Assembly: GCA_963803575.1 (NCBI GenBank)
Contig: CAWDMW010000002.1
Location: 886,389 to 950,388 of the forward strand
From: an uncultured Alphaproteobacteria bacterium
Lineage (GTDB): Bacteria; Pseudomonadota; Alphaproteobacteria; Rickettsiales; UBA998
Reading direction: 5' to 3'
DNA: 64,000 nucleotides
In this document: in pieces, positions 1 through 64,000 of the stretch
How positions within the stretch are numbered: the first letter of the stretch is position 1
Layout: each line of letters starts with the position of its first letter
Position numbers and translations under genes: made by a program
The notes under the pieces: model-generated
What the model saw: the letters and a program-made list of their open reading frames with translations, nothing else
What the model was told of the DNA's origin: nothing
The model's database searches: none

Positions 1-301
1 TCTCATAGTTCAATTGAGGAGTTGTATCAGCCTCTTTATGGTCAGGATATAAAATATAAAATAAGACAGCGTGTAGTGCGGTCTCGTTAAGAGAGTCTAG
101 GGGGTATATATCACTGGCTTTTTCAGTTGTCTCATTTGGCTTTAATATCAGGGTGTTCACTTGATCTCTAAGAGCATCTTTTATCGATTTTATTAAATCA
201 TCCCAACTAAGCTCACCACTACTTGGGTTTTTTGTATTCTGATCTAAAACCGTACGAATATCACGCGCATCTACCTTATGAGCATTAAGTACTGTAACCA
301 T
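1..301 (-). CDS. hypothetical protein, N-terminal part only (ORF runs off the left edge)
   Basis: Minus-strand ATG at 299-301. My own translation (MVTVLNAHKVDARDIRTVLDQNTKNPSSGELSWDDLIKSIKDALRDQ...) stays open for 100 codons to base 1. It is absent from the ORF track because no stop lies in the window. It starts 60 nt after the stop of 362..910 on the same strand. Confidence 0.45.
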   Translation of the reverse strand, partial: MVTVLNAHKVDARDIRTVLDQNTKNPSSGELSWDDLIKSIKDALRDQVNTLILKPNETTEKASDIYPLDSLNETALHAVLFYILYPDHKEADTTPQLNYE

Positions 302-361
302 AAAACCCCCACGCTAAATACTGCATAGGAACATATTCACCGAGAAGACAAATCACAAGAT

Positions 362-910
362 TTATAATGTGGGAGCTAATCCATCATTGTCATTTGCTCG
401 CGATGGGTATTCTAATTGATTGCCTGTGTTTAAATCTCTTCTAATTGACTCTTCTAACAATCCATTTAAATGATGTTCTTCAACAACTCTGACAATCTCA
501 CCATCCGTGTTTAATTCATCGACAATTATTGATGCGCCATTTGGGTTATGCTTGATATTTGCCTTATAAAAACCCTGAGCGCTATAATAAACTCCATTCC
601 CTCCACAAGCACCAGTTTCTGTAGTGCGCTCACAAACCGCAGATGGCGCATTCTCACGATCGCGTTTTCCATTTTTGATCCAAAGCGCACCAACAATTGC
701 TTTGGTACCCATATCAAAATATTTTACAGATGGTAAATTGTCTGGGCTATCAACAACGCCATCCTTATTTTTGACTACTTCTTTAAAGCAATCATGAAAC
801 TCGATAAAATTTTCGATACAGTCATCATCGTCTACAGCTTCATAGCTTACTGTATATCCTTTCTTGTTCAGCGCAACTTCATCTGTTTTTGCAGGTGGTA
901 AGATACTCAT
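362..910 (-). CDS. hypothetical protein (182 aa)
   Basis: Longest ORF in the region; only short shadow ORFs overlap it. Acidic N-terminal third and a Gly/Asn-rich middle (WIKNGKRDRENAPSAV, GGNGVYYSAQGFYKANIKHNPNG). No family recognised by eye. Confidence 0.5.
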   Translation of the reverse strand: MSILPPAKTDEVALNKKGYTVSYEAVDDDDCIENFIEFHDCFKEVVKNKDGVVDSPDNLPSVKYFDMGTKAIVGALWIKNGKRDRENAPSAVCERTTETGACGGNGVYYSAQGFYKANIKHNPNGASIIVDELNTDGEIVRVVEEHHLNGLLEESIRRDLNTGNQLEYPSRANDNDGLAPTL

Positions 911-971
911 TCATAGGCTTTCTCTTAATCATATTTACTAGATATTACTATAATACAGCATATTAAGTCAA

Positions 972-994
972 TTTGTCAGAGTTATTCTGACAAA
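972..994. promoter_or_regulatory. perfect 9-bp inverted repeat in a divergent promoter region (candidate operator)
   Basis: tttgtcaga (972-980) / tctgacaaa (986-994) with a 5-nt spacer. It lies between the divergent starts at 910 (-) and 1071 (+). Confidence 0.35.
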
Positions 995-1070
995 AATCCG
1001 ACAAAGCTCCATATCCTATTTGATGAAATATCAGTCATGCTGTTCTCATAACTTAGCGATGAGGATCGAC

Positions 1071-1367
1071 ATGAAAACACTAAATTACTTTAATCAAGAT
1101 TACACCGAAACAGAATTAGCTGCATTAGAAGATCAGCCATTACCGATCGTGAATGATCCCGATTATGACGGCACAGTTTCACCTACGCCCACAGAACCAT
1201 CTGATTCACCGCCACCTGAACCATTGGGGGATAGCGCAGTCGCATTGCCACGTCATGTGGAGCAATGGCTGGATAACGCTTTTGATGATCTGGATGATAT
1301 TGAGCGTTGGCCAGATGATGGCGGATTTGTGCTGACTGAACGCATCCCTAACGAAGTGGAGGGTTAA
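1071..1367 (+). CDS. hypothetical acidic, Pro-rich protein (98 aa)
   Basis: GAGGA at 1061-1065, 5 nt before ATG 1071; the track ORF begins earlier at TTG 1020 with no RBS. The stop is 3 nt before the next start. Very acidic (DDLDDIERWPDD) with a TPTEPSDSPPPEP centre. Confidence 0.5.
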   Translation: MKTLNYFNQDYTETELAALEDQPLPIVNDPDYDGTVSPTPTEPSDSPPPEPLGDSAVALPRHVEQWLDNAFDDLDDIERWPDDGGFVLTERIPNEVEG

Positions 1368-1370
1368 GCG

Positions 1371-2612
1371 ATGAAACTACAAAACAAACAACGTGACGCA
1401 CTAGAGAAAACAACACTTTCTCCAGACGCAATAACATTAACCTCTAACATTGAGTTTGCGGAGGAGCTGAAAGACCTTAAAGCCGCGCATGAGAGACGGC
1501 CTACGAAAGTCTATCTGGTGACGCTAGCCGCAGCCGCACTCTCGGGCTTTATGAGCGCACGGGGCATTATTGAGAAAACCATTGAAGCAGGCGTGATTGA
1601 TGAAGTCTCGATTGGCTCAGCAATTATGTCGGGCGCGGTGTGCTGTGCCTTGCTTACCACCGCCACGATGATGACATTTTCTATTGCGATGGAATCAGCA
1701 CGCAAGCAACGCTGGAAAGTGATTGCTCTGGTGACAACGCTGCTTGTTCCCACCATTGGTGTTAGCAGCTTCTATAGTCTGCTTGGCAATGCAGGAAGCG
1801 CGAGCCTTTCCTATAATATGCAGGATCAGGCGATTGCCCATCGTGAGTATTACGCTGCGTCAATACTGGATGCATCAGAAGCAAAAAGCCGTGCTGACGC
1901 GCTCATTCCGCTGCGTGATGATATTTGCACACGCGCTGATCAGGAGCGTCTCACAGGCCGCTACTCGGGGTCAAAGGGATACGGAAAAGCCGTGCAATCA
2001 ATGGATTCAGTCTGTTCTCAGATAACGTCAATTGTCGAGACGTTACTGAATACGGCATCGAACACCGAAGCACGGGGTAAGCAGGCAACAGAGATTTTAA
2101 ACAAGCTTGCCAGCATTGCCAAAGACCAGTCCATCGGTAATGTGTTTGAGCGTCAGGATGTGTATCGCGAAACGGCTAATCAACTTATGGAGTTGATTCA
2201 GACATTCTTATCCGAGAATGTTGTGGAGCGGCTGAATGTGCAGCTTGCTAATCTGCAAGCCTCTGTTTCTAGCTCTGGCGTACAGAAAAATACCTTTGGT
2301 CAGGTGCAATCAGCCATCATTGAGGATTTGCGCGTTCTTGTCGACAAGGTTGCTGAAAATCTTGAGGGCATGACCGATGTCAGTGATATGCCAAAGGCAA
2401 CGCCACCCGCACCATTAATGGATATGGGTGAAGCGGTGTTTCACTATTCGAGAAAGAACACTCCACAGTATTTGATGGCTTTGTTGCTTGATCTAATGGT
2501 TGTTTTTTATTGTGCGGCATTAACGCTATCTCGCTCGATTCCACAAGCCAGAAAAGAGGAAATGCTGGAATCACAGCCATCCTCTCAATCTTCAATAACT
2601 CAACAATCATAG
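1371..2612 (+). CDS. hypothetical polytopic membrane / coiled-coil protein (413 aa)
   Basis: GGAGGG upstream of the ATG. Three hydrophobic helices in residues ~45-150, a long helical middle, and one C-terminal TM (PQYLMALLLDLMVVFYCAALTL). The topology resembles DUF4407-type proteins, but this is unverified. Confidence 0.6.
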   Translation: MKLQNKQRDALEKTTLSPDAITLTSNIEFAEELKDLKAAHERRPTKVYLVTLAAAALSGFMSARGIIEKTIEAGVIDEVSIGSAIMSGAVCCALLTTATMMTFSIAMESARKQRWKVIALVTTLLVPTIGVSSFYSLLGNAGSASLSYNMQDQAIAHREYYAASILDASEAKSRADALIPLRDDICTRADQERLTGRYSGSKGYGKAVQSMDSVCSQITSIVETLLNTASNTEARGKQATEILNKLASIAKDQSIGNVFERQDVYRETANQLMELIQTFLSENVVERLNVQLANLQASVSSSGVQKNTFGQVQSAIIEDLRVLVDKVAENLEGMTDVSDMPKATPPAPLMDMGEAVFHYSRKNTPQYLMALLLDLMVVFYCAALTLSRSIPQARKEEMLESQPSSQSSITQQS

Positions 2613-2622
2613 GAGAATTATC

Positions 2623-3234
2623 ATGAGAAAATTACTTAATTATACGACGCGTATGGGCTTATCTGGTTTTAGCAATATGTTGCTTGCTGCGCTTGCAAGC
2701 AGCGTCGCTGTCACCTCTATCATATTGCTCAGCCTCTATGTCGTCTCATATGCCAAAGAGTCAGACGCGATGAAAGCACTGCAATGTGCATCAGGTCTGG
2801 TGTCTCGTCCTGATTGCCCAGATCAGCAGGCGGCTATGGATGCTTTGCAGCAAGAGTTGGACGCGTTAGCGGCGCAAAAGGAACAGATGGAGGCTAAGCT
2901 TGGTACGCTCAAGCGTATTAGCGATACGGTGGATTCCGTAACGTTGTTTAAAATGGTAGATATCGACGGAACGGGCATGAAACTGATAGTTGGATCGACG
3001 TATTCAGACTTGTTGAACCCCACTACAAAGCCGGCCTATCACTGCTATATAAGCTTGCGCGGCAATAGTTCGCACGGCAATAATACAGGTATTGAACGTA
3101 ACCTGTATATCCGTAGTGCTGTCGGTGATGTAGATATCACAAAGGACATGCTGCGTGACGCAGACATCACTGAATTTACGGTGCATTTTGCGCGGGCGCA
3201 TTGTAAGCCCTACCTCATTGGCGGCGCTGTATAG
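2623..3234 (+). CDS. hypothetical membrane-anchored coiled-coil protein (203 aa)
   Basis: AGGAG 8 nt upstream. N-terminal TM (MLLAALASSVAVTSIILLSLYVV), a coiled-coil stretch (QQELDALAAQKEQMEAKL), then a globular C-terminus. The stop is 2 nt before the next start. Confidence 0.6.
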   Translation: MRKLLNYTTRMGLSGFSNMLLAALASSVAVTSIILLSLYVVSYAKESDAMKALQCASGLVSRPDCPDQQAAMDALQQELDALAAQKEQMEAKLGTLKRISDTVDSVTLFKMVDIDGTGMKLIVGSTYSDLLNPTTKPAYHCYISLRGNSSHGNNTGIERNLYIRSAVGDVDITKDMLRDADITEFTVHFARAHCKPYLIGGAV

Positions 3235-3236
3235 CC

Positions 3237-5138
3237 ATGCGCAACAATTCCAAACAACATGGTGAGATTATTCGGCGGGGGTTTCCCTTGCCGAATATCT
3301 TGCTGGCAGCTGGTGCTTATGAGGTGATGGGCTGGCTGGGTGGTGACACGCATACTGTCATTCATCACGACACTATCATTATGCATTTGCCAGCCGCCGC
3401 CGCTGTAATCTGCATAGTCAATGTGCTGAGTATATCAGAATGGACGTTCAATCATCTGGCTGAGCGTATTGAGCTAAAACTGGCGCGAACGCCTATTGGC
3501 ATCAAAGGCACGGGGCGCTGGTCAACGCGCAAAGAAGCGTTGCGAATTTCACAGAAATATTATTGGGGGCCATATTTTGGTGCAATCTCTATGGGATGGT
3601 TCCGCCGTAATCGTGAACTGATTATTCCTTACGAATGCATGGCAACGACATTTGGCCCAAGCGGTAGCGGTAAAACAACGAAGGTGCTTCTCACCAATGC
3701 ATTCGCCTTAAAATATGAATCCAAGTTCCTGACAGATTTTAAATCTGACCTGACCTATCAGCTTTATCACCCGCTTTCAAAATACGGCGATGTGATTGTC
3801 CTCGATATTGGCGGTGAGTTTGATGGTCACCCCACCATTAAAACAGCCTACTATAATCCGTTATCATTGCCACTGGATTGTTTTGAACAAGCTGGCTGCC
3901 TTGTTGATGTTAAAGCTATGGTCGCAGAGTTGATTAATCAGCTCTATCCCATAAATGATAAAACACCCGATCCATACTGGCCTAACGGGGCGCGAGAGGC
4001 ATTACAGACGATTGTTATTTACGTTGTGATCCTACGGGATACGCAAGCGCATTTAGGGCATGTCGAGGCAATGCTTAATGACAGCGCGGCATTACTGGCT
4101 GATATGCGGTTTGCCGCAGGGTCATGTGTGAATGCAGAGGGTAACGCATTAGAGCCAATGGCGCTTGAGCAAACCTCGTGGGCATTATCAGGCCTTCATG
4201 ATCCTCAGGACGTAAGTAATTTTATCGCATGGTTTCGCCGTCGCGCTGCGGAGTTAGTAAAAATGCTATCAGCAACAGATACACGCACGATTGATTCATT
4301 CCTCTCAGGCGCACGGCAACAGCTCAGCGACTTTGCGGAAACGGGGCGATTATTCAGGGTCATGAATAAAACGTCGTTTCGGTTCTCACAGATGAAAGAA
4401 GGCGATCGTCCGACAACGGTGCTGATGCCTATTGATAGCACACGATTAGAAACCCAGAAGAAAGCTGCGGCATTATTGCAAAAATGCATGATCATTGAAT
4501 TGCAGCGTCACAAGAACAAACATCGTGAAGTGTATCTTTTACTGGACGAAATTTCTAATTTTCCGCTAACAGGCTTGGATACGCTGCCAACCTATTCACG
4601 CTCTTACGGATTAAGACTGCATCTGTTTCTACAAAACATTTCAGCTTACGCTCACCAGCACGGCGAACATGCGGCGCGTGTCATGGAGTCTGAAAGCGAA
4701 ATTTTCCAGTTTCTATCAGGCATTCGTGAAGAAAAAACGATCAAACTGGCGCAGCGTTTGATGGGTAATCGCTCAATCGTTACCAACAGCAACTCAGGTG
4801 ATCGTAGTGAATATGGCGTGAAAGGCACAGCGTACCGTGAGGATTCTATGCCTCTCATGGACGCAGAACAAATCCGTAGAACGCAACATACGCTGTTATT
4901 TGTGGGGCAGCATTACGGCATCATCAGCCAAGCGCCCACCATCTTCGAAGCACGCCCTTGGGGGCATGAGATAGATGCAAACCCGCATTACGGTACGAAA
5001 AAGAAGATTGATAAAGCCGTTCTTGTGATGGGTGATCGGTTGCCGCCAGTGCAGGTGCAGTGTTATTGGGTCGTCAAGCGTATCATCGCGATGCCATTCA
5101 CCATTCTGCGCTGGTGTCTCACAGGAGGCCGCGTATGA
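3237..5138 (+). CDS. type IV secretion coupling protein, VirD4/TraG family (633 aa)
   Basis: N-terminal TM helices, Walker A (GPSGSGKTTKVLL) and Walker B-like (EVYLLLDEISNF). YGLRLHLFLQNISAYAHQHGE matches the conserved T4CP block (rgyGi..Qs..QL...YG). Family-typical length. Confidence 0.85.
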   Translation: MRNNSKQHGEIIRRGFPLPNILLAAGAYEVMGWLGGDTHTVIHHDTIIMHLPAAAAVICIVNVLSISEWTFNHLAERIELKLARTPIGIKGTGRWSTRKEALRISQKYYWGPYFGAISMGWFRRNRELIIPYECMATTFGPSGSGKTTKVLLTNAFALKYESKFLTDFKSDLTYQLYHPLSKYGDVIVLDIGGEFDGHPTIKTAYYNPLSLPLDCFEQAGCLVDVKAMVAELINQLYPINDKTPDPYWPNGAREALQTIVIYVVILRDTQAHLGHVEAMLNDSAALLADMRFAAGSCVNAEGNALEPMALEQTSWALSGLHDPQDVSNFIAWFRRRAAELVKMLSATDTRTIDSFLSGARQQLSDFAETGRLFRVMNKTSFRFSQMKEGDRPTTVLMPIDSTRLETQKKAAALLQKCMIIELQRHKNKHREVYLLLDEISNFPLTGLDTLPTYSRSYGLRLHLFLQNISAYAHQHGEHAARVMESESEIFQFLSGIREEKTIKLAQRLMGNRSIVTNSNSGDRSEYGVKGTAYREDSMPLMDAEQIRRTQHTLLFVGQHYGIISQAPTIFEARPWGHEIDANPHYGTKKKIDKAVLVMGDRLPPVQVQCYWVVKRIIAMPFTILRWCLTGGRV

Positions 5139-5413
5139 CACCGATACGTTTTCGCTTTCAATATCGATGTGCAACATTCAGCCGCCTGATCAGCCAAATG
5201 ATTGGCTATTGGAAGCCACTCGCTATCGCTGCGTTCTTTGCCTCCAGTACAGGGCCGCACCTGCGTTTGAATGAATTGTACGATCGCCCATCTTACGGGC
5301 AGTGCCTGTATCTGGGATCACGCGGCGTGATTACGCATCAGGGCTTATCAGGGCATGGCTGCCCGTGGGTCGTCATTCTTAATTCTGACCATCAGAGAAA
5401 GTTTTATGAATGA
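5135..5413 (+). CDS. hypothetical small protein (92 aa), translationally coupled to the T4CP
   Basis: ATG 5135 overlaps the T4CP stop as ATGA. Its own stop overlaps the next start (ATGAATGA at 5406-5413). One hydrophobic segment (WKPLAIAAFFASS). The track lists a longer version from 5060. Confidence 0.5.
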   Translation: MTPIRFRFQYRCATFSRLISQMIGYWKPLAIAAFFASSTGPHLRLNELYDRPSYGQCLYLGSRGVITHQGLSGHGCPWVVILNSDHQRKFYE

Positions 5414-6092
5414 TAAAAAATCAGACCTACCCGATATCCGTTATGCGCATCCGTCCCACGCCGAATTCAATGCACGGCTGGCGGCAAAGAATGAGCCAAC
5501 GCCGCGTGACGTAACTGCGCCGTGGAGTCCGTCGCAGAATCTGCCCAACCTCAGACGCGACTTCGCGCAGCTCAACACCTATCTGCAACCTCGCTCGCAT
5601 ATCACAGAGCAAGATAATACAGATCAGCAACGCGGCTCCCGCATGGTCGAGGTCGATCATCTTGCGCCAACATTAGTGCCACCGCCTAATATCCGTGATC
5701 CCGTTGATCGTGAATCATTCGGAAGACGCTGGCTTCTCGAACAACGCGAAGCTGTGTTGGCGCAGGCGGTGATACCGCAGAACCAACAGCAGCGTGTCAA
5801 TACTCATCGGCAGCATAACCAACAATTTAACCACCACTCAGGAGAGTCTTTTATGACAGACCAAACAAGCACTCAAAACTCAAGTTCACCACAACTATCA
5901 CCGACACCAAATGCACCGCTGGAAACCTTCAAAGATGGCGCAGCCGTTATTAAGCTCTGGCAACAGGAAGGGCGCGATGGGCAAATCCACGTCAATGCAT
6001 CCGTCGGGCGCTTGTATAAGGATAATGAAACAGGGCAATGGAAAGAGAGTAAATCATTCAGCCCTCTGATCTTTCTAAGTTGGGCAACATGA
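5406..6092 (+). CDS. hypothetical Gln-rich protein; probably continues into 6080..6409 through a frameshift
   Basis: ATG 5406 overlaps the upstream stop. A possible internal start lies at 5855 (AGGAGA, 7 nt, ATG). It carries the motif REAVLAQA, which recurs as RDAVLAQA in the next ORF. Confidence 0.5.
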   Translation: MNDKKSDLPDIRYAHPSHAEFNARLAAKNEPTPRDVTAPWSPSQNLPNLRRDFAQLNTYLQPRSHITEQDNTDQQRGSRMVEVDHLAPTLVPPPNIRDPVDRESFGRRWLLEQREAVLAQAVIPQNQQQRVNTHRQHNQQFNHHSGESFMTDQTSTQNSSSPQLSPTPNAPLETFKDGAAVIKLWQQEGRDGQIHVNASVGRLYKDNETGQWKESKSFSPLIFLSWAT

Positions 6093-6409
6093 TGCCCAGA
6101 GCTTTGGCTCATGCTAGTGCGTTTGAGCATAACCTTAATGCACAACGTCAGGAACAAATGAAAGCACATGCGCAATCGCAGCAAACGCCTGCACCTGTTC
6201 AAGTCACGCCTGCTCAAGTCGTGCCAACGCTAACACAGCAGCAACAAGCACAACCACTCTCAGCCATGCGCTCGGATCAAATCGTAGCGCAGCAAGATAT
6301 GGTCGCTCAACGTGATGCGGTGCTGGCTCAGGCGCAACCAGCGCAAAGCCCGTCGCAGGAAAACACACAGGAGTATGCACACACCCAAAACCATGAACCA
6401 TCGCGCTAA
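6080..6409 (+). CDS. hypothetical Gln-rich protein, likely the 3' continuation of the preceding ORF
   Basis: It starts only at a TTG inside the previous ORF, with no RBS. Its frame is open from 6053, so it overlaps the end of the previous frame (stop at 6090-6092). Confidence 0.4.
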   Translation: MGNMMPRALAHASAFEHNLNAQRQEQMKAHAQSQQTPAPVQVTPAQVVPTLTQQQQAQPLSAMRSDQIVAQQDMVAQRDAVLAQAQPAQSPSQENTQEYAHTQNHEPSR

Positions 6410-6574
6410 GGAGGAACAGCGCGCTATATTAGTAATTATTCATAAAGTTGAATCACTTACGCGGAGTCATTTCTTGTAATTTAAGCCATTATAGGATAAT
6501 GTTCCTATTATGTTCTTGGGTGGAATAAGACGGAAATGACACCGCCGCACCAAAAAAGAAAGGAGAACATCACC

Positions 6575-6847
6575 ATGACAAAACAACAACCAACTCTTAC
6601 GATGGATATCGCATTATACGAGCATTTTCTTGAAAATAGCCATTATACTGAGGAAGAAAAGCAGGAATATCTGGAAACCATGTGGAACATCATCTGTGAG
6701 TTCGTCACGATGGGCTTCCATGTTCATCCTGTACAGATGGCACTTGATGATAATCAGCCCTCCTGTGGAAAACAGTCACAAACCACTGGAATCCCTATGG
6801 AAGCAGAGTCGCATAGGATAGAATCAACAGTAGAAGAAGGAGCGTAA
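6575..6847 (+). CDS. hypothetical small protein upstream of the recombinase (90 aa)
   Basis: AGGAGA at 6561-6566, 8 nt before ATG 6575. The stop is 3 nt before the recombinase start. No family recognised. Confidence 0.5.
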   Translation: MTKQQPTLTMDIALYEHFLENSHYTEEEKQEYLETMWNIICEFVTMGFHVHPVQMALDDNQPSCGKQSQTTGIPMEAESHRIESTVEEGA

Positions 6848-6850
6848 GCT

Positions 6851-8407
6851 ATGACAGAAGCAACAAAAGTCCTGATATATTGTCGTGTTAGCGATACTAA
6901 GCAGAAAACCGAAGGCCACGGATTAGACAGCCAAGAGCATCGCTGCCGTCAATATGCCGCAACACACGGCTATGAGGTCGAGCAAGTGTTTCCTGACGAT
7001 GCCAGCGGTGGAGGTGATTTCATGAAACGCGCTGGCATGGTTGCTTTGCTACGCTATCTTGATCAAAACCTCCACACCAATTATGTGGTGCTGTTCGATG
7101 ATCTGAAACGCTTTGCGCGTGATCGTGAGTTCCACTTCAAACTAAGACGTGAACTTGCTGCCAGAAGTGCCAACGTGGAATGTCTCAACTTCACATTCGA
7201 CGATACGCCTGAGGGTGAGTTTGTCGAAACCATCTTCGCCGCGCAAGGTCAGCTTGAACGATTGCAAAACCGCCGCCAAGTCATACAGAAAATGAAAGCC
7301 CGTATGGAGTTAGGCTATTATGTGTTTAATGCGCCGATTGGTTACGCTTACGACAAGGTTGCAGGGCATGGTAAATTGCTGGTTCGCGATGAACCGATTG
7401 CTAGTATTCTCCAGCAGGGGTTGGAGGGCTTCGCATCAGGACATTTTCAAACACAAGTCGAAGTGCAGCGTTTTTTCGAATCGAAGCCTGAGTTTCCCAA
7501 GAATAAGCAGGGTCGTGTGCATCCCTCCCGCGTGAAGGAAATTCTGACACATAGCCTGTATTCAGGCCATTTAGAGAAAGAAGAATGGAATTTATCCATG
7601 CGCAAAGGTTATCATGAGGGGCTGATAACATTAGAAACCTTCCAGAAGATACAGCATCGCCTGACGAAACAAGCTAAAGCGCCTGCACGTAAAGACATCA
7701 GCGCGGATTTCCCGCTACGTGGCTTTATCGAATGTGATCATTGTGACAGACCTATGACAGGGTACTGGGCGCAAGGTAAGTATAAGAAGTTTGCCTATTA
7801 TAGCTGCTACGATAAAAGCTGCGAGGGTCGTAAGAAAGCCATTCCACGCGCCAAACTAGAAGGTGAGTTTGAGGAAATGCTCGCAACATTACGACCATCA
7901 GAAGACTTGTTCAATGTCGCCAAAGCAATGTTTAAGGATGCGTGGGATCAGCAATATGCACAGACCGCTTCACTACTCAAAGCCACTAAGCATAAGGTGC
8001 TCGGCATTGAAAAGCAGATGGAGCAATTGCTGGATCGCATTATGGAGTCGTCCAACAGCACGGTTATCGGCAAATACGAGCAACGTATCAGCGAATTGGA
8101 GCACGAGAAACTAATTTGGGCAGAGAAAATGACCTCTCAGCCGCAAAAACACGGCACCTTCGAGGAAATGTTCGAACTCTCCATGAATTTTCTGCTTAAC
8201 CCGCAGAAACTATGGCAGTCCAGCCGTATTGAGCATAAGCGTGCAGTGCTAAAACTAGCCTTCGAAGACCGTATTCCATATCACCGTGACAAAGGACTTC
8301 GAACTCCAAAAACCACCATACCTTTCAGTATGTTAGCAGGTATTTGTGGAAATAATGTAGAAATGGTGGGCGATGAGAGACTCGAACTCCCGACATCCTC
8401 GGTGTAA
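6851..8407 (+). CDS. large serine recombinase (518 aa)
   Basis: Resolvase catalytic N-terminus (VLIYCRVSDTKQ ... FDDLKRFARD), a recombinase domain, a Cys cluster (CDHCDRPMTGYW...YYSCYDKSCEGR) and a coiled-coil tail. The last 14 codons are antisense tRNA-Val sequence. Confidence 0.85.
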   Translation: MTEATKVLIYCRVSDTKQKTEGHGLDSQEHRCRQYAATHGYEVEQVFPDDASGGGDFMKRAGMVALLRYLDQNLHTNYVVLFDDLKRFARDREFHFKLRRELAARSANVECLNFTFDDTPEGEFVETIFAAQGQLERLQNRRQVIQKMKARMELGYYVFNAPIGYAYDKVAGHGKLLVRDEPIASILQQGLEGFASGHFQTQVEVQRFFESKPEFPKNKQGRVHPSRVKEILTHSLYSGHLEKEEWNLSMRKGYHEGLITLETFQKIQHRLTKQAKAPARKDISADFPLRGFIECDHCDRPMTGYWAQGKYKKFAYYSCYDKSCEGRKKAIPRAKLEGEFEEMLATLRPSEDLFNVAKAMFKDAWDQQYAQTASLLKATKHKVLGIEKQMEQLLDRIMESSNSTVIGKYEQRISELEHEKLIWAEKMTSQPQKHGTFEEMFELSMNFLLNPQKLWQSSRIEHKRAVLKLAFEDRIPYHRDKGLRTPKTTIPFSMLAGICGNNVEMVGDERLELPTSSV

Positions 8408-8439
8408 ACGAGGCGCTCTACCAACTGAGCTAATCGCCC
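8364..8439 (-). tRNA. tRNA-Val (anticodon UAC), CCA encoded
   Basis: The reverse complement folds by hand as GGGCGAT-TA-GCTC-AGTTGGTA-GAGC-G-CCTCG-TTTACAC-CGAGG-ATGTC-GGGAG-TTCGAGT-CTCTC-ATCGCCC-A-CCA. That is 76 nt with a canonical cloverleaf and TAC in the anticodon loop. Confidence 0.9.
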
Positions 8440-8473
8440 GCAAGTTCCAGCCATAATGCTAAGAACACTTGGA

Positions 8474-8502
8474 GGCGCAAGAAACACGATTATTCTTGCG
8501 CC
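8474..8502. terminator. 10-bp perfect hairpin between hupB and tRNA-Val
   Basis: ggcgcaagaa (8474-8483) / ttcttgcgcc (8493-8502) with a 9-nt loop. No clear U-tract on either strand, so its role as a terminator is uncertain. Confidence 0.3.
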
Positions 8503-8518
8503 GTCAAGCAAAAAGTGG

Positions 8519-8818
8519 TTACGCAGCTTTGGTATCTTCAAGGTTACCATTTACAGCATCTTTAAGCTGTTTGCCTGGCTTAAATTTTGGCAATTTTGAT
8601 GCCGCGATCTGGATGGTTTCGCCTGTACGAGGATTGCGTCCTTCTGTGGCTTTGCGTTCTGCCACGCTGTATGTTCCGAAGCCTACCAGACGTACTTCAT
8701 CACCATCTACCAGTGCGTTAGTGATTGCTTCACAAAAAGCATCCACGGCTTTAACGGCATCTTGTTTATTGAAATCAGCAATGTCAGCAATTGCTGCAAC
8801 CAGTTCGTTTTTGTTCAT
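8519..8818 (-). CDS. hupB: DNA-binding protein HU (99 aa)
   Basis: MNKNELVAAIA...RNPRTGETIQIAASKLPKFKPGKQLKDAV is a classic HU/IHF fold signature. The true ATG is at 8816-8818; the 201-aa track ORF is an upstream extension. Confidence 0.9.
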   Translation of the reverse strand: MNKNELVAAIADIADFNKQDAVKAVDAFCEAITNALVDGDEVRLVGFGTYSVAERKATEGRNPRTGETIQIAASKLPKFKPGKQLKDAVNGNLEDTKAA

Positions 8819-8993
8819 AGTACAGTCTCCTATAGGGTTTTTGAACGTTATTACATGACGCAGGCGCCATGCCATAGAGTAAGTCGTAGCATAAGCATGG
8901 AAAAGGAACCATGTAAAACGATTTTTGCGTGCTTTAGATAAAAAATCCCATTTTTCAGCTACTTTAGGATTTTCATGCTTCATCTGAAGCAGG

Positions 8994-10238
8994 TTAAGCG
9001 CCCAGTTCCTGGCTTGCCATAGCGGTAGCCTGGCGTTGTTGCAGCACGGCTGCGGTATGGTTGCCAAGCGCGTTTGGATCACGCTCCTGACCTTGCATAG
9101 GCTCAGTGGAAGCACTCGCAGCATCTATGGATGTTGACGGGGTGCGAGAATAGGCCACAATATTATTCTCGCCCTGCATCTTATTAATATTAGCGCCATA
9201 CATAATGTCATTGCGTGTAAGTGTGTAAGCTGCTTCCGCGCCGCCCATTTCCAGTGCAACAGTATCTAGTGTGACCAAACGTGTTGGAACGACTGCACCA
9301 ATATTGGTTTCGTAAGCAAGCTGACGAGATGCATCCAGTAAGCCGGGATGGTATGTCTCTAATAAGTCTGCCTGTTCAAACTCTGCCAGTTCGCTGAACT
9401 TTTTTCCACCCGTTTGAGCAGAGATTTTTTTCTGTAATTCTTTATCGCTGGCTTTAAGAACGTTAAACACGTCAATGGAATTAACGGGCTGTCGATTATC
9501 CAGTTTTCGTTGCATAGCCTCCAGTTCGTCATAGGCTGAATCGTTTGGATCTAAGCCGGTCATAGCTGTCATAGCTTTGTTAGCAACGTTTGAAGCCACC
9601 ATACTACCAACAATTGATGAACCAAGCCATAATGCACCACCTGCCCAACCTACAGGTGTGGCGCTTAATACAGCTCCGGCAACCACTGGCATAAGTGCAG
9701 CTCCTGCTGCTGATCCGCCAAATCCTGCTGCTGTACCGCCAACGCTACGCATCAGTTTCTGGTCAATTTTTTGCACTTCTGTGCGTAACTGTTCCTGATC
9801 CGGACGCTCTGACAGCAAACGCAAATGATCCGCTGTTGCTTCTTCCGGTTTAACGCCAAGCTCTTGTACGATGTCCGCCAAATGAAGACGCGTCAGCTTC
9901 TCCATGGATTTTTCGCTGTCTTTATTGCCACGTACACCGGAGATTAGTAAACTAGCTGCTTTACCGGCTGTACCGATTACAGGGGTTACGCCTAGAACTT
10001 TTGAGCCATATTCTGCAGCAATAGAACCTGTATATTGTACGCCATTAAACACAGCTTCCCCTGCGCCATACTTCACCAGATCGGCTTCAGCTTTGCGCTT
10101 ATCCTGATAAAGCCCAAGCAACTCCTGCTGTTGCAAACGTTGCGGAGCGATGGCGGGTGCAGCCATATGACTGGCATTGACGGCGCCATTAGCCATTGGG
10201 GGGAGTGCTTGTGGATGTGTTAAGGTAGCTGTTGTCAT
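8994..10238 (-). CDS. hypothetical protein (414 aa) with a Gly/Ala-rich double hydrophobic segment
   Basis: Start at MTTATL (ATG 10236-10238), preceded by GGAGGA and 4 nt after the upstream TAA. Residues ~165-226 read VGGTAAGFGGSAAGAALMPVVAGAVLSATPVGWAGGALWLGSSIVGSMVASNVA. No signal peptide and no family recognised. Confidence 0.7.
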   Translation of the reverse strand: MTTATLTHPQALPPMANGAVNASHMAAPAIAPQRLQQQELLGLYQDKRKAEADLVKYGAGEAVFNGVQYTGSIAAEYGSKVLGVTPVIGTAGKAASLLISGVRGNKDSEKSMEKLTRLHLADIVQELGVKPEEATADHLRLLSERPDQEQLRTEVQKIDQKLMRSVGGTAAGFGGSAAGAALMPVVAGAVLSATPVGWAGGALWLGSSIVGSMVASNVANKAMTAMTGLDPNDSAYDELEAMQRKLDNRQPVNSIDVFNVLKASDKELQKKISAQTGGKKFSELAEFEQADLLETYHPGLLDASRQLAYETNIGAVVPTRLVTLDTVALEMGGAEAAYTLTRNDIMYGANINKMQGENNIVAYSRTPSTSIDAASASTEPMQGQERDPNALGNHTAAVLQQRQATAMASQELGA

Positions 10239-10242
10239 GATC

Positions 10243-11913
10243 TTACAATCCTCCAATAGCACGTTGCATGTCCTGCAAACGTCCATCTGGTTGCATGTGT
10301 GTCAGCATGGTTGTGTCTGGTGCTACGTCCTGCGTCACTGTTGCGCCAAGAGCGCCACGTTTCAGATGGTGCTGCGTTTCTGCAATGCGCCCTGATGTGA
10401 TTTCTTCCATTAAGGCCGCTGGCGTAAGCTGTTGTTCAACGTAGTGGTCAGCCAACTTCATCACATCCGGATGCTCAGGCCCTACTTTGTTGAGTGCTGG
10501 TGAACCCATTACTAACAGCAAAGACGCCATATCACCTGTCAGGCGACCACCGTTGCTTTTGTAGGCTTCACGCACGTCATGGTACGTATCCATAAGCGGA
10601 TCATGGGGCATAACACGATCCAGCAATTGTCCGGCAATCATCGGAGCCGCCATGACCATCATCATACCTCCACCCATCGCACTACGATCAGAATAATTAT
10701 TCGCCATCGTTACCGCTATAGCATCACTGACTAATGACATAGCCGCAGCGGGTGCCATCTTTCCAAGCATACCGTCACGGGCACGTATCACCGCTTCGGG
10801 TGCGTTTTTATCAAACATGGCATCAAACATGCCTGCCTGATCGTTACCTGTCATATCCTGATACAGATCGGTGATTTGTTCCATTTTATGGGCAAACTTG
10901 CTGATCGTGCGAATATCACGAATGGCGGCACCTGCATAAAGCGAGCCTTTATACGCCGTTTCGTAGATATTGTGGCTATCCATAACGTTATGCAGCTTGT
11001 CTGGTGCATTGGCAATAGATTCGCCCATCTGATCGCGTCCAAGACGGTTGCTCACAAAATCTCCGGCCTTATCAGCTAATCCTTTGATGCCATCACCAAA
11101 CTTTTCACCGAGTGATGACTCTGTACCGCTCAATGACTCGCCTGCATTATCCAAACCATCCACAATCTTTTGACGTAGTCCGGGAGCTGAATCAGTGGCA
11201 GCGGTTTGAATAAACTCTTTAGCTTCTTGTGACTGATGTAAGTTTTCTAACGTAAGCATACCGCCAGACGCATCTTTTACCACTTCGCTAGCAGACGCGA
11301 GAGATGCTGTTCTTGCTTCCTGCGCTGCTTCCCGAAATTCTGCTCGGGCTTCCTGCAAACGGGTACTATCCGTACGTAGAATGGTAGAAACCTGCTCTTT
11401 CACATGATTTAATGCTTGTGAAGGCAAATGATGCATATCTGACACGTTAGATGCACGAAAAGCGTTAAACGGTGCCATCAAACTTTTGGAAGCAACACCT
11501 AAGCCGTTGCTGATGCCCTGACCTGTGCTGGCCATCTTATCACCAGCATTTTGTAATATCTCTAAATTAGTAAAGCCACCAATGCCACCAACAACCGACC
11601 CACTAACATTTCCAATGCCGCTAATCAGTCCGCCAAACATTTTCGTGACTAATCCGGCAATCATTGGCATTCCGGCAATACGCATGGGGGTACCAACAAA
11701 CGATTGCACACCAGATAAAGCGCCACCTGTTTGTGCCAAAGTCTGGCTTGCACGTGCAACATTGCCTGCTCCGGCAACCGCAGTATTCGCGACCATTGCG
11801 CCCCCTACATTTGCACCTTGCAAGCCAGACATAGCTGTCTTGGCTGCCTGCATCTCTGCTTGAGGATTGGCTGCTAAGGTGTTTAGTACAGTTTGTGCGC
11901 CTGGAGGAGGCAA
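10243..11913 (-). CDS. hypothetical protein (555 aa) with Gly-rich N-terminal and internal Met/Gly-rich hydrophobic segments
   Basis: TTG start at 11911-11913, with GGAG 6 nt upstream. Residues ~31-114 are Gly/Ala/Val-rich (MRIAGMPMIAGLVTKMFGGLISGIGNVSGSVVGGIGGF). Residues ~384-431 read MAPAAAMSLVSDAIAVTMANN..GGGMMMVMAAPMIAGQLL. The middle is helical and charged. Confidence 0.7.
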   Translation of the reverse strand: MPPPGAQTVLNTLAANPQAEMQAAKTAMSGLQGANVGGAMVANTAVAGAGNVARASQTLAQTGGALSGVQSFVGTPMRIAGMPMIAGLVTKMFGGLISGIGNVSGSVVGGIGGFTNLEILQNAGDKMASTGQGISNGLGVASKSLMAPFNAFRASNVSDMHHLPSQALNHVKEQVSTILRTDSTRLQEARAEFREAAQEARTASLASASEVVKDASGGMLTLENLHQSQEAKEFIQTAATDSAPGLRQKIVDGLDNAGESLSGTESSLGEKFGDGIKGLADKAGDFVSNRLGRDQMGESIANAPDKLHNVMDSHNIYETAYKGSLYAGAAIRDIRTISKFAHKMEQITDLYQDMTGNDQAGMFDAMFDKNAPEAVIRARDGMLGKMAPAAAMSLVSDAIAVTMANNYSDRSAMGGGMMMVMAAPMIAGQLLDRVMPHDPLMDTYHDVREAYKSNGGRLTGDMASLLLVMGSPALNKVGPEHPDVMKLADHYVEQQLTPAALMEEITSGRIAETQHHLKRGALGATVTQDVAPDTTMLTHMQPDGRLQDMQRAIGGL

Positions 11914-12146
11914 GGTGAACTCCTATGTTCAAGGTAATATATCAACTATTAGTATACCGCAAAGTCGCTCTATGGTTTAGTGCTATTATATGAAGTTTTG
12001 ATGACGGGCTTATTTGAAGAAATCTAACGTATGTTCTAAAGCAAGAATTCCTTAGAATACATACGAAATGCCAACTCTTGCCATTTCTTGTGCAGCGTGT
12101 CATAGTGCCTAAAAATATTATACTATCTCAATAACAGGTATATTGC

Positions 12147-12551
12147 ATGGAAACGCTTGAAGAACTTTGTCAGCGTATGGGCTTAAAAATGACGGAGCAA
12201 CGCCGCATTATTGCGCGTGTGCTGTCTGACGCAAGTGACCACCCTGATGTGGAAACCCTGTATCAGCGTGCCAGCATTGTGGATAGCAACATTAGCATTG
12301 CCACAGTGTATCGTACCGTTAAATTGCTGGAAGAAGCAGGTATCATTGCCCGTCATGACTTTGGTGACGGCAAAGCGCGTTATGAAACTACGTCTGATGA
12401 CCATCATGACCACCTGATTGACGTACGTTCCGGGAAGATTATTGAATTTACTAATGAAGAGATTGAACGATTACAGGAAATTGTGGCAAAAGAGTTAGGG
12501 TACAAATTGGTAGGGCATAAGCTTGAACTCTATGGACTACCTTTAGAATAA
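12147..12551 (+). CDS. fur: Fur-family regulator, alphaproteobacterial Mur/Fur type (134 aa)
   Basis: TEQRRIIARVL, HPDVETLY, SIATVYRTVKLLEEAGIIARHDFGDGKARYE, HHDHLIDVRSGKIIEF, LELYGLP. It lacks the CxxC pairs, as rhizobial Mur does. Confidence 0.85.
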   Translation: METLEELCQRMGLKMTEQRRIIARVLSDASDHPDVETLYQRASIVDSNISIATVYRTVKLLEEAGIIARHDFGDGKARYETTSDDHHDHLIDVRSGKIIEFTNEEIERLQEIVAKELGYKLVGHKLELYGLPLE

Positions 12552-12634
12552 AGCGTGATAACAGTCATAAATGCCCGCTGCAACACTTAGGGTGCTGTCA
12601 TGAAACTGTCATCATGCGCTGATACCATATAGTC

Positions 12635-13840
12635 ATGAATGCTGTAGCACGTCCAGATACGCTTGTATCAGCGAATGATCGTACCTACGCCAGATTGCAG
12701 GATAACCATCCATCTATGCAAAAAGGCGAAGTAGCTACCGCTGAAGAATCACTGCCGTCTATACGTTTGCAACGGGTCAAGGCGGAAGATAGTAAAGAAG
12801 GTCTGCACATCCCTTTTCTGAACGTATCTGTCGATATGGGGCAGTTTCTAACGCAATATAACTCATTGCGTACCACATGTTACGTGGCTCAGGCGCTCTT
12901 CCCTATCGTAACCAACTATTTTCAGCATCGCCAGGACGGCAATGCTGGCGCGATGTCGCTGACAGATCATCGTCAAGCTATCGTCGATCAATATAATGAT
13001 ACGCCAGTTGATGTAAGCAATGCGGTTATCTCAAACTATTTGAGGGCAGAAAGTACTATCTTTGCTGGTATGGCAGTATCTTACGGTGCAATGGAAGTTC
13101 AAAAATTAATGGAAGACTCTAAAGTTGCGCTCGCACTCGAATATGACAAACCGCAGGATGAAGTGACGCTGGGCGACTTAATGCATTCAGAGAATCCAAT
13201 GGTTCAATCGCATTTTCGCCTGTCTTGCTTAAAGAACGCTGTACGAGCCGTTAGCGGTTCCGGGTTTGCATTCAATCTGGAAGCGGGACTTGTCGGGATT
13301 GCTGTTGATATTGGTTTGGAACGTACCGTATTTGCAGCAAAAACCAGCTATGACAAGCTTAAGCATGTGATTAATCATGCACAAACTAACGCGCATTCAG
13401 GCAATGCTGCATGTGAAATAATGGCCAATGATTTGCAGGAAGTAATGCAATTAATGCGGGAAAATCAGGGGAAAGTACATGTATGTCAGCATGACATGCT
13501 GAAACTCCGTGATGTCACCGAAATGATTGCGGATGACGTCTTAAAGCAGGTGATGAGTATTGAAGATATGATCGCAGTGATGGGGGGAGGGATCATCAAC
13601 CCTGATGATCCGAATCAGTCTATGGAAAACTATCAGGTGTTTCGTTCGCAAAAACTACAATCTCCTGACGTGTGTCATCGTATATTGGAGCAACCGTCTC
13701 CCCCCTTGCCTGTAGCACATGCCGCTTCACCGGAAATTGCTTCACCGGAGGTGAGCCAACATCGTCATGAATATCGTGACAAGCTCATGAATGACCGAGC
13801 CAATTTAAATCATTTTGAACCTATTACCTATTATCGTTAA
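12635..13840 (+). CDS. hypothetical protein (401 aa)
   Basis: Long ORF with only a short shadow overlapping it. No signal peptide and no recognisable family. No obvious RBS at 12635, so the start is uncertain. Its last ~85 codons and 3' flank form repeat copy A. Confidence 0.6.
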   Translation: MNAVARPDTLVSANDRTYARLQDNHPSMQKGEVATAEESLPSIRLQRVKAEDSKEGLHIPFLNVSVDMGQFLTQYNSLRTTCYVAQALFPIVTNYFQHRQDGNAGAMSLTDHRQAIVDQYNDTPVDVSNAVISNYLRAESTIFAGMAVSYGAMEVQKLMEDSKVALALEYDKPQDEVTLGDLMHSENPMVQSHFRLSCLKNAVRAVSGSGFAFNLEAGLVGIAVDIGLERTVFAAKTSYDKLKHVINHAQTNAHSGNAACEIMANDLQEVMQLMRENQGKVHVCQHDMLKLRDVTEMIADDVLKQVMSIEDMIAVMGGGIINPDDPNQSMENYQVFRSQKLQSPDVCHRILEQPSPPLPVAHAASPEIASPEVSQHRHEYRDKLMNDRANLNHFEPITYYR

Positions 13841-13969
13841 GCTGCAAATGTATAGCAGCCAGTGTTTCACTTAACGGTGAAGCATACACTTTTCTTTCTC
13901 CAACAACTGAACATGCAAAACGTTGTCATTCTCGTTTTTATGCACTCTTAAACAGGGCTTAGTAATAAT
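13577..13969 (+). repeat. repeat copy A (full length): segment P 13577-13619 plus segment R 13871-13969, with 251 nt of unique sequence between them
   Basis: Hand alignment to 14704-14851. P has 3 mismatches and a 1-nt indel in ~43 nt. R has 4 mismatches in 99 nt. Confidence 0.85.
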
Positions 13970-14133
13970 CATGCAAGAATGTGGCTGTATGGATTAATCC
14001 TACTGTAGCGGCTGGCGGAATCTGGTGGGTTTCTAGTGAGCCTAGCAGCCGGGTGCAGACCCAGCGTTTTTAGCAATTCCATTGTTGACATGGTTTCTGA
14101 AACGGAAGAAAGCGAAGCTAGATTAGCAACCAT

Positions 14134-14180
14134 AAATAGATAAATAGCAGGGTGTTATTACCCCTGCTATTTATCTATTT
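14134..14180. terminator. 19-bp perfect hairpin overlapping the stop of the amidase fragment
   Basis: aaatagataaatagcaggg (14134-14152) / ccctgctatttatctattt (14162-14180) with a 9-nt loop. The stem is AT-rich with a GC cap and has no clean U-tract. It is a candidate bidirectional terminator between convergent genes. Confidence 0.4.
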
Positions 14181-14722
14181 AACGCTGTTTCTGGTTTTCG
14201 TACATCCGGAGTTACGGGTGGGGTGAAAGATGTGTCTATGGCAACATCCTGACCAGCAGGATTTACGGAAGAAGAGTTGGATGCTGAAACTTGAGATGTT
14301 TCCTGTTGATATCCACGTGTTTTAGCAAAAGAAGCAATACCTTGCGCTACGGCATTACTATATTGATCAATAAAATCAGGATGTTGAATTTTTTTCAAAT
14401 CTTCGGGATGATCAACAAATCCACCTTCAAGAACAATTAAAGGGCGATCATCTGCATTGTGATCTTTAAAAGCGGTTAATTCTTTCACGGCCGTTTGACT
14501 CTCATGCTCAATACGGCGTACATCGTAATTCTGTGATTTTATATTAGCACCAATCGATTTAGCTAATGCTTCGCTGCCTTTGCCATCACCAAAAAATATT
14601 TCTAATCCCTTTGCCTGACCTTCATGCATGTTATTATGTACAGTAATAAAAATAGCTGCGTCTATGTCATTCGCATGGGCTACACGCTTGCGTATTTCGA
14701 ATGGTAATGGGGGAGGAATCAT
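14171..14722 (-). pseudogene. N-acetylmuramoyl-L-alanine amidase (amidase_3 family), 5'-truncated
   Basis: It retains RVAHANDIDAAIFITVHNN...GLEIFF...PLIVLEGGFVDHPED, the second half of the amidase_3 core. The N-terminal GHGG/Glu metal-ligand block is missing. Its ATG and first ~6 codons lie inside repeat copy B. Confidence 0.6.
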
Positions 14723-14851
14723 TAACCCTGATGATCCGAATCAGTTTGCTGTTTAACGGTGAAGCATGCATTCTTCTTTCTCTAACAACTGAACATGCAA
14801 AACGTTGTCATTCTCGTTTTTATGCACTCTTAAACAGGGCTTAGTAATAAT
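14704..14851 (+). repeat. repeat copy B (deleted version): P' 14704-14745 joined to R' 14753-14851
   Basis: Direct repeat of copy A that lacks the 251 nt between P and R. The junction reads cagtttgctgtttaacgg. Confidence 0.85.
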
Positions 14852-14986
14852 ATAGTACGACACCATACCGACCATTAAGGCAAACGCAGCACTAAAGAGA
14901 AATTTTGGTATGTGTGACAAGAGCGTTGTTATATCATCATCATTATTCTTTGAACTTTGCATTTGCTTGGTACCACCTATCATCAC
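14753..14986 (-). other. 77-aa chimeric ORF, possibly the orphaned N-terminal membrane anchor of the disrupted amidase
   Basis: The first ~45 aa are unique and hold one TM (FLFSAAFALMVGMVSYYII). The last 33 aa are encoded by repeat R', and the same reading frame exists in copy A. Confidence 0.25.
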
Positions 14987-15099
14987 AATACTTTAAAGAA
15001 TGTATACTGTACAAACAATAGATTGTTGCTCTATTAATATTCTGGATGACATTTGCAAAATGCTTGCAAAGCCTAGTTATTCCCTATACAGCAGAATCT

Positions 15100-16398
15100 A
15101 TGCGTTATTCACATCTATTTATTCCCCTCATTAAAGAGAATCCTTCCGAAGCAAAGGTTGTATCTCACAGGCTTATGTTGCGCTCTGGTATGGTCAGACA
15201 ACATTCTGCCGGTATTTATAGCTGGCTGCCACTGGGGTTACGTGTGTTGGAACGCATCTCTGGGATTATTCGCGAGGAATTAAATGCGATTGGTGCGGCA
15301 GAACTACTCATGCCAAACATGCAACCTGTTGAGTTATGGGAGGAATCCGGGCGGGGATGTTACGGCGACGAGACGCTGAAAGCCGTAGATCGTCATAAAC
15401 GCACCCTGATTTACGGGCCTACGCATGAGGAAATGATTACCGATTTATTTCGTCGTCATGTGAAAAGTTATAAGTCGCTACCAATGAATCTGTATCAGAT
15501 ACAATGGAAATTTCGTGATGAAATACGCCCGCGTTTTGGTGTGATGCGTGGACGGGAATTCCTGATGAAAGATGCCTATACGTTTTCTGAAGATGCCGCC
15601 AGCCATCAGGCATTATATGACACAATGTATGCCACGTATTTTAAAATTTTCCGCAGGATGGGACTCAAAGCCATTCCGTTTAAGGCAGATTCCGGGCAGA
15701 TTGGTGGAGATCAGAGCCATGAGTTTCAGGTAGTGGCTGAGACGGGCGAGAGTGACATTTATTATGATAAGGTATTGGAAGCGCTGACCTCAACAGACAC
15801 TTTGGATATTGACGCGATACGCACGCATTATTCGGCGACTGACGAAAAGCATGACCCCGCACAATGCACGGTTCCAGATGACCAACTAGTTAAAGCACGT
15901 GGCATTGAAGTCGGGCATATTTTTTATTTCGGTGATAAATATTCTAAACCGATGAAAGCGATGATTCGCAATAGCGAGGGGCAGGAAGTACCTGTCATGA
16001 TGGGCGCTCATGGCATTGGTGTGTCACGTCTGGTTGCCGCGATCATTGAAGTGCATCATGACGATAAGGGCATTAATTGGCCAGAAGCAGTGGCTCCTTT
16101 CTACGCAGGTATCGTCAATATCCGTCAGGGGGATGAAGCGTGTGATGCGCTATCAGAGGCAATCTATCAGCAATTGCAAAGGGCAGGGGTTGATGTATTG
16201 TATCATGATACAGATGATCGCGCTGGTGCTAAGTTTGCTGCTATGGAACTGATTGGCTTGCCTTGGCAGATTACGGTAGCACCAAAGCTGATTGCTGAGA
16301 ATAAGATAGAATTGAAGTGCCGTGCAACAGGTGACATAGAGATTATCTCTTCTGACGCACTGATAGAACGTATGACGTCACCCTCTCAAAAGTCGTAA
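15100..16398 (+). CDS. proS: prolyl-tRNA synthetase, short form without the insertion/editing domain (432 aa)
   Basis: MRYSHLFIPLIKENPSEAKVVSHRLMLRSGMVRQ, motif 2 (RPRFGVMRGREFLMKDAYTF) and motif 3 (GIGVSRLVAAIIE). Start taken at the conserved MRYS; the track ORF starts 18 codons earlier. Confidence 0.9.
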   Translation: MRYSHLFIPLIKENPSEAKVVSHRLMLRSGMVRQHSAGIYSWLPLGLRVLERISGIIREELNAIGAAELLMPNMQPVELWEESGRGCYGDETLKAVDRHKRTLIYGPTHEEMITDLFRRHVKSYKSLPMNLYQIQWKFRDEIRPRFGVMRGREFLMKDAYTFSEDAASHQALYDTMYATYFKIFRRMGLKAIPFKADSGQIGGDQSHEFQVVAETGESDIYYDKVLEALTSTDTLDIDAIRTHYSATDEKHDPAQCTVPDDQLVKARGIEVGHIFYFGDKYSKPMKAMIRNSEGQEVPVMMGAHGIGVSRLVAAIIEVHHDDKGINWPEAVAPFYAGIVNIRQGDEACDALSEAIYQQLQRAGVDVLYHDTDDRAGAKFAAMELIGLPWQITVAPKLIAENKIELKCRATGDIEIISSDALIERMTSPSQKS

Positions 16399-17333
16399 AC
16401 GATACCCAATAGCGTCCGTGTATCAGCCGCTTGTGTGCTGTCTGGCGCATTTGCAATATATTCGATGTAGTAAGCTGCTTTTAATGCCAGTGAGTCAGTG
16501 ATGCGGCTTTTTAGGTACGTTTCTGACTCATAAATATCATTCTCTTCACTAAACGATGCACTGGCTTCTTCTCCAATGCTCCATCCATTAGCAAACGTCC
16601 ATTCCAGATCAGTTTGTAACTTCACCAGAAATGATTGGCTGCTTTCACCATTCGTCAGTTTTTCCTGCCGCGCTCCGGCACCACCCCGTGCTTCCCATTG
16701 GAAATCTTGTCTATCGTAGATAATATAACCAGGCCCCAACAGCTCGGATAAGCGGTAATCATATCCGCTGAACCGGTCATCTACGTAACTAACTTCACCA
16801 AAGATAAACCAGCGATCATCCAATTTATAATCACTACGCAGCAATGCGCGGTATTCTTCAGCAATCGTTTCTTCCTGCTCTGTGCTATGGCGAGCGGATG
16901 CTTCAACTACACTACGGTATCGGCCAATAGTATGTTTCAGGTTTCCAGCTAATTGCAGATTTCGTTGGCGCGTATCCCCGGTGCGCCAGTCAGCATTGGC
17001 TTCCACGCTTCCTTCTACTTCCTGCGTATGCCACCAGCCAAAACGCTCGGTTTTGCGTTTCTTGGCGGTGTCTTTTGGTTTCTGCACCATTGCTGTATTA
17101 GGCATGATGCAATCATTAGCAAAATACATATCTAAATCTTTTTGCTTTTTGGGATAAAGCTGTGCAACGCGCGCCATAATTGCTTCACGAATGAACGCAT
17201 CATCCTGCGCACATGCCTTATTGACCAGCACAAATGGATCAGTTGGTGGCGATGTTTCTGTCTTTGCCACCGCAAACGCAGCGTAAGAACCTAGCACCGC
17301 CAACAACGTTATGATGTAAAACAGCGATTTCAC
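16386..17333 (-). CDS. outer-membrane beta-barrel protein, DUF481/YdiY-like (315 aa)
   Basis: Signal peptide (LLAVLGSYAAFAVA), an alternating beta-strand pattern, a C-terminal aromatic end (GIVYDF), and DDRFSGYDYRLSELLGPGY as in the DUF481 family. Confidence 0.45.
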   Translation of the reverse strand: MKSLFYIITLLAVLGSYAAFAVAKTETSPPTDPFVLVNKACAQDDAFIREAIMARVAQLYPKKQKDLDMYFANDCIMPNTAMVQKPKDTAKKRKTERFGWWHTQEVEGSVEANADWRTGDTRQRNLQLAGNLKHTIGRYRSVVEASARHSTEQEETIAEEYRALLRSDYKLDDRWFIFGEVSYVDDRFSGYDYRLSELLGPGYIIYDRQDFQWEARGGAGARQEKLTNGESSQSFLVKLQTDLEWTFANGWSIGEEASASFSEENDIYESETYLKSRITDSLALKAAYYIEYIANAPDSTQAADTRTLLGIVYDF

Positions 17334-17343
17334 GAAAGGATGT

Positions 17344-18642
17344 TTAAGAAAAGACGCGGGAAAATAGAGTGTCTACATGTTTGGTATGGTAGCGCATATC
17401 AAACGTTGCACGAATCTGATCTTCTGACAATGCGGCCATCACATCTGCATCACCCAGCAATTCCTGCATAAAATCTTTCTTTTCCTGCCATACTTTCATT
17501 GCGTTACGTTGCACATACAGATATGCATCTTCGCGGCTAACCCCTGCTTGTGTCAGGGCAAGCAATACACGTTGTGAGAATACTAACCCCCCCAAACGAT
17601 CCATGTTTTCCTGCATCCGCTCAGGATACACCACAAGATTCTCAACCAGTCCAATTAACCGATTTAAGGCAAAATCAAGCGTAATGGTGGCGTCAGGCGC
17701 AATCATACGTTCGACCGATGAATGAGAAATATCGCGCTCATGCCAGAGTGCCACATTCTCCATTGCGGGCAGAGCATAAGAGCGCACCATACGCGCCAGA
17801 CCTGTCAGGTTTTCTGACAATACCGGATTGCGCTTATGCGGCATAGCTGATGAGCCTTTCTGACCTTTTGAGAAAAACTCTTCGGCTTCCAGCACTTCAG
17901 TGCGTTGCAAATGTCGAATTTCTACCGCGATATTTTCAACAGAGGAGGCAATGACGCCCAGTGTTGCAAAATACTGTGCATGACGATCCCGTGGAATCAC
18001 TTGCGTGGAAATGGGTTCCGGAGTGAGAGACAATTTATCCGCCACATACGCTTCTACATCAGGAGAAATATTAGCAAATGTCCCAACCGCACCGGAAATA
18101 GCACATGTGGCGATATCTTTACGCGCTGCTTGCAGACGCTCTTTGTTACGGGCAAATTCTGCATAAAACCGCGCAAATTTTAAGCCCATCGTGACAGGCT
18201 CTGCATGAATACCGTGCGAACGCCCCACGGCCACCATCTCTTTGGTTTCATAGGCACGCTTCTTTAACACATTCAGCAAACGATCCAGGTCTTCCAGTAA
18301 TATGTCAGTAGCTTGCGCTAATTGCACAGATAGACAAGTGTCAAGCACGTCAGAACTTGTCATGCCCTGATGCAAAAAGCGGCTATATTCGCCAATGCCT
18401 TCACCGGCAACCGTTAGAAACGCAATCACATCATGTTTGGTTACACGTTCTACCGCATCAATTTTTTCCACGTCGAACTGCTCTGGTTTACCTGCCCATA
18501 TGGCATCAGCCGCTTGCTGAGGAATAACCCCCGCATTAGCCATGGCCTCGCATGCATAGGCCTCAATATCGAACCAGATATTGAACTTATTTTGAGGTTC
18601 CCAGATAGCGACCATGGTGTCGCGTGCGTAACGTGGAATCAT
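17344..18642 (-). CDS. purB: adenylosuccinate lyase (432 aa)
   Basis: MIPRYARDTMVAIWEPQNKF..., fumarate-lyase signature SSAMPHKRNP. Start taken at MIPRY. Confidence 0.9.
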   Translation of the reverse strand: MIPRYARDTMVAIWEPQNKFNIWFDIEAYACEAMANAGVIPQQAADAIWAGKPEQFDVEKIDAVERVTKHDVIAFLTVAGEGIGEYSRFLHQGMTSSDVLDTCLSVQLAQATDILLEDLDRLLNVLKKRAYETKEMVAVGRSHGIHAEPVTMGLKFARFYAEFARNKERLQAARKDIATCAISGAVGTFANISPDVEAYVADKLSLTPEPISTQVIPRDRHAQYFATLGVIASSVENIAVEIRHLQRTEVLEAEEFFSKGQKGSSAMPHKRNPVLSENLTGLARMVRSYALPAMENVALWHERDISHSSVERMIAPDATITLDFALNRLIGLVENLVVYPERMQENMDRLGGLVFSQRVLLALTQAGVSREDAYLYVQRNAMKVWQEKKDFMQELLGDADVMAALSEDQIRATFDMRYHTKHVDTLFSRVFS

Positions 18643-18716
18643 TGTCTGATGCTCTTTTATCTTTTGTTCATTTTCAGGCACGCACTATAGAGAAATGAAC
18701 CACCTACTGCAAGGTT

Positions 18717-19685
18717 TTACGACCAGCGTTCCGACTGTGTCTCACGTGATGGTGCTTTGGTTGGTGTGTTGGGAGGGGGAGGGGAACTACCTGGCGACGT
18801 ATCCTGAACAGGGTACGTTTTCTGTGTTGCCCGTTCCTCATCAATTTGTTTTAGCGCATCAACCCGGCTTTCTTCTGTTTGGTTGGTCTTGGAAATCATG
18901 TCCATTTTCCCCGAAGCAGTCAAAATTAGGGCAAAAAGCAATTGTGCAAACATATTCTCCATACTGCCCGCAGGTGCTTGCTGCATATTTTGCTCGTAAG
19001 TGCGATGCGCGCCTTGATCCTGCAATTGATTAGAGACTTGCTTGGTGTTTGGCAGAGGATTAAACAATGAGGCAAAAGGTGACATACCAGCACCATCTGA
19101 TTTCTGGGTATGGTTTGCTTTCACCGCCTGATATTGTTCACCACTCATGCCTGCGGCAATAGGTGGCATATCCACACCTTGCTTCTTTAAGAATGCATCC
19201 ATTTTATCTGCATCTAAAAAGGTGTTACTGAGAGGCTTGCCATTAAGATTGCTTTTATCATAGGTGATAGTCTTAACAGCATTGCTGGTATTGCCTTGCG
19301 TTATATCAAGCGATCCATCGGCATGTACTTTAGTGACCATACCAATATGTGAGTGAGCTTTTCCTCCTTTACTTGTGAAAGAAAAGACATCGCCAACACC
19401 GGGACTTTCCTGTCCAATCGTTGAAGAAAACTCATTCTTAGCACCATGATTCATCACAGAAGCGACTGATAACTCGCTTGGTACCCCTTTGAACACAGCA
19501 TCATACCCGGCACTTTCATAAATATTGGTAATAAAACCAGCGCACCACGGTTCTTTGTTATGTGCGCCACTAAAGCGAGCAATCGCTCCCTCGTTTTTTC
19601 CAACTTCTTTCTGGCCAACTGCATTCAACGCTGTTTGTATAACGTTGCCCTGTACAGTCTGAAATGGTGCATTACTTGTTGTCAT
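18717..19685 (-). CDS. CHAP / NlpC-P60-like peptidoglycan hydrolase (TIGR02594-like N-domain) with a long low-complexity tail (322 aa)
   Basis: KEPWCAGFITNIYESAG (Cys nucleophile context), GVGDVFSF...HSHIGMV (His) and ITQGNTSNAV. AAGGAAA RBS. The C-terminal 150 aa are Gln/Pro-rich with one hydrophobic stretch (MFAQLLFALILTASG). Confidence 0.65.
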   Translation of the reverse strand: MTTSNAPFQTVQGNVIQTALNAVGQKEVGKNEGAIARFSGAHNKEPWCAGFITNIYESAGYDAVFKGVPSELSVASVMNHGAKNEFSSTIGQESPGVGDVFSFTSKGGKAHSHIGMVTKVHADGSLDITQGNTSNAVKTITYDKSNLNGKPLSNTFLDADKMDAFLKKQGVDMPPIAAGMSGEQYQAVKANHTQKSDGAGMSPFASLFNPLPNTKQVSNQLQDQGAHRTYEQNMQQAPAGSMENMFAQLLFALILTASGKMDMISKTNQTEESRVDALKQIDEERATQKTYPVQDTSPGSSPPPPNTPTKAPSRETQSERWS

Positions 19686-19713
19686 AATATGTGTTTTCCT
19701 TGTCGTATTACAA

Positions 19714-20964
19714 CTAGCTTAACTGCGCTTGCGATGCTTGATTTGGCGCAGTGGATGGTGTGTTGGCCGGTGTTTTATTAGTAGCTCCGGCACTGGCAAC
19801 CATGGTGTTATTAATAGAGCTATTTTCTAAGGCATCACCGGATGCTTTAATGGCCGCATGCCAGTTTGATACACCCTGTGCTTCTGCTACTGCAATAGAA
19901 CCATGTTCATTACTTGCAAGTGCTGATTTTACCGTACCTGAAGTTTTCTCAATAATTCCTCTTGCTGTACCAGTTTTAACAACATCGAAATTAGTATATT
20001 GTGCCATACCGGTTTGGTTTTTGGTGGTATCAAAGTATTTTGCAACTTCCGGGTGCTGGCTATCCAGCATTTGTGCTGCAATAGCCATTTCGTAAGCAGT
20101 TGAAACATTTTTAGTGCTTTTGTGAATATATCCGCTATTGCCAGTTGGAAGTCCAGAAAAATTACCAAGTGTTGTTTTTTTAAAGCCCATGTCATCTTTT
20201 AGTGTCTTGTTAGCCAGATCAATGACTTTATCTTTGTCGCCACCTGTCATTCGCGCAGCCATAGCAGTTACCAATTTATCTGCAGCAGCGTTACTGGAAT
20301 TTTCTGCCAGTGCTTGCAAAGGAGGTTTTGGTTTTACCCCGCCTTTCGTTTTGACAGCATTTGCGGGGTCATTATTAAACGCTTCTAAAAAGCCTTTATC
20401 CAGCAATCCTTTCTTCTCCCACTGACTAGCAACCATAAGACCAATAGGCTTAGCGGTAGATGCAAGATCTGCAAGTCTAAATGATGCATTGCCTCCAAGG
20501 TAAGTGCCATCGGGCGCTACTATAGCCGTAAACGCTTTACTAGGATCATTTGTGATTTTGGATCCTTTCTCATTACTCGCTTTTACATTACTAATATCCT
20601 GCACCTGTACCACCGCCTGACTCACGGCGCGTGTTCCGGATGGGCTGTATGATGCATTACTTAGCGAATAACCTTCTGGCAATCCACCGTTTGAGCGTTG
20701 CGTAGATGATTGGTTTTGTGCCTCATTTTGGGTAGGTGCCTGATTGGTATCGGCTGGCGGGGGTGTTGGCTTGTTTTGAAGCATCCCCATCAATCCCTGC
20801 ATCAGCCCGCCCAGCCCGTTACTCAAGCCACCCAATATATTAGGAATTACGGTAAAAAGCCCTACCACCAGCATGATAATAGGCATCATTTTTCCAAAAG
20901 CCCCCAGTGGGTTGCTTTTTTCCTTATCTGTAGGTGGTGTAACGTTTGGCTGTGTCTTTGGCAT
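19714..20964 (-). CDS. divergent S11 D-Ala-D-Ala carboxypeptidase / beta-lactamase-fold protein with an N-terminal Gly-zipper TM and a Pro/Gln linker (416 aa)
   Basis: The SxxK (LASTAKP), SxN (ENSSNAAADKL) and KTG (VVKTGTARG) motifs are spaced about 55 and 107 residues apart, as in PBP5 and class A enzymes. GFKKTTLGNFSGLP resembles the S11 block. The start is uncertain (ATG 20964 or 21000); the track start at 21126 overlaps the divergent pilin gene. Confidence 0.6.
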   Translation of the reverse strand: MPKTQPNVTPPTDKEKSNPLGAFGKMMPIIMLVVGLFTVIPNILGGLSNGLGGLMQGLMGMLQNKPTPPPADTNQAPTQNEAQNQSSTQRSNGGLPEGYSLSNASYSPSGTRAVSQAVVQVQDISNVKASNEKGSKITNDPSKAFTAIVAPDGTYLGGNASFRLADLASTAKPIGLMVASQWEKKGLLDKGFLEAFNNDPANAVKTKGGVKPKPPLQALAENSSNAAADKLVTAMAARMTGGDKDKVIDLANKTLKDDMGFKKTTLGNFSGLPTGNSGYIHKSTKNVSTAYEMAIAAQMLDSQHPEVAKYFDTTKNQTGMAQYTNFDVVKTGTARGIIEKTSGTVKSALASNEHGSIAVAEAQGVSNWHAAIKASGDALENSSINNTMVASAGATNKTPANTPSTAPNQASQAQLS

Positions 20965-21079
20965 GTATCTGAGTATACCCGATGAACATGACAGTTTCAT
21001 GACGTTGGATATACTTAAATCCCTATATTCCATAAGTAGGTAAACAGAAATATTAACTATTATTCTATAAAATATAATA

Positions 21080-21880
21080 ATGAATCCGGCACGCAATCTT
21101 GCTTTCTCACTTATAGAACTCTCCATTATACTCGTTATTCTAGGGCTGATAACTGGAGGAATTTTAACCGGACAAAGTTTGACTAAGGCAGCCGAATTGC
21201 GTGCAATAACAACTGAGTTTAGAGAATTTCAGACTGGCGTATACGCCTTCAAAGGAAAATATTTTGCTTTGCCTGGCGACATAAGTAACGCGCACGAGTT
21301 CTGGGGTGTTGCAGGTGGGGCAGGAATGATTGGTGATGGTTGTGAGTCTGCATCTGGATCAGGAACGGAGACATGTAGCGGTGATGGCGATAATGCAATA
21401 GAAGAAAATGGTACAAATAGATATGCCGAAAATTTTACTTTCTGGCAACATCTCTCGAACGCTGAACTGATAGCAGGACAGTTTACAGGGATAACAGGTC
21501 CGTCTTTTTCAGATGATGCTACACCGGGTGAAAATGTACCAGCTTCTACTTATCCCGGGGCTGGATGGAGTGTAGATCAGCAAGAATGGCCTAATGCTAC
21601 TAGATACAATATTAACTACGCAGCACATACGTTAGAGTTTGGAGCTAACGAGACTGGTAGTGACGTTGATCAACCTGTTCTAATTCCTGAAGATGCATGG
21701 AATATTGATAAAAAAATTGATGATGGTTTGCCGGCAAAAGGACAAGTCATAGCATTTTTCTGGAATAATCAATGTGCAAGCGCGAATGACGGTTCCAATT
21801 CAGCGTCTAATGTTGAGGCATCATATAATTTATCTGTAGATACCATTGAGTGCGCTCTTATTTTTGATAATCCTTTTTGA
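21080..21880 (+). CDS. prepilin-type N-terminal methylation-motif protein (pilin/pseudopilin-like, 266 aa)
   Basis: MNPARNLA|FSLIELSIILVILGLITGGIL is the class III signal pattern (Ala at -1, Glu at +5). Two Cys pairs occur in the C-terminal part (GDGCESASGSGTETCSG; NNQCASAN...DTIECAL). Confidence 0.6.
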   Translation: MNPARNLAFSLIELSIILVILGLITGGILTGQSLTKAAELRAITTEFREFQTGVYAFKGKYFALPGDISNAHEFWGVAGGAGMIGDGCESASGSGTETCSGDGDNAIEENGTNRYAENFTFWQHLSNAELIAGQFTGITGPSFSDDATPGENVPASTYPGAGWSVDQQEWPNATRYNINYAAHTLEFGANETGSDVDQPVLIPEDAWNIDKKIDDGLPAKGQVIAFFWNNQCASANDGSNSASNVEASYNLSVDTIECALIFDNPF

Positions 21881-21895
21881 TTATTTACAGGGTAT

Positions 21896-22633
21896 TTAGT
21901 TCGGGGCGCCCGTTTTACAAAAAATATGGGCAATATAGGTGCGTGCCATTTGTTCGAGGCGGTATTTTCCAAGGGTAAGTAGTGAATTATGCTGCTTATA
22001 ATACACCCGGTGCAAATCCAGAAACTGCTTTAATTCCTGTGCCGTCACGGCAATGTCGCTTCTGTCAACAATCTCGTCGCGCGCAGAACCAACATTGCGC
22101 TGCACAGCAACACTTTTTGCTGTCACAACCCCAACCACGTTACCGGAAAAATCCAGTAAAGGCCCACCACTATTTCCCTGACGTGCTGCATCAGTGAATT
22201 GCAGCCAATTATGCTCACCTGAAGGGCCTTTCAGCGCTTTGACTGTTGCGGTTCTGACCACATACGGGCTGCGATGCGACTGTGCTTCAGGATAGCCAAT
22301 AATCATGACATCTTCTTTTTTCTGAACTTTCGTATCCATCCAGCGAAGCTGTGCAACACGTTCAGGGCGGTAATCTGTTTGCAGCAAGGCCAGATCACGC
22401 TTTAGATCAATGGCTTTGAGCCATGCGCGGTGTTGGTGTCTTCCACTATTGGTGAAGTAAATATCTTTCTGGTTCAGACAATCCCGAATCACATGCGCGT
22501 TTGTCACCATTTGCCCCTGACGGCTAACAAAGAACCCGGTACCGCTGGAATAATAGGTACGGGTTTGTGCAGCGGCGTCAGAGCTAATATGTATGCTTAC
22601 AGCGCACCAGATAACCATCCATATAAAGCGCAT
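21896..22633 (-). CDS. secreted trypsin-like (S1) serine protease (245 aa)
   Basis: Signal peptide, then GTGFFVSRQGQMVTNAHVI (His), DLALLQ (Asp) and GNSGGPLLD (Ser). Its ATG abuts the icd stop (TAGATG). Confidence 0.7.
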   Translation of the reverse strand: MRFIWMVIWCAVSIHISSDAAAQTRTYYSSGTGFFVSRQGQMVTNAHVIRDCLNQKDIYFTNSGRHQHRAWLKAIDLKRDLALLQTDYRPERVAQLRWMDTKVQKKEDVMIIGYPEAQSHRSPYVVRTATVKALKGPSGEHNWLQFTDAARQGNSGGPLLDFSGNVVGVVTAKSVAVQRNVGSARDEIVDRSDIAVTAQELKQFLDLHRVYYKQHNSLLTLGKYRLEQMARTYIAHIFCKTGAPN

Positions 22634-23848
22634 CTATCCCCGCATAGCCGTATTGAGTCGCCCTCGCACGGCATCCATGAATTGGCGCGTTGTCAGGTAC
22701 GGCTGATCGTTGCCTAGTAACAAAGCCAAATCTTTGGTCATATGCCCTGATTCAACAGTGTCAATACACACTTTCTCCAACGTATCCGCAAATGCTGCCA
22801 CGTCAGGTGTTTCATCAAACTGTGCGCGGTATTTTAATCCGGTTGTCCATGCAAAGATGCTGGCAATAGGGTTGGTAGATGTTTCTTTGCCTTGCTGGTG
22901 CTGGCGGTAATGGCGTGTGACTGTGCCATGTGCGGCTTCTGTTTCAACCGTGTTGCCGTCGGGTGTGATAAGGACAGAGGTCATGAGTCCCAGTGAGCCA
23001 AATCCTTGCGCCACTACATCGGATTGCACATCACCGTCATAATTCTTACACGCCCAGACAAAGCCGCCAGATGATTTAATGGCGTATGCTACCATATCGT
23101 CAATCAGTCGGTGTTCATAAAGCAAACCTGCTGCTTCGTATTGTGGTTTAAATTCCTCTTCGTAAACGGACTGAAAAATGTCTTTGAACTCACCATCATA
23201 AATTTTTAAAATCGTGTTCTTGGTGGAAAGATAGAGAGGTAGCTTGCGATTTAATGCATAATGGAAGCAGGCGCGGGCAAAACCACGAATGGAGTCATCA
23301 TGATTATACATGGAAAGTGCCACGCCATTGCCGGGAAAATCAAACACATGATGATGCACAGGCTCTCCATCTTCCGGTGTGAACGTTAAGGTGAGGGTTC
23401 CTTTTCCTTCAATGCGCAAATCTGTTGCGCGATATTGATCGCCAAAGGCATGACGTCCAACAATGATAGGGTGTTCCCAGGCTGGAACATATTTGGGAAT
23501 ATTATTGATGATGATGGGTTCACGAAAGATGGTGCCGCCCAGGATATTGCGTATCGTACCATTAGGCGAGCGCCACATCTGTTTCAAATCAAATTCTTTC
23601 ACACGCGCTTCATCCGGCGTGATGGTTGCGCATTTAATGCCCACCCCATATTCACGTATCGCATGAGCGGCATCTTTGGTGATGTTATCATCCGTTGCAT
23701 CGCGATGCGTCACGGACAAATCAAAATATTTTAGGTCAATTGACAGATACGGGTGAATCAGTTCGTCTTTGATCCATTGCCAGATGATGCGTGTCATTTC
23801 ATCCCCGTCCATTTCAATCACAGGGGTCTTTACAGGTATTTTGCTCAT
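22634..23848 (-). CDS. icd: isocitrate dehydrogenase (NADP), eukaryote-like homodimeric type (404 aa)
   Basis: [62 protein letters not shown]. Start taken at MSKIP. Confidence 0.9.
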
Positions 23849-23976
23849 ATAGGGTTTGATCTCGTATGTAAAAAGGATGTTCGTCAATCATAGCAAAGGA
23901 TGATACGAAAGTCATGATCCTCGTTTGACTTTATAATATAATCCTAAAAGCACTATGAAGATAATGCTTTTTAAAG

Positions 23977-24486
23977 GTGAATATTTGCTGTATAAATAAT
24001 GGCATGGTTTGTAAACATGAAAAAGCAGCAGAGTTGGAAAAGCTTAAAGCAGAAGGTGCGGTACTGAAAGAACGCTATTTGACTGCAAATAAAGAAGCAG
24101 GTCACAGCCAGCTTGCTGCTGGATTTTTCTCAGCTGTTGCCGCCGCCGCCATTGCCGCTACCGCTATTCCCGCAATTGTTGGTATGGCTGGAGGTATTGC
24201 CGGATATTTGATTGGTGCTTCCATAGTGTCCGGTATCGCTGCTGCTTATTTCGGGAATGAAGCATTGGATAGAAACAGCAAGCAGCAGAATATTAAAGAG
24301 AGCTGGCATGACAAGAAAGATGCATATCGGGACAAACGGTTAGCGGAATATAACGCCCATCAGATTGTGCATGAGATAAAGCATGATAACGATCTTGGGC
24401 AAATGTTTAGCCAAAAAAACTGGGAAGATACCATTACGCAGGAGCGTCAGGAACATAACCCTGCGTTACCTGCTGCCAGTCGATAG
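23977..24486 (+). CDS. hypothetical membrane protein with a bilobed Gly/Ala hydrophobic segment (about 160-169 aa)
   Basis: QLAAGFFSAVAAAAIAATAIPAIVGMAGGIAGYLIGASIVSGIAAAYFG is flanked by charged helical regions. The start is GTG 23977 or ATG 24004. Confidence 0.5.
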   Translation: MNICCINNGMVCKHEKAAELEKLKAEGAVLKERYLTANKEAGHSQLAAGFFSAVAAAAIAATAIPAIVGMAGGIAGYLIGASIVSGIAAAYFGNEALDRNSKQQNIKESWHDKKDAYRDKRLAEYNAHQIVHEIKHDNDLGQMFSQKNWEDTITQERQEHNPALPAASR

Positions 24487-24514
24487 GCAACTATTACTGT
24501 CTGCCGTACGTGTT

Positions 24515-25180
24515 TCAGCCAATACGAATAACCCGATCCATGCGGTTGGCCATCGCTTCATCATGCGTCACAATTAATGCGGCGGCGTGTCGCCGGCGCA
24601 ATGTGTCTTTCATCACTTCTTCCACGTGGCGGCTGGTGGTTGCATCCAGATTACCGGTGGGTTCATCTGCCAGCAACAGAGCGGGTGAATGAATCAGTGC
24701 GCGTGCAATCGCAATGCGTTGTTTTTCACCACCGGATAATTCAGAAGGCATATGCGTTGCGCGCTGAGTCATCTCTACATCTTCAAGCAACAGATCAATC
24801 GCTTCTTTTTGGTGTGCTTTACTGGTACCCGATAATATGAGTGGAACGGCAATATTTTCATAAGCGGTGAGTTCTGGCAGTAAATGATGGAACTGATACA
24901 CAAACCCAAGCTTTTCACGGCGTATTGTTGTGCGTGCCGTATCGTCCAGAGATAAACATGCTTCCTGAGCAATATGCACCGTGCCGCTACTGGGTTGTAA
25001 CAATAATCCAGCGATATGCATAAGCGTTGATTTTCCGGAACCACTGGCACCAACCAGTGCAACAATCTCGCCTGCATGGACTGTCAGGCTGAAGGGTGGC
25101 AGTGCGGTGGTCTGCTTATCACCATGCTGGTAATGCTTCTCCACCTCGTGCATTTCTAACATAGGACGTGCATTAAGCAT
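24515..25180 (-). CDS. lolD: lipoprotein-releasing system ATP-binding protein (221 aa)
   Basis: Walker A (GASGSGKSTL), signature (LSGGEKQRIAIARAL) and Walker B (LLLADEPTGNLD). ATG 25178-25180 overlaps the lolE stop (ATGCTTAA). Confidence 0.8.
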   Translation of the reverse strand: MLNARPMLEMHEVEKHYQHGDKQTTALPPFSLTVHAGEIVALVGASGSGKSTLMHIAGLLLQPSSGTVHIAQEACLSLDDTARTTIRREKLGFVYQFHHLLPELTAYENIAVPLILSGTSKAHQKEAIDLLLEDVEMTQRATHMPSELSGGEKQRIAIARALIHSPALLLADEPTGNLDATTSRHVEEVMKDTLRRRHAAALIVTHDEAMANRMDRVIRIG

Positions 25181-26438
25181 GGCGCAGCGCCTCTGCCGGA
25201 TCAAGTGAGGCCGCTCTGTAAGCTGGATAAAGCGTTGCCAGAAAAGATAGAGCCAGTGACAAAGCAACAATAATGCTGACTTCGACGATATCTGTACGGG
25301 TAGGGAGGGTTGAGAGGAAATAGACGTTTTTGACCAGTATTTCCTGTCCGCTTAGCGTTTCAATGAAGCGTTTGATCGTCTCTAAATATCTTGCACCAAC
25401 GATTCCAAGCAATGTACCAAGTATGGTGCCAATAACCCCGACACTCATACCTAGCATCGTAAATAAGCGAATAATATCGCGTTTTGGCATCCCGATAGTG
25501 CGTAATATGCCGATGTCACCGCGTTTATCTTTCACCATCATTACCAGTGAGGAAATAATATTAAACGCTGCTACTAATATGATAAGCGCCAAAATAATGA
25601 CCATAACATTGCGTTGAACTTCCAGTGCAGAAAACACCGATTGATGCACACGCTGCCACGGGTAGATATAGAAATGCTGCCCTAGTTCGGTCTGCAACAT
25701 CTGTGCTATTTGTTCAGCCTGCTCCATATCAGGAAGTGTGATCTCAATCACGCTTGCCGGATATTCACCCTGCTGTGTCATGGCAAAGTACGTGATAGCT
25801 TTGTCATACGGCATTAAAATGAGCGTATTATCTATGGTATGCATTCCCAACTCAAAGGTACCCGCTACCGGATAGGCTTTGACACGCGGCATCATTCCAA
25901 AAGCTGTGGCACGCCCTTGCGGTGAAATCAGCGTGAGACTATCATCTGTGGTGGTGCTGTTCAGTGCTTCAGCCAGACGTGCGCCTGTTACAATGCCTGT
26001 GCTTTGGGTAAGTGCTTTAAGAGCATTGGGAGCAAATGCCTGTATCATTCGATCTTTCCTTTGCATATCGTCTGGCCGAAACGCAATCACTTGCGCGCCC
26101 CGTGCAGCACCGTTCGTGCCACTCACCATGACTTGCCCTTCGATACGCGGAATAATAACCGCATCGTCACCTGTATATTTGCGGATAGTCGTGATAATAT
26201 CGTGGTAATCAGCAATGACGCTATTGCGTGGCAAAATGCGTATATGGCCATCAATACCGATGAAATTGGTCAGCATCTCCTGCCTCACGCCATTCATGAG
26301 TGAGGTGACAATAATAAGTGTCGCAACCCCCAACATAATTCCCATCATAGAAAACCACGCAATCAGTGAGACAAAGCCACTTTTGCGTCGTGATCCGAGG
26401 TAGCGCTGAACCAGCAATGAAGTCACGGATGTGGTCAT
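25173..26438 (-). CDS. lolE: lipoprotein-releasing system permease, LolC/E family (421 aa)
   Basis: FtsX-type architecture: an N-terminal TM, a large periplasmic domain and three C-terminal TMs (DKRGDIGILRTIGM...). Adjacent to lolD. Confidence 0.8.
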   Translation of the reverse strand: MTTSVTSLLVQRYLGSRRKSGFVSLIAWFSMMGIMLGVATLIIVTSLMNGVRQEMLTNFIGIDGHIRILPRNSVIADYHDIITTIRKYTGDDAVIIPRIEGQVMVSGTNGAARGAQVIAFRPDDMQRKDRMIQAFAPNALKALTQSTGIVTGARLAEALNSTTTDDSLTLISPQGRATAFGMMPRVKAYPVAGTFELGMHTIDNTLILMPYDKAITYFAMTQQGEYPASVIEITLPDMEQAEQIAQMLQTELGQHFYIYPWQRVHQSVFSALEVQRNVMVIILALIILVAAFNIISSLVMMVKDKRGDIGILRTIGMPKRDIIRLFTMLGMSVGVIGTILGTLLGIVGARYLETIKRFIETLSGQEILVKNVYFLSTLPTRTDIVEVSIIVALSLALSFLATLYPAYRAASLDPAEALRHA

Positions 26439-27472
26439 TAAAATCCGTAATGATGCAGCCAGTCTTTGCGGGAATCAAAGAAGGTGCGTAAGTCAGGAAT
26501 ATTATATTTCAGCATAGCCAATCTTTCTACGCCCATACCGAAGGCAAAGCCCTGATAGGTGGAAGTATCGACATTACAGGCTGTTAGCACATTGGGGTGT
26601 ACCATACCGCACCCCATCACCTCCAGCCAGTCATCTGTGCCGCCAACGGTGATAGATGCTTTTGAGCGCGTGCAGCCAATGTCAATTTCTGCTGATGGCT
26701 CGGTGAACGGAAAGAAGCTGGGGCGGAAACGCACTTCTAGCGCATCATTGTCAAAGAAGAGTTGTAGAAAGCGGGTAATGCAGCCTTTCAAATGTCCCAT
26801 ATGGACATCTTTATCAATGTATAATCCTTCCATTTGGTGAAACATCGGGGTGTGTGTCTGATCTGAATCACACCGAAAGGTCGCACCCGGTGCAATAATG
26901 CGTATGGGTGGCGTTTCATTTCGCATGGTACGGATTTGCACCGGCGACGTGTGAGTACGCAGTACGTGACGCACATCTCCAGTCGCGGCATCTTCGCCTT
27001 TTGCTAGATAAAATGTATCATGCATTTGACGCGCCGGATGATGTTCAGGAATATTTAATGCATCAAAATTATGTTCTTCATCTTCAATCAGGCTACCTGT
27101 GCGCACGGTAAAACCCATGGAAGCAAAAATATCTTCCATCTCCTGCATCACATGCGAGATAGGGTGTATTTTCCCTATGGTTTGCAAAGAAGGAGGCAGG
27201 GTGATATCCAGTGATTCCTGCGCCAGTTTTGCAGATTCTTCCTGCAACTGAAGCGTATCCTTGCGAGCCTCAATGTCTGTCGTAAAAGACTGCTTAAGTA
27301 CGTTGAGTTCTTTGCCTCGCGTTTTGCGCTCTTCCATAGGTAGGGAGGCAACATCTTTCAGCGCCTGAGTCAGCAACCCTTTCTTACCCAGCAGCGTAAC
27401 GCGTAATTCTTCCAGTTCTTTCAGGGAAGAAGCAGAAGCAACCACATCACGATGCTGAGTAAAATCGTGCAT
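26438..27472 (-). CDS. pheS: phenylalanyl-tRNA synthetase alpha subunit (344 aa)
   Basis: FRPSFFPFTEPSAEIDI (motif 2) and GFAFGMGVERLAMLKY (motif 3). Its stop overlaps the lolE ATG by 1 nt (TAATG). Confidence 0.9.
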   Translation of the reverse strand: MHDFTQHRDVVASASSLKELEELRVTLLGKKGLLTQALKDVASLPMEERKTRGKELNVLKQSFTTDIEARKDTLQLQEESAKLAQESLDITLPPSLQTIGKIHPISHVMQEMEDIFASMGFTVRTGSLIEDEEHNFDALNIPEHHPARQMHDTFYLAKGEDAATGDVRHVLRTHTSPVQIRTMRNETPPIRIIAPGATFRCDSDQTHTPMFHQMEGLYIDKDVHMGHLKGCITRFLQLFFDNDALEVRFRPSFFPFTEPSAEIDIGCTRSKASITVGGTDDWLEVMGCGMVHPNVLTACNVDTSTYQGFAFGMGVERLAMLKYNIPDLRTFFDSRKDWLHHYGF

Positions 27473-27477
27473 AGGTT

Positions 27478-27849
27478 TTATGCAGCCTGTTTGTTGTTCA
27501 GTGCATCCTGTACTTTTTCTGCGATGGCCGCAAAAGTCTCTGGCTCGTTGACAGCAATATCAGACAGTACTTTTCTGTCTAGATCAATGCCCGCCAATGA
27601 AAGGCCGTTCATAAACTGTGAGTAAATCATGCCATGCTGACGCGCAGCGGCGTTGATACGTTGAATCCAAAGGCTGCGGAATGTACGTTTCTTTGCTTTA
27701 CGGTCGCGGTAAGCATATTGTAAGCCTTTCTCCACACGGTTACGCGCCAAACGGTAACAGTTTTTAGAGCGGCCACGATAGCCCTTGGCCATATTAAGAA
27801 TTTTTTTGCGTCTTGCGCGGCTGGCAACACTATTAGTAGCTCTAGTCAT
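27478..27849 (-). CDS. rplT: 50S ribosomal protein L20
   Basis: [25 protein letters not shown]... Confidence 0.92.
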
Positions 27850-27862
27850 TGTCTATAATCTC

Positions 27863-28063
27863 CTATCGTCCGTATGGCATGAATTGTGAAACAATGCGTG
27901 CATCCGCATCGCTCATGATTTTTGTACCACGTTGTTTGCGGATGAACGATTTGGAGCGTTTTACCATTCCGTGACTCTTTCCTGCCACATTACGTTTGAT
28001 CTTTCCAGTGGCTGTTAGCTTAAAACGTCCTTTAACGCTGGACTTTGTTTTCATTTTCGGCAT
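27863..28063 (-). CDS. rpmI: 50S ribosomal protein L35
   Basis: [24 protein letters not shown]... Confidence 0.92.
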
Positions 28064-28200
28064 TTTGTTCTCCTGATTCTACAAGTATTCTTCTACTATT
28101 GCCAAGGTATGCCAATTCAACCCGACAATATTCAACTGCACCGTGATATACGCCATTACGATGATTCTCGCAAGCATAATATCATGCAGCGAACAGGCTG

Positions 28201-29748
28201 ATGGCGTTCTATCGTTTTGCCTCCATACGGCAGAAACTCATGGTCATCATCATGAGTGTCGCTGTGGTAGCAGTCGGGCTTGCAACGCTTTCCATCTCGG
28301 TGATTGGAGTTTATAATCTTAAAGATACGATGATGCAGGAAATGGAGCTTGCTGCAGATATTGTTGGTACACGTAACAAGTTTTCGTTGCAATTTGGGCA
28401 TCAGGGGCAAGTCACAAAGAATCTGGAAGTGTTCAAGATACGCCCGTCTGTGCAACGTGCGTGTATTTATGATCGTAAGGGCAATATTTTTGCTTACTAT
28501 CCCATGCCGCAAGATCAGGCGGGAGGATTCTTAGAAACGCAATCTGGTTTCCATGCAGCGGCAAGATGCCCTCTGATTAATCAGGAGCTGACACGGTTCA
28601 TCGGAAATCGGTTGGAAACCTTCCGCTATATTCGTCTAAGTGGCGAGAAGGTGGGGAGTATTTATATTGACTCAGACTTACGTCAGGTAAATCATTATAT
28701 TAATAACCAGCTTATTACAGCCGGTGCCGTAACATTATTAGTGTTTTCTATCTCCTATTTTCTGGCGTTACGGTTGCAAAAAGAAATATCGCGCCCCATG
28801 CTGGAGTTGTCAGAAGGAGCGTCCCGTGTGGCGGCGTGTAATGATTACTCATATCGCGTATTCCCGGAAAAAACACAGGAGGAGATTGATCGTCATTATT
28901 CCTATGAAATTGCCGAATTAGTCAAAGCATTTAACAATATGCTACGCGATATTCAACAGCATGAAGCGGAATCTAAAAAGAGTTATGGTGAGCTGCAATA
29001 TGCGAAAGAGCAGGCAGAAACCGCCAATATGGCGAAGTCTCAGTTTTTAGCCAGCATTAGCCACGAATTGCGTACACCACTCAATGCGATTATCGGGTTT
29101 TCTACTATCCTCAATAGCCAGCTTTTTGGTGAGTTAAGTGAAAAATATCTGGAATATAGCCATGATATTTATGAGTCTGGCCGGCATTTGCTGGAAATTA
29201 TTAATGATATTCTTGATTTATCCAAAGCAGAGGCCGGAAAACTGGATTTACAATATGAGGCATTTGAGCTTGCTGAAGTCATTGACAGATGCGTGAAATT
29301 ACTAAGCCAGCGTGCTGTGCGAGGCAATGTGGTCATTGATAGTGAAGTGCTGGGAGATATGCCGCCAATGGTAGCGGATAAGGTACGGATTGTGCAGATT
29401 ATTCTGAATCTTTTATCAAACGCGATTAAATTTACGCAGGAGAAAGGCAGAGTCATGCTGCGCGTTTACAGCAAAAAAGATGAGCTTGGAAATGTAGGGT
29501 TTCACCTGCTGGTACGTGATACGGGGATTGGCATGACAAAAAGCGAAATTGAAACCGCTTTTCAAAGTTTTGGGCAGATTGATAGCGGGCTGGATCGTAA
29601 ATATGAAGGAACCGGACTTGGGCTTCCTCTAACGCAGAAACTTGTAGAATTACATAATGGCACTATCTATATTGAGAGTGAAGCGGGTAAGGGAACCAGC
29701 GTTTATGTGGTAATTCCATCAAAGATGAGAAATATTGGCGAAGACTAG
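28201..29748 (+). CDS. membrane sensor histidine kinase (515 aa)
   Basis: Two TMs flank a periplasmic domain, followed by a HAMP-like linker, an H-box ([15 protein letters not shown]), an N-box ([11 protein letters not shown]) and G-boxes ([14 protein letters not shown]). Confidence 0.8.
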
Positions 29749-29787
29749 CTGACTTTACGCTTATTTTACTGCTTTAGGCTATTAATA

Positions 29788-29797
29788 ATCTATAGAT
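29788..29797. promoter_or_regulatory. 10-bp perfect palindrome upstream of the MarR-like gene (candidate operator)
   Basis: atctatagat at 29788-29797; the half-site aatctat recurs at 29801-29807. It lies ~30 nt before the start codon. Confidence 0.25.
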
Positions 29798-29823
29798 CCC
29801 AATCTATTGCTATACATAACGAG

Positions 29824-30285
29824 GTGTACGTGAAACATATCTATCTTGACACTATCTTGTCCATTGAGCGCTTGCATCGCCGATTTCTGGACGTCATCAA
29901 AGGTGAGTTAGAACGACTACATATTGAAGATGTCAATAACGTACAAACATTGATTTTGTATAATATTGGTGACGAAGTGCTGACAGTGGGCGAGTTAACA
30001 AACCGCGGTTATTATCTTGGGTCAAATGTGTCGTATAATGTGAAAAAACTTGTGGAGAATGACTATCTTGAGCAAGAACGTGCGCCTCATGATAAGCGAT
30101 CTATCAAGATACGATTATCTGCTAAAGGCCTGAAGCTCTGTGAAGCCGTTGATGAGTTGTATCAGCGCCATGTTTCGGAGTTGGAAAAAGAAGGCGTTCA
30201 GGCAAAAGACATGGAGTTTTTGAAATCCCATTTACTGCAACTGGAACAGTTCTGGGCGCGTCATTTGCAGCAACCATTCAAATAA
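29824..30285 (+). CDS. MarR-family winged-helix regulator (about 151-153 aa)
   Basis: LTVGELTNRGYYLGSNVSYNVKKLVENDYLEQERAPHDKRSIKIRLSAKG has the MarR wHTH pattern. The start is GTG 29824 or GTG 29830; the latter has GAGG 5 nt upstream. Confidence 0.55.
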   Translation: MYVKHIYLDTILSIERLHRRFLDVIKGELERLHIEDVNNVQTLILYNIGDEVLTVGELTNRGYYLGSNVSYNVKKLVENDYLEQERAPHDKRSIKIRLSAKGLKLCEAVDELYQRHVSELEKEGVQAKDMEFLKSHLLQLEQFWARHLQQPFK

Positions 30286-30374
30286 TTGGCTGCTATTATT
30301 GCTGTAATTTCTTGTCAGTATGATTGGCATCTGTTACGCTTCGCTCCTACTTAATTTTCAGGGGAGCATACTAT

Positions 30375-31370
30375 ATGCATATTTTCGCTCGTATTAATTA
30401 TCTTGCTAAAACGATGATGGCAGTGTCATGCAGCATTGCCGTTATGGGTATGTCGGATGCACAGGCAGAACGTAAGTTTATGACGTTTGGAACTGCCGGA
30501 GTCACGGGTGTTTACTATCCGGTCGGTGGTACGATTTGCCGTTTAATCAACCGCAAAGCCAAAGAGCATGGCATACGTTGCACGGTAGAATCTACAGGCG
30601 GATCTATCTATAATCTAAACGCTGTCAGACAAGGCGAGCTGGACGTAGCATTTGCGCAATCTGACTGGCATTATAGCTCGTACCTTGGGGAAGGGGTGTT
30701 TGCCGATCAGGGTGGAGATAAAAACCTGCGTGCAGTGTTTTCATTACATAGTGAAGCATTGACCGTTGTTGCACGGGAAGATTCAGACATTAAGACGTTT
30801 GATGATCTTCAGGGGAAGCGTTTTAACATCGGTAATCCGGGGTCTGGCACACGCTCTACCGTGGAAGAACTCCTCAAAGCAGTTGGCTGGTCAAAGGATA
30901 GCTTCTCTTTAGCATCCGAGTTTAAAGCATCCGAGCAGGCACAAAAACTCTGTGATAACCAGATTGATGCATTCGCGTTTAACACAGGACATCCTAACGG
31001 TTCCATTCAGGAAGTGACATCCACCTGTGATACAAAAATCATTCCTGTAACTGGTGATGCGATTAACGGGTTAGTTAATAAATATTCTTATTATGCGCCA
31101 GCAACGATTCCCGGTGGCATGTACACAAACAATGCTGATGATATTCCGACATATGGTGTGAAAGCGACGATTGTAACGTCAGCTAATGTGGATGATGATG
31201 TTGTCTATGAAATGGTCAAAGCCGTGTTTGAGAATTTTGATAATTTCAAAACAACTCATCCTATCTTATCTACGCTTAACAAAGAAGATATGATTAATAA
31301 CGGTCTGACGGCTCCATTGCATGAAGGTGCTAAGCGTTATTACATTGAGGCAGGTTTGCTGAAAGAATAG
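30375..31370 (+). CDS. TRAP transporter solute receptor, TAXI family (331 aa)
   Basis: Signal peptide, then FGTAGVTGVYYPVGGTICRLIN and NIGNPGSGTRST, typical of TIGR02122. GGGGAG RBS before ATG 30375. Confidence 0.8.
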   Translation: MHIFARINYLAKTMMAVSCSIAVMGMSDAQAERKFMTFGTAGVTGVYYPVGGTICRLINRKAKEHGIRCTVESTGGSIYNLNAVRQGELDVAFAQSDWHYSSYLGEGVFADQGGDKNLRAVFSLHSEALTVVAREDSDIKTFDDLQGKRFNIGNPGSGTRSTVEELLKAVGWSKDSFSLASEFKASEQAQKLCDNQIDAFAFNTGHPNGSIQEVTSTCDTKIIPVTGDAINGLVNKYSYYAPATIPGGMYTNNADDIPTYGVKATIVTSANVDDDVVYEMVKAVFENFDNFKTTHPILSTLNKEDMINNGLTAPLHEGAKRYYIEAGLLKE

Positions 31371-31387
31371 CCTTAATCACCACCTTA

Positions 31388-31433
31388 AAAGCCGCTTTGA
31401 TGTTGCACTGCACCCATCAAAGCGGCTTTTTTT
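31388..31433 (+). terminator. rho-independent terminator after the TAXI receptor gene
   Basis: aaagccgctttgatg / catcaaagcggcttt stem followed by a T-run (31427-31433). Confidence 0.75.
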
Positions 31434-31549
31434 ATGGCGGATAGATGAATGCCTTTAAACCTGAAAGAAGTAGAAAACTGCTTTACGTTAGCCGGAAAAT
31501 CTCGTAAGCCTACAGCTTAAAATAGCAAAAAAAGGATGGGTGTTGCCAT

Positions 31550-34144
31550 ATGACAACGACTGAAACCGATGTGAACGATCTGATTATCGAACACGATACA
31601 GGTGCAAGAAGCCCTAGTGGTATAGCAGGTAAGATGCTAATTGCTGTTGCAATTATCTGGTCACTTTTCCAGCTATGGATTGCGTCCCCATTACCATTTG
31701 CGCTTAATATGTTTATCCTGAACGATACACAAAGCCGTTCCATTCATTTGGCATTTGCTTTGTTTTTAGCATTCACAGCTTACCCCATGACGCGATCATC
31801 GCCTCGCAGCTATATCCCTATATATGACTGGGTTATGGCGTTGGCGGGTGCATTTAGTGGCGGGTATCTGTATTTGTTTTATGAAGAATTGGCACTGCGT
31901 CCCGGTTTGCCAACAGAGCTAGACGTATGGACATCCTGCATCGGAATCATTTTATTGTTAGAGGCTGCACGACGCTCACTGGGTTTACCCCTCATGATTA
32001 TGGGAGCAGTGTTTTTAAGTTATACCTTTTTTGGTTCTGCTTCATGGATGCCGGATTTAATCGCACATAAAGGACAATCCCTCAACAAAGTAGCTAACCA
32101 CCAATGGCTGTCAACAGAAGGTGTGTTCGGTATTGCACTGGGTGTTTCATCTGGATTTGTCTTCTTGTTCGTATTGTTCGGTGCATTACTCGACAAAGCT
32201 GGCGCTGGAAATTACTTTATCAAAGTAGCGTTTTCCCTGCTGGGGCATTTGCGTGGAGGGCCTGCAAAAGCGGCAGTGCTGTCTTCAGGACTAACCGGCT
32301 TCATCTCTGGTTCATCTATTGCGAATGTCGTAACAACCGGTACGTTTACTATCCCCTTAATGCGTCGTGTTGGATTTACGGCTGAAAAGGCGGGTGCGGT
32401 TGAAGTAGCTGCTTCAGTGAATGGCCAGATTATGCCACCTGTTATGGGAGCTGCCGCGTTCATCATGGTGGAATATGTGGGATTATCGTATCAGGAAATT
32501 ATTAAACACGCGTTTTTGCCGGCGGTTATTTCTTACATTGCGCTACTCTATATGGTGCATCTGGAAGCATTGAAATATGACGTGAAAGCACTGGAGAAAC
32601 CAGTGAAGAAAACGATTCTGCAATCATTGCTGACGACAGGCATCACCTTAAGTAGTATTATCATTCTGGCTGGTATGGTGTATTACGGTGTTGGCTGGGT
32701 CAAGGGTGTTGCCGGAGATGCATCACCGTATGTGTTTGCGGTAAGCTTGCTGGTGATTTATGCGTTGCTGGTTCGGTATGCTTCAAAGCTGCCTGACTTG
32801 GAGCCGGATGACCCTGACTCACCCGTATATAATTTGCCTGAAACCGCGCCTACGGTGAAGACAGGACTACATTATATCTTACCTATTGTTGTGCTTATCT
32901 GGTCGCTGATGATTGAGCGTCTCTCTCCGGGGCTATCTGCTTTTTGGGCATGTGTTGTGATGATGGCTATATTAGTGACGCAACGTCCTTTGCTGGCTAT
33001 TTTTCGTAAACAGCAGGCAGTGCGAGCAGGTGCTGTTGCAGGATTGCGTGATTTGAAAGATGGACTGGTTGCCGGTGCGCGTAATATGATTGGTATTGGT
33101 GTTGCCACGGCTGCTGCTGGTATTATTGTGGGAACCGTTTCCCTTACAGGGGTAGGTAACGCCATGGTGGAAGTGGTGGAAACCCTTTCAGGTGGATCAC
33201 TGATTATGGTGCTGATCTTAACCGCTATCATTAGTTTGATACTGGGGATGGGGCTGCCAACTACCGCTAACTATATTGTGGTGTCGAGCATTATGGCTGG
33301 TGTTGTCATGGAGCTGGGTAAGCAGCATGGACTGATTGTTCCAGCCATTGCAGTACATATGTTTGTGTTTTATTTTGGTATCATGGCGGATGTCACGCCT
33401 CCTGTGGGTCTGGCTTCATTTGCGGCGGCAGCAGTCTCGAAGGGTGATCCTATACGCACGGGGTTTCAGGCATTCCTTTATAGTACCCGTACCGCTATCT
33501 TGCCGTTCTTCTTCATTTACAATACGGAGCTATTATTAATAGGGGTAGACTCTTTCATGCATGGTGTGTGGGTGTTTGTCACGGCTACCATCGCGTTGCT
33601 TGTGTTTTCTGCTGGAACGCAAGGTTTCTTTCTGGTGCGCAACCGCGTTTATGAAAGTGCTGTGATGATTCTGATTTCAGTCATGATTTTTATTCCGGGC
33701 GCCTTCTTAGAATATGTGTATCCTAAATATAACGTTGCGGCAGGCGATCAGTTAAGCACTATATTGGAAACAGCAACTACGGGTGAGCAACTCAAGTTAC
33801 GAGTCATGGGCGAGGATGCTCTTGGCGATCCTAAAGCCTATCAAATGTATCTGAATGTGCCAGAAGGTGACACCGCACAGGCACGATATGATGCATTGGG
33901 CCTTACGGTGATGGAAGAAGATGGCAACACCATTGTTGAAAATATTGCTTTTGGCAGTGTAATGGCTGAGAGCGATCTGGATTTCTATCACGAGATTGAA
34001 GAAGTCATGGTGCCAAACGAACAGCCTATAAAGTATATTGTTTATATTCCTGCGCTTGCATTACTGGGAATCATCGTTATGATGCAGCGTAGCAGACAAC
34101 GTAAAGCCCTGCGAAGCGGTGGCAGCAACATAAAGGTAGTGTGA
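31550..34144 (+). CDS. TRAP transporter fused permease (TAXI-associated, 864 aa)
   Basis: Many TM helices throughout, with a family-typical size and a soluble C-terminal extension. It lies directly downstream of the TAXI receptor. Confidence 0.8.
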   Translation: MTTTETDVNDLIIEHDTGARSPSGIAGKMLIAVAIIWSLFQLWIASPLPFALNMFILNDTQSRSIHLAFALFLAFTAYPMTRSSPRSYIPIYDWVMALAGAFSGGYLYLFYEELALRPGLPTELDVWTSCIGIILLLEAARRSLGLPLMIMGAVFLSYTFFGSASWMPDLIAHKGQSLNKVANHQWLSTEGVFGIALGVSSGFVFLFVLFGALLDKAGAGNYFIKVAFSLLGHLRGGPAKAAVLSSGLTGFISGSSIANVVTTGTFTIPLMRRVGFTAEKAGAVEVAASVNGQIMPPVMGAAAFIMVEYVGLSYQEIIKHAFLPAVISYIALLYMVHLEALKYDVKALEKPVKKTILQSLLTTGITLSSIIILAGMVYYGVGWVKGVAGDASPYVFAVSLLVIYALLVRYASKLPDLEPDDPDSPVYNLPETAPTVKTGLHYILPIVVLIWSLMIERLSPGLSAFWACVVMMAILVTQRPLLAIFRKQQAVRAGAVAGLRDLKDGLVAGARNMIGIGVATAAAGIIVGTVSLTGVGNAMVEVVETLSGGSLIMVLILTAIISLILGMGLPTTANYIVVSSIMAGVVMELGKQHGLIVPAIAVHMFVFYFGIMADVTPPVGLASFAAAAVSKGDPIRTGFQAFLYSTRTAILPFFFIYNTELLLIGVDSFMHGVWVFVTATIALLVFSAGTQGFFLVRNRVYESAVMILISVMIFIPGAFLEYVYPKYNVAAGDQLSTILETATTGEQLKLRVMGEDALGDPKAYQMYLNVPEGDTAQARYDALGLTVMEEDGNTIVENIAFGSVMAESDLDFYHEIEEVMVPNEQPIKYIVYIPALALLGIIVMMQRSRQRKALRSGGSNIKVV

Positions 34145-34578
34145 TGATGTATAAGAATATTCTTTTTCCAATTGACGTAACGGAGCCTTCTTCCTGGAAA
34201 ATTGCTTTGCCTGTAGTGTTGGAGCTGGTAGGAGCGTTTAAGTCTCAATTGCATATTATGACAGTGGTGCCGGAATATGGTATGAGTATTGTGTCTCAGT
34301 TCTTTCCGGATAAATCGGAAGATGCACTGATTAAAAGTGCGACTGATGCACTGCATAAATTTACGTCTGAACACATACCGCCCCATATTAATAAGCGTCA
34401 TGTCATTACTCAGGGAACGGTGTATGAGGCTATTATTGAAGCGGCGGATCATATTAATGCAGACTTGACCGTGATGGCAGCGCATCGTCCTGAATTGAAA
34501 GACTATTTGCTTGGTCCTAACGCTGCGCGTGTAGTGCGTCACTCGGGTCGTTCCGTGTTGGTTGTTCGGGATCAGTAA
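34141..34578 (+). CDS. universal stress protein family (145 aa)
   Basis: [10 protein letters not shown]...LHIMTVV...[37 protein letters not shown]. The start overlaps the permease stop (GTGATGATG). Confidence 0.7.
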
Positions 34579-34582
34579 CCTT

Positions 34583-36693
<2,111 letters not shown>

Positions 36694-36704
36694 TGGCATA
36701 GAGA

Positions 36705-37025
36705 TTGCATGTGATGCAAGAGATGTCCATCAACTATATAAGATTGTTTAAAACGTTTTTTCGCTCTTGCGGTATCGCTATTATGCTGGTGTATCTTGGG
36801 TTCCATCTTTTGCATGAAGATCAGGGGCTTGTTGGTAGAATTATACAAGACCATAAGCAACAACACCTGCAACAAGAACTGGAAGCCACGCATCGCCATC
36901 GCATGGAGCTGGAACGTAATGTAGCACTCATGAAGAGCGATACGATTGATCCTGATTTACTGGATGAATTGGCGCGTCGTCAGTTACCTGTGGTGGGGGA
37001 TCGCCAGATTATAATGCTAAAATAG
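36705..37025 (+). CDS. ftsB: cell division protein FtsB/DivIC-like (about 100 aa)
   Basis: A single TM followed by a coiled coil (LQQELEATHRHRMELERNVALMKSD), then DPDLLDELARRQL. It occupies the conserved position between eno and pdhA. Confidence 0.6.
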   Translation: MHVMQEMSINYIRLFKTFFRSCGIAIMLVYLGFHLLHEDQGLVGRIIQDHKQQHLQQELEATHRHRMELERNVALMKSDTIDPDLLDELARRQLPVVGDRQIIMLK

Positions 37026-37140
37026 GCGGGTGCAGCCCGTTTTTGCTGTTGCAAATTCAGGATTGCCTGCCATAATACACCCCAAATGATGCTGCAATAC
37101 TTGCATCATTGTTTGGAAATAAAGTAATGCAGGTTCAGAG

Positions 37141-38157
37141 ATGGCTGGAAGAAACGCAGAGAGAAAAACAGATATGGCACTAGATAACGTTCCCTCCAAT
37201 GAGCAGCTAATGCATATATATAAAGATATGCTAACTATTCGTCGTTTTGAGGAGAAAGCAGGGCAGCTTTATGGAATGGGACTGATCGGAGGGTTTTGCC
37301 ATCTTTATATTGGTCAGGAAGCCGTGGTTGTTGGTATGCAATCTGCCCTGATTGAAGGCGATGCTGTTGTGACGACATACCGAGATCATGGCCATATGAT
37401 TGCCTGCGGTATGGATCCTAAAGGTGTAATGTCTGAACTGACCGGACGTAGTGATGGGTATTCCAAAGGTAAAGGCGGCTCGATGCATATGTTTTCCACC
37501 GAAAAGCATTTTTATGGTGGTCATGGTATTGTGGGTGCATCCGTTCCCATTGGTACAGGTATTGCGTTTGCTAACCAGTATCGCTCTAATGGTAATATTA
37601 GCTTGACGTATTTCGGGGATGGCGCAGCAAATCAGGGGCAGGTTTACGAGGCGTTTAATATGGCGGCCTTATGGAATTTGCCATGTATTTTTATCATTGA
37701 AAATAATGAATACGGTATGGGAACATCCACTAAGCGAGCCAGTTCAAACACAGAGTTTTTCCGTCGCGGTGAAGCGTTTGGCATACCTGGCAAGCAGGTG
37801 AATGGTATGGATGTTTTGGAAGTGGCGCGTGTTGCTAAAGACATCGTAGAACATGTGCGTTCAGGTAAAGGGCCATATTTATTGGAAATGAAAACCTATC
37901 GTTATCGTGGACATTCTATGTCGGATCCGGCGAAATATCGTTCTAAAGAAGAAGTTCAGTCGTATAAAGAGCAAAAAGATCCTATCAATAGTATGAAAGA
38001 ATGGATGATTGCCGAAAACATTTCAGATGAAGAAAGTTTGAAAGCGATAGATAAAGAAATTAAAGCACTGATTGCGGATGCGGCAGAGTTTGCTAAAAAT
38101 TCGCCAGAACCCGATGAGTCAGAGCTTTGGACAGATGTGTTAGTGGAGGATAAATAG
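37141..38157 (+). CDS. pdhA: pyruvate dehydrogenase E1 alpha subunit
   Basis: [37 protein letters not shown]. Confidence 0.92.
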
Positions 38158-38158
38158 A

Positions 38159-39154
38159 ATGACGATAGAACAAACAGTGCGTGTAGCGCTACGAGATGCC
38201 ATGGCAGAAGAAATGCGTCGTGATGAAGACGTGCTTGTCATGGGCGAAGAAGTGGCTGAATATCAAGGCGCCTATAAGGTGACCGAAGGCTTGTTAGCAG
38301 AATTTGGTGAACGTCGTGTAATTGATACGCCGATCACGGAGCATGGTTTTGCCGGTCTGGCTGTTGGTGCTGCAATGACAGGATTAAAACCAGTTGTTGA
38401 GTTTATGACTTGGAATTTTGCCATGCAGGCTATTGACCACATTATTAACTCTGCTGCCAAAACACACTATATGTCTGGTGGGCAAATTCGTTGCCCGATG
38501 GTGTTTAGGGGGCCTAATGGTGCAGCCTCTCGGGTTGGCGCGCAGCATTCGCAATGCTATGCTAGCTGGTACGCTCACGTCCCTGGAATGAAAGTGATTG
38601 CCCCTTATGACAGTGCTGATTGCAAAGGTTTGTTAAAAGCAGCCATACGCGATCCGAACCCTGTAGTTTTCCTTGAAAATGAACTGCTTTACGGCGAAAA
38701 GTTTGATATGCCCGAAGATGACGATTATGTCGTTCCTATCGGTAAAGCAGCTGTTAAGCGCGAAGGAAGTGATGTGACGCTGATTGCGTTTTCCATTATG
38801 GTTGGCAAAGCGTTGGAAGCTGCCGACATATTGGAAAAGGAAGGTATCAGTGCTGAAGTAATTGACTTAAGAACACTTCGTCCGCTTGATATTGATACAA
38901 TTGTGGCATCCGTTAAAAAGACAAGTCGCTGTGTGTCGGTAGAAGAGGGATGGCCTGTAGCGGGTATAGGGTCTGAAATCGCGGCTATTATTAATGAGCA
39001 TTGCTTCGACTGGCTGGATGCTCCGGCTAAGCGCGTATGTGGGATAGATGTGCCGTTGCCTTATGCTGCAAATCTTGAGCAACTAGCTTTACCACAGGTG
39101 AATATGGTTGTTGAAGCAGCTAGAGACTGTTGTTATCGTAAAGCTGCTGCCTAA
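38159..39154 (+). CDS. pdhB: pyruvate dehydrogenase E1 beta subunit (no N-terminal lipoyl domain)
   Basis: [38 protein letters not shown]. Confidence 0.92.
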
Positions 39155-39846
39155 TGTTCAAGCGGTTTGCATACGTGTTATGTAGTATTGCTGCGTTATG
39201 GAGTCATGCGGCTTTAAGTAACGAGACGCGTAAAGTAACGGTATCTGCTTCGCATACGTTGGAAGCTGCCCCCGATATTGCAACTATTCAGGTGACTGCG
39301 TTTGGTGAAGCCCCCACACTTGACGCTGCAAAAAAGAAAGCTGATGCTAAATTACAAGATATACGTACTGTATCATTAGAGCATGAGATTGAAGAACACC
39401 GCTTAACCACAACAAGTATATCAATTCAGCCGCAATATCACTATAGTGAAGAAGATGCTCGCCAACTGACAGGGTTTCATGCGTCCTATCATGTTAACAT
39501 AGTTGTTACAGATATTGCGCAAATTGGTTCGTTGCTGGAATCGTATGTTGCCAAGGGAATTGATCGTGTAGGGCAGGTGGAATATGCTTTGAAAAACCCT
39601 GATAGACTTACACTTGAAGCGCTAGAGCAAGCAGTAGACAAAGCACATAAAAAAGCGCAGTCCATCGCACAAGCCGCAAATGTTGCTTTAAGTGACCCGA
39701 TAAACATTCAAGAGAATGCACAACATTCACTGGTTCGCCGTACGTATCATGCGTCTCGGATGGCTGACGCAGAGATGTCGGTTGCTCCACCTACGGGAAA
39801 ACTCGACGTAAAAGCAGGGGTCACTGTAACATATGGCTTGCAGTAA
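39154..39846 (+). CDS. SIMPL/DUF541 (BP26-like) periplasmic protein (230 aa)
   Basis: Signal peptide, then VSASHTLEAAPDIATIQVTA...AKKKADAKLQDI...LTGFHASYHVNIVV. The pattern fits the DUF541 family. Its ATG overlaps the pdhB stop (TAATG). Confidence 0.6.
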   Translation: MFKRFAYVLCSIAALWSHAALSNETRKVTVSASHTLEAAPDIATIQVTAFGEAPTLDAAKKKADAKLQDIRTVSLEHEIEEHRLTTTSISIQPQYHYSEEDARQLTGFHASYHVNIVVTDIAQIGSLLESYVAKGIDRVGQVEYALKNPDRLTLEALEQAVDKAHKKAQSIAQAANVALSDPINIQENAQHSLVRRTYHASRMADAEMSVAPPTGKLDVKAGVTVTYGLQ

Positions 39847-39903
39847 TGACTCAGATATGTCTTATAGATAACCTTATAAACAATACAAACATAAAGGAAT
39901 GCC

Positions 39904-41187
39904 ATGCCAATTGAAGTGTTGATGCCAGCTCTTTCACCGACAATGACAGAAGGAACACTCGCCAAATGGGTGAAAAAAGAAGGTGACTCAATTCAGTCTG
40001 GTGATGTGATTGCAGAAATTGAAACAGATAAAGCAACCATGGAAGTGGAGGCTGTTGACGAGGGAACTCTAGGGAAGATTTTGGTCTCAGAAGGGACAGA
40101 GTCTGTTCCTGTGAATCAGTTAATTGCTTTGTTGCTTGAAGAAGATGAGAATGCTGACGCGCTGGATGGTTATGAAGCTAGTGGAAGTGCATCAGTTGCC
40201 CAACCTCCTGCTCAGGACGATCACAATAGCGAGGCTTCAGATGTAGCGGAAACAAAACTTTCTTGCGGGGAGGATGTGGATAACCGCGTTTTTGCAAGCC
40301 CACTCGCACGTCGCATTGCAGGGCAGGAAAACGTTGATATATCAGCTATTTCAGGAACGGGTCCTTATGGCCGGGTGATTCGTGCTGACGTTGAAGATGC
40401 TATGGCCAATGGTATCTCTAAAAGTTCAAGCAGTTCAGTGTCTAATGAATCGTCGCTATCTGCCGGCCGTAATGCTACAGAATATACCGCTATTCCAAAC
40501 TCTGGTATGCGTAAAACTATCGCGAAGCGCCTGACAGAATCTAAGCAAAATGTACCTCACTTTTACTTATCTGTTGACTGCACGTTAGATGAGTTGTTAA
40601 GCGCAAGAAAAGCGTTAAACAATGCTGCGGCAAACGCAGTGAAAAAGGATGAAAAGCCAGCTTATAAGTTATCTGTTAACGACATGGTGATTAAAGCAGT
40701 GGCGATGGCGTTGCGTGATGTGCCTGCTGCTAACGCTTCTTGGACCGACGATGCGATTCATCAATATAATAATGTCGATATCTCTGTTGCTGTCGCACTG
40801 GATGGTGGGCTGATTACTCCAATTGTGAAAAACGCAGATCAGAAAGGACTGTCGCAGATTTCTAACGAAGCTAAAGATCTGATTTCGCGTGCTAGAACGG
40901 GGAAACTGCAACCTTCAGAATATCAAGGGGGTGGCTTTTCAATCTCAAACCTCGGGATGTACGGTATAAAGAGCTTTAATGCTATTATTAACCCGCCTCA
41001 AGGATGTATTCTGGCTATCGGTGCCGGGGAAGAGCGTGTTATAGCTAAAGACGGGCAGTTCATAGCCGTGACTGCCATGACTGTTACACTATCATGCGAC
41101 CATCGTGTGGTGGATGGTGCAGTTGGCGCAGAATTTTTAGCCGCCTTCAAGAAATATATTGAGCATCCAGTGATGATGCTAGCGTAA
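39904..41187 (+). CDS. pdhC: pyruvate dehydrogenase E2 dihydrolipoamide acetyltransferase
   Basis: Lipoyl site (IAEIETDKATMEVEA), E3-binding segment (ASPLARRIA) and catalytic LSCDHRVVDGAVGAEF. Confidence 0.92.
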   Translation: MPIEVLMPALSPTMTEGTLAKWVKKEGDSIQSGDVIAEIETDKATMEVEAVDEGTLGKILVSEGTESVPVNQLIALLLEEDENADALDGYEASGSASVAQPPAQDDHNSEASDVAETKLSCGEDVDNRVFASPLARRIAGQENVDISAISGTGPYGRVIRADVEDAMANGISKSSSSSVSNESSLSAGRNATEYTAIPNSGMRKTIAKRLTESKQNVPHFYLSVDCTLDELLSARKALNNAAANAVKKDEKPAYKLSVNDMVIKAVAMALRDVPAANASWTDDAIHQYNNVDISVAVALDGGLITPIVKNADQKGLSQISNEAKDLISRARTGKLQPSEYQGGGFSISNLGMYGIKSFNAIINPPQGCILAIGAGEERVIAKDGQFIAVTAMTVTLSCDHRVVDGAVGAEFLAAFKKYIEHPVMMLA

Positions 41188-41214
41188 CATAGTTAAATAG
41201 AACATAAGGATAAT

Positions 41215-42612
41215 ATGATGGCAGATGCATTTGACGTAGCAATTATTGGTGGTGGCCCTGGCGGGTATGTGGCTGCAATACGAGCCAGCCAGCTGGGGCT
41301 GAAAACTGTTGTGATTGAACGTGAACATATGGGAGGGATTTGTCTTAATTGGGGATGTATTCCGACCAAAGCATTGCTGAAATCATCAGAAGTGCATCAC
41401 CTGCTGCACTCGCTTGATGAATATGGATTTTCCGTGGACAATATATCCTTTGATTTTGAAAAAATCGTTGCTCGTTCGCGCGCTGTTTCTTCTCAGCTGA
41501 CTAAAGGCATCAGTCACTTAATGAAGAAAAATAAGGTAAAGGTCATAGATGGACATGCTTCATTAGCTGGTAATGGGACTATTACGGTAAAAGGTGCTAA
41601 GCAAAATGAAACGGTTAAAGCGAAACATATCATTATTGCCACCGGTGCAAGAGCCAGATCGCTGCCTGGTCTTGAGCCAGACTGTAAGTTAATCTGGACA
41701 TATAAGGAAGCAATGACTCCAAAAGCATTACCGTCATCACTTGCTGTTGTTGGATCAGGCGCTATTGGTGCAGAGTTTGCTAGTTTCTACCAGAATATGG
41801 GGACAAACGTTACATTGATAGAAGTACAAGATAGTATTTTACCTGTAGAAGATAAAGAAATCTCAGATATTGTGAAAAAACAGTTTGAGAAACAAGGCAT
41901 GGATATCAAGACATCTGCAGTCGTTAAGTCGTTTAAGAAGGCGGATAACCATGTTAATGTGACGTATGAGATGAATGGTAAATCACATCAGCTTGATGTT
42001 GACCGCGTGATTATGGCGGTAGGTATCACGGGGAATACCGAAAATATCGGGCTTGAACATACCAACGTGAAAGTTGATCGCGGTCATATCACCATCAATG
42101 AATGGTGTGAAACAGCACAGCAAGGTGTGTACGCCATAGGCGATGTGACTGGTGCGCCATGGCTAGCTCATAAAGCAACCCATGAAGGCGTGATCTGTGT
42201 TGAGAAAATAGCCGGAGTCAAAGGCGTTCATCCTTTGAAAGTTGAAAATATTCCTGGATGTACGTACTGTCGTCCGCAAGTTGCAAGTGTTGGATTGACT
42301 GAACGTGCGGCTAAAGAAAAAGGGCATAAAGTCAAAGTTGGCCGGTTCCCATTTATGGGAAATGGAAAAGCCATTGCAATGGGTGAGCCAGAAGGGCTAA
42401 TCAAGACCGTATTTGATGAAAAAACTGGTGAATTGCTTGGTGCCCATATGGTTGGTACTGAAGTGACTGAGATGATTCAGGGGTATGGCGTAGCAAAAAC
42501 ACTTGAAACGACTGAGCAAGAATTGATGCATACTGTTTTCCCACATCCTACATTATCTGAAATGATGCACGAATCAGTGCTTGATGCATACGGAAAAGTA
42601 ATTCACATGTAG
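41215..42612 (+). CDS. lpdA: dihydrolipoamide dehydrogenase (E3)
   Basis: GGGPGGYVAAIRA, redox-active CLNWGCIPTKALL and HPTLSEMM. Confidence 0.92.
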   Translation: MMADAFDVAIIGGGPGGYVAAIRASQLGLKTVVIEREHMGGICLNWGCIPTKALLKSSEVHHLLHSLDEYGFSVDNISFDFEKIVARSRAVSSQLTKGISHLMKKNKVKVIDGHASLAGNGTITVKGAKQNETVKAKHIIIATGARARSLPGLEPDCKLIWTYKEAMTPKALPSSLAVVGSGAIGAEFASFYQNMGTNVTLIEVQDSILPVEDKEISDIVKKQFEKQGMDIKTSAVVKSFKKADNHVNVTYEMNGKSHQLDVDRVIMAVGITGNTENIGLEHTNVKVDRGHITINEWCETAQQGVYAIGDVTGAPWLAHKATHEGVICVEKIAGVKGVHPLKVENIPGCTYCRPQVASVGLTERAAKEKGHKVKVGRFPFMGNGKAIAMGEPEGLIKTVFDEKTGELLGAHMVGTEVTEMIQGYGVAKTLETTEQELMHTVFPHPTLSEMMHESVLDAYGKVIHM

Positions 42613-42675
42613 TAGCGTTAGAACGCGTATGCTAGCATATGCATAAAGCTATCAATATCGTAGAGATAAGAAACT

Positions 42676-43080
42676 GTGTTAGGCATTATACTCATAACCC
42701 ATGGTGATCTAGGTCGTGCATACCTAGAGGTTGCAGAGCAAATGCTTGGCAGGCAGCAGCATGCGGAATATGTTAGCTACACTATTGGTGAGGACATGGA
42801 GACGTTTCGCGAACGTGTGGCTCATGCTACTCGTTCAGTGGACCAGGGCAGAGGAGTTATCATGATGACAGACATGTTTGGTGGCGTACCGTCTAATCTT
42901 GCAATGTCTGTTGTATATAGTCAGTATATTGAAGTGATTTCCGGTTTAAATTTAAACATGCTGCTCAAAGTGTTAACAACCCGTGAAGTCCTATCTATCA
43001 AAGAAACGGTGCAGGAAGCCTCGTCTGCTGCCAAAAAATACGTTTATATATTAAGCGACATCATGGAATCAGCTGAGTAA
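42676..43080 (+). CDS. PTS EIIA component, mannose/fructose family (134 aa)
   Basis: GIILITHGDLG (phospho-His context) and MTDMFGGVPSN. GTG start. Confidence 0.6.
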   Translation: MLGIILITHGDLGRAYLEVAEQMLGRQQHAEYVSYTIGEDMETFRERVAHATRSVDQGRGVIMMTDMFGGVPSNLAMSVVYSQYIEVISGLNLNMLLKVLTTREVLSIKETVQEASSAAKKYVYILSDIMESAE

Positions 43081-43083
43081 AAT

Positions 43084-43410
43084 ATGCCTCACATTATTAT
43101 TGAACATTCAGATAACCTGGAAACAAACGCAACACATATTATGCGTGTGGTTTACGACGTTGTTATAGACAGCCAGTTATTTTCACCTGAGGCAGTGAAG
43201 GGAAGGACTGTTTCTTTTAGGCATTGGCTTTTGCCGGGCAACGCCCAACATTTCGTGCATATCACTATTGCTATTTTAAGTGGTCGTACCGTAAAAAATC
43301 GTACCGAATTATCCCAAGCTGTATTTAAAGCTGTAACTGATCTTAATGTATCTATTGATAAAATCTCTGTTGATATACGGGAAATGTGTGCAGAAACATA
43401 TTGCAAATAA
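43084..43410 (+). CDS. 5-carboxymethyl-2-hydroxymuconate isomerase-like tautomerase (108 aa)
   Basis: MPHIIIEHSDNL with catalytic Pro1. The length and the ...FVHITIAILSGRT... pattern fit the CHMI family. Confidence 0.5.
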   Translation: MPHIIIEHSDNLETNATHIMRVVYDVVIDSQLFSPEAVKGRTVSFRHWLLPGNAQHFVHITIAILSGRTVKNRTELSQAVFKAVTDLNVSIDKISVDIREMCAETYCK

Positions 43411-43413
43411 TGT

Positions 43414-44211
43414 TTATGATTGTAGCGCTGCCACCATTGATTGCGTAAATGCCGCAGCAGCTTCAATGATATTGTCACCTCGTGACGACACCTCATGCAT
43501 ATGGCTGACTAAGGCTGATCCTACCACCACACCATCTGCTACCGAAGATAAAGCCTTTGCCTGATGTGCATCTTTAATACCGAAGCCTGCAACAATAGGT
43601 AAATCAGTGTGCTTTTTAATATGAGCAATGCGTTGCTCTATATCGCCGTAGCTGGAAGAATGCGTGCCAGTGATTCCTTTAATATTTACCGTATAGAGAA
43701 AACCCGTCGCATTGTTAGCTAATGTTTGAATACGCTGCTCTGACGCGGTTGGTGCAATCAACCGAATAATATCTATATGGTGCGGTGTCACATAATGTGC
43801 ATATTCCTTTTCTTCTTCTAAAGGAATGTCAACGATGATTGTTCCGTCAACACCATAACGACTCAGCATATCAGCAAATGTTGCATAGCCCAGTTGAAGT
43901 ACTGGGTTTGCATAACCCATCAAGATGAGTGGGGTAGTATTATTCATTTCACGGAATTGTTTGCACAATAGTAATGCGTCTGTCAACGTTGTGCCGTTAA
44001 GCAAAGATCGTTGCCCTGCTTGCTGAATGATTGCACCATCCGCAGTAGGGTCTGAAAAAGGAAAGCCAATTTCTATCATAGCAGCACCATTATCGGCAAG
44101 CGCGTGCATAATCCCCAGTGACGTTTCTATATCGGGATCGCCAGCCATGATGTATGGTATAAAAGCGCACTTATTATGCGCATGGTTGAAGCAGTCTGCA
44201 ATCCTGCTCAT
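43414..44211 (-). CDS. trpA: tryptophan synthase alpha chain
   Basis: [37 protein letters not shown]. Confidence 0.9.
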
Positions 44212-45401
44212 ATCTCTACTCCCAGCTTTTGTGCAACGGTGTGAATATCTTTGTCACCGCGCCCGCAAATATTCACTACGATTCGATGCTCTTTTGGTAG
44301 TGTAGGGGCGATTTTTATGACGTGCGCTAACGCATGGGCAGGCTCAAGCGCTGGAATAATACCTTCCATACGGGCACATAATTGAAAGGCTTCCAATGCT
44401 TCTGTATCTGTAGCGCTAACGTAAGTAACTCTGCCTGTTTGGTGCAAATAGGCGTGTTCAGGACCAATGCCCGGATAATCCAGCCCTGCGGAAATAGAAG
44501 AAGTATTAGTAATCTGGCCGTTATCGTCCTGAAGCAGGTAGGTTTTGTTGCCGTGCAAAATACCCGCACTCCCTTTGGCAATTGATGCAGCATGAAAGGG
44601 CGTATCAATGCCTGACCCAGCGGCTTCAACACCAATACATCCAACATCATCCTCTAAAAACGGATAAAACAGACCAATGGCGTTCGATCCACCTCCCATG
44701 CAAGCAACAAGCGTATCTGGTAGCGAACCACATTGTTCGTGCAATTGCTCGCGAACCTCATGTCCAATTACCGTATGAAAATCACGTACCATCATGGGGT
44801 AAGGGTGAGGGCCAGCAGCTGTTCCTATCAGATAATACGTGTTATCAACATTGGCCACCCAATCACGGAGTGCTTCGTTCATGGCATCTTTTAACGTGCC
44901 ATTACCATGCGCCACAGGAACGATGTCTGCACCTAATAATTTCATACGAAACACATTGAGCGACTGACGCTCTACATCTTTCGCTCCCATATAAACAATG
45001 CATTTTAGACCGAATAATGCACAAACCGTCGCAGTTGCTACACCATGTTGTCCAGCGCCTGTTTCTGCAATAATGCGAGTCTTTCCCATTGCCTGAGCAA
45101 CAAGTATCTGGCCAAGACAATTATTGATCTTATGTGCGCCAGTATGGTTTAATTCGTCACGTTTGAAATAAATACTTGCACCGCCAAGATGCTGACTAAG
45201 TCGCAAGGCGTGATATAGCGGGGTAGGGCGTCCTGTATAATGTTTGCAATAGTCACGATATTGCTGTTGAAACTGCTCATCATCGCGTAAGCGCGTATAG
45301 GTTTCTTCAACCTCTAATATAAGAGGCATTAACGTTTCTGAGACGTAGCGTCCGCCGAATTCTCCAAAATGCCCGTTTTCATCTGGATAGTGGTACGTCA
45401 T
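44208..45401 (-). CDS. trpB: tryptophan synthase beta chain
   Basis: [23 protein letters not shown] (PLP Lys), GGGSNAIG. Confidence 0.95.
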
Positions 45402-46039
45402 AACGTCTTTACCTGTTGCATAAAGGCAGAGATACGATCAATGTCTTTAATACCCTTTTGTATTTCCAATGCTGACGAAACGTCAACGAGTTTTGCACCA
45501 GTCGTGTTTATCGCTTGCTGCACATTATCAGCCGATACTCCTCCAGAGAGGAACCATGGTTGCAAGTTATTTTGTATGCCATGCAATAACTGCCAGTCAA
45601 ATGTTTTGCCTGTTCCACCGGATGTTCCGTTTTGACGCTTCGTATCAAACAATAATATGTCAGCACCGTGTTCGTAATCTGTTGACGCCGCTATATCGTC
45701 TTGGGAACTGACACCTATTGCTTTGATGATAGGTAATTCGTAACGTTGTTTGAGGCTTACACAATGACCGGCAGATTCCTTACCATGTAGTTGCAATATA
45801 TCAGGTCTTGCAAACTCTATATACTCGTCCAGATACGCATCGCTAGCATCACATGTTACCAAAACAGCCTGACTCTTTTGGCGGTTTACTGATGCTAACT
45901 GCCTCCATTGTACTGGTGTAACATGTCGTACTGATGGTTTATGGGCAATGAATCCGATATAGCCACATTCATAATATACGCAAGCCTTAACAGCATCGTC
46001 GCGTGTAAGACCACATATTTTCACATGTGAAGAATGCAT
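45398..46039 (-). CDS. trpF: phosphoribosylanthranilate isomerase
   Basis: [36 protein letters not shown]. Confidence 0.85.
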
Positions 46040-46041
46040 AA

Positions 46042-46392
46042 TTATGGTGTATCCTTCTGTATGCGGTGCTGCATTTGCTGGTATGCATAAGCATCTGTTT
46101 TTAAGCTGGCTATTTCTTGCTGCATGCTTTCGTGTAATTTTTTTTGTTGTTTAATAGAACGACTGTAACGGAATTGTTTCTTTGTATAGTGCAGACTACA
46201 ACTAAGTATACCTGCAATAAGACCGCATAAGAAGAAGCCAAACATTACTGTGTAGAGCGGTAAGGTCAGTGCTGTGAAACCAGGAAAAAACGATAATGCA
46301 ACTGTTTGGTGGTTATTTACTACAATGAGTAATGCAATTAACGCGACTACGACAATGCCAAGCCTGAAGAGGTTGCGGCTTAACGTTTTCAT
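46042..46392 (-). CDS. LapA/DUF1049-family inner-membrane protein (116 aa)
   Basis: Two TMs followed by a helical tail. It occupies the conserved position between ihfB and trpF and overlaps the ihfB stop. Confidence 0.5.
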   Translation of the reverse strand: MKTLSRNLFRLGIVVVALIALLIVVNNHQTVALSFFPGFTALTLPLYTVMFGFFLCGLIAGILSCSLHYTKKQFRYSRSIKQQKKLHESMQQEIASLKTDAYAYQQMQHRIQKDTP

Positions 46393-46685
46393 GACGTATT
46401 TAATTTGTCGGTATTTAAACGGTTACGTAACTCTTTACCTGCTCTAAAGTAAATAGAGTAGCGTTCACCTACCTCCACAGACGTTCCGTCTTTTGGGTTT
46501 CGAGCCATTCTGGGGTCACGTTTTCGCACGGAAAATGCACCAAATCCACGCAATTCAACCCGATTATTTTGCGTTAGACTTTTTGAGATCTCTGATAATA
46601 TACGATTCACCATACGTTCTATCATTTCGGCATCAGTATCAGGAAAACGATGAAGCAGCTTGATAATAAGTTGTGATTTTGTCAT
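46389..46685 (-). CDS. ihfB: integration host factor beta subunit
   Basis: MTKSQLI...RVELRGFGAFSVRKRDPRMARNPKDGTSVEV. Confidence 0.9.
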   Translation of the reverse strand: MTKSQLIIKLLHRFPDTDAEMIERMVNRILSEISKSLTQNNRVELRGFGAFSVRKRDPRMARNPKDGTSVEVGERYSIYFRAGKELRNRLNTDKLNTS

Positions 46686-46774
46686 GCGGATAGTGCTCGC
46701 TTACAGAAAAGTTGGGTCAACATACAGTGGTATATAGCTAATTCTACAGAAAATATCAACTGGTAAGCAAGTAA

Positions 46775-47701
46775 TTAATAAAGCTCGGGCTTCCATAGCA
46801 ATAACATACCATTGTCGCTATCCAACTGTTCGGTTAGTTGAGCAAGACCCGTTTGCTTAGCAAAACGATCAAGAATATTATCAAACTTCGATTTCACGCC
46901 CATATCTTTAATCTCTAATGACTCATCTATGTCGTGTTGAGCAACCAGCCATTCAAATGCCTCATCTTCACCACCAATAGCATCAATAAGGCCAAGTTCT
47001 AATGCTTTTGGCGCGCTATAAATACGACCATCAGCAATGTTGCGTACTGTTTGCATGTCTAGGTTGCGGCCTTCAGAAACCATGGTAACAAATACTGTAT
47101 GAAATTCATCAATCATGTCTTGCAAAACAGCGCGTTCGTGAGGTTGAAGAGGCTCAGCCATAGATGGAGTGCCTTTCAAAGGGCCAGACCTAACAGTAAT
47201 TGGTGTAACTCCGACCTTGCTCGCAAGTTCAGAAAACTCCGCTGTCTGAAATATGACTCCAATAGATCCTGTAATGGTGCCGCTCATCGCATATACCTGA
47301 TCCGCTGCCAATGAAATCATATACCCAGCTGATGCACATACGGAACGCATGGAAACAACCACTGGTTTTACCGAGTTAATATCTTTAATTTTTTTGTATA
47401 GTGCTTCCCCACCTACAGCAGTGCCGCCGGGCGTGTCCAAATGAAGCAGGACAGCTTTGATATCATCATCTTCTTTAATATCGTCAAGTAAGTCATAAAA
47501 TTTTTGATTCTCTCCGACAACTCCCTGAATCTTCACACGAGCCACGTATCCGTCCGAGTCGGTTACCTGAGAAATTTTGGCGTTACGTTCTACCAATACA
47601 ATCAGGAAAAACACCATGACTCCAACCGCTGCAAGCCTCCAGAACGCAACCTGACGTTTTAACAGGTTGCGTTCGATGAAAGTGTCGCTGGTTAAAGGCA
47701 T
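46775..47701 (-). CDS. sppA: signal peptide peptidase SppA, 36K type
   Basis: N-terminal TM, LHLDTPGGTAVGGE and CASAGYMISLAAD (Ser nucleophile region). Confidence 0.85.
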   Translation of the reverse strand: MPLTSDTFIERNLLKRQVAFWRLAAVGVMVFFLIVLVERNAKISQVTDSDGYVARVKIQGVVGENQKFYDLLDDIKEDDDIKAVLLHLDTPGGTAVGGEALYKKIKDINSVKPVVVSMRSVCASAGYMISLAADQVYAMSGTITGSIGVIFQTAEFSELASKVGVTPITVRSGPLKGTPSMAEPLQPHERAVLQDMIDEFHTVFVTMVSEGRNLDMQTVRNIADGRIYSAPKALELGLIDAIGGEDEAFEWLVAQHDIDESLEIKDMGVKSKFDNILDRFAKQTGLAQLTEQLDSDNGMLLLWKPELY

Positions 47702-47721
47702 GGTGTATTCCGTAGCTTGAA

Positions 47722-49422
47722 TTAGTTTTTAGCAGAGCTATCTACATCGTTCAGTGCTGCTCCGAGAATATCTCCCAGTGTCGCACCACTATCAGAAGAG
47801 CCATAATCTTTCACAGCTTGCTTATGCTGCTCAATTTCAAGCTGTTTAATAGAAAGCTGAACCTCGCCCGTCTTTTTGTCTATGGAAGCAACTTTAGCAT
47901 CAATACGATCACCCACGGCAAAACGCTCGGAACGCTGTTCTTTACGTTCGCTGGATAGATCCATCTTCTTGATGTACCCTTTGCGATCATCACTTAATTT
48001 AACGACTAGTCCGTCTTTTTCTACTTCAGTGACTTCACAAGTGACTTGCTCACCACGACGCACCTGACTGGATGCACCTTCTTCATCAAGCTGTTTAATG
48101 CCAAGACTGATACGTTCTTTTTCTGCATCAATAATAAGGATTTTAGCTTTAACCACATCACCCTTATTATACTCTTTCACTGCATCTTCACCTGCAAGCG
48201 TCCAGCTAATATCAGAATGGTGAACTAATCCGTCAATCTCTTCTTCCAGATTTACAAATAGTCCGAACTCCGTAATATTGGCGATAGGGGCTTCAACCAC
48301 ATCACCAATTTTATGATGATCTGAGAAAGACTCCCATGGATTGGCAAGACACTGCTTCATACCAAGTGAAATACGGTGTTTTTCAGGCTCTACTTCAAGA
48401 ACCATCACGTCGATTTGCTCACCAACACTAACAATTTTACTTGGGTGCAGATTCTTCTTAACCCAGCTCATTTCAGAGATATGTACCAGACCTTCGATGC
48501 CATCTTCTAGCTCAACAAATACACCATAGTCAGTAATATTACTCACGCGGCCATTAAAGCGAGCGCCATTAACATAGATGTGTTCAGCGCCGTCCCATGG
48601 GTTCGTCTCAAGTTGTTTCATGCCAAGTGAAATACGCTTGGTGTTTTCGTCAAACTTAGTCACCATTACACGAAGCGTATCACCAATAGAAAATACTTCT
48701 GATGGGTGATTGATACGCTTCCACGAAATATCCGTAACGTGTAGCAGTCCATCGACTCCACCAAGATCAATAAAGGCACCATAGTCAGTGATATTTTTGA
48801 CGATACCTTCCATGATGTCGCCTTCCTTGATGTTCTCAAGGATTTCTTCACGTTGACCCTGACGTGACTCTTCCATGATAGCGCGACGAGATACTACAAT
48901 ATTCCCCCGCTTTCTATCCATTTTCAAAATCACAAACGGTTGAGTAACACCAATAAGTGGCGTAATATCTTTGATCGGGCGAATATCTACCTGACTACCA
49001 GGCAAGAACGCAACGGCACCATGAATGTTGACGGTAAAGCCACCTTTGACTTTACCAAAGATCACACCTTGTACGTGCTCTCCGGTTTCAGAAGCATCTT
49101 CAAGCTCACCCCATGCGGCTTCACGCACAGCACGCTCACGGCTAAGGACTAATTCCCCTTGTCGGTTTTCCAGCTTCTCAACATACACTTCGACAGAGTC
49201 ACCTACTTTAAGTTCCTCTTCCTGCCCGTTTTGTGTAAATTCTTTGACGGGTACCCGTCCTTCAGACTTTAACCCTACATCAATAGAGATAATGTCATTG
49301 GTGATTTTAATAATTGTCCCAGTGACAACATCACCTTCTTTAATATCTGATTCGCTCAGCGACGCTTCAAACAGCGCGGCAAAGTCTTCAAATTGTTCAT
49401 CTTGTTGTTCAGCTAATAGCAT
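47722..49422 (-). CDS. rpsA: 30S ribosomal protein S1 (566 aa)
   Basis: Six S1 repeats (e.g. GTIIKITNDIISIDVGLKSEG, GIVKNITDYGAFIDLGGVDGLLH). Confidence 0.95.
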   Translation of the reverse strand: MLLAEQQDEQFEDFAALFEASLSESDIKEGDVVTGTIIKITNDIISIDVGLKSEGRVPVKEFTQNGQEEELKVGDSVEVYVEKLENRQGELVLSRERAVREAAWGELEDASETGEHVQGVIFGKVKGGFTVNIHGAVAFLPGSQVDIRPIKDITPLIGVTQPFVILKMDRKRGNIVVSRRAIMEESRQGQREEILENIKEGDIMEGIVKNITDYGAFIDLGGVDGLLHVTDISWKRINHPSEVFSIGDTLRVMVTKFDENTKRISLGMKQLETNPWDGAEHIYVNGARFNGRVSNITDYGVFVELEDGIEGLVHISEMSWVKKNLHPSKIVSVGEQIDVMVLEVEPEKHRISLGMKQCLANPWESFSDHHKIGDVVEAPIANITEFGLFVNLEEEIDGLVHHSDISWTLAGEDAVKEYNKGDVVKAKILIIDAEKERISLGIKQLDEEGASSQVRRGEQVTCEVTEVEKDGLVVKLSDDRKGYIKKMDLSSERKEQRSERFAVGDRIDAKVASIDKKTGEVQLSIKQLEIEQHKQAVKDYGSSDSGATLGDILGAALNDVDSSAKN

Positions 49423-49562
49423 AATGTTAGTGTTACTCCTTTAATGTACCGCCTTTTAATAGCAAAACGGTACGTCTATATCATGGCCTTATTCATAATC
49501 GAAACAGTATTTGAAAAGCAAGCTATTATCGTGAAAAAAGCCAGCTTACGTTCTTTTTTAGC

Positions 49563-49805
49563 TTACAGACAGCGCGATTTATATGGGCCACATGGATCAT
49601 ATTGAACAGGGGGCGTGTAATAGGAATCATTATCCTGATAATAGATATATTCATCATCTATTGGAATACCGCTGCTTTGAGGAACCGGATGACGATAATC
49701 ATAGTTGTTCCACTGGGAGTTATATTGACTACCCGTTGAGCCGTTGCATCCTGACAGGATGACCGCTTGTATACATAGCAGTGTAAGTAGGTAAGTTTTT
49801 GTCAT
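49563..49805 (-). CDS. small lipoprotein (80 aa)
   Basis: Lipobox (VILSGC). The mature part is Tyr/Asp/Pro-rich. Confidence 0.5.
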   Translation of the reverse strand: MTKTYLLTLLCIQAVILSGCNGSTGSQYNSQWNNYDYRHPVPQSSGIPIDDEYIYYQDNDSYYTPPVQYDPCGPYKSRCL

Positions 49806-50019
49806 ATATAATTTCCTTCCTGCTAAATGTAATCATTCAGCTTGCTTCCCTGTTTTACAGTTCTTACCCAAAGAATCAAGTGTTTTGTTGCGTTGCACAA
49901 ATGCCTGATTCCCACAGTGCGCTATTAATATGCACTGTAAACAACGTATGAGACCAATATTTATTGGCTCTTATGCGTTGAGCTTGTAAATCTGGTAGGA
50001 TGTATAAACAAGTGCTGAT

Positions 50020-50997
50020 ATGACCAGATATTACGAAACGACTGCTAAATCAGATGTTAGTAGAGAATCCGACTTCATTTATCGCAACCGTAGTGCAAGT
50101 GTATGGCGTACGGGCTTGTATTATCTGGTCGGTATTATCGCCATCGTGTTCGTATATTTACTACGCCGTAATATTGGCGGGGATGTCACCTTTCTTGCGG
50201 CGGTTGTGCTGATCTTAGGCGGGTTGACGGTACATTCTATGGTAACCGTGCAAAAGCATCTGGATCTGGTCACGTCCATCGAATTTCAAAATGCCTTATT
50301 TTCTTCTGCCTTCCGTGAAGGGAAACTATTCTCGATGATCGTCAGTCAGGATGACCAAATGTATTATGCAGATGGTGGATTTTATCAGAACTTTCCTGAG
50401 CTTGCCAAATCACGGGGGCAGGTTTTGGATGCGATGGTGCAGAAAAGCCAGCATCCGGAAGATAATTTAAGTCGTATTACCAATGCTCTGGTCAATAGGA
50501 CACAGCAGGATTTAACCTTACTGCTTGAGATTGAGGAAAAACAGCAGGCTTGCCGTGTAACTATTATTCCACTGCCACGTCCTTCAGGGTATTTCTTTGT
50601 CAGTGCAGCCCTGACCGACAAAGATGACCACGAGTTATTGCCGCAAAGCATGTCTCGTGAAGAAACCGAAAATATTTTGACCGCGTTGTTTGCTCATGTA
50701 AGCGATATAGCCTATATGCTGGATATGAATGGGCGCATCATTCATTGTACCCAGAGTTTTGCTGAAGCACTGCGTTATACCAGCCCGTGTGATATTCGCG
50801 GGCAATATCTGGTATCATTACTGCCTGAGCATCAGGATAGTTTACCTGCTGCCTTTGCGTTGAAAGAGCTTAATCACACCTTGTTAGTGTTCCGTTGTAA
50901 CAATGGGGCAATGCGTGAAGCGCATGTGTCTCATATATGTGTGAAGGATCGCCATCAGTCGCCTTACCTGACACTAGGAAATCTTGCTTTATCTTAA
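50020..50997 (+). CDS. membrane-anchored PAS-like N-terminal portion of a CckA-like kinase (325 aa)
   Basis: Two TMs (LYYLVGIIAIVFVYLL; FLAAVVLILGGLTVHSMV), then two PAS-like regions (…DIAYMLDMNGRIIHCTQSFAEAL…). It is in the same frame as 51022..52638, separated from it by one TAA and 8 sense codons. Confidence 0.6.
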   Translation: MTRYYETTAKSDVSRESDFIYRNRSASVWRTGLYYLVGIIAIVFVYLLRRNIGGDVTFLAAVVLILGGLTVHSMVTVQKHLDLVTSIEFQNALFSSAFREGKLFSMIVSQDDQMYYADGGFYQNFPELAKSRGQVLDAMVQKSQHPEDNLSRITNALVNRTQQDLTLLLEIEEKQQACRVTIIPLPRPSGYFFVSAALTDKDDHELLPQSMSREETENILTALFAHVSDIAYMLDMNGRIIHCTQSFAEALRYTSPCDIRGQYLVSLLPEHQDSLPAAFALKELNHTLLVFRCNNGAMREAHVSHICVKDRHQSPYLTLGNLALS

Positions 50998-51021
50998 CCC
51001 TTTTTCTGCCCATTCCAATCT

Positions 51022-52638
51022 ATGTTAAATCCACTGCGTAAATTCAAAGAGATTAATCACTCTGTTCCTGAAACTTCGGATATGCTGGAGAGTTTTATTC
51101 GGCAATGTCCTATTCCTGTCATTGAAATTGATTCAGCCATGACAATCAGGCATGGTAACGTTGCGTTTCTGCAAATAGCAGGACTTGATAGCTATCCACT
51201 GGATACAACATTTAATACGTTACTAAAATCCAGTGAGCATGAAAATTTTGCCCGCACCGTACAACAAGCCTGTGAGACGCAACAAAGCAGTGCAGACTTG
51301 CTCTACACGCTCGTAAGACAGGATGGTGCAGAGATTAATATCCTTTTGAGTTTAACAGTACTGACAGGCGATACAGATAAGGATGCATCTGTTTTGCTGC
51401 TTATTCATGACGTAACGGAACAGAAAAATCTTGAGATGCGCTTTGCACATTCACAGAAAATGCAGGCGGTTGGTCAGCTTGCTGGTGGGGTGGCGCATGA
51501 TTTTAATAATTTGCTTACAGCCATGATAGGGTTCTGTGACCTGTTGCTGGCCAAACACCCTGCGGGCGACCCATCCTTTGCCGATATTATGCAGGTGAAG
51601 CAGAATGCTAATCGTGCAGCTAATCTGGTGCGGCAATTGCTGGCTTTCTCGCGTCGCCAGACATTGCAGCCTAAAAAGCTTGATGTAATTGACTTGCTGT
51701 CAGAATTATCCAATCTTATGCGACGTTTGATAGGCGAAAATATTACGTTAAACGTACAACACCAGCGTGATATATGGCCAGTATGCGTTGACCATGGGCA
51801 GTTAGAGCAGGTGTTGATTAATCTGGCGGTGAATGCACGTGATGCTATGAAAGATGGTGGCATATTGTCAGTGGAAACCAGTAATGTCACCATTCGTGAT
51901 AATGCCTCACTGGATGCTGAATTACGAGTTCCGCCTCAGGAAGATATGATTATGGCAGGCGATTATGTGCGTATCGTGATTAGTGATACAGGAACCGGTA
52001 TTCCTGAAGCGGTGCTGGATAATATTTTTGAACCCTTCTTTTCAACAAAGCCCGTGGGAAGTGGTACGGGCTTGGGGTTATCAACTGTTTACGGCATTAT
52101 CAAGCAAACAGGCGGCTATATTTACCTTGCATCTCAAGAAGGGAAGGGAACAGCGTTTCATTTGTTCATTCCGCGTCTTGTGGCAGACAATGCCGCGCAG
52201 GAAGAAGCGGTGAAGGAATTGCCTGACATGCAGGACTTGACCGGCACGGCTACCGTGCTACTGGTGGAAGACGAAACACCAGTGCGTATCTTTGCCTCAA
52301 GAGCGCTACAAAATAAGGGGTATCATGTGCTTGAAGCAGAATGTGCTGAAACGGCATTAGACATTTATGAAGAACATCAGGCAGAGGTGAATGTCATCGT
52401 GACAGATGTGATGATGCCGGGAATGAATGGTACCGATATGGTGGAAACACTGGATAAAACCTATCCTTACCGGATGCAGCATGTGAAAGTCATGTTTATG
52501 TCAGGCTATGCTGAAGATGCATTTGCCGATGGGTATGACGGCAACAGGGAATTTCATTTTTTGTCTAAACCGTTCACGCTAAAACAGCTCGCAACCCGAC
52601 TGAAAGATTTAACCAAGTCAACACAAGCGATGAATTAA
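51022..52638 (+). CDS. cckA: hybrid histidine kinase, CckA-like (PAS-HisKA-HATPase-REC, 538 aa)
   Basis: AVGQLAGGVAHDFNNLLTAMIGF (H-box), LINLAVNARDAM, DTGTGI, FEPFFSTKPVGSGTGLGLSTVYGIIKQTGGYI, and a receiver domain (VLLVEDE...VTDVMMPGMNG...FLSKPF). No Shine-Dalgarno sequence precedes ATG 51022. Confidence 0.75.
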   Translation: MLNPLRKFKEINHSVPETSDMLESFIRQCPIPVIEIDSAMTIRHGNVAFLQIAGLDSYPLDTTFNTLLKSSEHENFARTVQQACETQQSSADLLYTLVRQDGAEINILLSLTVLTGDTDKDASVLLLIHDVTEQKNLEMRFAHSQKMQAVGQLAGGVAHDFNNLLTAMIGFCDLLLAKHPAGDPSFADIMQVKQNANRAANLVRQLLAFSRRQTLQPKKLDVIDLLSELSNLMRRLIGENITLNVQHQRDIWPVCVDHGQLEQVLINLAVNARDAMKDGGILSVETSNVTIRDNASLDAELRVPPQEDMIMAGDYVRIVISDTGTGIPEAVLDNIFEPFFSTKPVGSGTGLGLSTVYGIIKQTGGYIYLASQEGKGTAFHLFIPRLVADNAAQEEAVKELPDMQDLTGTATVLLVEDETPVRIFASRALQNKGYHVLEAECAETALDIYEEHQAEVNVIVTDVMMPGMNGTDMVETLDKTYPYRMQHVKVMFMSGYAEDAFADGYDGNREFHFLSKPFTLKQLATRLKDLTKSTQAMN

Positions 52639-52920
52639 CGAGATAAATGAGTCTTAATCATCATAAGCTCCCTTAACATTTTGTTATGAATGTGCTATTA
52701 TAGCGAAAGGTGTATGGTGATGTGTTCTCACATAGCGATTAACCCATTCGCAACTTATCTGCCCTAGGGTAAACGGACTCAGTATGCATGGTGCTATAAT
52801 CGTTAAGTGGTTCCATCACCTGATAAAATAAGATGTCAAGTATAAAGCTTGCTTGATTTTTACGAATAGTAACGGCAGGATAGCACAGCGCTTACGTCAT
52901 GGTACAAACTTAGGGATTCT

Positions 52921-54450
52921 ATGAAGCATTATAATTTATGGACTACACTGACTGTGGTAGTTATGATATGTCTGATAGCAGCCATCAGTGCGCCTGCCTA
53001 TGCGGAAAAACATGCCGTGCTGGTGTATGACGCAGATACAAAACGTGTTTTGTATGAAGAGAATGGGTATTCACGACGCTATCCGGCATCACTCACGAAA
53101 ATGATGACTTTATATATGTTGTTTGAGCAAATGCGCGTGGGAAACGTGCGCAAGAACACGTCTATGACCGCATCTAAACATGCAGCGTCGCAGCCTCAAA
53201 CAAATATCTCATTGCGTACCGGTAACAAGATCACGGTCGATCAAGCTATACGTGCGTTGGTGGTGCGCTCTGCCAATGACGTGGCTGTGGTAGTTGCAGA
53301 ACATTTAGGGAAAACCCAAAAGAATTTTGCTCTTATGGCTACTCGTAAGGCTCGTCAGCTGGGCATGAAAGACACCGTGTTTAAAAACCCTCATGGCTTG
53401 CCAGACAGTCGTCAGGTGACGACTGCCAAGGATATGGCGTTGCTGGGTGCAGCGTTGCGTCGTGATTTTCCGCAATATTATCATTATTTCTCAGTTAAGA
53501 AATTCACCTATAACGGAAAACCATTTAAGTCCCATAATCGCGTGTTGAACAAATTACCGGGGGTAGATGGTATCAAAACAGGATACATACGGGCATCCGG
53601 GTTTAATCTGGTTAGTTCATTGAAACATCGCGGTAATAATATTGTAGCGGTTGTGATGGGAGGTACTAGCTCCTCACAGCGTGATGCACGTATGGTGAAG
53701 TTGCTGGAACGTACACATACTACGCTGCTTGCGCAACGTAGTGGCAAGCCGGTACAGGTGGCATTTGCACCATCTCCGATGGCAAAACCTTTATCCGCCA
53801 GTGCCTCGCCAGTGAAAACACTGGATAAGCTGATTGCTACCAGTGCCGCAAGTATCCCTGTAAACGTGGCTGATGCTAGCCCCACCGCCATTCAAACTGC
53901 ATATGCAAATACATTATCTGCACGTTCTACCATTCGCCCCACGCCAAAACCTGCATTAGTACCGGCACAAAATCAAGAAGTATCAAAGAAGCAGGAAGAC
54001 GATGATGATGGATGGTTCAACATCTCCATAGATTTTGGTAATAAGCCAACACCACCCGTGAAACAAGCTTCACCGCAGTCAGTAAATACAGCACGCCCTG
54101 CCGCATCACTACCTAAACATACGCTGGATTATCAGTTGGCGGCATTAAGTCACGATTTTCCGGTTCCCTCTAAGATTGATGCGAAAGGTCAAAGCGCGCA
54201 TGATCGTTCATGGGCAGTTCAGGTAGGTGTGTTCCGTGATACAGTATCAGCCAAAAAAGTTCTTTCAAACGTTGCACGTAAAGCACGATACCAATTGCGT
54301 GATGCAGTGGCATATGTTGAATATGCAGACCAGCAGGAACGTGGGTTTCATCGCGCGCGGTTGAAAAACCTTACATGGAAATCTGCCGATGAAGCATGCA
54401 AAGTATTGCTAAAAATGAATCAGGATTGCTTTGTAACCCGCGTAAATTAA
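52921..54450 (+). CDS. D-alanyl-D-alanine carboxypeptidase (S11) with a C-terminal SPOR domain (509 aa)
   Basis: Signal peptide, SLTKMMT (SxxK), SANDVA (SxN) and KTGYIRASG (KTG), then a Pro/Ala linker and a SPOR-like end (WAVQVGVFRDTVSAKK...FHRARL). Confidence 0.85.
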   Translation: MKHYNLWTTLTVVVMICLIAAISAPAYAEKHAVLVYDADTKRVLYEENGYSRRYPASLTKMMTLYMLFEQMRVGNVRKNTSMTASKHAASQPQTNISLRTGNKITVDQAIRALVVRSANDVAVVVAEHLGKTQKNFALMATRKARQLGMKDTVFKNPHGLPDSRQVTTAKDMALLGAALRRDFPQYYHYFSVKKFTYNGKPFKSHNRVLNKLPGVDGIKTGYIRASGFNLVSSLKHRGNNIVAVVMGGTSSSQRDARMVKLLERTHTTLLAQRSGKPVQVAFAPSPMAKPLSASASPVKTLDKLIATSAASIPVNVADASPTAIQTAYANTLSARSTIRPTPKPALVPAQNQEVSKKQEDDDDGWFNISIDFGNKPTPPVKQASPQSVNTARPAASLPKHTLDYQLAALSHDFPVPSKIDAKGQSAHDRSWAVQVGVFRDTVSAKKVLSNVARKARYQLRDAVAYVEYADQQERGFHRARLKNLTWKSADEACKVLLKMNQDCFVTRVN

Positions 54451-54526
54451 TTCGTTCATATGCTTTGCGCATGTTGTGACAAAGCTACTTGCGATTTAAG
54501 GTGTGGTATGTCACAACTGGTGAACT

Positions 54527-55264
54527 ATGGACCTATTTGTTGATGCAGTCGCGCTCACGAAATCATTTGGCACGGTTAATGCCGTAAAAGACTTATCACT
54601 TTCCGTACCCAAAGGGCAGGTGCTTGGATTCCTCGGTGCAAATGGTGCTGGAAAAACCACGACTATGCGCATGATTACCGGATACCTTCCACCCTCTGAG
54701 GGTGAAATAACCGTATGCGGCGTGAATGTGCTGCAACATACGGTACAGGCACAGCAACATATTGGATACCTGCCTGAAGGCGCACCGCTCTACCCTGATA
54801 TGACGCCGCACCAGTTGCTGCATTTTATTGCGGGTATACGTCAGCTACCTCGAGCATTTTTTGCCACCCAATATGACAAGATCGTAGCCCATCTTAATCT
54901 GGAAACAGTATTATATCAGCCTATGGATACGCTTTCCAAAGGATTCAAGCGCCGTGTAGGATTGGCACAGGCACTGATTCACGATCCCGACGTGCTTATT
55001 TTGGATGAGCCAACTGACGGTCTTGATCCACTACAAAAGCGTGAAGTACGTACACTCATTAAAACCATTGCAAAAGAAAAAGCAGTGATTATCTCAACCC
55101 ATATTCTAGAAGAGGTCGATGCAATCTGTAGTCGCGCAGTCATTATTGCCCATGGTACATTGCAAGCAGATGGCACCCCTCAAGAGTTAAGGCAGCAATA
55201 CGGGAAAGAGCATCTGGACGATATTTTCTGTGATATTGCTATGGCAAAAGGGCAGGCCTCATGA
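54527..55264 (+). CDS. ABC transporter ATP-binding protein (ABC-2/GldA-like)
   Basis: GANGAGKTTT, LSKGFKRRVGLAQAL, LILDEPTDGLD. Confidence 0.85.
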   Translation: MDLFVDAVALTKSFGTVNAVKDLSLSVPKGQVLGFLGANGAGKTTTMRMITGYLPPSEGEITVCGVNVLQHTVQAQQHIGYLPEGAPLYPDMTPHQLLHFIAGIRQLPRAFFATQYDKIVAHLNLETVLYQPMDTLSKGFKRRVGLAQALIHDPDVLILDEPTDGLDPLQKREVRTLIKTIAKEKAVIISTHILEEVDAICSRAVIIAHGTLQADGTPQELRQQYGKEHLDDIFCDIAMAKGQAS

Positions 55265-55998
55265 AGCAATTGCAAGCCGTATTTACCCGCGAACTTAGAG
55301 GATATTTTCAAACACCTGTTGCCTATGTGTTTATGATGGTGTTTTTGCTGGCCATTGGAGCATTTACCTTTTATCTGGAAAATTATTTCCAGCGCGGCAT
55401 TGCGGACATGGCACCTTTTTTTCAGTGGCATCCGTGGGTATATTTATTCCTGATCCCTGCGGTTAGTATGCGCTTATGGTCAGAAGAGCGCCATAGTGGT
55501 ACCATTGAATTGATTATGACGTTACCAGTCAGCCCGCGAACTTTGGTACTGGGTAAGTTTCTGGCTGCATGGTTGTTCATTATCATTACACTTGCATGTA
55601 CGTTGCCTACATGGATAACCGCTAATTATTTAGGGCAACCGGATAATGGTGTCATTATCGCTGCGTATCTGGCAAGCATTCTGTTGGCTGGTGCATATCT
55701 GGCCATTGGCAGCGCAATGTCAGCGTTAACATCCAATCAGGTAGTAGCGTTTATTTTAAGTGCAGCCATAGGGCTGCTATTTGTGATGTCTGGCTTTAAT
55801 GTAGTGATTCGTTTTCTGGAAGGCTGGTTGCCGCAATGGGGTATTGATGCTGTGATGTCACTCAGCCTGCTAGTTAATTATAATGGCATGACCAGCGGTG
55901 TGATTGAGCTAAAGCATCTTGTTTATTTTTTCAGTATGATGGGTTTTTGGCTGTTTGCCACACTCATTATTATCGAACAACGCAAAGGCAAGAGGTAA
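55261..55998 (+). CDS. ABC-2 type permease (GldF-like)
   Basis: Six TM helices and an ATGA overlap with the ATPase gene. Confidence 0.7.
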   Translation: MKQLQAVFTRELRGYFQTPVAYVFMMVFLLAIGAFTFYLENYFQRGIADMAPFFQWHPWVYLFLIPAVSMRLWSEERHSGTIELIMTLPVSPRTLVLGKFLAAWLFIIITLACTLPTWITANYLGQPDNGVIIAAYLASILLAGAYLAIGSAMSALTSNQVVAFILSAAIGLLFVMSGFNVVIRFLEGWLPQWGIDAVMSLSLLVNYNGMTSGVIELKHLVYFFSMMGFWLFATLIIIEQRKGKR

Positions 55999-56004
55999 CT
56001 GAAG

Positions 56005-57825
56005 ATGCAGCGTTATCTGGTGTTGTTTCTGGCATTTATTATCCTCATTGGAGTGAACATGATTGCCCGTTACGGGTTGCATTCTGTGCGTTTGGATGTA
56101 ACGGAGCAGGGGCATTTCACGGTATCGGATGAAGCCATATCTATTTTGACGTCTATAGATGAACCCGTCACGCTGCGTTTCTTCTTTACTCAGGAACAGG
56201 CAAATGGGCTGCCTGTGTTTCAAACATATGCAGAGCGCATTCGCAGTTTATTGCACCAATATGAAGATATGGCAGGGCAAAATATCACACTGGAATTCCT
56301 CAACCCTAAAGCATTCTCACAAGAAGAAGACGTGGCTGTAGCTCATGGCGTGCAGGGCATTCCGGTTGATGACAAAGGAAACCACTTTTATTTTGGGCTA
56401 AGTGTAGAAAATACCACAGATGATCGCGGCGTCATTGCTTTCTTTGATCCTTCCCGTAGTCAGTTCCTGGAATATGACATTATTCGCTTAATCCATGAAA
56501 TGGCGCAGCCAGAGCGCAAAACTATTGGTTTGCTCAGTACCCTACCAATGAAGGGTACGCCTGATATGAAGCAGATGCGTGTTGACGGCGAATGGATGAT
56601 ATTGCAACAAATGCAGTCTCAATTTAAAGTGGAGATACTGCCAGAAGAAGTGACGGCCATTGACCCGAATGTTATTGACACATTAATGCTAGTGCATCCC
56701 CATGATTTGCCTGATGCAACGCTCTATGCAATAGATCAGTATATAATGAAGGGAGGGCATCTGTTGCTGATGATGGATGCTTACGTCAATAGTCTTTCTG
56801 TCAGTGATAAAGCCAGTCAGCTTGACGTATTACTGGATAAATGGGGCGTGTCTGTGTCTTCTGATAAGGTGGCAGGTGAGAAAGATGCGGCAATTAGTGT
56901 GCAACAGCCAGGAGTCAGCCGCCTGCGAACATTCCCGAACGTAACCTGGCTGGAAATGGGATCGTCCTATTTTTCCGATAGTTCTGTACTGACCGCATCA
57001 CTTGAAATATTGCGCATGATTGAATCTGGTTTTATTACACAAGATGACAATTCTCCTTTGGATATGTTGCCATTAATCACTACCACTCCAGCGGCGATGA
57101 AAGTGCCGGTAGAGAATTTACAGAAAGCAATGCCTGTGAATCAGCTATACCATAATTATGTCCCTGATGGTGAACCGCTTATTTTGGCTGCTGAATTATA
57201 TGGTACGATAGACAGCGCGTTTGGCGATGAGAAGGCGGAGCAACAACAAAGCGATCATGTGTCTACCTCTGTTCGTCCGGCACGCATCGTGTTAATTGCT
57301 GATACAGACATGCTGCGTAACGAGTATTGGGTGAACGTGCAGCAGCTTTATGGAAGCACATTGATGGTGCCTAGTGCGGATAATGGTGCGTTCATTTTAA
57401 ATGCATTGGATTATCTGACAGGGAGTGATGCCCTGATTGCCATGCGTGGTGTTGGAACAACCGATCGACGTTTTGATGTGCTCGACGAGATGAAGCGCGA
57501 AGCTGAAAGCCGTTTTCGTGCGCAGGAGCAGGAGCTTCGCAATACGTTGAAGTCTATGGAGCAACGTTTGCGTGAGCTACAGACGCAGGAACAGCAGGGA
57601 ACCAGTCTTTTCACTGATGGGCAGGCAGAAGAAGTGCAGACGTTCAGAGAAGCCTTTTTAGAAACGCGCAAAAAACTGCGTCAGGTGCAGCGTGACTTAA
57701 ATGCTGACATTGAAGCGTTAGGCATGAAGCTGGCATGGCTAAATATTCTGGCGATACCTTTAGTGTTGCTCATATTAGCATTCGTGCTGCCGCGTACCAT
57801 TCGGCGTATGGGGAAAACCACATGA
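56005..57825 (+). CDS. ABC transporter auxiliary protein, GldG-like (606 aa)
   Basis: N- and C-terminal TMs around a large periplasmic domain. Its position after the ABC-2 pair is typical of the GldG / ABC_transp_aux family. Confidence 0.6.
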   Translation: MQRYLVLFLAFIILIGVNMIARYGLHSVRLDVTEQGHFTVSDEAISILTSIDEPVTLRFFFTQEQANGLPVFQTYAERIRSLLHQYEDMAGQNITLEFLNPKAFSQEEDVAVAHGVQGIPVDDKGNHFYFGLSVENTTDDRGVIAFFDPSRSQFLEYDIIRLIHEMAQPERKTIGLLSTLPMKGTPDMKQMRVDGEWMILQQMQSQFKVEILPEEVTAIDPNVIDTLMLVHPHDLPDATLYAIDQYIMKGGHLLLMMDAYVNSLSVSDKASQLDVLLDKWGVSVSSDKVAGEKDAAISVQQPGVSRLRTFPNVTWLEMGSSYFSDSSVLTASLEILRMIESGFITQDDNSPLDMLPLITTTPAAMKVPVENLQKAMPVNQLYHNYVPDGEPLILAAELYGTIDSAFGDEKAEQQQSDHVSTSVRPARIVLIADTDMLRNEYWVNVQQLYGSTLMVPSADNGAFILNALDYLTGSDALIAMRGVGTTDRRFDVLDEMKREAESRFRAQEQELRNTLKSMEQRLRELQTQEQQGTSLFTDGQAEEVQTFREAFLETRKKLRQVQRDLNADIEALGMKLAWLNILAIPLVLLILAFVLPRTIRRMGKTT

Positions 57826-58862
57826 AACAGCGCGATCTATGGTTAGCGGTGGGTGCTATTGTCGTGATTGCACTGGCCATTCTGTTAAAGCCCGATATGC
57901 AGGAAACTCCGTCAGATCAGACCCGCTATGATGCACTGGCCCCCGGGCTTAAAGATCAGGTAAATGCAGTGAGTCGCGTTGTTTTGGAGCAAGGCGCGCA
58001 GTTGCAAACCACGCTGGTGCAAGGTGAAGATGGCCAATGGAACGTGAAAGAGCGATCCGGCTTTCCTGCTGACACTGCCGCAATTCGTAAATTACTGCTG
58101 CATGTTGCGCAAAGTGAAATACGCACAGCCAAAACAGATGATCCAGCTAAATGGCATCGTCTGGCACTGGATGATAAGCAAGCAACGTCGATACAGTTTT
58201 ACTCGGATGATACGCTACTGCATCATATATGGCTTGGAAAAGTTAGCAGTGAGAAAACCACAACGTATGTTCGTACCGGTGAATCACCACAAACGTACCT
58301 GACTAGCGGTCAATTGAATTTCACGGCTAACCCGAATGACTGGTTAAGATATAAATGGTTTGAACTTGCGCGCCATCGTGTGCAGTCTGTTGCGTTTCAG
58401 TTTGACGGCAAGCGAGACTATGTTTACGCGCGTAGTATGCCAAAGGACACAATGGAATTTTCTCCGCTGCCCGCAGATAAGCGCTTAAAAACCAGCCGTA
58501 TGGTCATTGATGCTTCCAGCTATCTGGAGCGTTTTGCTTTTACGGACGTATTGTCAGCTAACCGCTTGGATAAAGAACAAGCGCAAGGTGACGCTAAAGA
58601 TGTGACGCGTTTCACTACATTTGGAGGGCTGGTGATTGAGGTGGCGTTTTATATGATTGATTATCAGGAATGGGCAAGCGTAAAGGCGTATGTAGACCCC
58701 TTAGCCAGAGTACAGGAGGTTACAAAGCTTCCTTCTTTAGAAGCATTGCGGGCTGAAGCACAACAAATTAATGCGCTGACAAAAGGCTGGCTATATCAAA
58801 TTTCTCCTTTCCATTACAACAAACTGCGTCGCTCTTATTACGACATTGTTGAGCTACGGTAA
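57822..58862 (+). CDS. DUF4340-like protein (346 aa)
   Basis: ATG 57822 overlaps the upstream stop (ATGA). N-terminal TM. This is the usual fourth gene of GldAFG-like clusters. Confidence 0.45.
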   Translation: MKQRDLWLAVGAIVVIALAILLKPDMQETPSDQTRYDALAPGLKDQVNAVSRVVLEQGAQLQTTLVQGEDGQWNVKERSGFPADTAAIRKLLLHVAQSEIRTAKTDDPAKWHRLALDDKQATSIQFYSDDTLLHHIWLGKVSSEKTTTYVRTGESPQTYLTSGQLNFTANPNDWLRYKWFELARHRVQSVAFQFDGKRDYVYARSMPKDTMEFSPLPADKRLKTSRMVIDASSYLERFAFTDVLSANRLDKEQAQGDAKDVTRFTTFGGLVIEVAFYMIDYQEWASVKAYVDPLARVQEVTKLPSLEALRAEAQQINALTKGWLYQISPFHYNKLRRSYYDIVELR

Positions 58863-58865
58863 GCT

Positions 58866-60302
58866 ATGTTGGCAGCGGTCATTGATATCGGGTCAAATAG
58901 TGTCCGGTTGGTACTGTATCAATATACTGGCCACCACGCACAAGCGGTCTTTAATGAGAAAAGCACGTGCCATTTAGGGGCTGGATTAGTAGATGGGGAT
59001 AGTCTGGAACCATCTGCCAAGGATCTGGCGCGCGAGACCATCACACGGTTCAAGCGCATTTTAGTAGCACGCGCACCACAGCAAGTGATGGTCATTGCCA
59101 CCGCCGCCATTCGGGAATCACAGGATGGTGCAGCCTTTGCAAAAGAATTAGCCGCCATTTTAGATCACCCTGTACATATTCTCTCTGGCAAGCAGGAAGC
59201 ACTCTATGCCGCTTATGGTGTGCAGGCGACTATTTTTCAGCCAAGCGGTTTGGTAATGGATATGGGGGGAGGTAGTACCGAACTGGCACTGATTAATCAT
59301 GCACAATCAGTCGTACCGCTGGCATCCATCCCTTATGGCTCATTAAAGTTTGCTGATATGTTTCAGCATCACCCGCAAACATTCGTATCGCGTATTGCTG
59401 AATTGTTGCAAGAGCGCGCCGGGGCGATAGATGCACAGCATCTATATACGGTAGGAGGTAGTTTCCGTGCGATTGCGCGCTACCATATTAAGAAGCATCG
59501 CTATCCTCTACACATCATTCATGATTATGTGATGAATGCAGACAAGCTTGGTGAGATCATTGCCGAGTTTCGTCAGTTTGTGCAATGCAAAGAGCGTATC
59601 CCATACGTGGCGCGTCGTCGCCAGCACTCGGTGTTACCTGCTGCTATGATGCTGAAAGCAGTCATGCGTTATTGCCATGCTGAAACAGTGGTGTTTTCCT
59701 CTGCTGGTGTGCGTGAGGGCGCGCTGCGAGAATTGAATCCACCCGTTGATGCCATGGCATATGATCCACTTATGGCGATGGTACAGATGTTGAATGCAAC
59801 GCACGGCCATACGGATTATATTCTAGGGCTTGCTGACTGGATTTTGTCTGTCGTGCCGTGCAATCAGCGTGAAGCACGTTTGGTGCGGGCGTTTTGCTGG
59901 ATCAGCGATATTGCAGCCACCGCCCATCCGGATTACCGTGCCGACTATGCCTTTCGCCATATCTTAGCCACGTCCGGTTATGGTATCACTCACCCAGAGC
60001 AAGTGACGCTGGCACTGATGCTGTATCATCGGTATCGTTCCCGCTTAAAAATACAGGATGACACCTTATCATTGCTCTCACCCCGCCAACGCCACCTGGC
60101 CTATGTAACGGGGCAGTTGGCACATATGGCGTTTAGTTTAAGCGCGGGATCTGCATCATTATTGTCAGATTATTCGCTCATGCGTGATGCGACTGGCGGC
60201 ATTACCTTAAAGGTTGATGGATCAGCTGCCACAACGCGCTTACCCGACACTACGAACTGGCGTGAAGGATTGGATAAAGCGATAAGTGCTTTACTCAATT
60301 GA
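58866..60302 (+). CDS. Ppx/GppA-family phosphatase (478 aa)
   Basis: AVIDIGSNSVRLVLY and DMGGGSTEL (ASKHA fold), followed by an HD-like C-terminal domain. Confidence 0.75.
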   Translation: MLAAVIDIGSNSVRLVLYQYTGHHAQAVFNEKSTCHLGAGLVDGDSLEPSAKDLARETITRFKRILVARAPQQVMVIATAAIRESQDGAAFAKELAAILDHPVHILSGKQEALYAAYGVQATIFQPSGLVMDMGGGSTELALINHAQSVVPLASIPYGSLKFADMFQHHPQTFVSRIAELLQERAGAIDAQHLYTVGGSFRAIARYHIKKHRYPLHIIHDYVMNADKLGEIIAEFRQFVQCKERIPYVARRRQHSVLPAAMMLKAVMRYCHAETVVFSSAGVREGALRELNPPVDAMAYDPLMAMVQMLNATHGHTDYILGLADWILSVVPCNQREARLVRAFCWISDIAATAHPDYRADYAFRHILATSGYGITHPEQVTLALMLYHRYRSRLKIQDDTLSLLSPRQRHLAYVTGQLAHMAFSLSAGSASLLSDYSLMRDATGGITLKVDGSAATTRLPDTTNWREGLDKAISALLN

Positions 60303-60847
60303 TGCAGATAATCATTTCGGGGTATTTCCACCACACCGAACTGTTCAAGATGTGGATTAACAAATTGCGTATCCAGCAACTGGTAACGGCATGATAGTAA
60401 TACCTCCAACAGGTAAGCAAAAGCAATTTTGCTGGCGTTGGTGCGGCGGCTAAACATGCTTTCTCCAAAGAATGCCCCGCCACGTGATACGCCGTAAAGA
60501 CCGCCTGCCAGTGTCTCCCCTTCCCAGCATTCCACGCTATGGGCGTGGCCTAACTCGTGCAGTTGTTGGTAGGCTGTGATTATGGGTGTGCTGATCCAGC
60601 TATCACGATCTTCATCGCGTGGCTGGGCGCAGGCGTGCAGCACATCCGCGAACGCATGATTAATGGTAACGGTGAAAGGTCGCTTACGTAATGCCTTCTT
60701 CAAACTGCGGGGCAAATGAAACTGATTAAGCGGAATAATCGCACGTGGATCAGGGTTAAACCAGTGAATATCCGTATCTTCGCGACTCATCGCCATCGGA
60801 AAATATCCGCTTTCATAAGCGGTGATAAGTAATTCAGTATCCAGCAT
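60170..60847 (-). CDS. aat: leucyl/phenylalanyl-tRNA--protein transferase (225 aa)
   Basis: GYFPMA, WFNPDPRAIIPL, ELGHAHSVECW, GGLYGVSRGGAFFGESMFS. Start taken at MLDTELL. Confidence 0.85.
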   Translation of the reverse strand: MLDTELLITAYESGYFPMAMSREDTDIHWFNPDPRAIIPLNQFHLPRSLKKALRKRPFTVTINHAFADVLHACAQPRDEDRDSWISTPIITAYQQLHELGHAHSVECWEGETLAGGLYGVSRGGAFFGESMFSRRTNASKIAFAYLLEVLLSCRYQLLDTQFVNPHLEQFGVVEIPRNDYLHQLSKALIALSNPSRQFVVSGKRVVAADPSTFKVMPPVASRMSE

Positions 60848-60925
60848 GTGCCAGCCAGTATAAGCAAACCACCAGCACAAAAAAAGGCACAATATCCTGA
60901 TCTAGGGGATATTGTGCCTGTGAAT

Positions 60926-61249
60926 TTATTGTTCAGCTGGTTCAACATCTACGATGTTGGGGTACCAGCTGAATAAAGGTACTCTATAACCAGTTGTTGT
61001 GACTAAGAAAGTTTGCTCTTCTTTGAGTCTCCAATAGGTATTGGACGCTCTAAAATGTAATCTAGCCCAGTCATCGTCAACTTTGTATACTTCCCCTTCA
61101 TTTGACCATACAAGATATTCAGAAGGGGTGCGTTCTTTTCTGTCAACCGTAATTTTTTCAGTAGCCACTGTTCCATAGCTAACCAGAACAGGTGAAACTA
61201 ATCCGATAATTACAGCAGGAACCAACAAGCAGCCTAATTTAATGCGCAT
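60926..61249 (-). CDS. DUF1523-like small membrane-anchored protein (107 aa)
   Basis: N-terminal TM, then YLVWSNEGEVYKVDD...FRASNTYWRLKEEQTFLVTTTGYRVPLFSWYPNIV. The pattern fits DUF1523. Confidence 0.4.
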   Translation of the reverse strand: MRIKLGCLLVPAVIIGLVSPVLVSYGTVATEKITVDRKERTPSEYLVWSNEGEVYKVDDDWARLHFRASNTYWRLKEEQTFLVTTTGYRVPLFSWYPNIVDVEPAEQ

Positions 61250-61314
61250 TTTTGTAAAAACAATAAACGATAAGAATGTTTACAATATAAATTTTATTAA
61301 CAGAAGTCAAACGT

Positions 61315-62403
61315 TTATTTAGCGGATATTTGCCCGTCACAAATATGCTGTAAATCCTTCCATGCATCATCACTCAGAGCATTATCACCGCTTGCCGTGT
61401 CAGTGATGAGTGCATTGATGGTTGTAATACGGTCTTGTGTTGGGGGGTGAGTAGAGAAGTACCCTAAAATACCCTCATCGTTACCGTGTTTTTCTTCCAA
61501 TTGATGAAAAAACGAGACTAGCCCTTGCTGCTTGATACCTGCCTGTGACAGAATCTCTAGGGCGGCTATGTCTGCATCATGTTCCATGCTATGTCTGTAT
61601 GTGCCATCAATATAGGAGTTGAGCAAACCTGTTGCAGACACACTGGACGAGGAGCCGCCAAACACCAGAAAACTGATGATACGTGTGCCAATGGATTTGG
61701 CTAATGCCTGCACAGGGTGGTTATACATGACATGCCCTAACTCATGAGCCAACACGCCAGCCACTTCATTAGAGTTTTGGGATGCTTGAATGAGTCCATC
61801 AAACAGGATAATACGGTTGTCAGGTAACGTAATGGCGTTGGCCATTGGGTGATGAATCACGGTCACATTGGGAATAGTTTGTAGCCTTTGATTCTTCGCT
61901 AAACGCTGATATAGCTGACGCAAAGCCTTAAGGCCTTCTGGTTGATTGCATACAGGGTATTGCGTGTGTAACGCGTCCACTACTTCTTCAGACAGTTTGG
62001 TTCTTACCTCATGACTAATCAGCGGTGCCAGCCATGCGGGTGCAGAGGGCGAAAGAGCAAAGAACGCGATAACCATGATAACTGCTCCGGCCAGCATTGC
62101 CATCAGTGACAGAGGGGTTGTTGGCAGGTGCCAGCCTCGTTGGTGCGGGCGAAGATGTGCATAGATGGTTTCCCATAAAGCAGCATCTTCTATTAATAGG
62201 CGCGCACTAGAAGTGTCAGGGTGGGTGAGGCGTATAGGAACCCCATCTTTGGGATTACCGATAATCGTAATCTCCTCATATGCCCAGTTTTGGATCGTCT
62301 CAATACGGTTTGACTGTTGAATGCGCAAATGTGTTTCAGTAATGGCAATAGTGACGTGCTGTGACTGGGAAATTTCGCCATCATAATAGATCGCTTTAGA
62401 CAT
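61315..62403 (-). CDS. M48-family zinc metallopeptidase (362 aa)
   Basis: HELGHVMYNH (HExxH) with a downstream Glu/His region. It also has an N-terminal soluble domain and one TM. Confidence 0.8.
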   Translation of the reverse strand: MSKAIYYDGEISQSQHVTIAITETHLRIQQSNRIETIQNWAYEEITIIGNPKDGVPIRLTHPDTSSARLLIEDAALWETIYAHLRPHQRGWHLPTTPLSLMAMLAGAVIMVIAFFALSPSAPAWLAPLISHEVRTKLSEEVVDALHTQYPVCNQPEGLKALRQLYQRLAKNQRLQTIPNVTVIHHPMANAITLPDNRIILFDGLIQASQNSNEVAGVLAHELGHVMYNHPVQALAKSIGTRIISFLVFGGSSSSVSATGLLNSYIDGTYRHSMEHDADIAALEILSQAGIKQQGLVSFFHQLEEKHGNDEGILGYFSTHPPTQDRITTINALITDTASGDNALSDDAWKDLQHICDGQISAK

Positions 62404-63522
62404 TTAGGAGAACACCCCAACATCTATGCCAACTGCGTCCAGGAATCCTTCGGATATAATATTGCCCTTTTGCTGTAAACCTGCTGATGTGGCATCATCC
62501 AATGTTCCCTCAATATGGATGTATCGACTAAAGAACAAGGCTTTTACATGTAAAATGAACGCGGCCCCCGTACCTAATGTGACTAATAGGATAGCAACAT
62601 TAATCAGCTTCATCGAGACAAAGTCCCAAATAGTAAAGGTCGCGATAAATCTGACATTACCAATACTCAAGCCATTGAATTTATGACGAACAAGGATAGC
62701 AACGTAGGCTTGACGGATAAGGTAAAATAACGTGTACCCCATCAGCATAGCCAATATAATAGAGTTTGCATCGTGTTCAATATTTCCCATATTCACTTTG
62801 GCAAGAGCCATTCTACTAAAAAATCCAAATCCTATGCCTCCTATCAAAGCCGTAATAATATGCACACCATAGATACCCTTTATTTCAACATGAAAACGTA
62901 CAGGAATATTGCCTACATACATGTTTTCAACCAATGCTTTCCATTGGAGTAACTGTGAATAAGGGACGCTTATGCCAAGTGTGATGAGGTTCACAAGCAT
63001 ACGTTTAAACACAACTTGCTGATAGGTTCCGTATCCTTTTGCATCCATATACGTCAGGACTCCACGCCATCTTGTCCGGTTCACACGGTAACGCATACCA
63101 GAATAAATCGCATAATACCCAATGATAAAGAACGCTAAACTGAAACCACCATTCCTTGTCATGCTGTCCAGCCATAAGAGTATCCCTAATATAGGAAGTA
63201 CGCATAGAAATCCCAGAAACAGCTCTTTTCCTGTGCCGGTATATTCCAGCCTATCACCCAACATACTGATATGGCTCCAAACATACTGACGAATACGGGT
63301 GCGCCCCCAAAATCGGTACAGTGAAAGTGTGACAACAAAAAGCAACACATTAATGATCCATAGACGTGCAATCTGCTTGATTGAGCCGTCATAATAAATG
63401 GTTTGTGCAGGAGCTAATGACGGTTTGTCATCTCGCGCGTTAGAGATGAATTGGGGTGATGAATCATCCATAAGATAAAGTAAGGTTAATGAAAAAATAA
63501 ATAACAGTAGTTTATTTATCAT
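62404..63522 (-). CDS. DUF898/YjgN-family membrane protein (372 aa)
   Basis: YYDGSIKQIARLWIINVLLFVVTLSLYRFWGRTRIRQY...LEYTGTGKELFLGF matches the DUF898 pattern. Multiple TMs. Its stop abuts the M48 start. Confidence 0.6.
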   Translation of the reverse strand: MINKLLLFIFSLTLLYLMDDSSPQFISNARDDKPSLAPAQTIYYDGSIKQIARLWIINVLLFVVTLSLYRFWGRTRIRQYVWSHISMLGDRLEYTGTGKELFLGFLCVLPILGILLWLDSMTRNGGFSLAFFIIGYYAIYSGMRYRVNRTRWRGVLTYMDAKGYGTYQQVVFKRMLVNLITLGISVPYSQLLQWKALVENMYVGNIPVRFHVEIKGIYGVHIITALIGGIGFGFFSRMALAKVNMGNIEHDANSIILAMLMGYTLFYLIRQAYVAILVRHKFNGLSIGNVRFIATFTIWDFVSMKLINVAILLVTLGTGAAFILHVKALFFSRYIHIEGTLDDATSAGLQQKGNIISEGFLDAVGIDVGVFS

Positions 63523-63546
63523 TTGAAGAACCTTTTAGCAAGGTCT

Positions 63547-64000
63547 TTATCTTCTTAAACAGAGCATAATAAAGCCCCCATACCCGCATAATGTTAGCAT
63601 TAATAGCATATACCCATAGCTTCCATAGAAGGTCTGGGATGGAGAGCTTTGTGGTAGGGCGCTGTCAATGGTGCCTACCTCTTTAAGAGCAATCGTTTGC
63701 AGGATGCGGCCATAAGGGTCAATCACGGCACTCACACCAGAATTAGCCGAGCGAATAAGTGGCACCCCTTGTTCAACAGCGCGTATACGAGCCATATGTA
63801 AATGCTGGTAGGGGCCTGTGCTGCGGCCAAACCATCCATCATTTGTAATGTTAAGTAACCACCCGGAATGTGTATTGTCACTTAACCATGGAAAGATGGA
63901 TTCATAACAGATTAGCGGGCGGTAAGGCGGCAGGTGTGAGGGCGTGATAATTGGCTGCCTGCCACCAGCAGAATAATCCAGCGCGCCTGGGCTGATTTTA
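63547..64000 (-). CDS. lnt: apolipoprotein N-acyltransferase, C-terminal part (ORF runs off the right edge)
   Basis: My translation upstream of the track ORF stays open to base 64000: ...KISPGALDYSAGGRQPIITPSHLPPYRPLICYESIFPW...NITNDGWFG...MARIRAVEQGVPLIRSANSGVSAVIDPYGRI. It contains the CN-hydrolase Cys context. Confidence 0.85.
   Translation of the reverse strand, partial: KISPGALDYSAGGRQPIITPSHLPPYRPLICYESIFPWLSDNTHSGWLLNITNDGWFGRSTGPYQHLHMARIRAVEQGVPLIRSANSGVSAVIDPYGRILQTIALKEVGTIDSALPQSSPSQTFYGSYGYMLLMLTLCGYGGFIMLCLRR

Follow-up and report, generated by a model that had tools for sequence, protein, structure and literature searches.

Gene content beside tRNA-Val

At the start of the window (the whole stretch of DNA that was analysed, 64,000 nt), positions 1–8439 form the right-hand third of a 23.8-kb island (G000 C2:870914-894757) lying between ispB and tRNA-Val(UAC). 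The left window edge cuts the island, which extends a further 15.5 kb leftward, up to its left core gene, ispB. The relevant features are listed below (window coordinates and strand, except for the last line).

2..301, minus: 5′ end of a P-loop (AAA_16-like) cargo gene that runs past the left window edge; the whole 622-aa gene is at L004:8433-10301
362..910, minus: 182-aa ORF, island-specific cargo without sister-island conservation
1371..2612, plus: 413-aa backbone protein, first in the coupling protein (T4CP) operon; 31% identity to syntenic genes of the tRNA-Leu and tRNA-Ser islands
2623..3234, plus: 203-aa backbone protein without a family match; identity to its syntenic counterpart 52% (tRNA-Ser island) and 30% (tRNA-Leu island)
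3237..5138, plus: divergent VirD4/TraG-like T4CP; PF02534 (T4SS-DNA_transf) 8e-15, PF12696 (TraG-D_C) 1e-13, PF10412 (TrwB_AAD_bind) 6e-07
5060..5413, plus: short, conserved ORF located between the T4CP gene and the backbone gene that follows; 40% identity over ~100 aa to syntenic ORFs of two sister islands
5355..6092, plus: 245-aa protein, the best-conserved backbone gene; identity 81% (tRNA-Ser island) and 67% (tRNA-Leu island)
6080..6409, plus: 109-aa backbone protein; 49–56% identity in two sister islands
6536..6847, plus: 103-aa acidic protein immediately 5′ of the integrase gene; homologues at the same place in 22 fetched loci from other genomes
6851..8407, plus: large serine recombinase (LSR), 518 aa in the integrated-state frame; Pfam Resolvase, Recombinase, Zn_ribbon_recom
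8364..8369, no strand: TGGTGG crossover core at the right junction (attR), complement of the tRNA CCACCA 3′ end; left copy at C2:870914-870919 = L001:4526-4531
8364..8439, minus: tRNA-Val(UAC), intact, the integration target (ARAGORN); the genome's only gene for this anticodon
L001:5109-7871, left of the window: relaxase-helicase, 920 aa; PF03432 and AAA_30; ~30% identity to Ti-type TraA

The initial annotation had recognised a tRNA-associated mobile island with a large serine recombinase in place of a tyrosine integrase, and both points held: the three recombinase domains (PF00239, PF07508 and PF13408, the architecture of the phiC31, Bxb1, A118 and TP901-1 type) are accompanied by an N-terminal catalytic serine motif, and no Phage_integrase domain occurs in the scanned ORFs. 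With all domains present, the recombinase is not degenerate. In the AlphaFold model of a homologue, P0096, long paired helices (353–432) follow the zinc ribbon, and by structure comparison only the catalytic domain matches solved structures (TP901-1 at 3e-08). The gene had been described as directly abutting tRNA-Val, the single tRNA that ARAGORN finds in the window; the adjacency is real, although the two do more than abut. The LSR 3′ end overlaps the tRNA 3′ end by 44 nt (8364–8407), so that the last 12 residues past the core codons are antisense tRNA sequence.

The T4CP is corroborated by its Pfam matches, and NCBIfam adds a match, under the cut-off, to the VirD4-like CD1115 family; syntenic T4CPs of the sister islands are 23–29% identical to it. 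As first noted, the visible 8.4 kb holds no relaxase, VirB/Trb or replication domain in any of its ten ORFs (window 1–8407; Pfam, NCBIfam and PHROGs); its T4CP comes without mating-pore genes. The 413-aa backbone protein likewise has no match in these three databases, nor does the 182-aa ORF in these or PADLOC, and the 622-aa cargo gene has no counterpart in three sister islands. The small ORF at 5060..5413 has no Pfam match and probably starts after 5138. The 245-aa gene adjoins the T4CP gene in loci L039 and L043 too. For the 103-aa acidic protein, an inferred candidate directionality factor or regulator, there was no Pfam, NCBIfam or PHROGs match, and the ESM Atlas gives unnamed clusters only (score 0.86).

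A mobilization module without a secretion channel

Read from ispB, the island carries a NikA/MobC-type accessory gene, a Ti-TraA-like relaxase-helicase, ParDE, ArdA, low-GC cargo, the T4CP operon, the small acidic protein gene and the LSR gene. The NikA-like match lies in the accessory gene at the far left end, ParD and ParE matches also fall within the island, and ArdA is in the part left of the window. Cargo makes up ~10 kb, and island GC is 42.8% against 46% for the genome. Among 30 relatives, only 12 have homologues, a patchy distribution that marks the genes as accessory and not as conserved core beside tRNA-Val; in family-level relatives no tRNA lies within 20 kb of ispB and no conserved arrangement was seen.

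Taken together, these genes provide the two modules of an integrative mobilizable element (IME): one for integration and excision, consisting of the LSR with its three Pfam domains and TGGTGG at both ends, and one for mobilization, consisting of the relaxase, the NikA-like accessory gene (frameshifted, see below) and the T4CP. The initial annotation had left a choice between a large ICE continuing to the left and an element supplying only its own coupling protein. The island does continue left, for only 15.5 kb and without T4SS genes, and the relaxase-helicase and NikA/MobC-type gene at its far left end contradict the second alternative; a search left of the window, as had been advised, recovered the relaxase and no T4SS gene.

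No T4SS domain was detected in the scanned island ORFs. Matches to the VirB4 family occur on contig C1 only, TraC_F or any other AAA_10 protein is absent from the genome, and the only T4SS found in the genome is a scattered chromosomal VirB-type set. Since neither VirB4 nor another mating-pore gene is present, we classified the island as an IME and rejected an ICE, which would encode a T4SS with a VirB4-type ATPase. Family assignments in Pfam, NCBIfam and PHROGs are missing for about a dozen of the island's ORFs, and a self-transmissible ICE could in principle hide its mating-pore genes among them. We consider this highly improbable: the island has no VirB4, TraC or AAA_10 ATPase; its only ORFs above 443 aa are the relaxase (920 aa), the T4CP (633 aa) and two cargo genes (AAA_16, 622 aa; NERD-like, 567 aa); 23.8 kb less ~10 kb of cargo leaves too little space for a channel; and the sister islands have the same small backbone.

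Joining the island ends extends the integrase frame

The two island ends have TGGTGG alone in common. A direct repeat of the tRNA-Val 3′ segment had been expected at the far end, yet the genome contains no tRNA-Val repeat above 6 bp, and no second tRNA-Val segment of at least 12 nt lies near the island. For lack of a displaced tRNA copy (~15–50 bp), a tyrosine-integrase tRNA island of the Islander type was rejected. The missing long repeat does not argue against mobility, because serine recombinases need a short crossover core only; a short core without long end repeats is the large-serine-recombinase type, in which the exact 2-bp crossover is not placeable from sequence. A 6-bp core alone has a chance expectation of ~0.1 per 500 bp; what gives it weight is where it lies, together with the sister elements.

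The left TGGTGG lies 107 nt from the ispB start, exactly at the beginning of a conserved integrase tail. When the ends were joined in silico, the LSR frame ran on for 37 codons and its TGA stop overlapped the ATG of the accessory gene (ATGA). The true C-terminal tail of the LSR would, by this reconstruction, be encoded 24 kb away, at the opposite end of the island. The tail has an AlphaFold pLDDT below 50, and structure therefore gives no reading of its role.

Three sister islands with the same backbone adjoin tRNA-Leu(TAA), tRNA-Tyr and tRNA-Ser(GCT) in this genome. Their cores measure 7–11 bp (15 bp at an LSR-fragment junction), and their joined tails are in frame and homologous to the joined-frame tail of the tRNA-Val island. 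In all, four elements of the genome and a chromosomal integrase fragment (C2:770547-771027) have the tail in one uninterrupted frame with the integrase. Elements of other genomes have cores of 7–16 bp at the same spot; joining the ends of the Loktanella and Devosia elements gives an in-frame tail as in the tRNA-Val island, the Pseudahrensia tail shows its motif only weakly, and P0096 carries the helix tail in frame. Within the tails, conservation is lowest at third codon positions (0.32–0.43, compared to 0.57–0.73 at second positions), which points to coding constraint.

We weighed these data against another reading of the conserved left-end stretch, in which the accessory gene is coupled to a separate micro-ORF or leader there, or the stretch is conserved as DNA only (the P′ arm of attP), with the integrase ending near the core. 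The first tail codons overlap a T-arm-like motif ~22–29 nt from the core that resembles the tRNA side, making DNA-level constraint plausible there; the core codon ATG or TTG could begin a 39-aa peptide; in loci L027 and L034, where integrase, accessory gene and relaxase are contiguous, a one-base shift near the core separates the reading frames of integrase body and tail; and McMurdie et al. (PMC3146451) left unsettled the dsiB stop codon and the function of that gene's att-overlapping end. A continuous frame in four genome elements, two of three external elements, P0096 and the chromosomal fragment nevertheless speaks for a protein tail, as do conservation reaching 60–110 nt past the core, beyond a usual attP arm, and a third-position pattern typical of coding sequence. 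Accordingly, we judge a non-integrase origin of this stretch improbable.

The same arrangement recurs across the integrase family. The LSR has more than 3500 homologues, of which a close set of 118 was examined, along with 48 genome loci. The core codons occupy the same position in 117 of the 118 close homologues, and 100 of these read into antisense tRNA; among the genome loci, in 32 of 48 the integrase gene ends no more than 40 nt from the 3′ end of an antisense tRNA, with nine amino-acid specificities covered. The clade occurs in Alphaproteobacteria, Gammaproteobacteria and candidate-phyla bacteria, and it is nearly absent from the 72,556 plasmids searched (one partial match).

Proposed integration and transfer cycle

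Based on these comparisons, we consider it very probable that the island is a 23.8-kb IME which a serine integrase inserted at the tRNA-Val end, with attP lying within the integrase gene. Recombination by the integrase would take place between attP, situated in the 3′ coding end of the integrase gene itself, and an attB comprising the last bases of the tRNA and downstream sequence. Integration would leave the tRNA intact, swap the native integrase tail for 12 antisense-tRNA residues and part the integrase gene from those for the accessory protein and relaxase. On excision, the integrase would regain its full length, and the integrase, accessory and relaxase genes would again form one translationally coupled unit. 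Once nicked by the relaxase, the excised circle would be handed by the island's T4CP to a type IV secretion channel provided in trans, for which the genome has a single candidate, the scattered chromosomal VirB-type system; its use here we purely infer. No empty site and no circular junction came to light. The nearest genomes are related only at family level, and two metagenome scans for the junction arms gave no match.

With attP inside the gene, integration would alter the integrase and uncouple the transfer genes. More tentatively, and in our view less likely than not, this layout may act as an integration-state switch, in which a full-length integrase, with the accessory and relaxase genes coupled behind it, would be encoded on the excised circle alone, so that transfer would be on only after excision. 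In this possible extension, a guild of islands occupying a fifth of the tRNA genes of a small-genome, Rickettsiales-like host may move via the host's chromosomal VirB-type (rvh-like) system and not via a conjugative element. LSR genes or remnants adjoin 7 of the 33 tRNA genes, and the four islands plus remnants account for ~5% of the 2.3-Mb genome.

Alternatively, the island may have entered as proposed and since become a fixed relic, no longer able to transfer or excise and persisting as a carrier of cargo, toxin-antitoxin and anti-restriction genes. A frameshift in an A7 run (L001:4878-4884) breaks the accessory gene into two ORFs of 88 and 87 aa, whereas in the sister islands it is one ORF of ~150 aa; this copy may thus not be transfer-proficient. 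The sister integrase at tRNA-Tyr contains an internal stop codon, and integrase remnants at tRNA-Ala(TGC) and tRNA-Phe indicate that decay occurs in this genome. Furthermore, ParDE could stabilise an immobile island, and the island's GC content is near that of the genome. We nonetheless regard a relic as unlikely: the reading frames of integrase, relaxase and T4CP are open over their full length and encode complete domains, the tail and ATGA overlap are intact, and the single-base homopolymer difference could be a sequencing or assembly error.

Relation to known systems

Transfer-gene expression in Tn916 depends on circularisation, and the Mx8 intP and SSV1 int genes have attP inside a tyrosine integrase gene. 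The proposed cycle is alike in that excision rejoins an integrase gene or operon, so that expression or protein form follows integration state. These precedents are a conjugative transposon, a phage and an archaeal virus with tyrosine recombinases; the tRNA-Val island differs in element type and recombinase class, and its state dependence is a prediction from sequence. The relaxase resembles Ti-plasmid TraA (which works with a TraG-type T4CP and a P-type T4SS) in combining a MobA/VirD2-like nuclease with a RecD-like helicase, and its best annotated matches are Ti-type TraA; identity is only ~30%, however, and the tRNA-Val element is integrated, not a plasmid.

Like described IMEs (2017 review, PMC5704250; Mesorhizobium IMEs, PMC8627217), the island has its own integration module, a relaxase with a ribbon-helix-helix accessory protein, a T4CP, no mating pore, and cargo for defence, toxin-antitoxin and anti-restriction functions. 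In the review, IMEs with serine recombinases are Firmicutes elements whose insertion sites lie within protein-coding genes, and the 3′ ends of tRNA genes are left to tyrosine integrases (PMC5704250), whereas here a serine integrase occupies a tRNA CCA end in an alphaproteobacterium. Five serine-recombinase IMEs appear in the Mesorhizobium survey, in which their sites are not described (PMC8627217).

A precedent in the literature is DsiB of the Dehalococcoides ssrA islands (McMurdie et al. 2011, PMC3146451), also a large serine recombinase at the 3′ end of a tRNA or tRNA-like gene, whose gene, as here, overlaps the att site and has its stop codon outside the island; its authors suggested that full function might exist only on the circle. 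Those islands differ in having a 20-bp direct repeat with insertion at the ssrA T-loop (compared to a 6–16 bp core at the CCA end), in pairing DsiB with a small co-transcribed serine recombinase, DsiA (no second resolvase-domain ORF is among the scanned ORFs here), and in lacking a relaxase or T4CP (PMC3146451). Compared by description, no conserved tail or transfer-gene coupling is reported for DsiB (PMC3146451), while the tRNA-Val LSR has such a tail on joining and a predicted coupling. A DsiAB-type ssrA module was rejected, given one resolvase-domain ORF among the island ORFs scanned, a 6-bp core and the CCA end.

Reviews and tools for finding islands link tRNA 3′ ends with tyrosine integrases and seek the far end via a displaced tRNA fragment. 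The present LSR family breaks both rules, with serine integrases at the CCA end of many tRNAs and 6–16 common bases; with so few, repeat-based tools would miss such islands or misplace their borders, and automatic annotation records chimeric integrase C-termini of antisense tRNA sequence. In symbiont biology, a genome that is ~5% island and whose sole T4SS is chromosomal prompts one to ask how such bacteria exchange DNA. The attP-in-gene layout offers a simple, testable switch for directionality and transfer timing, and serine integrases with natural tRNA targets, found in every cell, could be useful for genome engineering.

The integrase gene ends inside tRNA-Val

The right part of the tRNA-Val island, which occupies window 1-8439, carries the following features.

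window 8364-8439, minus strand: tRNA-Val(TAC), the sole tRNA gene in the window
window 6851-8407, plus strand: serine integrase, 518 aa, with Resolvase, Recombinase and Zn_ribbon_recom domains
window 3237-5138: coding region of the coupling protein (T4CP)

The initial annotation described these features correctly, since the tRNA gene, the integrase domains and the T4CP were all recovered, the serine motif that it quoted lies at the N-terminus of the 6851-8407 product, and searches of the ten ORFs of window 1-8407 against Pfam, NCBIfam and PHROGs likewise returned no relaxase, T4SS or replication domain. Its statement that the recombinase directly abuts tRNA-Val holds for adjacency and not for mere abutting: the final 44 nt of the integrase ORF are the reverse complement of the tRNA-Val CCA end, acceptor strand and T arm.

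Extent and content of the island

The host genome comprises 2.3 Mb in two contigs (C1 and C2; 46% GC, 33 tRNA genes), and the window corresponds to C2:886389-950388. Two fetched stretches of C2 left of the window (L001 and L004) gave this order of genes from ispB rightward to the window.

L001:3387-4418, minus strand: ispB, the last core gene left of the island
first after ispB: NikA/MobC-type ribbon-helix-helix accessory gene (PF21983 match)
after the accessory gene: relaxase, 920 aa, MobA/VirD2-like nuclease plus AAA_30/RecD-like helicase
after the relaxase: ParD and ParE
between ParE and ArdA: two ORFs without assigned function
between these two ORFs and the low-GC block: ArdA
L004:1056-7540, left of the window: low-GC cargo block, 33-39% GC
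after the low-GC block, extending into the window: P-loop protein, 622 aa

A relaxase, ~30% identical to Ti-type TraA, is thus encoded 15 kb to the left, and the lack of a relaxase that was noted for the visible 8.4 kb does not extend to the whole element; the search of the left sequence that had been proposed for relaxase and T4SS genes found the former and none of the latter. Mating-pore genes are lacking from the island (VirB4 lies only on C1), which makes it an IME rather than an ICE, and both earlier proposals, a large ICE or an element supplying only its coupling protein, miss this combination. The tRNA-Val island is a genuine IME with clear borders and belongs to a general type already known; its integration module is unusual and scarcely documented.

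The low-GC block, a possible defence system, encodes six proteins: one DUF4365/Argonaute-associated-REase-like, one NERD/PD-(D/E)XK-like and four unassigned; PADLOC matched no system to the block as a whole. Pfam, NCBIfam, PHROGs and PADLOC gave no usable match for the backbone proteins of undefined function, and a search of protein clusters found no cluster mates for host or island proteins. Ahead of the integrase, most loci encode an acidic protein of 103 aa, a purely speculative candidate for a directionality factor; the ESM Atlas gave no usable match for it. In the left flank, the thiC ORF (L001:75-1517) encodes 480 aa vs ~630 aa in relatives, its Pfam match spans positions 2-291 of the 420-position radical-SAM model, and it looks truncated or frameshifted; those ThiC relatives that bear names are labelled as MAGs of Rickettsiales or Alphaproteobacteria.

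Island ends and the conserved integrase tail

The sequence common to both ends is a short core, TGGTGG, at window 8364-8369 on the right and at L001:4526-4531 on the left, 107 nt from the ispB start. The direct repeat of the tRNA-Val 3' segment that had been expected to mark the far end is absent, only these 6 bp being shared; exact and short-word BLAST against the full genome gave chance matches and no second copy longer than 6 bp. A long att repeat was dropped as a criterion in view of the integrase class. By itself the hexamer is weak evidence, with a chance expectation of ~0.1 per 500 bp. When the ends were joined in silico at TGGTGG, the integrase frame stayed open for 37 further codons and closed at a TGA overlapping the ATG with which the NikA/MobC-type accessory gene starts.

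The same arrangement recurs in the tRNA-Leu, tRNA-Tyr and tRNA-Ser islands of this genome: in all four islands the integrase frame runs from the core into a tail of 39-42 residues with a common F..L..W helix motif, and in the Val, Leu and Ser islands the TGA of the tail overlaps the accessory-gene ATG. In pairwise comparisons of tail codons, third positions were the least conserved (0.32-0.43 vs 0.57-0.73 at second positions), and conserved tail residues were frequently encoded by different codons; together these constitute a signature of translated sequence, by which we infer that the tail is translated. Its homology became visible only once the cores had been located, and tblastn with the 37-aa tail peptide alone returned nothing at E < 1e-3.

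Past the core, the element-side arm (L001:4532-4560) holds a CTGAAC-type motif, and the tRNA side (window 8370-8395) holds the T-arm CTCGAAC at a similar distance. Such a T-arm-like motif, ~22-29 nt from the core on the element-side arm, is likewise present in the three sister islands and is possibly a shared recognition motif for the integrase.

The empty site was sought in the ispB neighbourhoods of four family-level relatives, which contained no tRNA and no synteny to either flank. Metagenomes were scanned for an empty site or a circle, with the core joined to either the host-side or the element-side arm as exact query, and each scan gave 0 matches.

Sister islands and paralogues in the same genome

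The genome contains ten further integrase matches. Full-length copies, 37-50% identical, abut tRNA-Leu(TAA), tRNA-Tyr, tRNA-Ser(GCT) and tRNA-Ala(GGC), and fragments abut and read into tRNA-Ala(TGC) and tRNA-Phe, so that an integrase gene or remnant lies at the 3' end of 7 of the 33 tRNA genes, tRNA-Val included.

C2:598840-600345: integrase at tRNA-Tyr
C2:798511-800049: integrase at tRNA-Leu(TAA)
C2:1124017-1125555: integrase at tRNA-Ala(GGC)
C2:1557541-1559049: integrase at tRNA-Ser(GCT)
C1:307522-308244: integrase remnant at tRNA-Ala(TGC)
C1:385445-385624: integrase remnant at tRNA-Phe

The Leu, Tyr and Ser copies lie in islands of 29-30 kb with the backbone order of the tRNA-Val island, and the four complete islands total ~112 kb (~5% of the genome). 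The Val, Leu and Ser islands have relaxases that are 75% identical to one another and integrases that are only 43-50% identical, a pattern that fits a common transfer module paired with integrases of differing target specificity. A 245-aa backbone protein (window 5355-6092) is 81% identical between the Val and Ser islands beside T4CPs (window 3237-5138) that are 28% identical, which argues that the islands are mosaics exchanging modules.

The far ends repeat 7 bp of the tRNA terminal bases in the Tyr island and 11 bp in the Ser island; the 15-bp match of the Leu island lies at a junction where a 3' fragment of an integrase gene persists. This fragment (C2:770547-771027, the left border of the tRNA-Leu island) spans residues ~385-509 and runs in-frame to the tail, providing a natural unbroken integrase C-terminus plus tail followed by accessory and relaxase genes, an attP-like junction within the chromosome; it is perhaps the relic of an element that was once in tandem or accreted. 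A seventh integrase paralogue (C2:1233741-1235234, 37% identical) has no adjacent tRNA, and its end carries TGGTGCCCCC, resembling a tRNA-Leu acceptor end. The ORF downstream of it has no obvious mobilization features, and for this reason the paralogue may belong to another element type.

The pattern across the integrase family

More than 3500 integrase relatives were found at E < 1e-20. A PFKVL-type motif is conserved in 118 of the best 120, and in 117 of these 118 the core codons (Met/Leu then Val/Ala, i.e. xTGGTG or xTGGCG) stand ten residues past its last residue. From there 100 of the 118 run on into plainly antisense T-arm sequence and 14 stop within 6 residues; P0096, a natural homologue from a metagenome contig, is the sole one of these with an in-frame helix tail, which AlphaFold models as a helix at 520-535 with pLDDT <50 and no docking.

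The 3' end of an antisense tRNA is at most 40 nt from the integrase end at 32 of 48 loci in named genomes, the targets being tRNAs for Thr, Met, Ser, Leu, Ala, Phe, Arg, Tyr and Val and the hosts Rhodobacterales, Hyphomicrobiales, Pseudomonadales, a Candidatus Endobugula MAG, a Saccharibacteria MAG and a Vampirovibrionales MAG. Further Patescibacteria loci have the integrase and no adjacent tRNA. Relatives of the host carry homologues in a scattered pattern (12 of 30 genomes, 0-4 copies), and plasmids yielded one partial match among 72,556.

Far ends were examined for three external islands. In Loktanella and Devosia (both tRNA-Ser), cores of 7 bp and 16 bp, respectively, come shortly before the relaxase operon, and the joined ends give in-frame tails with the common helix motif; in Pseudahrensia (tRNA-Thr) the core is 10 bp and the motif is weakly present. 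Two chromosomal loci from long-read MAGs (L027 and L034) have integrase, accessory gene and relaxase contiguous, as in the attP form, and TGGTG lies where it was expected. Near the core of each (L027:11440-11640 and L034:11440-11640), however, a one-base offset puts the integrase body and the tail in different frames, which could reflect assembly indels or real inactivation.

Comparison with known systems

State-dependent joining of genes across the joint occurs in Tn916, Mx8 and SSV1, and IMEs having a relaxase and their own T4CP, among which the tRNA-Val island fits, are well known. One IME review locates serine-recombinase IMEs in Firmicutes, within protein-coding genes, and gives tRNA ends to tyrosine integrases (PMC5704250); in a large survey tyrosine integrases were by a wide margin the commonest class at tRNA genes (PMC10484663). 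The limited literature searched held no description of a tRNA-CCA-targeting serine integrase family. DsiB, from the ssrA islands of Dehalococcoides, comes closest: its gene always overlaps the att site and, as the authors of that study suggest, may be complete only on the circle (PMC3146451). Unlike the tRNA-Val island, the DsiB islands lack a relaxase and a T4CP, and they have a 20-bp repeat, a T-loop insertion point and a partner recombinase.

Type IV secretion in the host and a proposed transfer cycle

Whole-genome family searches placed VirB4 at two places only, both on C1, and found no F-type TraC and no AAA_10 ATPase beyond the VirB4s. These copies sit among housekeeping genes beside four VirB6 paralogues (C1:282000-301000 and C1:368000-387000), and on C2, near 1.31 and 1.43 Mb, lie VirB10, a canonical VirD4 and two copies of VirB9 (C2:1308729, 1429493-1434131). 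The host T4SS is a scattered, duplicated, chromosomal VirB-type system, resembling the vir homologue system known from Rickettsiales. The gene-transfer-agent tail genes GTA_TIM and Rcc01698_C adjoin one VirB4. A single small genome has four complete islands plus remnants, and its only T4SS is chromosomal.

The sequence itself shows the class of the integrase and where the junctions lie; the tRNA is intact, the integrase frame is split, a coupling signal leads to the accessory gene, and the island has no channel. The following cycle would connect these observations. The integrase would recombine an attP located in the 3' part of its own gene with an attB made up of the tRNA CCACCA end and downstream DNA, and the T-arm-like motif on the element-side arm may let one protein read both partners. 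Integration would replace the native tail by 12 antisense-tRNA residues and detach the accessory and relaxase genes; excision would restore both tail and gene linkage, whereupon the relaxase and the island's own T4CP could pass DNA to a channel supplied in trans.

Judged from sequence, the tRNA-Val copy is a putative mobile element. Its integrase, relaxase and T4CP are intact, and its accessory gene (L001:4641-5112) is split into ORFs of 88 and 87 aa by one extra base at an A7 run (L001:4878-4884), for which decay, slippage and an assembly error are possible explanations. In the Leu and Ser islands the accessory gene is one ORF of ~150 aa.

Follow-up and report, generated by a model that had tools for sequence, protein, structure and literature searches.

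Why does a coupling-type ATPase lie in a tightly packed operon whose other products resemble none of its usual neighbours? The window analysed here, a 64,000-nt stretch of DNA from an uncultured Alphaproteobacteria bacterium, carries such an operon at positions 1071 to 5413. An earlier note on this DNA had taken it for a five-gene unit encoding a coupling protein (T4CP) and four unassignable partners. We argue that the operon belongs to a small integrative island next to a tRNA gene.

Layout of the operon

The ORF coordinates and junctions were re-read in the window sequence. The gaps across the first four genes are 3, 10 and 2 nt, the T4CP stop and the orf92 start share an ATGA overlap at 5135-5138, and orf92 and the next ORF (5406-6409) share the overlap ATGAATGA at 5406-5413, exactly as the earlier note had reported. 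The translationally coupled run goes past 5413 into this sixth gene, which is frameshifted in the window. The features of the left part are as follows.

1..301, minus strand: 5' part of a 622-aa P-loop gene (AAA_16, STAND-like), running off the left window end; variable island cargo
362..910, minus strand: 182-aa ORF, divergent from the T4CP operon
972..994, no strand: inverted repeat TTTGTCAGA-N5-TCTGACAAA with perfect 9-bp arms, in the spacer between the divergent genes
1071..1367, plus strand: orf98, very acidic protein of 98 aa, with a GAGGA ribosome-binding site 6 nt 5' of the ATG
1371..2612, plus strand: gene A (orf413), polytopic inner-membrane protein of 413 aa (TM prediction, homologues)
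2623..3234, plus strand: gene B (orf203), bitopic protein of 203 aa (TM segment near the N-terminus, coiled-coil stretch, strand-rich C-terminal domain of ~95 aa)
3237..5138, plus strand: VirD4/TraG-type T4CP of 633 aa (Pfam, Walker motifs, AF2, Foldseek)
5135..5413, plus strand: gene C (orf92), 92 aa, its start overlapping the T4CP stop, with a weakly hydrophobic N-terminal stretch

The five ORFs are not chance ORFs, since the same genes are called in an independent assembly, L001, and homologues of orf413, orf203, the T4CP and orf92 occur in the same order elsewhere. L001 is 100% identical to window positions 1-8331 and reaches 2421 bp further left. The P-loop gene matched Pfam AAA_16 under the gathering score (8e-5), and the related locus L020 has at this position a homologue of 52% identity that carries ankyrin repeats at its C-terminus. 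The 182-aa ORF, which is also called in L001, is probably island cargo; it matched no family in Pfam, NCBIfam or PADLOC and has no homologue in the other loci. The inverted repeat is a candidate operator, and it has no conserved counterpart in the corresponding parts of five other loci.

The first product of the operon is as acidic as had been claimed (pI 4.05, 24 D+E versus 4 K+R). No homologue of orf98 was found in any related locus, and it matched nothing in Pfam, NCBIfam, PADLOC or PHROGs. By its distribution among the loci, orf98 is specific to the window lineage and lies outside the conserved backbone. The five-gene operon does not hold as a unit: orf98 is not conserved, and the conserved unit continues, by way of two or three further small genes, to a large serine recombinase at tRNA-Val.

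The coupling protein

Its Pfam matches, its invariant Walker Lys and Glu residues and its AF2 model together show the 633-aa product to be a true coupling protein of VirD4/TraG type. It scored over the gathering cut-offs of three Pfam families, PF02534 (8e-15, 55 bits; cut-off 20.1), PF12696 (1e-13, 51.3 bits; cut-off 22) and PF10412 (6e-7, 29.1 bits; cut-off 20.5), and its fold is TrwB-like, which bears out the earlier T4CP call. The NCBIfam match to VirD4-like CD1115 (1.7e-25) is under that model's equivalog cut-off. Walker A (GPSGSGKT, K146) and Walker B (LLLDE, E438) motifs are present, and K146, E438 and Q466 are invariant across 42 subfamily members. The N-terminal membrane anchor comprises a hydrophobic segment at 45-71, with AF2 helices at 18-34 and 50-84, in keeping with the T4CP layout in which such an anchor precedes a cytoplasmic nucleotide-binding domain and an all-alpha domain. 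The AF2 model reached a pLDDT of 90.3, and its best Foldseek matches were Cagβ (5e-19), TrwB (6e-14) and DotL (9e-10).

An exhaustive search collected 143 clusters at E<1e-30, which indicates a diverse T4CP subfamily on which purifying selection acts. Among 72,556 plasmids, only two weak hits to the T4CP were obtained, and none to its subfamily, A or B2. Coupling proteins usually share their element with a cognate relaxase and T4SS. No relaxase or VirB/Tra/Trb family was found in the island or in the ~24 related loci, with flanks of up to 10 kb, and such partners may act in trans.

The membrane partners

In gene A, hydropathy placed three TM segments near the N-terminus (49-67, 78-107 and 115-138) and one near the C-terminus (365-390), the layout given in the earlier note. 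A helical domain of ~225 aa with two invariant Cys lies between these TM regions. Homologues of A, found in L005 (46% identity), L006, L015, L018, L020 and L002, are invariably located two genes 5' of the T4CP, and gene A gave no match in Pfam, NCBIfam, PDB or plasmids. Gene B invariably lies immediately 5' of the T4CP. Its description as a TM-anchored protein agrees with the single TM segment seen by hydropathy (16-45) and the coiled-coil stretch; C55, C141 and C194 are invariant in an 8-member alignment (A5). A single-sequence model of orf203, of low confidence (pLDDT 53), shows strands after a long helix at 68-104, and a profile search of PDB sequences with gene B returned coiled-coil noise only.

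Gene C has the conserved motifs PH-R, C-YLG-RG and CP. Its homologues lie immediately 3' of the T4CP in at least 15 loci, usually with a 4-nt overlap, and the overlap of orf92 with the T4CP stop noted earlier is likewise of 4 nt. By hydropathy, a TM segment was seen in the L005 copy but not in that of the window.

We compared orf98, orf413, orf203 and orf92 with families known to neighbour T4CPs (DUF4407, TrbL/VirB6, VirB8, entry exclusion, DotM/DotN, Ti TraC/TraD) and found no match in Pfam or NCBIfam (E<=0.1) or in PADLOC or PHROGs (E<=0.01). Nor did a family for the partners emerge when PDB sequences were searched with profiles, which returned coiled-coil noise only, or when the 72,556 plasmids were searched by tblastn. 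The view that they cannot be assigned to the usual T4CP neighbours thus stands, as profile searches including Pfam yielded no described accessory family. By their conserved Cys residues and secreted variants, A, B and C appear to be partners facing the periplasm. Their conserved order and translational coupling suggest that they may form a physical subcomplex with the T4CP.

The recombinase and the tRNA border

The conserved unit continues to the right with the following features.

5406..6409, plus strand: fused D-E gene, reading as orf228 (5406-6092) and orf109 (6080-6409)
6501..6515, plus strand: LexA (SOS) box GTTCCTATTATGTTC, GTTC-N7-GTTC, 21 nt 5' of gene F
6536..6847, plus strand: gene F (orf103), small and acidic, translationally coupled to the recombinase
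6851..8407, plus strand: large serine recombinase of 518 aa, its last 44 nt overlapping the tRNA-Val 3' end on the opposite strand
8364..8439, minus strand: tRNA-Val(TAC) (ARAGORN), the island's integration target and right border

A frame comparison showed that D-E has lost 1 nt near 6065, which breaks the gene; there SFSP is followed by SDLSKL in the window as opposed to SFSPDDLIKL in L020; the independent contig L001 has the same frameshift. The D part carries the motif GPW...RDP...KTE-QRR...PPP-IRDPVDR...WL-EQR, and the E part a conserved domain of ~60 aa with a Q-rich tail behind it. Most loci have D and E as two genes; L002 and L020 have them as an intact fusion. They are probably small DNA- or protein-binding proteins.

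The GTTC-N7-GTTC pattern occurs just twice in the 64 kb of the window, compared to 1.45 matches expected by chance. A LexA box occurs at the equivalent position in 13 distinct loci (L002, L005, L008, L011, L013, L016-L019, L023, L024, L026/L027), and GTTC-N7-GTTC is listed as the Caulobacter SOS box (PMC9578287). This match to an alphaproteobacterial motif suggests that the recombinase operon may be under LexA control. Gene F is a candidate directionality factor or regulator; homologues lie immediately 5' of the recombinase in at least 15 loci, and no family match was found in Pfam or NCBIfam.

The recombinase has the resolvase, recombinase and zinc-ribbon domains of a large serine recombinase, and its 518 aa fall within the size of that class (~450-700). 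All three Pfam matches were over the cut-offs (PF00239 Resolvase, 8e-21, 75 bits; PF07508 Recombinase, 26.8 bits; PF13408 Zn_ribbon_recom, 31.3 bits), and the NCBIfam matches were XisF/CcrB-like, under the cut-offs. Orthologues with 44-63% identity occupy the same position in other loci. To the right of tRNA-Val lie the core chromosome genes HU, ProS, RpsA and CckA. The recombinase ORF and a tRNA 3' end overlap in every locus that extends to this side, host genes come next, and six tRNA identities are adjoined with this geometry (Val, Thr, Ser, Met, Arg and Phe). A search for a direct repeat or second att site of the island found none, and the left border and excision are presumptive. With regard to an oriT, a hairpin and CCTTGCGTAAGT motif near the left end are conserved in two loci only.

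Related loci

About 24 distinct loci share the order A-B-T4CP-C-D-E-F-recombinase, that is, a polytopic membrane protein, a bitopic or secreted protein, the T4CP, a ~90-aa protein, two small proteins, an acidic protein of ~100 aa and a large serine recombinase. They come from Erythrobacter, Kordiimonas, Maricaulaceae, Parvularculaceae, Magnetospira, Rickettsiales, unclassified Alphaproteobacteria MAGs, one Sedimenticolaceae MAG, and Logan and JGI contigs. Most are MAG or metagenome contigs, and helper elements in the same cells are thus presumptive. The backbone consists of two units, namely the translationally coupled operon A, B, T4CP, C, D-E, and F with the large serine recombinase, preceded by the LexA box. 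The T4CP and recombinase genes are about 1.3-1.9 kb apart, and in L005 and L008 the B/T4CP, T4CP/C and C/D junctions are all 4-nt overlaps.

In no locus did a called gene or scanned ORF match a relaxase or T4SS family of Pfam, and no locus carries the VirB4-family ATPase and mating-pair-formation set that mark an ICE. A site-specific recombinase of the element's own, at the border beside the attachment site as in an IME, is present in the window and in each relative that extends to that end. The earlier note had proposed a genome survey and had raised two doubts, that the partners might be known accessory families and that the block might occur only here with degraded ORFs. Neither applies; the block recurs with intact ORFs in the ~24 distinct loci, never with a relaxase or T4SS.

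The gene pair 5' of the T4CP exists in at least four versions that are mutually unrelated in sequence. Across A and into the start of B, the DNA of L006 and L020 is 93% identical; beyond this point the two loci diverge, and their T4CPs are only 32% identical, indicating modular exchange between islands. The cargo, located between the backbone parts, is variable and of conflict or defence type (CHAT, Sel1/TPR, SMC-like/AAA_21+PHP, RelA/SpoT, SF1 helicase, AAA_16+ankyrin and ABC-3C components). The window copy of the island, of at least 10.8 kb, looks partly decayed: D-E is frameshifted, c14, which lies left of the window, is truncated, and two genes that relatives carry, c17 and a small resolvase (c10), are missing. 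The genes for A, B, the T4CP, C, F and the recombinase are undamaged. The islands of its relatives are probably ~11-15 kb. The T4CP is split in L016 and L017, and the recombinase is broken in L014. In L018 and L019 the T4CP is split at one shared position, which may be a genuine two-gene form.

Comparison with known systems

The T4CP resembles the VirD4/TraG/TrwB proteins (Cagβ 8DOL, TrwB 1E9R, DotL 6SZ9) in Pfam families, Walker motifs, N-terminal anchor and fold. However, it forms a deep separate clade with 12-14% identity to solved T4CPs, never adjoins a relaxase or VirB gene, and always has A/B-type and C-type flanks. The specificity of a T4CP normally fits the element's own relaxosome, and a T4CP without a relaxase is thus unusual. 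In the Legionella type IV coupling complex (DotL-DotM-DotN-IcmS/W-LvgA), dedicated membrane and small partners are also encoded beside the T4CP, among them DotM, an N-terminally membrane-anchored protein of ~380 aa. A, B, C and orf98, however, have no sequence similarity to DotM, DotN or IcmS/W; the island partners appear periplasm-facing, and their context is a mobile island as opposed to effector secretion.

SGI1-type islands encode replacement T4SS subunits (TraN/TraH/TraG) that reshape the helper mating pore. Likened by description only, A, B and C may be analogous, as a few envelope components supplied to hijack a helper apparatus. SGI1, in contrast, has a tyrosine integrase, its own atypical relaxase MpsA and recognisable homologues of helper proteins. 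Tycheposons are also small cargo elements of marine bacteria beside tRNA genes with the integrase at the tRNA-proximal end, but they mostly use tyrosine recombinases, have replication modules and, unlike the island, contain no T4CP or other conjugation gene (bioRxiv 10.1101/2020.12.28.424599). Canonical IMEs have a relaxase, and some also encode a coupling protein of their own; relaxase-less MGIs use a mimic oriT, none being described with a T4CP (Guédon et al. 2017, PMC5704250). The island shares with IMEs and MGIs the small integrated form, own border recombinase, conserved-gene target, adaptive cargo, lack of mating-pore genes and presumed helper-T4SS piracy. It differs in always having a T4CP without a recognisable relaxase, in its large serine recombinase aimed at tRNA genes, and in its alphaproteobacterial hosts.

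Possible functions of the island

The conserved unit is an integrative-element backbone with its recombinase at a tRNA gene, and the element's own horizontal transfer is therefore likelier than a role outside DNA transfer, the alternative that the earlier note had entertained. We consider it improbable that the ATPase was recruited for interference with incoming plasmids or host conjugative elements (fertility inhibition, exclusion) or for protein export. The conflict systems on the islands would suit such a role, as would the hypervariable upstream pair with its recombination break inside B, a pattern typical of recognition or exclusion functions; however, the T4CP module is an invariant backbone beside the integrase rather than variable cargo, its ATPase residues do not vary, and PADLOC gave no match. 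Decay could likewise be read from the damaged window copy, the split T4CPs (including the shared split of L018/L019) and the broken recombinase, but a remnant of an ICE that lost its relaxase and T4SS genes is very unlikely. The architecture is compact, intact and coupled, without T4SS or relaxase remnants, in ~24 loci that belong to distant taxa and adjoin different tRNA genes, and convergent independent decay is not expected to leave one gene set.

There is a small chance that transfer is self-contained and relaxase-independent, with the T4CP, A, B and C (perhaps with the secreted c17 and the coiled-coil c14) forming their own DNA-export route. The DNA end would come from a 5'-phosphoserine link of the recombinase or from D/E, or DNA would be pumped into the periplasm or vesicles. 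The absence of relaxase and T4SS genes from all loci, the essentially obligate T4CP-serine recombinase linkage in a deep clade, the conserved Cys of the envelope partners, suggesting periplasmic domains, and the absence of the subfamily from plasmids are all consistent with this. On the other hand, the proposal is purely inferential, and neither an outer-membrane component nor a VirB4-type ATPase, which to our knowledge is present in all T4SSs, was found. Moreover, we know of no T4CP that moves DNA across a diderm envelope alone and of no serine recombinase that initiates transfer. We are similarly doubtful that the T4CP clade and its envelope partners represent a new DNA-moving mode without an HUH or other known relaxase, in which the recombinase (or D/E) would hand the excised SOS-induced island to the T4CP, or export would follow a non-classical-T4SS route.

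We lean, somewhat above even, towards reading 1371-8407 as the backbone of a small integrative island and the T4CP operon as the transfer module of an SOS-inducible mobilisable element that uses a helper T4SS. Mobilisation is argued from the known role of T4CPs and the linkage to an integrase, in loci where no relaxase, oriT or helper T4SS was identified. For such an element we infer excision, SOS induction, physical association of the T4CP with its partners A, B and C, helper T4SS dependence and a nicking route. DNA damage would relieve LexA repression of F and the recombinase, which would excise the island as a circle. Anchored in the inner membrane, and with A, B and C as partners on the envelope side, a T4CP hexamer would dock on the mating channel of a conjugative element in the same cell and pump island DNA into the recipient. 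Nicking would fall to a helper relaxase that acts at a mimic oriT, or else to an island protein that has escaped recognition. The recombinase would then reinsert the island into a tRNA gene of the recipient. The five genes of the operon make up the front half of the backbone of a seemingly undescribed family of small mobile islands residing in tRNA genes of Alphaproteobacteria.

Organization of the gene block

The earlier note had proposed that five ORFs (orf98-orf413-orf203-T4CP-orf92) form one tightly packed unit. Their layout was reproduced exactly, with gaps of 3, 10 and 2 nt and then an ATGA and a ATGAATGA overlap. The packing therefore stood, but the five-gene limit did not: the coupled run goes past 5413 into a sixth ORF, which starts at 5406 and is entered through the ATGAATGA overlap with orf92, and orf98 drops out of the block, as it has no counterpart in any related locus. 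The segment contains the following features:

1071-1367: orf98
1371-2612: orf413 (gene A)
2623-3234: orf203 (gene B)
3237-5138: T4CP, the 633-aa ATPase
5135-5413: orf92 (gene C)
5406-6092 and 6080-6409: orf228 and orf109, one broken gene (D-E)
126-nt spacer between D-E and F
6536-6847: F, 103-aa acidic protein
6851-8407: large serine recombinase, 518 aa, 3 nt after F, with Resolvase, Recombinase and Zn-ribbon domains (Pfam)
8364-8439: tRNA-Val(TAC), on the strand opposite to the recombinase, its 3' end overlapped by the recombinase's last 44 nt

The extreme acidity of orf98 was borne out (pI 4.05; 24 acidic vs 4 basic residues). Hydropathy analysis likewise placed three membrane segments near the N-terminus and one near the C-terminus of orf413, and a single N-terminal one in orf203. 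Gene D-E is broken by a 1-nt deletion near 6065 within a C run (AGCCC-TCTGAT, 6060-6070), where the window reads SFSP and then SDLSKL, versus SFSPDDLIKL in the intact orthologue of the related locus L020. The frameshift is identical in both available assemblies, the second being L001, an independent Logan contig of 10,752 bp that matches window 1-8331 identically and with agreeing gene calls.

To the right of tRNA-Val lies ordinary alphaproteobacterial chromosome (HU, ProS, RpsA, a Brucella-type CckA, a TRAP transporter). The left side, which is partly outside the window and was followed in L001, holds a 182-aa ORF and genes for a P-loop protein (AAA_16; 622 aa) and a coiled-coil protein (174 aa). 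The coupled run, the recombinase, tRNA-Val and the neighbours on both sides thus show that the block is the leading part of an integrated island, which spans at least 10.8 kb. This copy retains intact genes for orf413, orf203, T4CP, orf92, F and the recombinase. With D-E frameshifted, c14 truncated and both c17 and c10 missing (c14, c17 and c10 being recurrent left-side genes of related islands), the copy may be partly disabled.

Outside the island, past HU, three ORFs at 8994-10286 (-), 10243-11913 (-) and 12635-13840 (+), of 430, 556 and 401 aa, had no NCBIfam match at 1e-5; the first two share 44 nt.

The coupling protein

The assignment of the 633-aa protein as a type IV coupling protein was confirmed by Pfam scores, invariant residues, a structural model and structural matches. 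It scored above the Pfam gathering thresholds of PF02534, PF12696 and PF10412, and Walker A K146, Walker B E438 and Q466 were invariant in 42 subfamily members. The model built from this 42-member alignment had a mean pLDDT of 90.3, and its best structural matches were Cagβ/VirD4 (5e-19), TrwB (6e-14) and DotL (9e-10). Judged by sequence, motifs and modelled fold, the island's T4CP is a true member of the T4CP family.

The protein is nevertheless distant from characterized T4CPs. The single sequence had no match among PDB sequences, and the best profile match there was only 2e-10. Against 72,556 plasmids, it gave two weak partial matches only, and a more central clade member gave none at 1e-10. 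An exhaustive profile search recovered 143 clusters (50% identity) of the clade at E<1e-30, with ~55 matches below E 1e-90, ~45 of those near full length.

Two MAG loci, L018 (9573-11698) and L019 (9986-12105), lack gene C and encode the T4CP as two ORFs of 293 and 413-415 aa, divided at one shared position and overlapping by 4 nt. These may be genuine two-gene T4CPs, or the split may be a shared frameshift. A split T4CP also occurs in L016 and L017.

Partner proteins

Orf98, orf413, orf203 and orf92 had been described as unrecognized, and they fell in no known family in sequence searches of all libraries tried. Pfam and NCBIfam gave chance-level hits only (E 0.03-0.09, far under the cut-offs), and PADLOC and PHROGs gave none at E<=0.01. 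Searching PDB sequences with profiles of the orf413 and orf203 families produced coiled-coil noise only, and a tblastn search of plasmids with orf413 had no match. Since the partners match nothing in the libraries searched, the families that would have made them routine T4CP neighbours (DUF4407, TrbL/VirB6, entry exclusion, DotM/N) were not detected by sequence. The single-sequence model of orf203 was poor (pLDDT 53). A PC4/YdbC-like fold for domain E is at most a tentative lead, as neither Pfam nor hhalign against human PC4 supported it.

Related loci share one architecture

Locus contexts were obtained from individual protein look-ups, one JGI metagenome scan and one scan of species-representative genomes. 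The last, run with a four-sequence alignment of central T4CP members, found 15 loci in MAGs assigned to Erythrobacter, Kordiimonas (two), Maricaulaceae, Parvularculaceae, Magnetospira, Rickettsiales and unclassified Alphaproteobacteria, together with one Sedimenticolaceae and one bin labelled Cyanobacteria. Complete genomes with an intact island include OZ252258.1 (Erythrobacter), CANMRM010000001.1 (Kordiimonas) and OY970150.1, and the samples containing islands include ERR12040027, ERR4592243, SRR13589004 and SRR15371424. A three-sequence T4CP alignment had no match in the first genome-contig scan or in viral contigs. Word-index protein searches were insensitive: T4CP alone and the 42-sequence profile each returned three proteins, and a concatenated A-B-C-DE-F profile, probably swamped by Q-rich words, found none.

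When all ORFs were mapped to seed families, the genome survey suggested in the earlier note showed that the block recurs across ~24 related loci with one architecture:

Common gene order of the islands
1: polytopic membrane protein, ~350-470 aa
2: second protein, bitopic (~200 or ~290-330 aa) where the sequence was examined, secreted in L019 (456 aa)
3: T4CP
4: C, ~80-105 aa
5: D, ~120-170 aa
6: E, ~125-180 aa
7: F, ~85-175 aa
8: large serine recombinase

D and E form a single fused gene in the window, in L002 and in L020. The 4-nt overlaps also occur elsewhere, for example at B/T4CP, T4CP/C and C/D in L005 and L008. The cognate relaxase and T4SS, which define the functional context of a T4CP, were looked for and not found in the loci examined; by Pfam annotation of the scanned ORFs, the block travels with no relaxase, VirB4 or other T4SS family. 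HUH-type motifs were not found in alignments of D, C, F, c14 and c17.

An exchangeable pair upstream of T4CP

The two genes upstream of T4CP exist in at least four sequence-unrelated versions:

Versions of the upstream pair
orf413/orf203 type (A, B): window, L002, L005, L006, L014, L015, L018, L020
Version 2 (A2, B2): L004, L007, L008, L010-L013, L016, L021, L022
L019: 396-aa protein with four TM segments and 456-aa secreted protein
L024: 349-aa and 429-aa proteins (gene sizes only)

In version 2, the first protein (420-470 aa) has about four central TM segments, and the second (~290 aa) carries a vWA-like DxS...SDG-QNS pattern. Homology of A with A2 and of B with B2 was rejected (hhalign probability near 1%), and they were treated as non-homologous. 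The three versions with examined sequence share a common design, in which a polytopic protein is paired with an envelope-exposed one, with conserved cysteines.

Comparison of L006 (685-2355) with L020 (7916-9586) showed 93% DNA identity over gene A and the first ~240 nt (first third) of B. Beyond an abrupt break, the B C-termini are ~50% identical and the T4CPs only 32%. The break marks a recombination junction inside gene B, and because near-identical A genes are followed by divergent T4CPs, recombination evidently exchanges the pair between backbones. We read the pair as the part facing something variable, such as the helper's channel, the envelope or an exclusion target.

Ankyrin-repeat proteins and proteins faintly matching DUF2963 occur in islands of the orf413/orf203 type (L005 6360-8050, L006 39-494, L020 4918-7275). 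Three of them derive from sources that have small genomes (1.76-1.87 Mb), are labelled Rickettsiales or are ankyrin-rich, and the Erythrobacter, Kordiimonas and Maricaulaceae islands carry the other pair type. There are hints here that pair types track host-associated versus free-living lineages.

Cargo and left side

Further left, many islands carry c14 (coiled-coil), c17 (small secreted two-Cys protein) and c10 (small resolvase), in either orientation. The segment is oriented relative to the T4CP module in L005, L019 and L021 oppositely to L015, L020, L022 and the window's island. Since both orientations occur, an invertible segment driven by the small resolvase is a possibility. The genes between c14/c17/c10 and the T4CP module differ island by island:

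CHAT protease
Sel1/TPR giant
SMC-like/AAA_21+PHP protein
RelA/SpoT-domain protein
SF1 helicase, 1245 aa
AAA_16+ankyrin STAND-like proteins (family of the window's 622-aa protein)
ABC-3C components

This cargo is of conflict or defence type.

Two non-coding features were observed on this side. A perfect 9-bp inverted repeat, TTTGTCAGA-N5-TCTGACAAA, lies at 972-994 between the divergent orf182 and orf98, and the other loci lack it. The other feature, a candidate oriT or recombinase site, is a conserved stretch found in two islands only, at L001 10613-10692 (~2.3 kb beyond the window's left end) and at L015 3888-3942. It consists of a GC-rich hairpin whose arms differ by compensatory changes (GCGCG-N6-CGCGC vs GCGCGG-N6-CCGCGC) and, after it, CCTTGCGTAAGT and AGTCCGTAGGACACCGT.

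SOS box and integration at tRNA genes

Aligned E-F spacers contain a conserved promoter-like CTTG...TA..AT element with an exact GTTC-N7-GTTC repeat, which is the SOS box of Caulobacter (alphaproteobacterial) (PMC9578287). In the window it lies at 6501-6515, 21 nt upstream of F; the 64 kb hold two matches, with 1.45 expected by chance. It stands at the equivalent place in L002 (10595), L005 (12979), L008 (5256), L011 (4417), L013 (5397), L016 (13256), L017 (4831), L018 (12771), L019 (13173), L023 (1797), L024 (12981) and L026/L027. From this positional conservation upstream of F and the recombinase, we infer that both genes are LexA-repressed and that DNA damage would induce excision.

Wherever the sequence extends that far, the recombinase ORF enters the 3' end of an opposite-strand tRNA gene, with host genes next. 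Six tRNA identities are targeted (Val, Thr, Ser, Met, Arg, Phe); ARAGORN did not call the tRNA of L002. Each recombinase ORF ends in 14-101 nt that are reverse-complementary to the 3' end of the tRNA (window 8364-8407; L010, L013, L016, L019-L024), and the C-terminal tail of the protein therefore varies with the tRNA targeted (window: ...VGDERLELPTSSV). No duplicated tRNA fragment serving as a left att site was found upstream in any locus, which fits serine recombinases, since these need only a very short shared core. The end of L001 (window 8331) was rejected as the att crossover, as the recombinase residues encoded at 8322-8363 are conserved at the same point in L002.

Proposed function and alternatives

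The evidence best supports reading the block as the transfer module of an integrative mobilizable island that the SOS response would induce. The recombinase would excise and reinsert the island, with F as its likely directionality factor. T4CP together with A, B and C, as a complex in the inner membrane and periplasm, would link the island to a conjugative channel that a helper provides in trans, and D and E may have a DNA-binding or adaptor role; a DNA-processing step is presumed. The missing relaxase is the main weakness of this reading and also its main point of interest.

A decayed ICE, in which the T4CP would be a remnant, is unlikely, because the compact gene set recurs intact in distant taxa. 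The earlier note had also raised recruitment of the ATPase to a function other than conjugation. A role unrelated to transfer is less likely, since the module is the invariant backbone adjoining the integrase and not cargo. We also considered a self-contained export route, against which stands the lack of VirB4 and of an outer-membrane component. A less probable alternative to the main reading is relaxase-independent transfer through the recombinase or an unrecognized island nuclease.

Among known elements, the island works most like an IME (PMC5704250), although its own relaxase, a usual IME feature, was not found. It does not qualify as an ICE, it encodes a T4CP, unlike relaxase-less MGIs, and it resembles tycheposons in the tRNA-island lifestyle only. 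Literature searches for islands combining T4CP, serine recombinase and tRNA site turned up no account of such a family. We rate it as a mobilizable integrative island type, with the T4CP clade and six or seven protein families themselves undescribed.

T4CPs serve as markers for conjugation, and one that occurs as an 'orphan' is usually written off as debris. The loci described here form a coherent and apparently undescribed class of small mobile islands, which would carry genes of defence type between Alphaproteobacteria of marine and host-associated habitats and which MOB-based mobilome surveys, relying on a relaxase call, would class as non-conjugative. They offer a tractable system for studying how an element that encodes a coupling protein and lacks a relaxase is transferred, what swappable envelope partners recognize and whether serine integrases that rebuild tRNA genes may have useful site specificities.

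Follow-up and report, generated by a model that had tools for sequence, protein, structure and literature searches.

A translationally coupled gene pair for putative membrane-inserting hairpin proteins and its relatives beside gene transfer agent tail genes

What function is served by two large, translationally coupled proteins with hydrophobic hairpins whose genes stand between fur and hupB in an alphaproteobacterium? The genes, here named A and B, lie in a stretch of 64,000 nucleotides, hereafter the window. A preliminary description made from the sequence had read them as an orphan pair resembling secretion-system translocators and as occupying a place normally held by core genes. We followed up both points, and we tentatively relate the pair to particles of the gene transfer agent (GTA) type.

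Gene pair and surroundings

The features discussed below are as follows; A and B were delimited by open reading frames and sequence reading.

8364-8439, minus strand: tRNA-Val
8519-8818, minus strand: hupB
8994-10238, minus strand: gene B, 414 amino acids, ATG start
10243-11913, minus strand: gene A, 556 codons, TTG start
10249-10254, minus strand: GGAGGA, Shine-Dalgarno sequence for B in the last codons of A, 10 nt before the ATG (direct reading)
11951-11956, minus strand: TATACT, likely -10 hexamer of the A-B promoter (putative function), 32 nt 3' of the repeat that follows
11990-12007, minus strand: direct repeat CCGTCAT-CAAA-ACTTCAT (TCAY-N7-TCAY, Pho-box-like), upstream of A
12147-12551, plus strand: fur, upstream of A on the other strand
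12595-12612, plus strand: predicted Pho box CTGTCAT-GAAA-CTGTCAT, a perfect sequence match, upstream of C401
12635-13840, plus strand: C401 (family Y), 401 amino acids

AGGAG lies 6 nt 5' of the start of gene A, and the TAA stop codon of A (10243-10245) is separated by only 4 nt (GATC) from the ATG of B (10236-10238). Together with the GGAGGA within the end of A, this arrangement bears out the translational coupling of a large and a small gene. In five other loci, A and B likewise overlap or are no more than 4 nt apart, a conservation that argues for a stoichiometric complex. A and B are real genes, and members of the two families are kept side by side in other genomes. The codon usage of both equals that of core genes, and neither has a paralogue within the 64-kb window.

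The coordinates in the window agree with the earlier placement of fur, hupB and tRNA-Val around the pair, and tRNA-Val was the sole Rfam match over positions 8000-15200. The proposal that core genes normally sit here did not hold, as hupB adjoined fur at none of 80 Fur loci of other alphaproteobacteria. There is thus no conserved interval for comparison, and the comparison of the hupB-fur interval in relatives was uninformative. Fur-anchored synteny over 80 genomes detected no A, B or C401.

Protein families, hairpins and the translocator question

An exhaustive HMMER scan retrieved 55 relatives of A at E<=1e-3, with conservation concentrated in residues ~250-520, and B shares 39.6% identity with the partner gene of locus L083 along the entire protein (E=2e-80). 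The pair is therefore not orphan. Word-indexed searches, whether with A, with B, or with a profile of 28 A sequences, had returned the query alone; given the exhaustive scan and the neighboring genes, these null results are false negatives. Homologues of B lie directly 3' of A homologues in loci L082-L085, L087, L088, L090, and L171, and a B homologue comes next in all A loci with readable flanks except L089 and L172. The genomic context covers 12 of the ~55 members of the A family. Free-standing A-B copies, including that of the window, form one clade. C401 belongs to a further family, Y, since it matches L172 8727-9737 (phmmer, E=1e-19) and also L088 8771-9892. Family Y is encoded beside A in the module copies embedded in GTA clusters, so that three genes of that block surround fur in the window.

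At the family level, A, B, and Y had no match in Pfam, NCBIfam, PHROGs, PDB, or BFVD; PHROGs returned two isolated weak single-member matches, both of unknown function. Nothing was found by tblastn against 50,697 phage records or by metagenome and viral scans for further family loci, and a literature search gave no description of the A and B genes. Generic coiled-coil matches of the central region of A in PDB and profile searches were uninformative. The alignment of A with B by hhalign had an E value of 7.6e-4 and a probability of 25%, and a weak alignment of Y falls in the same "G-[KV]-[DK]-P...hairpin" region; these results only hint that the three families share an ancestor.

Both A and B contain Gly/Ala/Met-rich hydrophobic hairpins, and hydropathy supported the hydrophobic blocks claimed for the two proteins. 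In A, one block spans residues 71-114, inside a Gly-rich region (residues 31-115), and a second spans residues 383-435, including GGGMMMVMAAPMIAG. In B, residues 165-216 form a 52-residue stretch devoid of charged and polar-amide residues, which SATPVG divides into a bilobed hairpin and which is followed by a conserved helical domain, and a weaker hydrophobic block covers residues 81-102. Hydropathy showed no N-terminal hydrophobic signal-like region in A or B, in agreement with the reported lack of a Sec-type signal. The layout of A comprises (i) the N-terminal Gly-rich hydrophobic region, (ii) a variable, coiled-coil-like central part, and (iii) a conserved C-terminal domain (~residues 330-530) that contains the hydrophobic helical hairpin 383-435. 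AF2 modeling with a 59-sequence alignment gave pLDDT values of 93-98 for residues 340-380 and 440-520; without an alignment, the pLDDT of 38 made the model useless. A is predicted to be all-helical, its C-terminal part being modeled as a bundle of ~9 helices around the hydrophobic hairpin. Foldseek comparison of this model with PDB and BFVD gave nothing significant and nothing below E=0.27. The colicin channel domain, the Bcl-2 family, and the diphtheria toxin T domain are helical bundles with a buried hydrophobic hairpin. The C-terminal domain of A may follow the same design principle as these pore-forming bundles; Foldseek returned no such match, and the likeness is one of architecture only.

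A coupled large and small gene, hairpins, and no Sec-type N terminus recall the T3SS translocator pairs (SctE/SctB: IpaB/IpaC, YopB/YopD), in which adjacent larger and smaller genes encode proteins with coiled coils, internal hydrophobic helices, and no Sec signal. A and B could accordingly be a secreted translocator or effector pair for a host or target membrane, exported independently of Sec via a T3SS (possibly flagellar), a T4SS, or another route. This would suit the conserved Pro/Ala-rich N-terminal starts of both families and the C-terminal motifs common to A and B (QGRxxEPQxxxG-type or GxHTxxL-type), which could be export or docking signals. It would also suit several neighbors, namely, flagellar genes near some copies (in L084 and L087, fliQ is divergent from A; in L085, flagellin follows B at 0.9 kb; in L089, fliP is 8 kb distant), VirB8 at 10 kb from the pair in L084, and a SUEL-lectin gene that accompanies two of the GTA-embedded blocks. 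However, A and B have no homology to the T3SS pairs: there was no Pfam or NCBIfam match to the SseC/YopB, IpaB, IpaC/SipC, or YopD families at E<=0.1 and no Pfam match to any translocator or effector family. No class II (TPR) chaperone gene adjoins the pair, the upstream gene being the divergent fur, and no injectisome genes were seen in the window or in 11 related loci. A single secretion gene is present in the 64-kb window; it encodes a coupling protein of the TraG/VirD4 type and belongs to an integrative element beyond tRNA-Val. Nor are fliQ and A coregulated, since in the intergenic regions of L084 and L087 a CtrA-type TTAA box lies on the fliQ side and a TCAY repeat on the A side. Control of A by CtrA was rejected, as the TTAA box in these two loci belongs to fliQ, and a CtrA box (TTAA-N7-TTAA) is absent upstream of A in the window. 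In addition, tryptophan synthesis, the pyruvate dehydrogenase complex, and a TRAP transporter are encoded, which makes the genome unlike that of an obligate intracellular parasite. A possible resemblance to Inc-type proteins with bilobed hydrophobic domains is confined to the 52-residue segment of B. We consider export as a translocator or effector pair quite unlikely. The physical description of a coupled helical hairpin pair without a Sec-type N terminus thus stood, whereas the orphan status and the link to T3SS, T4SS, or T1SS did not.

Copies inside gene transfer agent clusters

Gene exchange by GTAs is widespread among alphaproteobacteria, and the passage of GTA DNA across membranes and the release of the particles are only partly understood. 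In five divergent loci (the P0020 locus, L088, L090, L171, and L172), a block of the composition [X][Y]A[B] lies inside an RcGTA-type cluster. The embedded A, with B where present, is located 3' of the tail tube and chaperone genes and directly 5' of g12 (DUF2460), g13 (Phage_BR0599), and g15 (GTA_TIM), and the gap from the block to g12 is 50-73 nt. Between L088 and L090, g12 and g13 are 54-59% identical, yet the A proteins barely align, which indicates that the linkage of A to g12 is old. In phage loci with the same type of g12 and g13, the gene in the slot of A is a bona fide tape-measure protein; the slot before g12 thus normally holds a tail-lumen protein.

This position raises the question of whether A and/or B is itself the tape measure of a GTA or prophage tail, i.e., a divergent or split g11. 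Tape-measure proteins (lambda-like gpH and RcGTA g11; Tape_meas_lam_C, TMP_3, and RcGTA_tape) are long and helical, and Gly-rich hydrophobic segments are typical of them, as of A and B. Their genes, like those of the embedded A and B, evolve fast and lie between the tail chaperones and the distal-tail gene. No canonical g11 was found in L090 or L171, and the best BFVD matches, all nonsignificant, were tape-measure and minor tail proteins. This identity is contradicted by L172, which retains a canonical RcGTA-type g11 of 200 amino acids upstream of X-Y-A; this protein matches NCBIfam RcGTA_tape over its full length (E=8e-11), has the GERGPE motif, and is a homologue of L095_197. Since the canonical gene coexists with the block, A and B are not the tape measure, and we rejected them as candidates for it. 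Homology to tape-measure proteins, which the preliminary description had named as evidence that would speak against its own reading, was sought and did not appear. Neither A nor B had a tape-measure match in Pfam (Tape_meas_lam_C, TMP_3, and PhageMin_Tail), NCBIfam (RcGTA_tape), or PHROGs, none of 28 family members had one in Pfam, and hhalign against 50 real tape-measure proteins gave a probability of 0.1%; overall, no similarity in sequence, profile, or fold was seen. The C termini of A and B lack the ARAxxxGRR(G/N)(M/L) tail of the tape-measure proteins that pair with the same type of g12 and g13. Unlike a single tape-measure gene, the block consists of two to four separate genes, and A has a conserved globular C-terminal helical domain. 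Finally, the copy in the window has no tail genes nearby. We regard a tape-measure identity as highly improbable.

The link of A and B to phage-type tails is positional, without homology; in sequence, profile, and fold, the two resembled no phage or GTA protein. No GTA gene was found within 10 kb of any free-standing pair (that of the window and those of six other loci) or anywhere in the 64-kb window. The embedded block has its own promoters and companion genes on the opposite strand, so that it could be an island with no tie to the cluster beyond having landed there; a single ancestral insertion may underlie the GTA-embedded loci. GTA function depends on genes scattered over several loci (PMC5026251). 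In the accessory loci of this RcGTA "multilocus genome," required genes can be remote from the head-tail cluster, evolve fast, and be coregulated with it (PMC5026251), and A and B may be comparable to them. The accessory genes described for RcGTA (head spikes, tail fibers, endolysin-holin, and gafA) do not resemble A, B, X, or Y.

Upstream repeats, proposed function, and meaning

The TCAY-N7-TCAY repeat found upstream of A in the window precedes A or X in 10 promoters. The conserved second half of this A-type box is the 11-mer AAAACTTCATA, which occurs once in the window. A hexamer of the TATACT/TATAAT type recurs after the motif, at a distance of 31-33 nt in five loci and 21 nt in two. Sites left out of matrix building were recovered 5' of A and X in L088 and 5' of B in L085. 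In L171, CTGTCAT-AAAA-CTTTCAT, 10 nt, and TATGAT stand ahead of X-A-B-g12.

A Pho box consists of two 11-nt direct repeat units with a CTGTCAT core (PMC4415409). Downstream of the perfect box of C401 are 10 nt, TACCAT, another 6 nt, and the ATG, a spacing that implies a leaderless-type promoter; the chance of one perfect box in the window is ~5e-4 (128,000 positions x 4^-14). Another box (20988-21005), with 2 mismatches, is followed by 10 nt and TATACT, in keeping with Pho-type spacing. It precedes an orphan gene (19714-20964) for a protein of 416 amino acids with a Gly/Met-rich hydrophobic block, next to a CHAP protein. Boxes also precede the orphans L084 5151-6581 and L089 2784-4676, and in L089 they lie ahead of a 228-amino-acid orphan and an M23 peptidase. 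The A-B box matches 10 of 14 consensus positions in the window, and A-type boxes match 7-13 of 14 across loci. By its perfect box, 10 nt from a -10-like hexamer, C401 resembles Pho regulon promoters (PMC4415409), as does the A-B repeat by its A-rich spacer. The A-type box differs from them in its second half, AAAACTTCATA, and in a longer distance to the -10 hexamer: the A-B box sits 32 nt from the best such hexamer versus ~10 nt in the Pho box layout. An OmpR-family protein other than PhoB could thus be its regulator. Genes of the phoB, phoR, or pst type were absent, as far as could be seen, both in the window or in the relative loci examined. The response regulator adjoining A in L085 is CopR/CusR-like, but the match falls below the cutoff and provides no identification, so that we set this candidate aside. 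Phosphate concentration is said, in the title of a 2013 report by Westbye et al., to modulate RcGTA release.

These promoters also fit an explanation that needs no GTA particle: A and B would be envelope or membrane proteins of a phosphate-starvation-type regulon. As helical proteins anchored by hairpins in the inner membrane, they would act with peptidoglycan hydrolases in the envelope of the producing cell itself, for example, in its remodeling or controlled permeabilization, and their presence in GTA clusters would go back to an ancient insertion of an island, from which the tail genes also gained a promoter. Consistent with this explanation are (i) the boxes of the same type before other orphans and wall hydrolases, (ii) the free-standing pairs among housekeeping genes, (iii) the core-like codon usage of A and B, and (iv) the opposite-strand companions and own promoters of the embedded block. 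Against it stands the position right before g12, which is kept across lineages even though A has diverged almost beyond recognition; in a compact, conserved cluster, such retention is hard to explain by neutrality. We judge a purely envelope-related role somewhat unlikely.

Our best explanation, which we put forward tentatively and with limited confidence, is that of a hetero-oligomeric, membrane-inserting pair serving a function of GTA-like particles under a PhoB-type regulator. The gene pair with its coupling and conservation, the GTA-embedded copies, the lack of homology to known families, and the conserved promoter motif are observations; that A and B insert into membranes, form a complex, answer to such a regulator, and have any GTA role is inferred. 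A556 and B414 are products of a single coupled operon, which a PhoB-type (OmpR-family) response regulator would activate by binding the upstream direct repeat. These long helical proteins would form a hetero-oligomer that enters the lipid bilayer through glycine-zipper-type hydrophobic hairpins. They belong to a lineage-specific gene set comprising A, B, Y (C401), and, elsewhere, X, which in sister lineages is built into the RcGTA-type tail half, between g11 (or the g11 position) and g12. The pair would thus be a membrane-active accessory of phage-tail-like particles that permeabilizes or bridges a membrane, either to let DNA through on entry or, with lower probability, to release the particles. 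In the window, the pair stands at a separate locus, as is the case for several RcGTA genes.

The data define three or four new protein families (A, B, Y, and X) and a shared regulatory motif, by which genes annotated as hypothetical become testable. They also illustrate that relatives of Gly/Ala-rich proteins of low complexity escape word-indexed protein search and that calling such proteins orphans requires an exhaustive scan. In a wider scenario, which we consider doubtful, one alphaproteobacterial clade equipped RcGTA-type particles with its own membrane-penetrating hairpin set (X, Y, A, and B), under a phosphate-starvation promoter shared with the tail-tip genes, and the lineage of the window detached and kept the module. 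If this were true, the particles would cross or open membranes by themselves, without reliance on the competence machinery of the recipient, and the module of the window would be either a remote GTA locus or a stand-alone, phosphate-controlled membrane-permeabilizing system. Should the link be functional, a hitherto unknown class of components would be added to gene transfer agents, and GTA tail genes would be tied to phosphate sensing.

Two conserved, translationally coupled helical hairpin proteins

The translational coupling proposed for genes A and B in a preliminary description was reread directly in the sequence. Gene A ends with TAA at 10243-10245, followed by GATC and the ATG of B, and GGAGGA at 10249-10254 lies inside the last codons of A, 10 nt ahead of that ATG. 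The flanks are also as claimed, with fur on one side and hupB and tRNA-Val on the other. In codon usage and GC content, both genes match the window's core genes.

Features of the window around genes A and B
1371-3234 and 5355-6847: several Q/P-rich or unmatched ORFs
3237-5138: TraG/VirD4-type T4SS coupling protein
6851-8407: large serine recombinase, its 3' end overlapping the tRNA-Val 3' end
8364-8439: tRNA-Val
8519-8818: hupB
10238 to 8994, minus strand: gene B, ATG start, 414 aa
11913 to 10243, minus strand: gene A, TTG start, AGGAG 6 nt upstream, 556 codons
11990-12007: direct repeat ahead of A, CCGTCAT-CAAA-ACTTCAT
12147-12551: fur
12635-13840, plus strand: C401, 401 aa

Hydropathy analysis reproduced the hydrophobic blocks described earlier for both proteins. 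Those of A cover residues 71-114, within a Gly-rich region (31-115), and 383-435; B has a 52-residue run without charged or polar-amide residues (165-216), broken by SATPVG, and a weaker block at 81-102. A 20-nt tandem-like repeat inside B (9702-9742; TCCTGCTGCTGATCCGCCAA and TCCTGCTGCTGTACCGCCAA) encodes a GG(T/S)AAG repeat where the hairpin begins. The AlphaFold2 model of A, built from a 59-sequence alignment, is all-helical, with a C-terminal domain arranged around the hydrophobic hairpin (pLDDT 93-98 for 340-380 and 440-520) and an N-terminal segment of 140 residues of low confidence.

As initially noted, neither protein could be placed in a family. Searches with A, B, and their relatives gave (i) nothing informative in Pfam, NCBIfam, or, by tblastn, 50,697 phage records; (ii) only two isolated weak single-member matches in PHROGs, to families of unknown function; and (iii) only generic coiled-coil matches in PDB by sequence or profile, to the variable middle of A. 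A Foldseek comparison of the A model with PDB and BFVD, a check proposed earlier, gave nothing below E=0.27. The pair shows no relation to known families, and we claim no membership in any of them for A or B.

Contrary to what had been assumed, the two genes are not orphans. Word-indexed searches and a later profile search returned the queries alone; the word index evidently fails on such Gly/Ala-rich sequences. When 1.84 billion representatives were scanned exhaustively with HMMER, A proved to have 55 relatives at E<=1e-3, including 13 at E<=1e-10. Their lengths are 400-770 aa and their identity is 22-34%, with alignments over about residues 250-520 of A. All are named "hypothetical protein" or unnamed, and their sources are rare MAGs that bear the label Rickettsiales or Alphaproteobacteria bacterium. 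On the contigs looked up, A is followed in all but two cases by a second gene without a Pfam match, and these genes are B homologues: B and its L083 counterpart are 39.6% identical over their full length (E=2e-80), and the B-family HMM matches the partners in L090 (6e-21), L171 (2e-21), and L088 (3e-7). The A and B stop and start codons overlap or nearly abut in L082, L083, L084, L087, and L090 as well. Locus L084 carries a second, divergent B-like gene (13817-15088, minus strand; HMM E=2e-9), convergent to its pair, and the 681-aa A homologue of L089 (10001-12603) has no B partner, an unrelated 153-aa gene being next.

Free-standing and GTA-embedded loci

The pairs of the window and L082-L087 are free-standing, surrounded by unrelated housekeeping genes, and have only A and B in common. 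Five more distant A homologues (P0020 locus, L088, L090, L171, and L172) lie inside RcGTA-type gene-transfer-agent (GTA) head-tail clusters: the tail tube and chaperone genes come before them, and the distal-tail gene g12 follows directly, after 50-73 nt. Embedding of the family within the tail half of a GTA cluster is recurrent. The embedded module reads [X 533-915 aa][Y 336-373 aa or another gene][A][B], where X and Y are two further families linked to the pair; conserved opposite-strand genes lie just upstream, and g12 (DUF2460), g13 (Phage_BR0599), DUF2335, a g14 peptidase (seen in L090), and g15 (GTA_TIM) follow. Between L088 and L090, g12 and g13 are 54-59% identical while the A proteins barely align, so the linkage is ancient and A is fast-evolving. 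A crude, unrooted neighbour-joining tree groups the free-standing pairs that have B, the window's among them, in one clade and scatters the embedded copies over the remainder.

In phage loci with the same kind of g12 and g13, a genuine tape-measure gene precedes g12. That A or B is such a protein is nonetheless highly improbable, since (i) in L172, X-Y-A is preceded by a canonical tape-measure gene of RcGTA type (200 aa), (ii) profile-profile comparison with 50 real tape-measure proteins gave a probability of 0.1%, and (iii) their conserved C-terminal GRR(G/N)(M/L) tail is absent from A and B. In L172, B is absent and the canonical gene kept; in L090 and L171, B is present and no canonical gene is detectable.

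Beyond fur, C401, which had likewise seemed an orphan, is homologous to Y (E=1e-19 against L172), so the window has Y, A, and B; X is absent from these 64 kb. Weak profile matches hint that the C-terminal domain of A, B, and Y may share a "helix, G-[KV]-[DK]-P, hairpin" core. A 37-nt repeat inside C401 (13583-13619) recurs at 14709-14745, and a 99-nt direct repeat (96%) lies at 13871-13969 and 14753-14851. Together they bracket a truncated Amidase_3 gene (14171-14722, minus strand), and a perfect 20-nt inverted repeat occupies 14133-14181; it looks as if a local duplication or rearrangement in 13583-14851 broke the amidase gene.

The 64 kb contain no GTA, flagellar, or secretion-apparatus genes save the coupling protein of an integrative element (1371-8407) adjoining tRNA-Val. 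The window contains no second copy of the tRNA-Val 3' end, which places the element's far boundary outside these 64 kb. In L083, a cysE-like gene (8833-9909) precedes A; as RcGTA clusters in Rhodobacterales are reportedly flanked by cysE (PMC5026251), it could be what remains of a cluster since lost.

A Pho-box-like promoter element

A conserved direct repeat, (G/T)TCAY-N6-(G/T)TCAYA, precedes A in L090 as well as in the free-standing loci (11990-12007 in the window), and X in both L090 and L171; a TATACT/TATAAT hexamer stands 31-33 or 21 nt after it. When ten sites were combined into a matrix, it picked up others that had not gone into it: ahead of A and also ahead of X in L088; in the 107 nt that separate A from B in L085; and, in L089, ahead of an orphan gene and of an M23 peptidase. 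This Pho-box-like promoter element is shared among these loci. It has the layout of a site bound by OmpR/PhoB-family regulators and looks similar to the PHO box, which consists of two 11-nt units having a CTGTCAT core (PMC4415409); the regulator acting at A would presumably be of this family. In L084 and L087, a CtrA-type TTAA box sits instead on the fliQ side of the intergenic region, so the A element is not a CtrA site.

The module X-A-B-g12 of L171 is preceded by CTGTCAT-AAAA-CTTTCAT, 10 nt, and TATGAT, and C401 by a perfect CTGTCAT-GAAA-CTGTCAT, 10 nt, TACCAT, 6 nt, and ATG; we estimate that about 5e-4 matches to such a perfect box would occur by chance. An orphan gene at 19714-20964 (minus strand) has ACGTCAT-GAAA-CTGTCAT (ACGTCATGAAACTGTCAT, 20988-21005), 10 nt, TATACT, 7 nt, and ATG at 20964; this Pho-type promoter implies that the true start of the listed 470-aa ORF is at 20964 (416 aa). 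Its N-terminal Gly/Met-rich hydrophobic block resembles that of A, and a CHAP-domain (peptidoglycan hydrolase) gene (18717-19685) comes after it. Perfect TGTCAY-N5-TGTCAY boxes also precede two large genes without Pfam matches and unrelated by sequence to A, B, X, and Y (L084, box 5086-5102, gene 5151-6581, 476 aa; L089, box 2709-2725, gene 2784-4676, 630 aa), which suggests a regulon largely of lineage-specific proteins. A purely cellular envelope function of A and B within a phosphate-type regulon is conceivable but rather unlikely.

Possible role of the pair

The earlier proposal of a secreted translocator or effector pair agrees with the flagellar genes near four copies and with shared terminal motifs; we consider it improbable. 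Our tentative proposal, which we hold at less than even odds, is that A and B would insert into membranes as a complex and serve GTA-type particles as a membrane-active accessory, its genes being retained in the window at a locus of their own; other GTA genes are known at separate loci (PMC5026251). We class the pair, which is more than two orphans, as an accessory module, hitherto undescribed, that is associated with tails of GTA or phage type.
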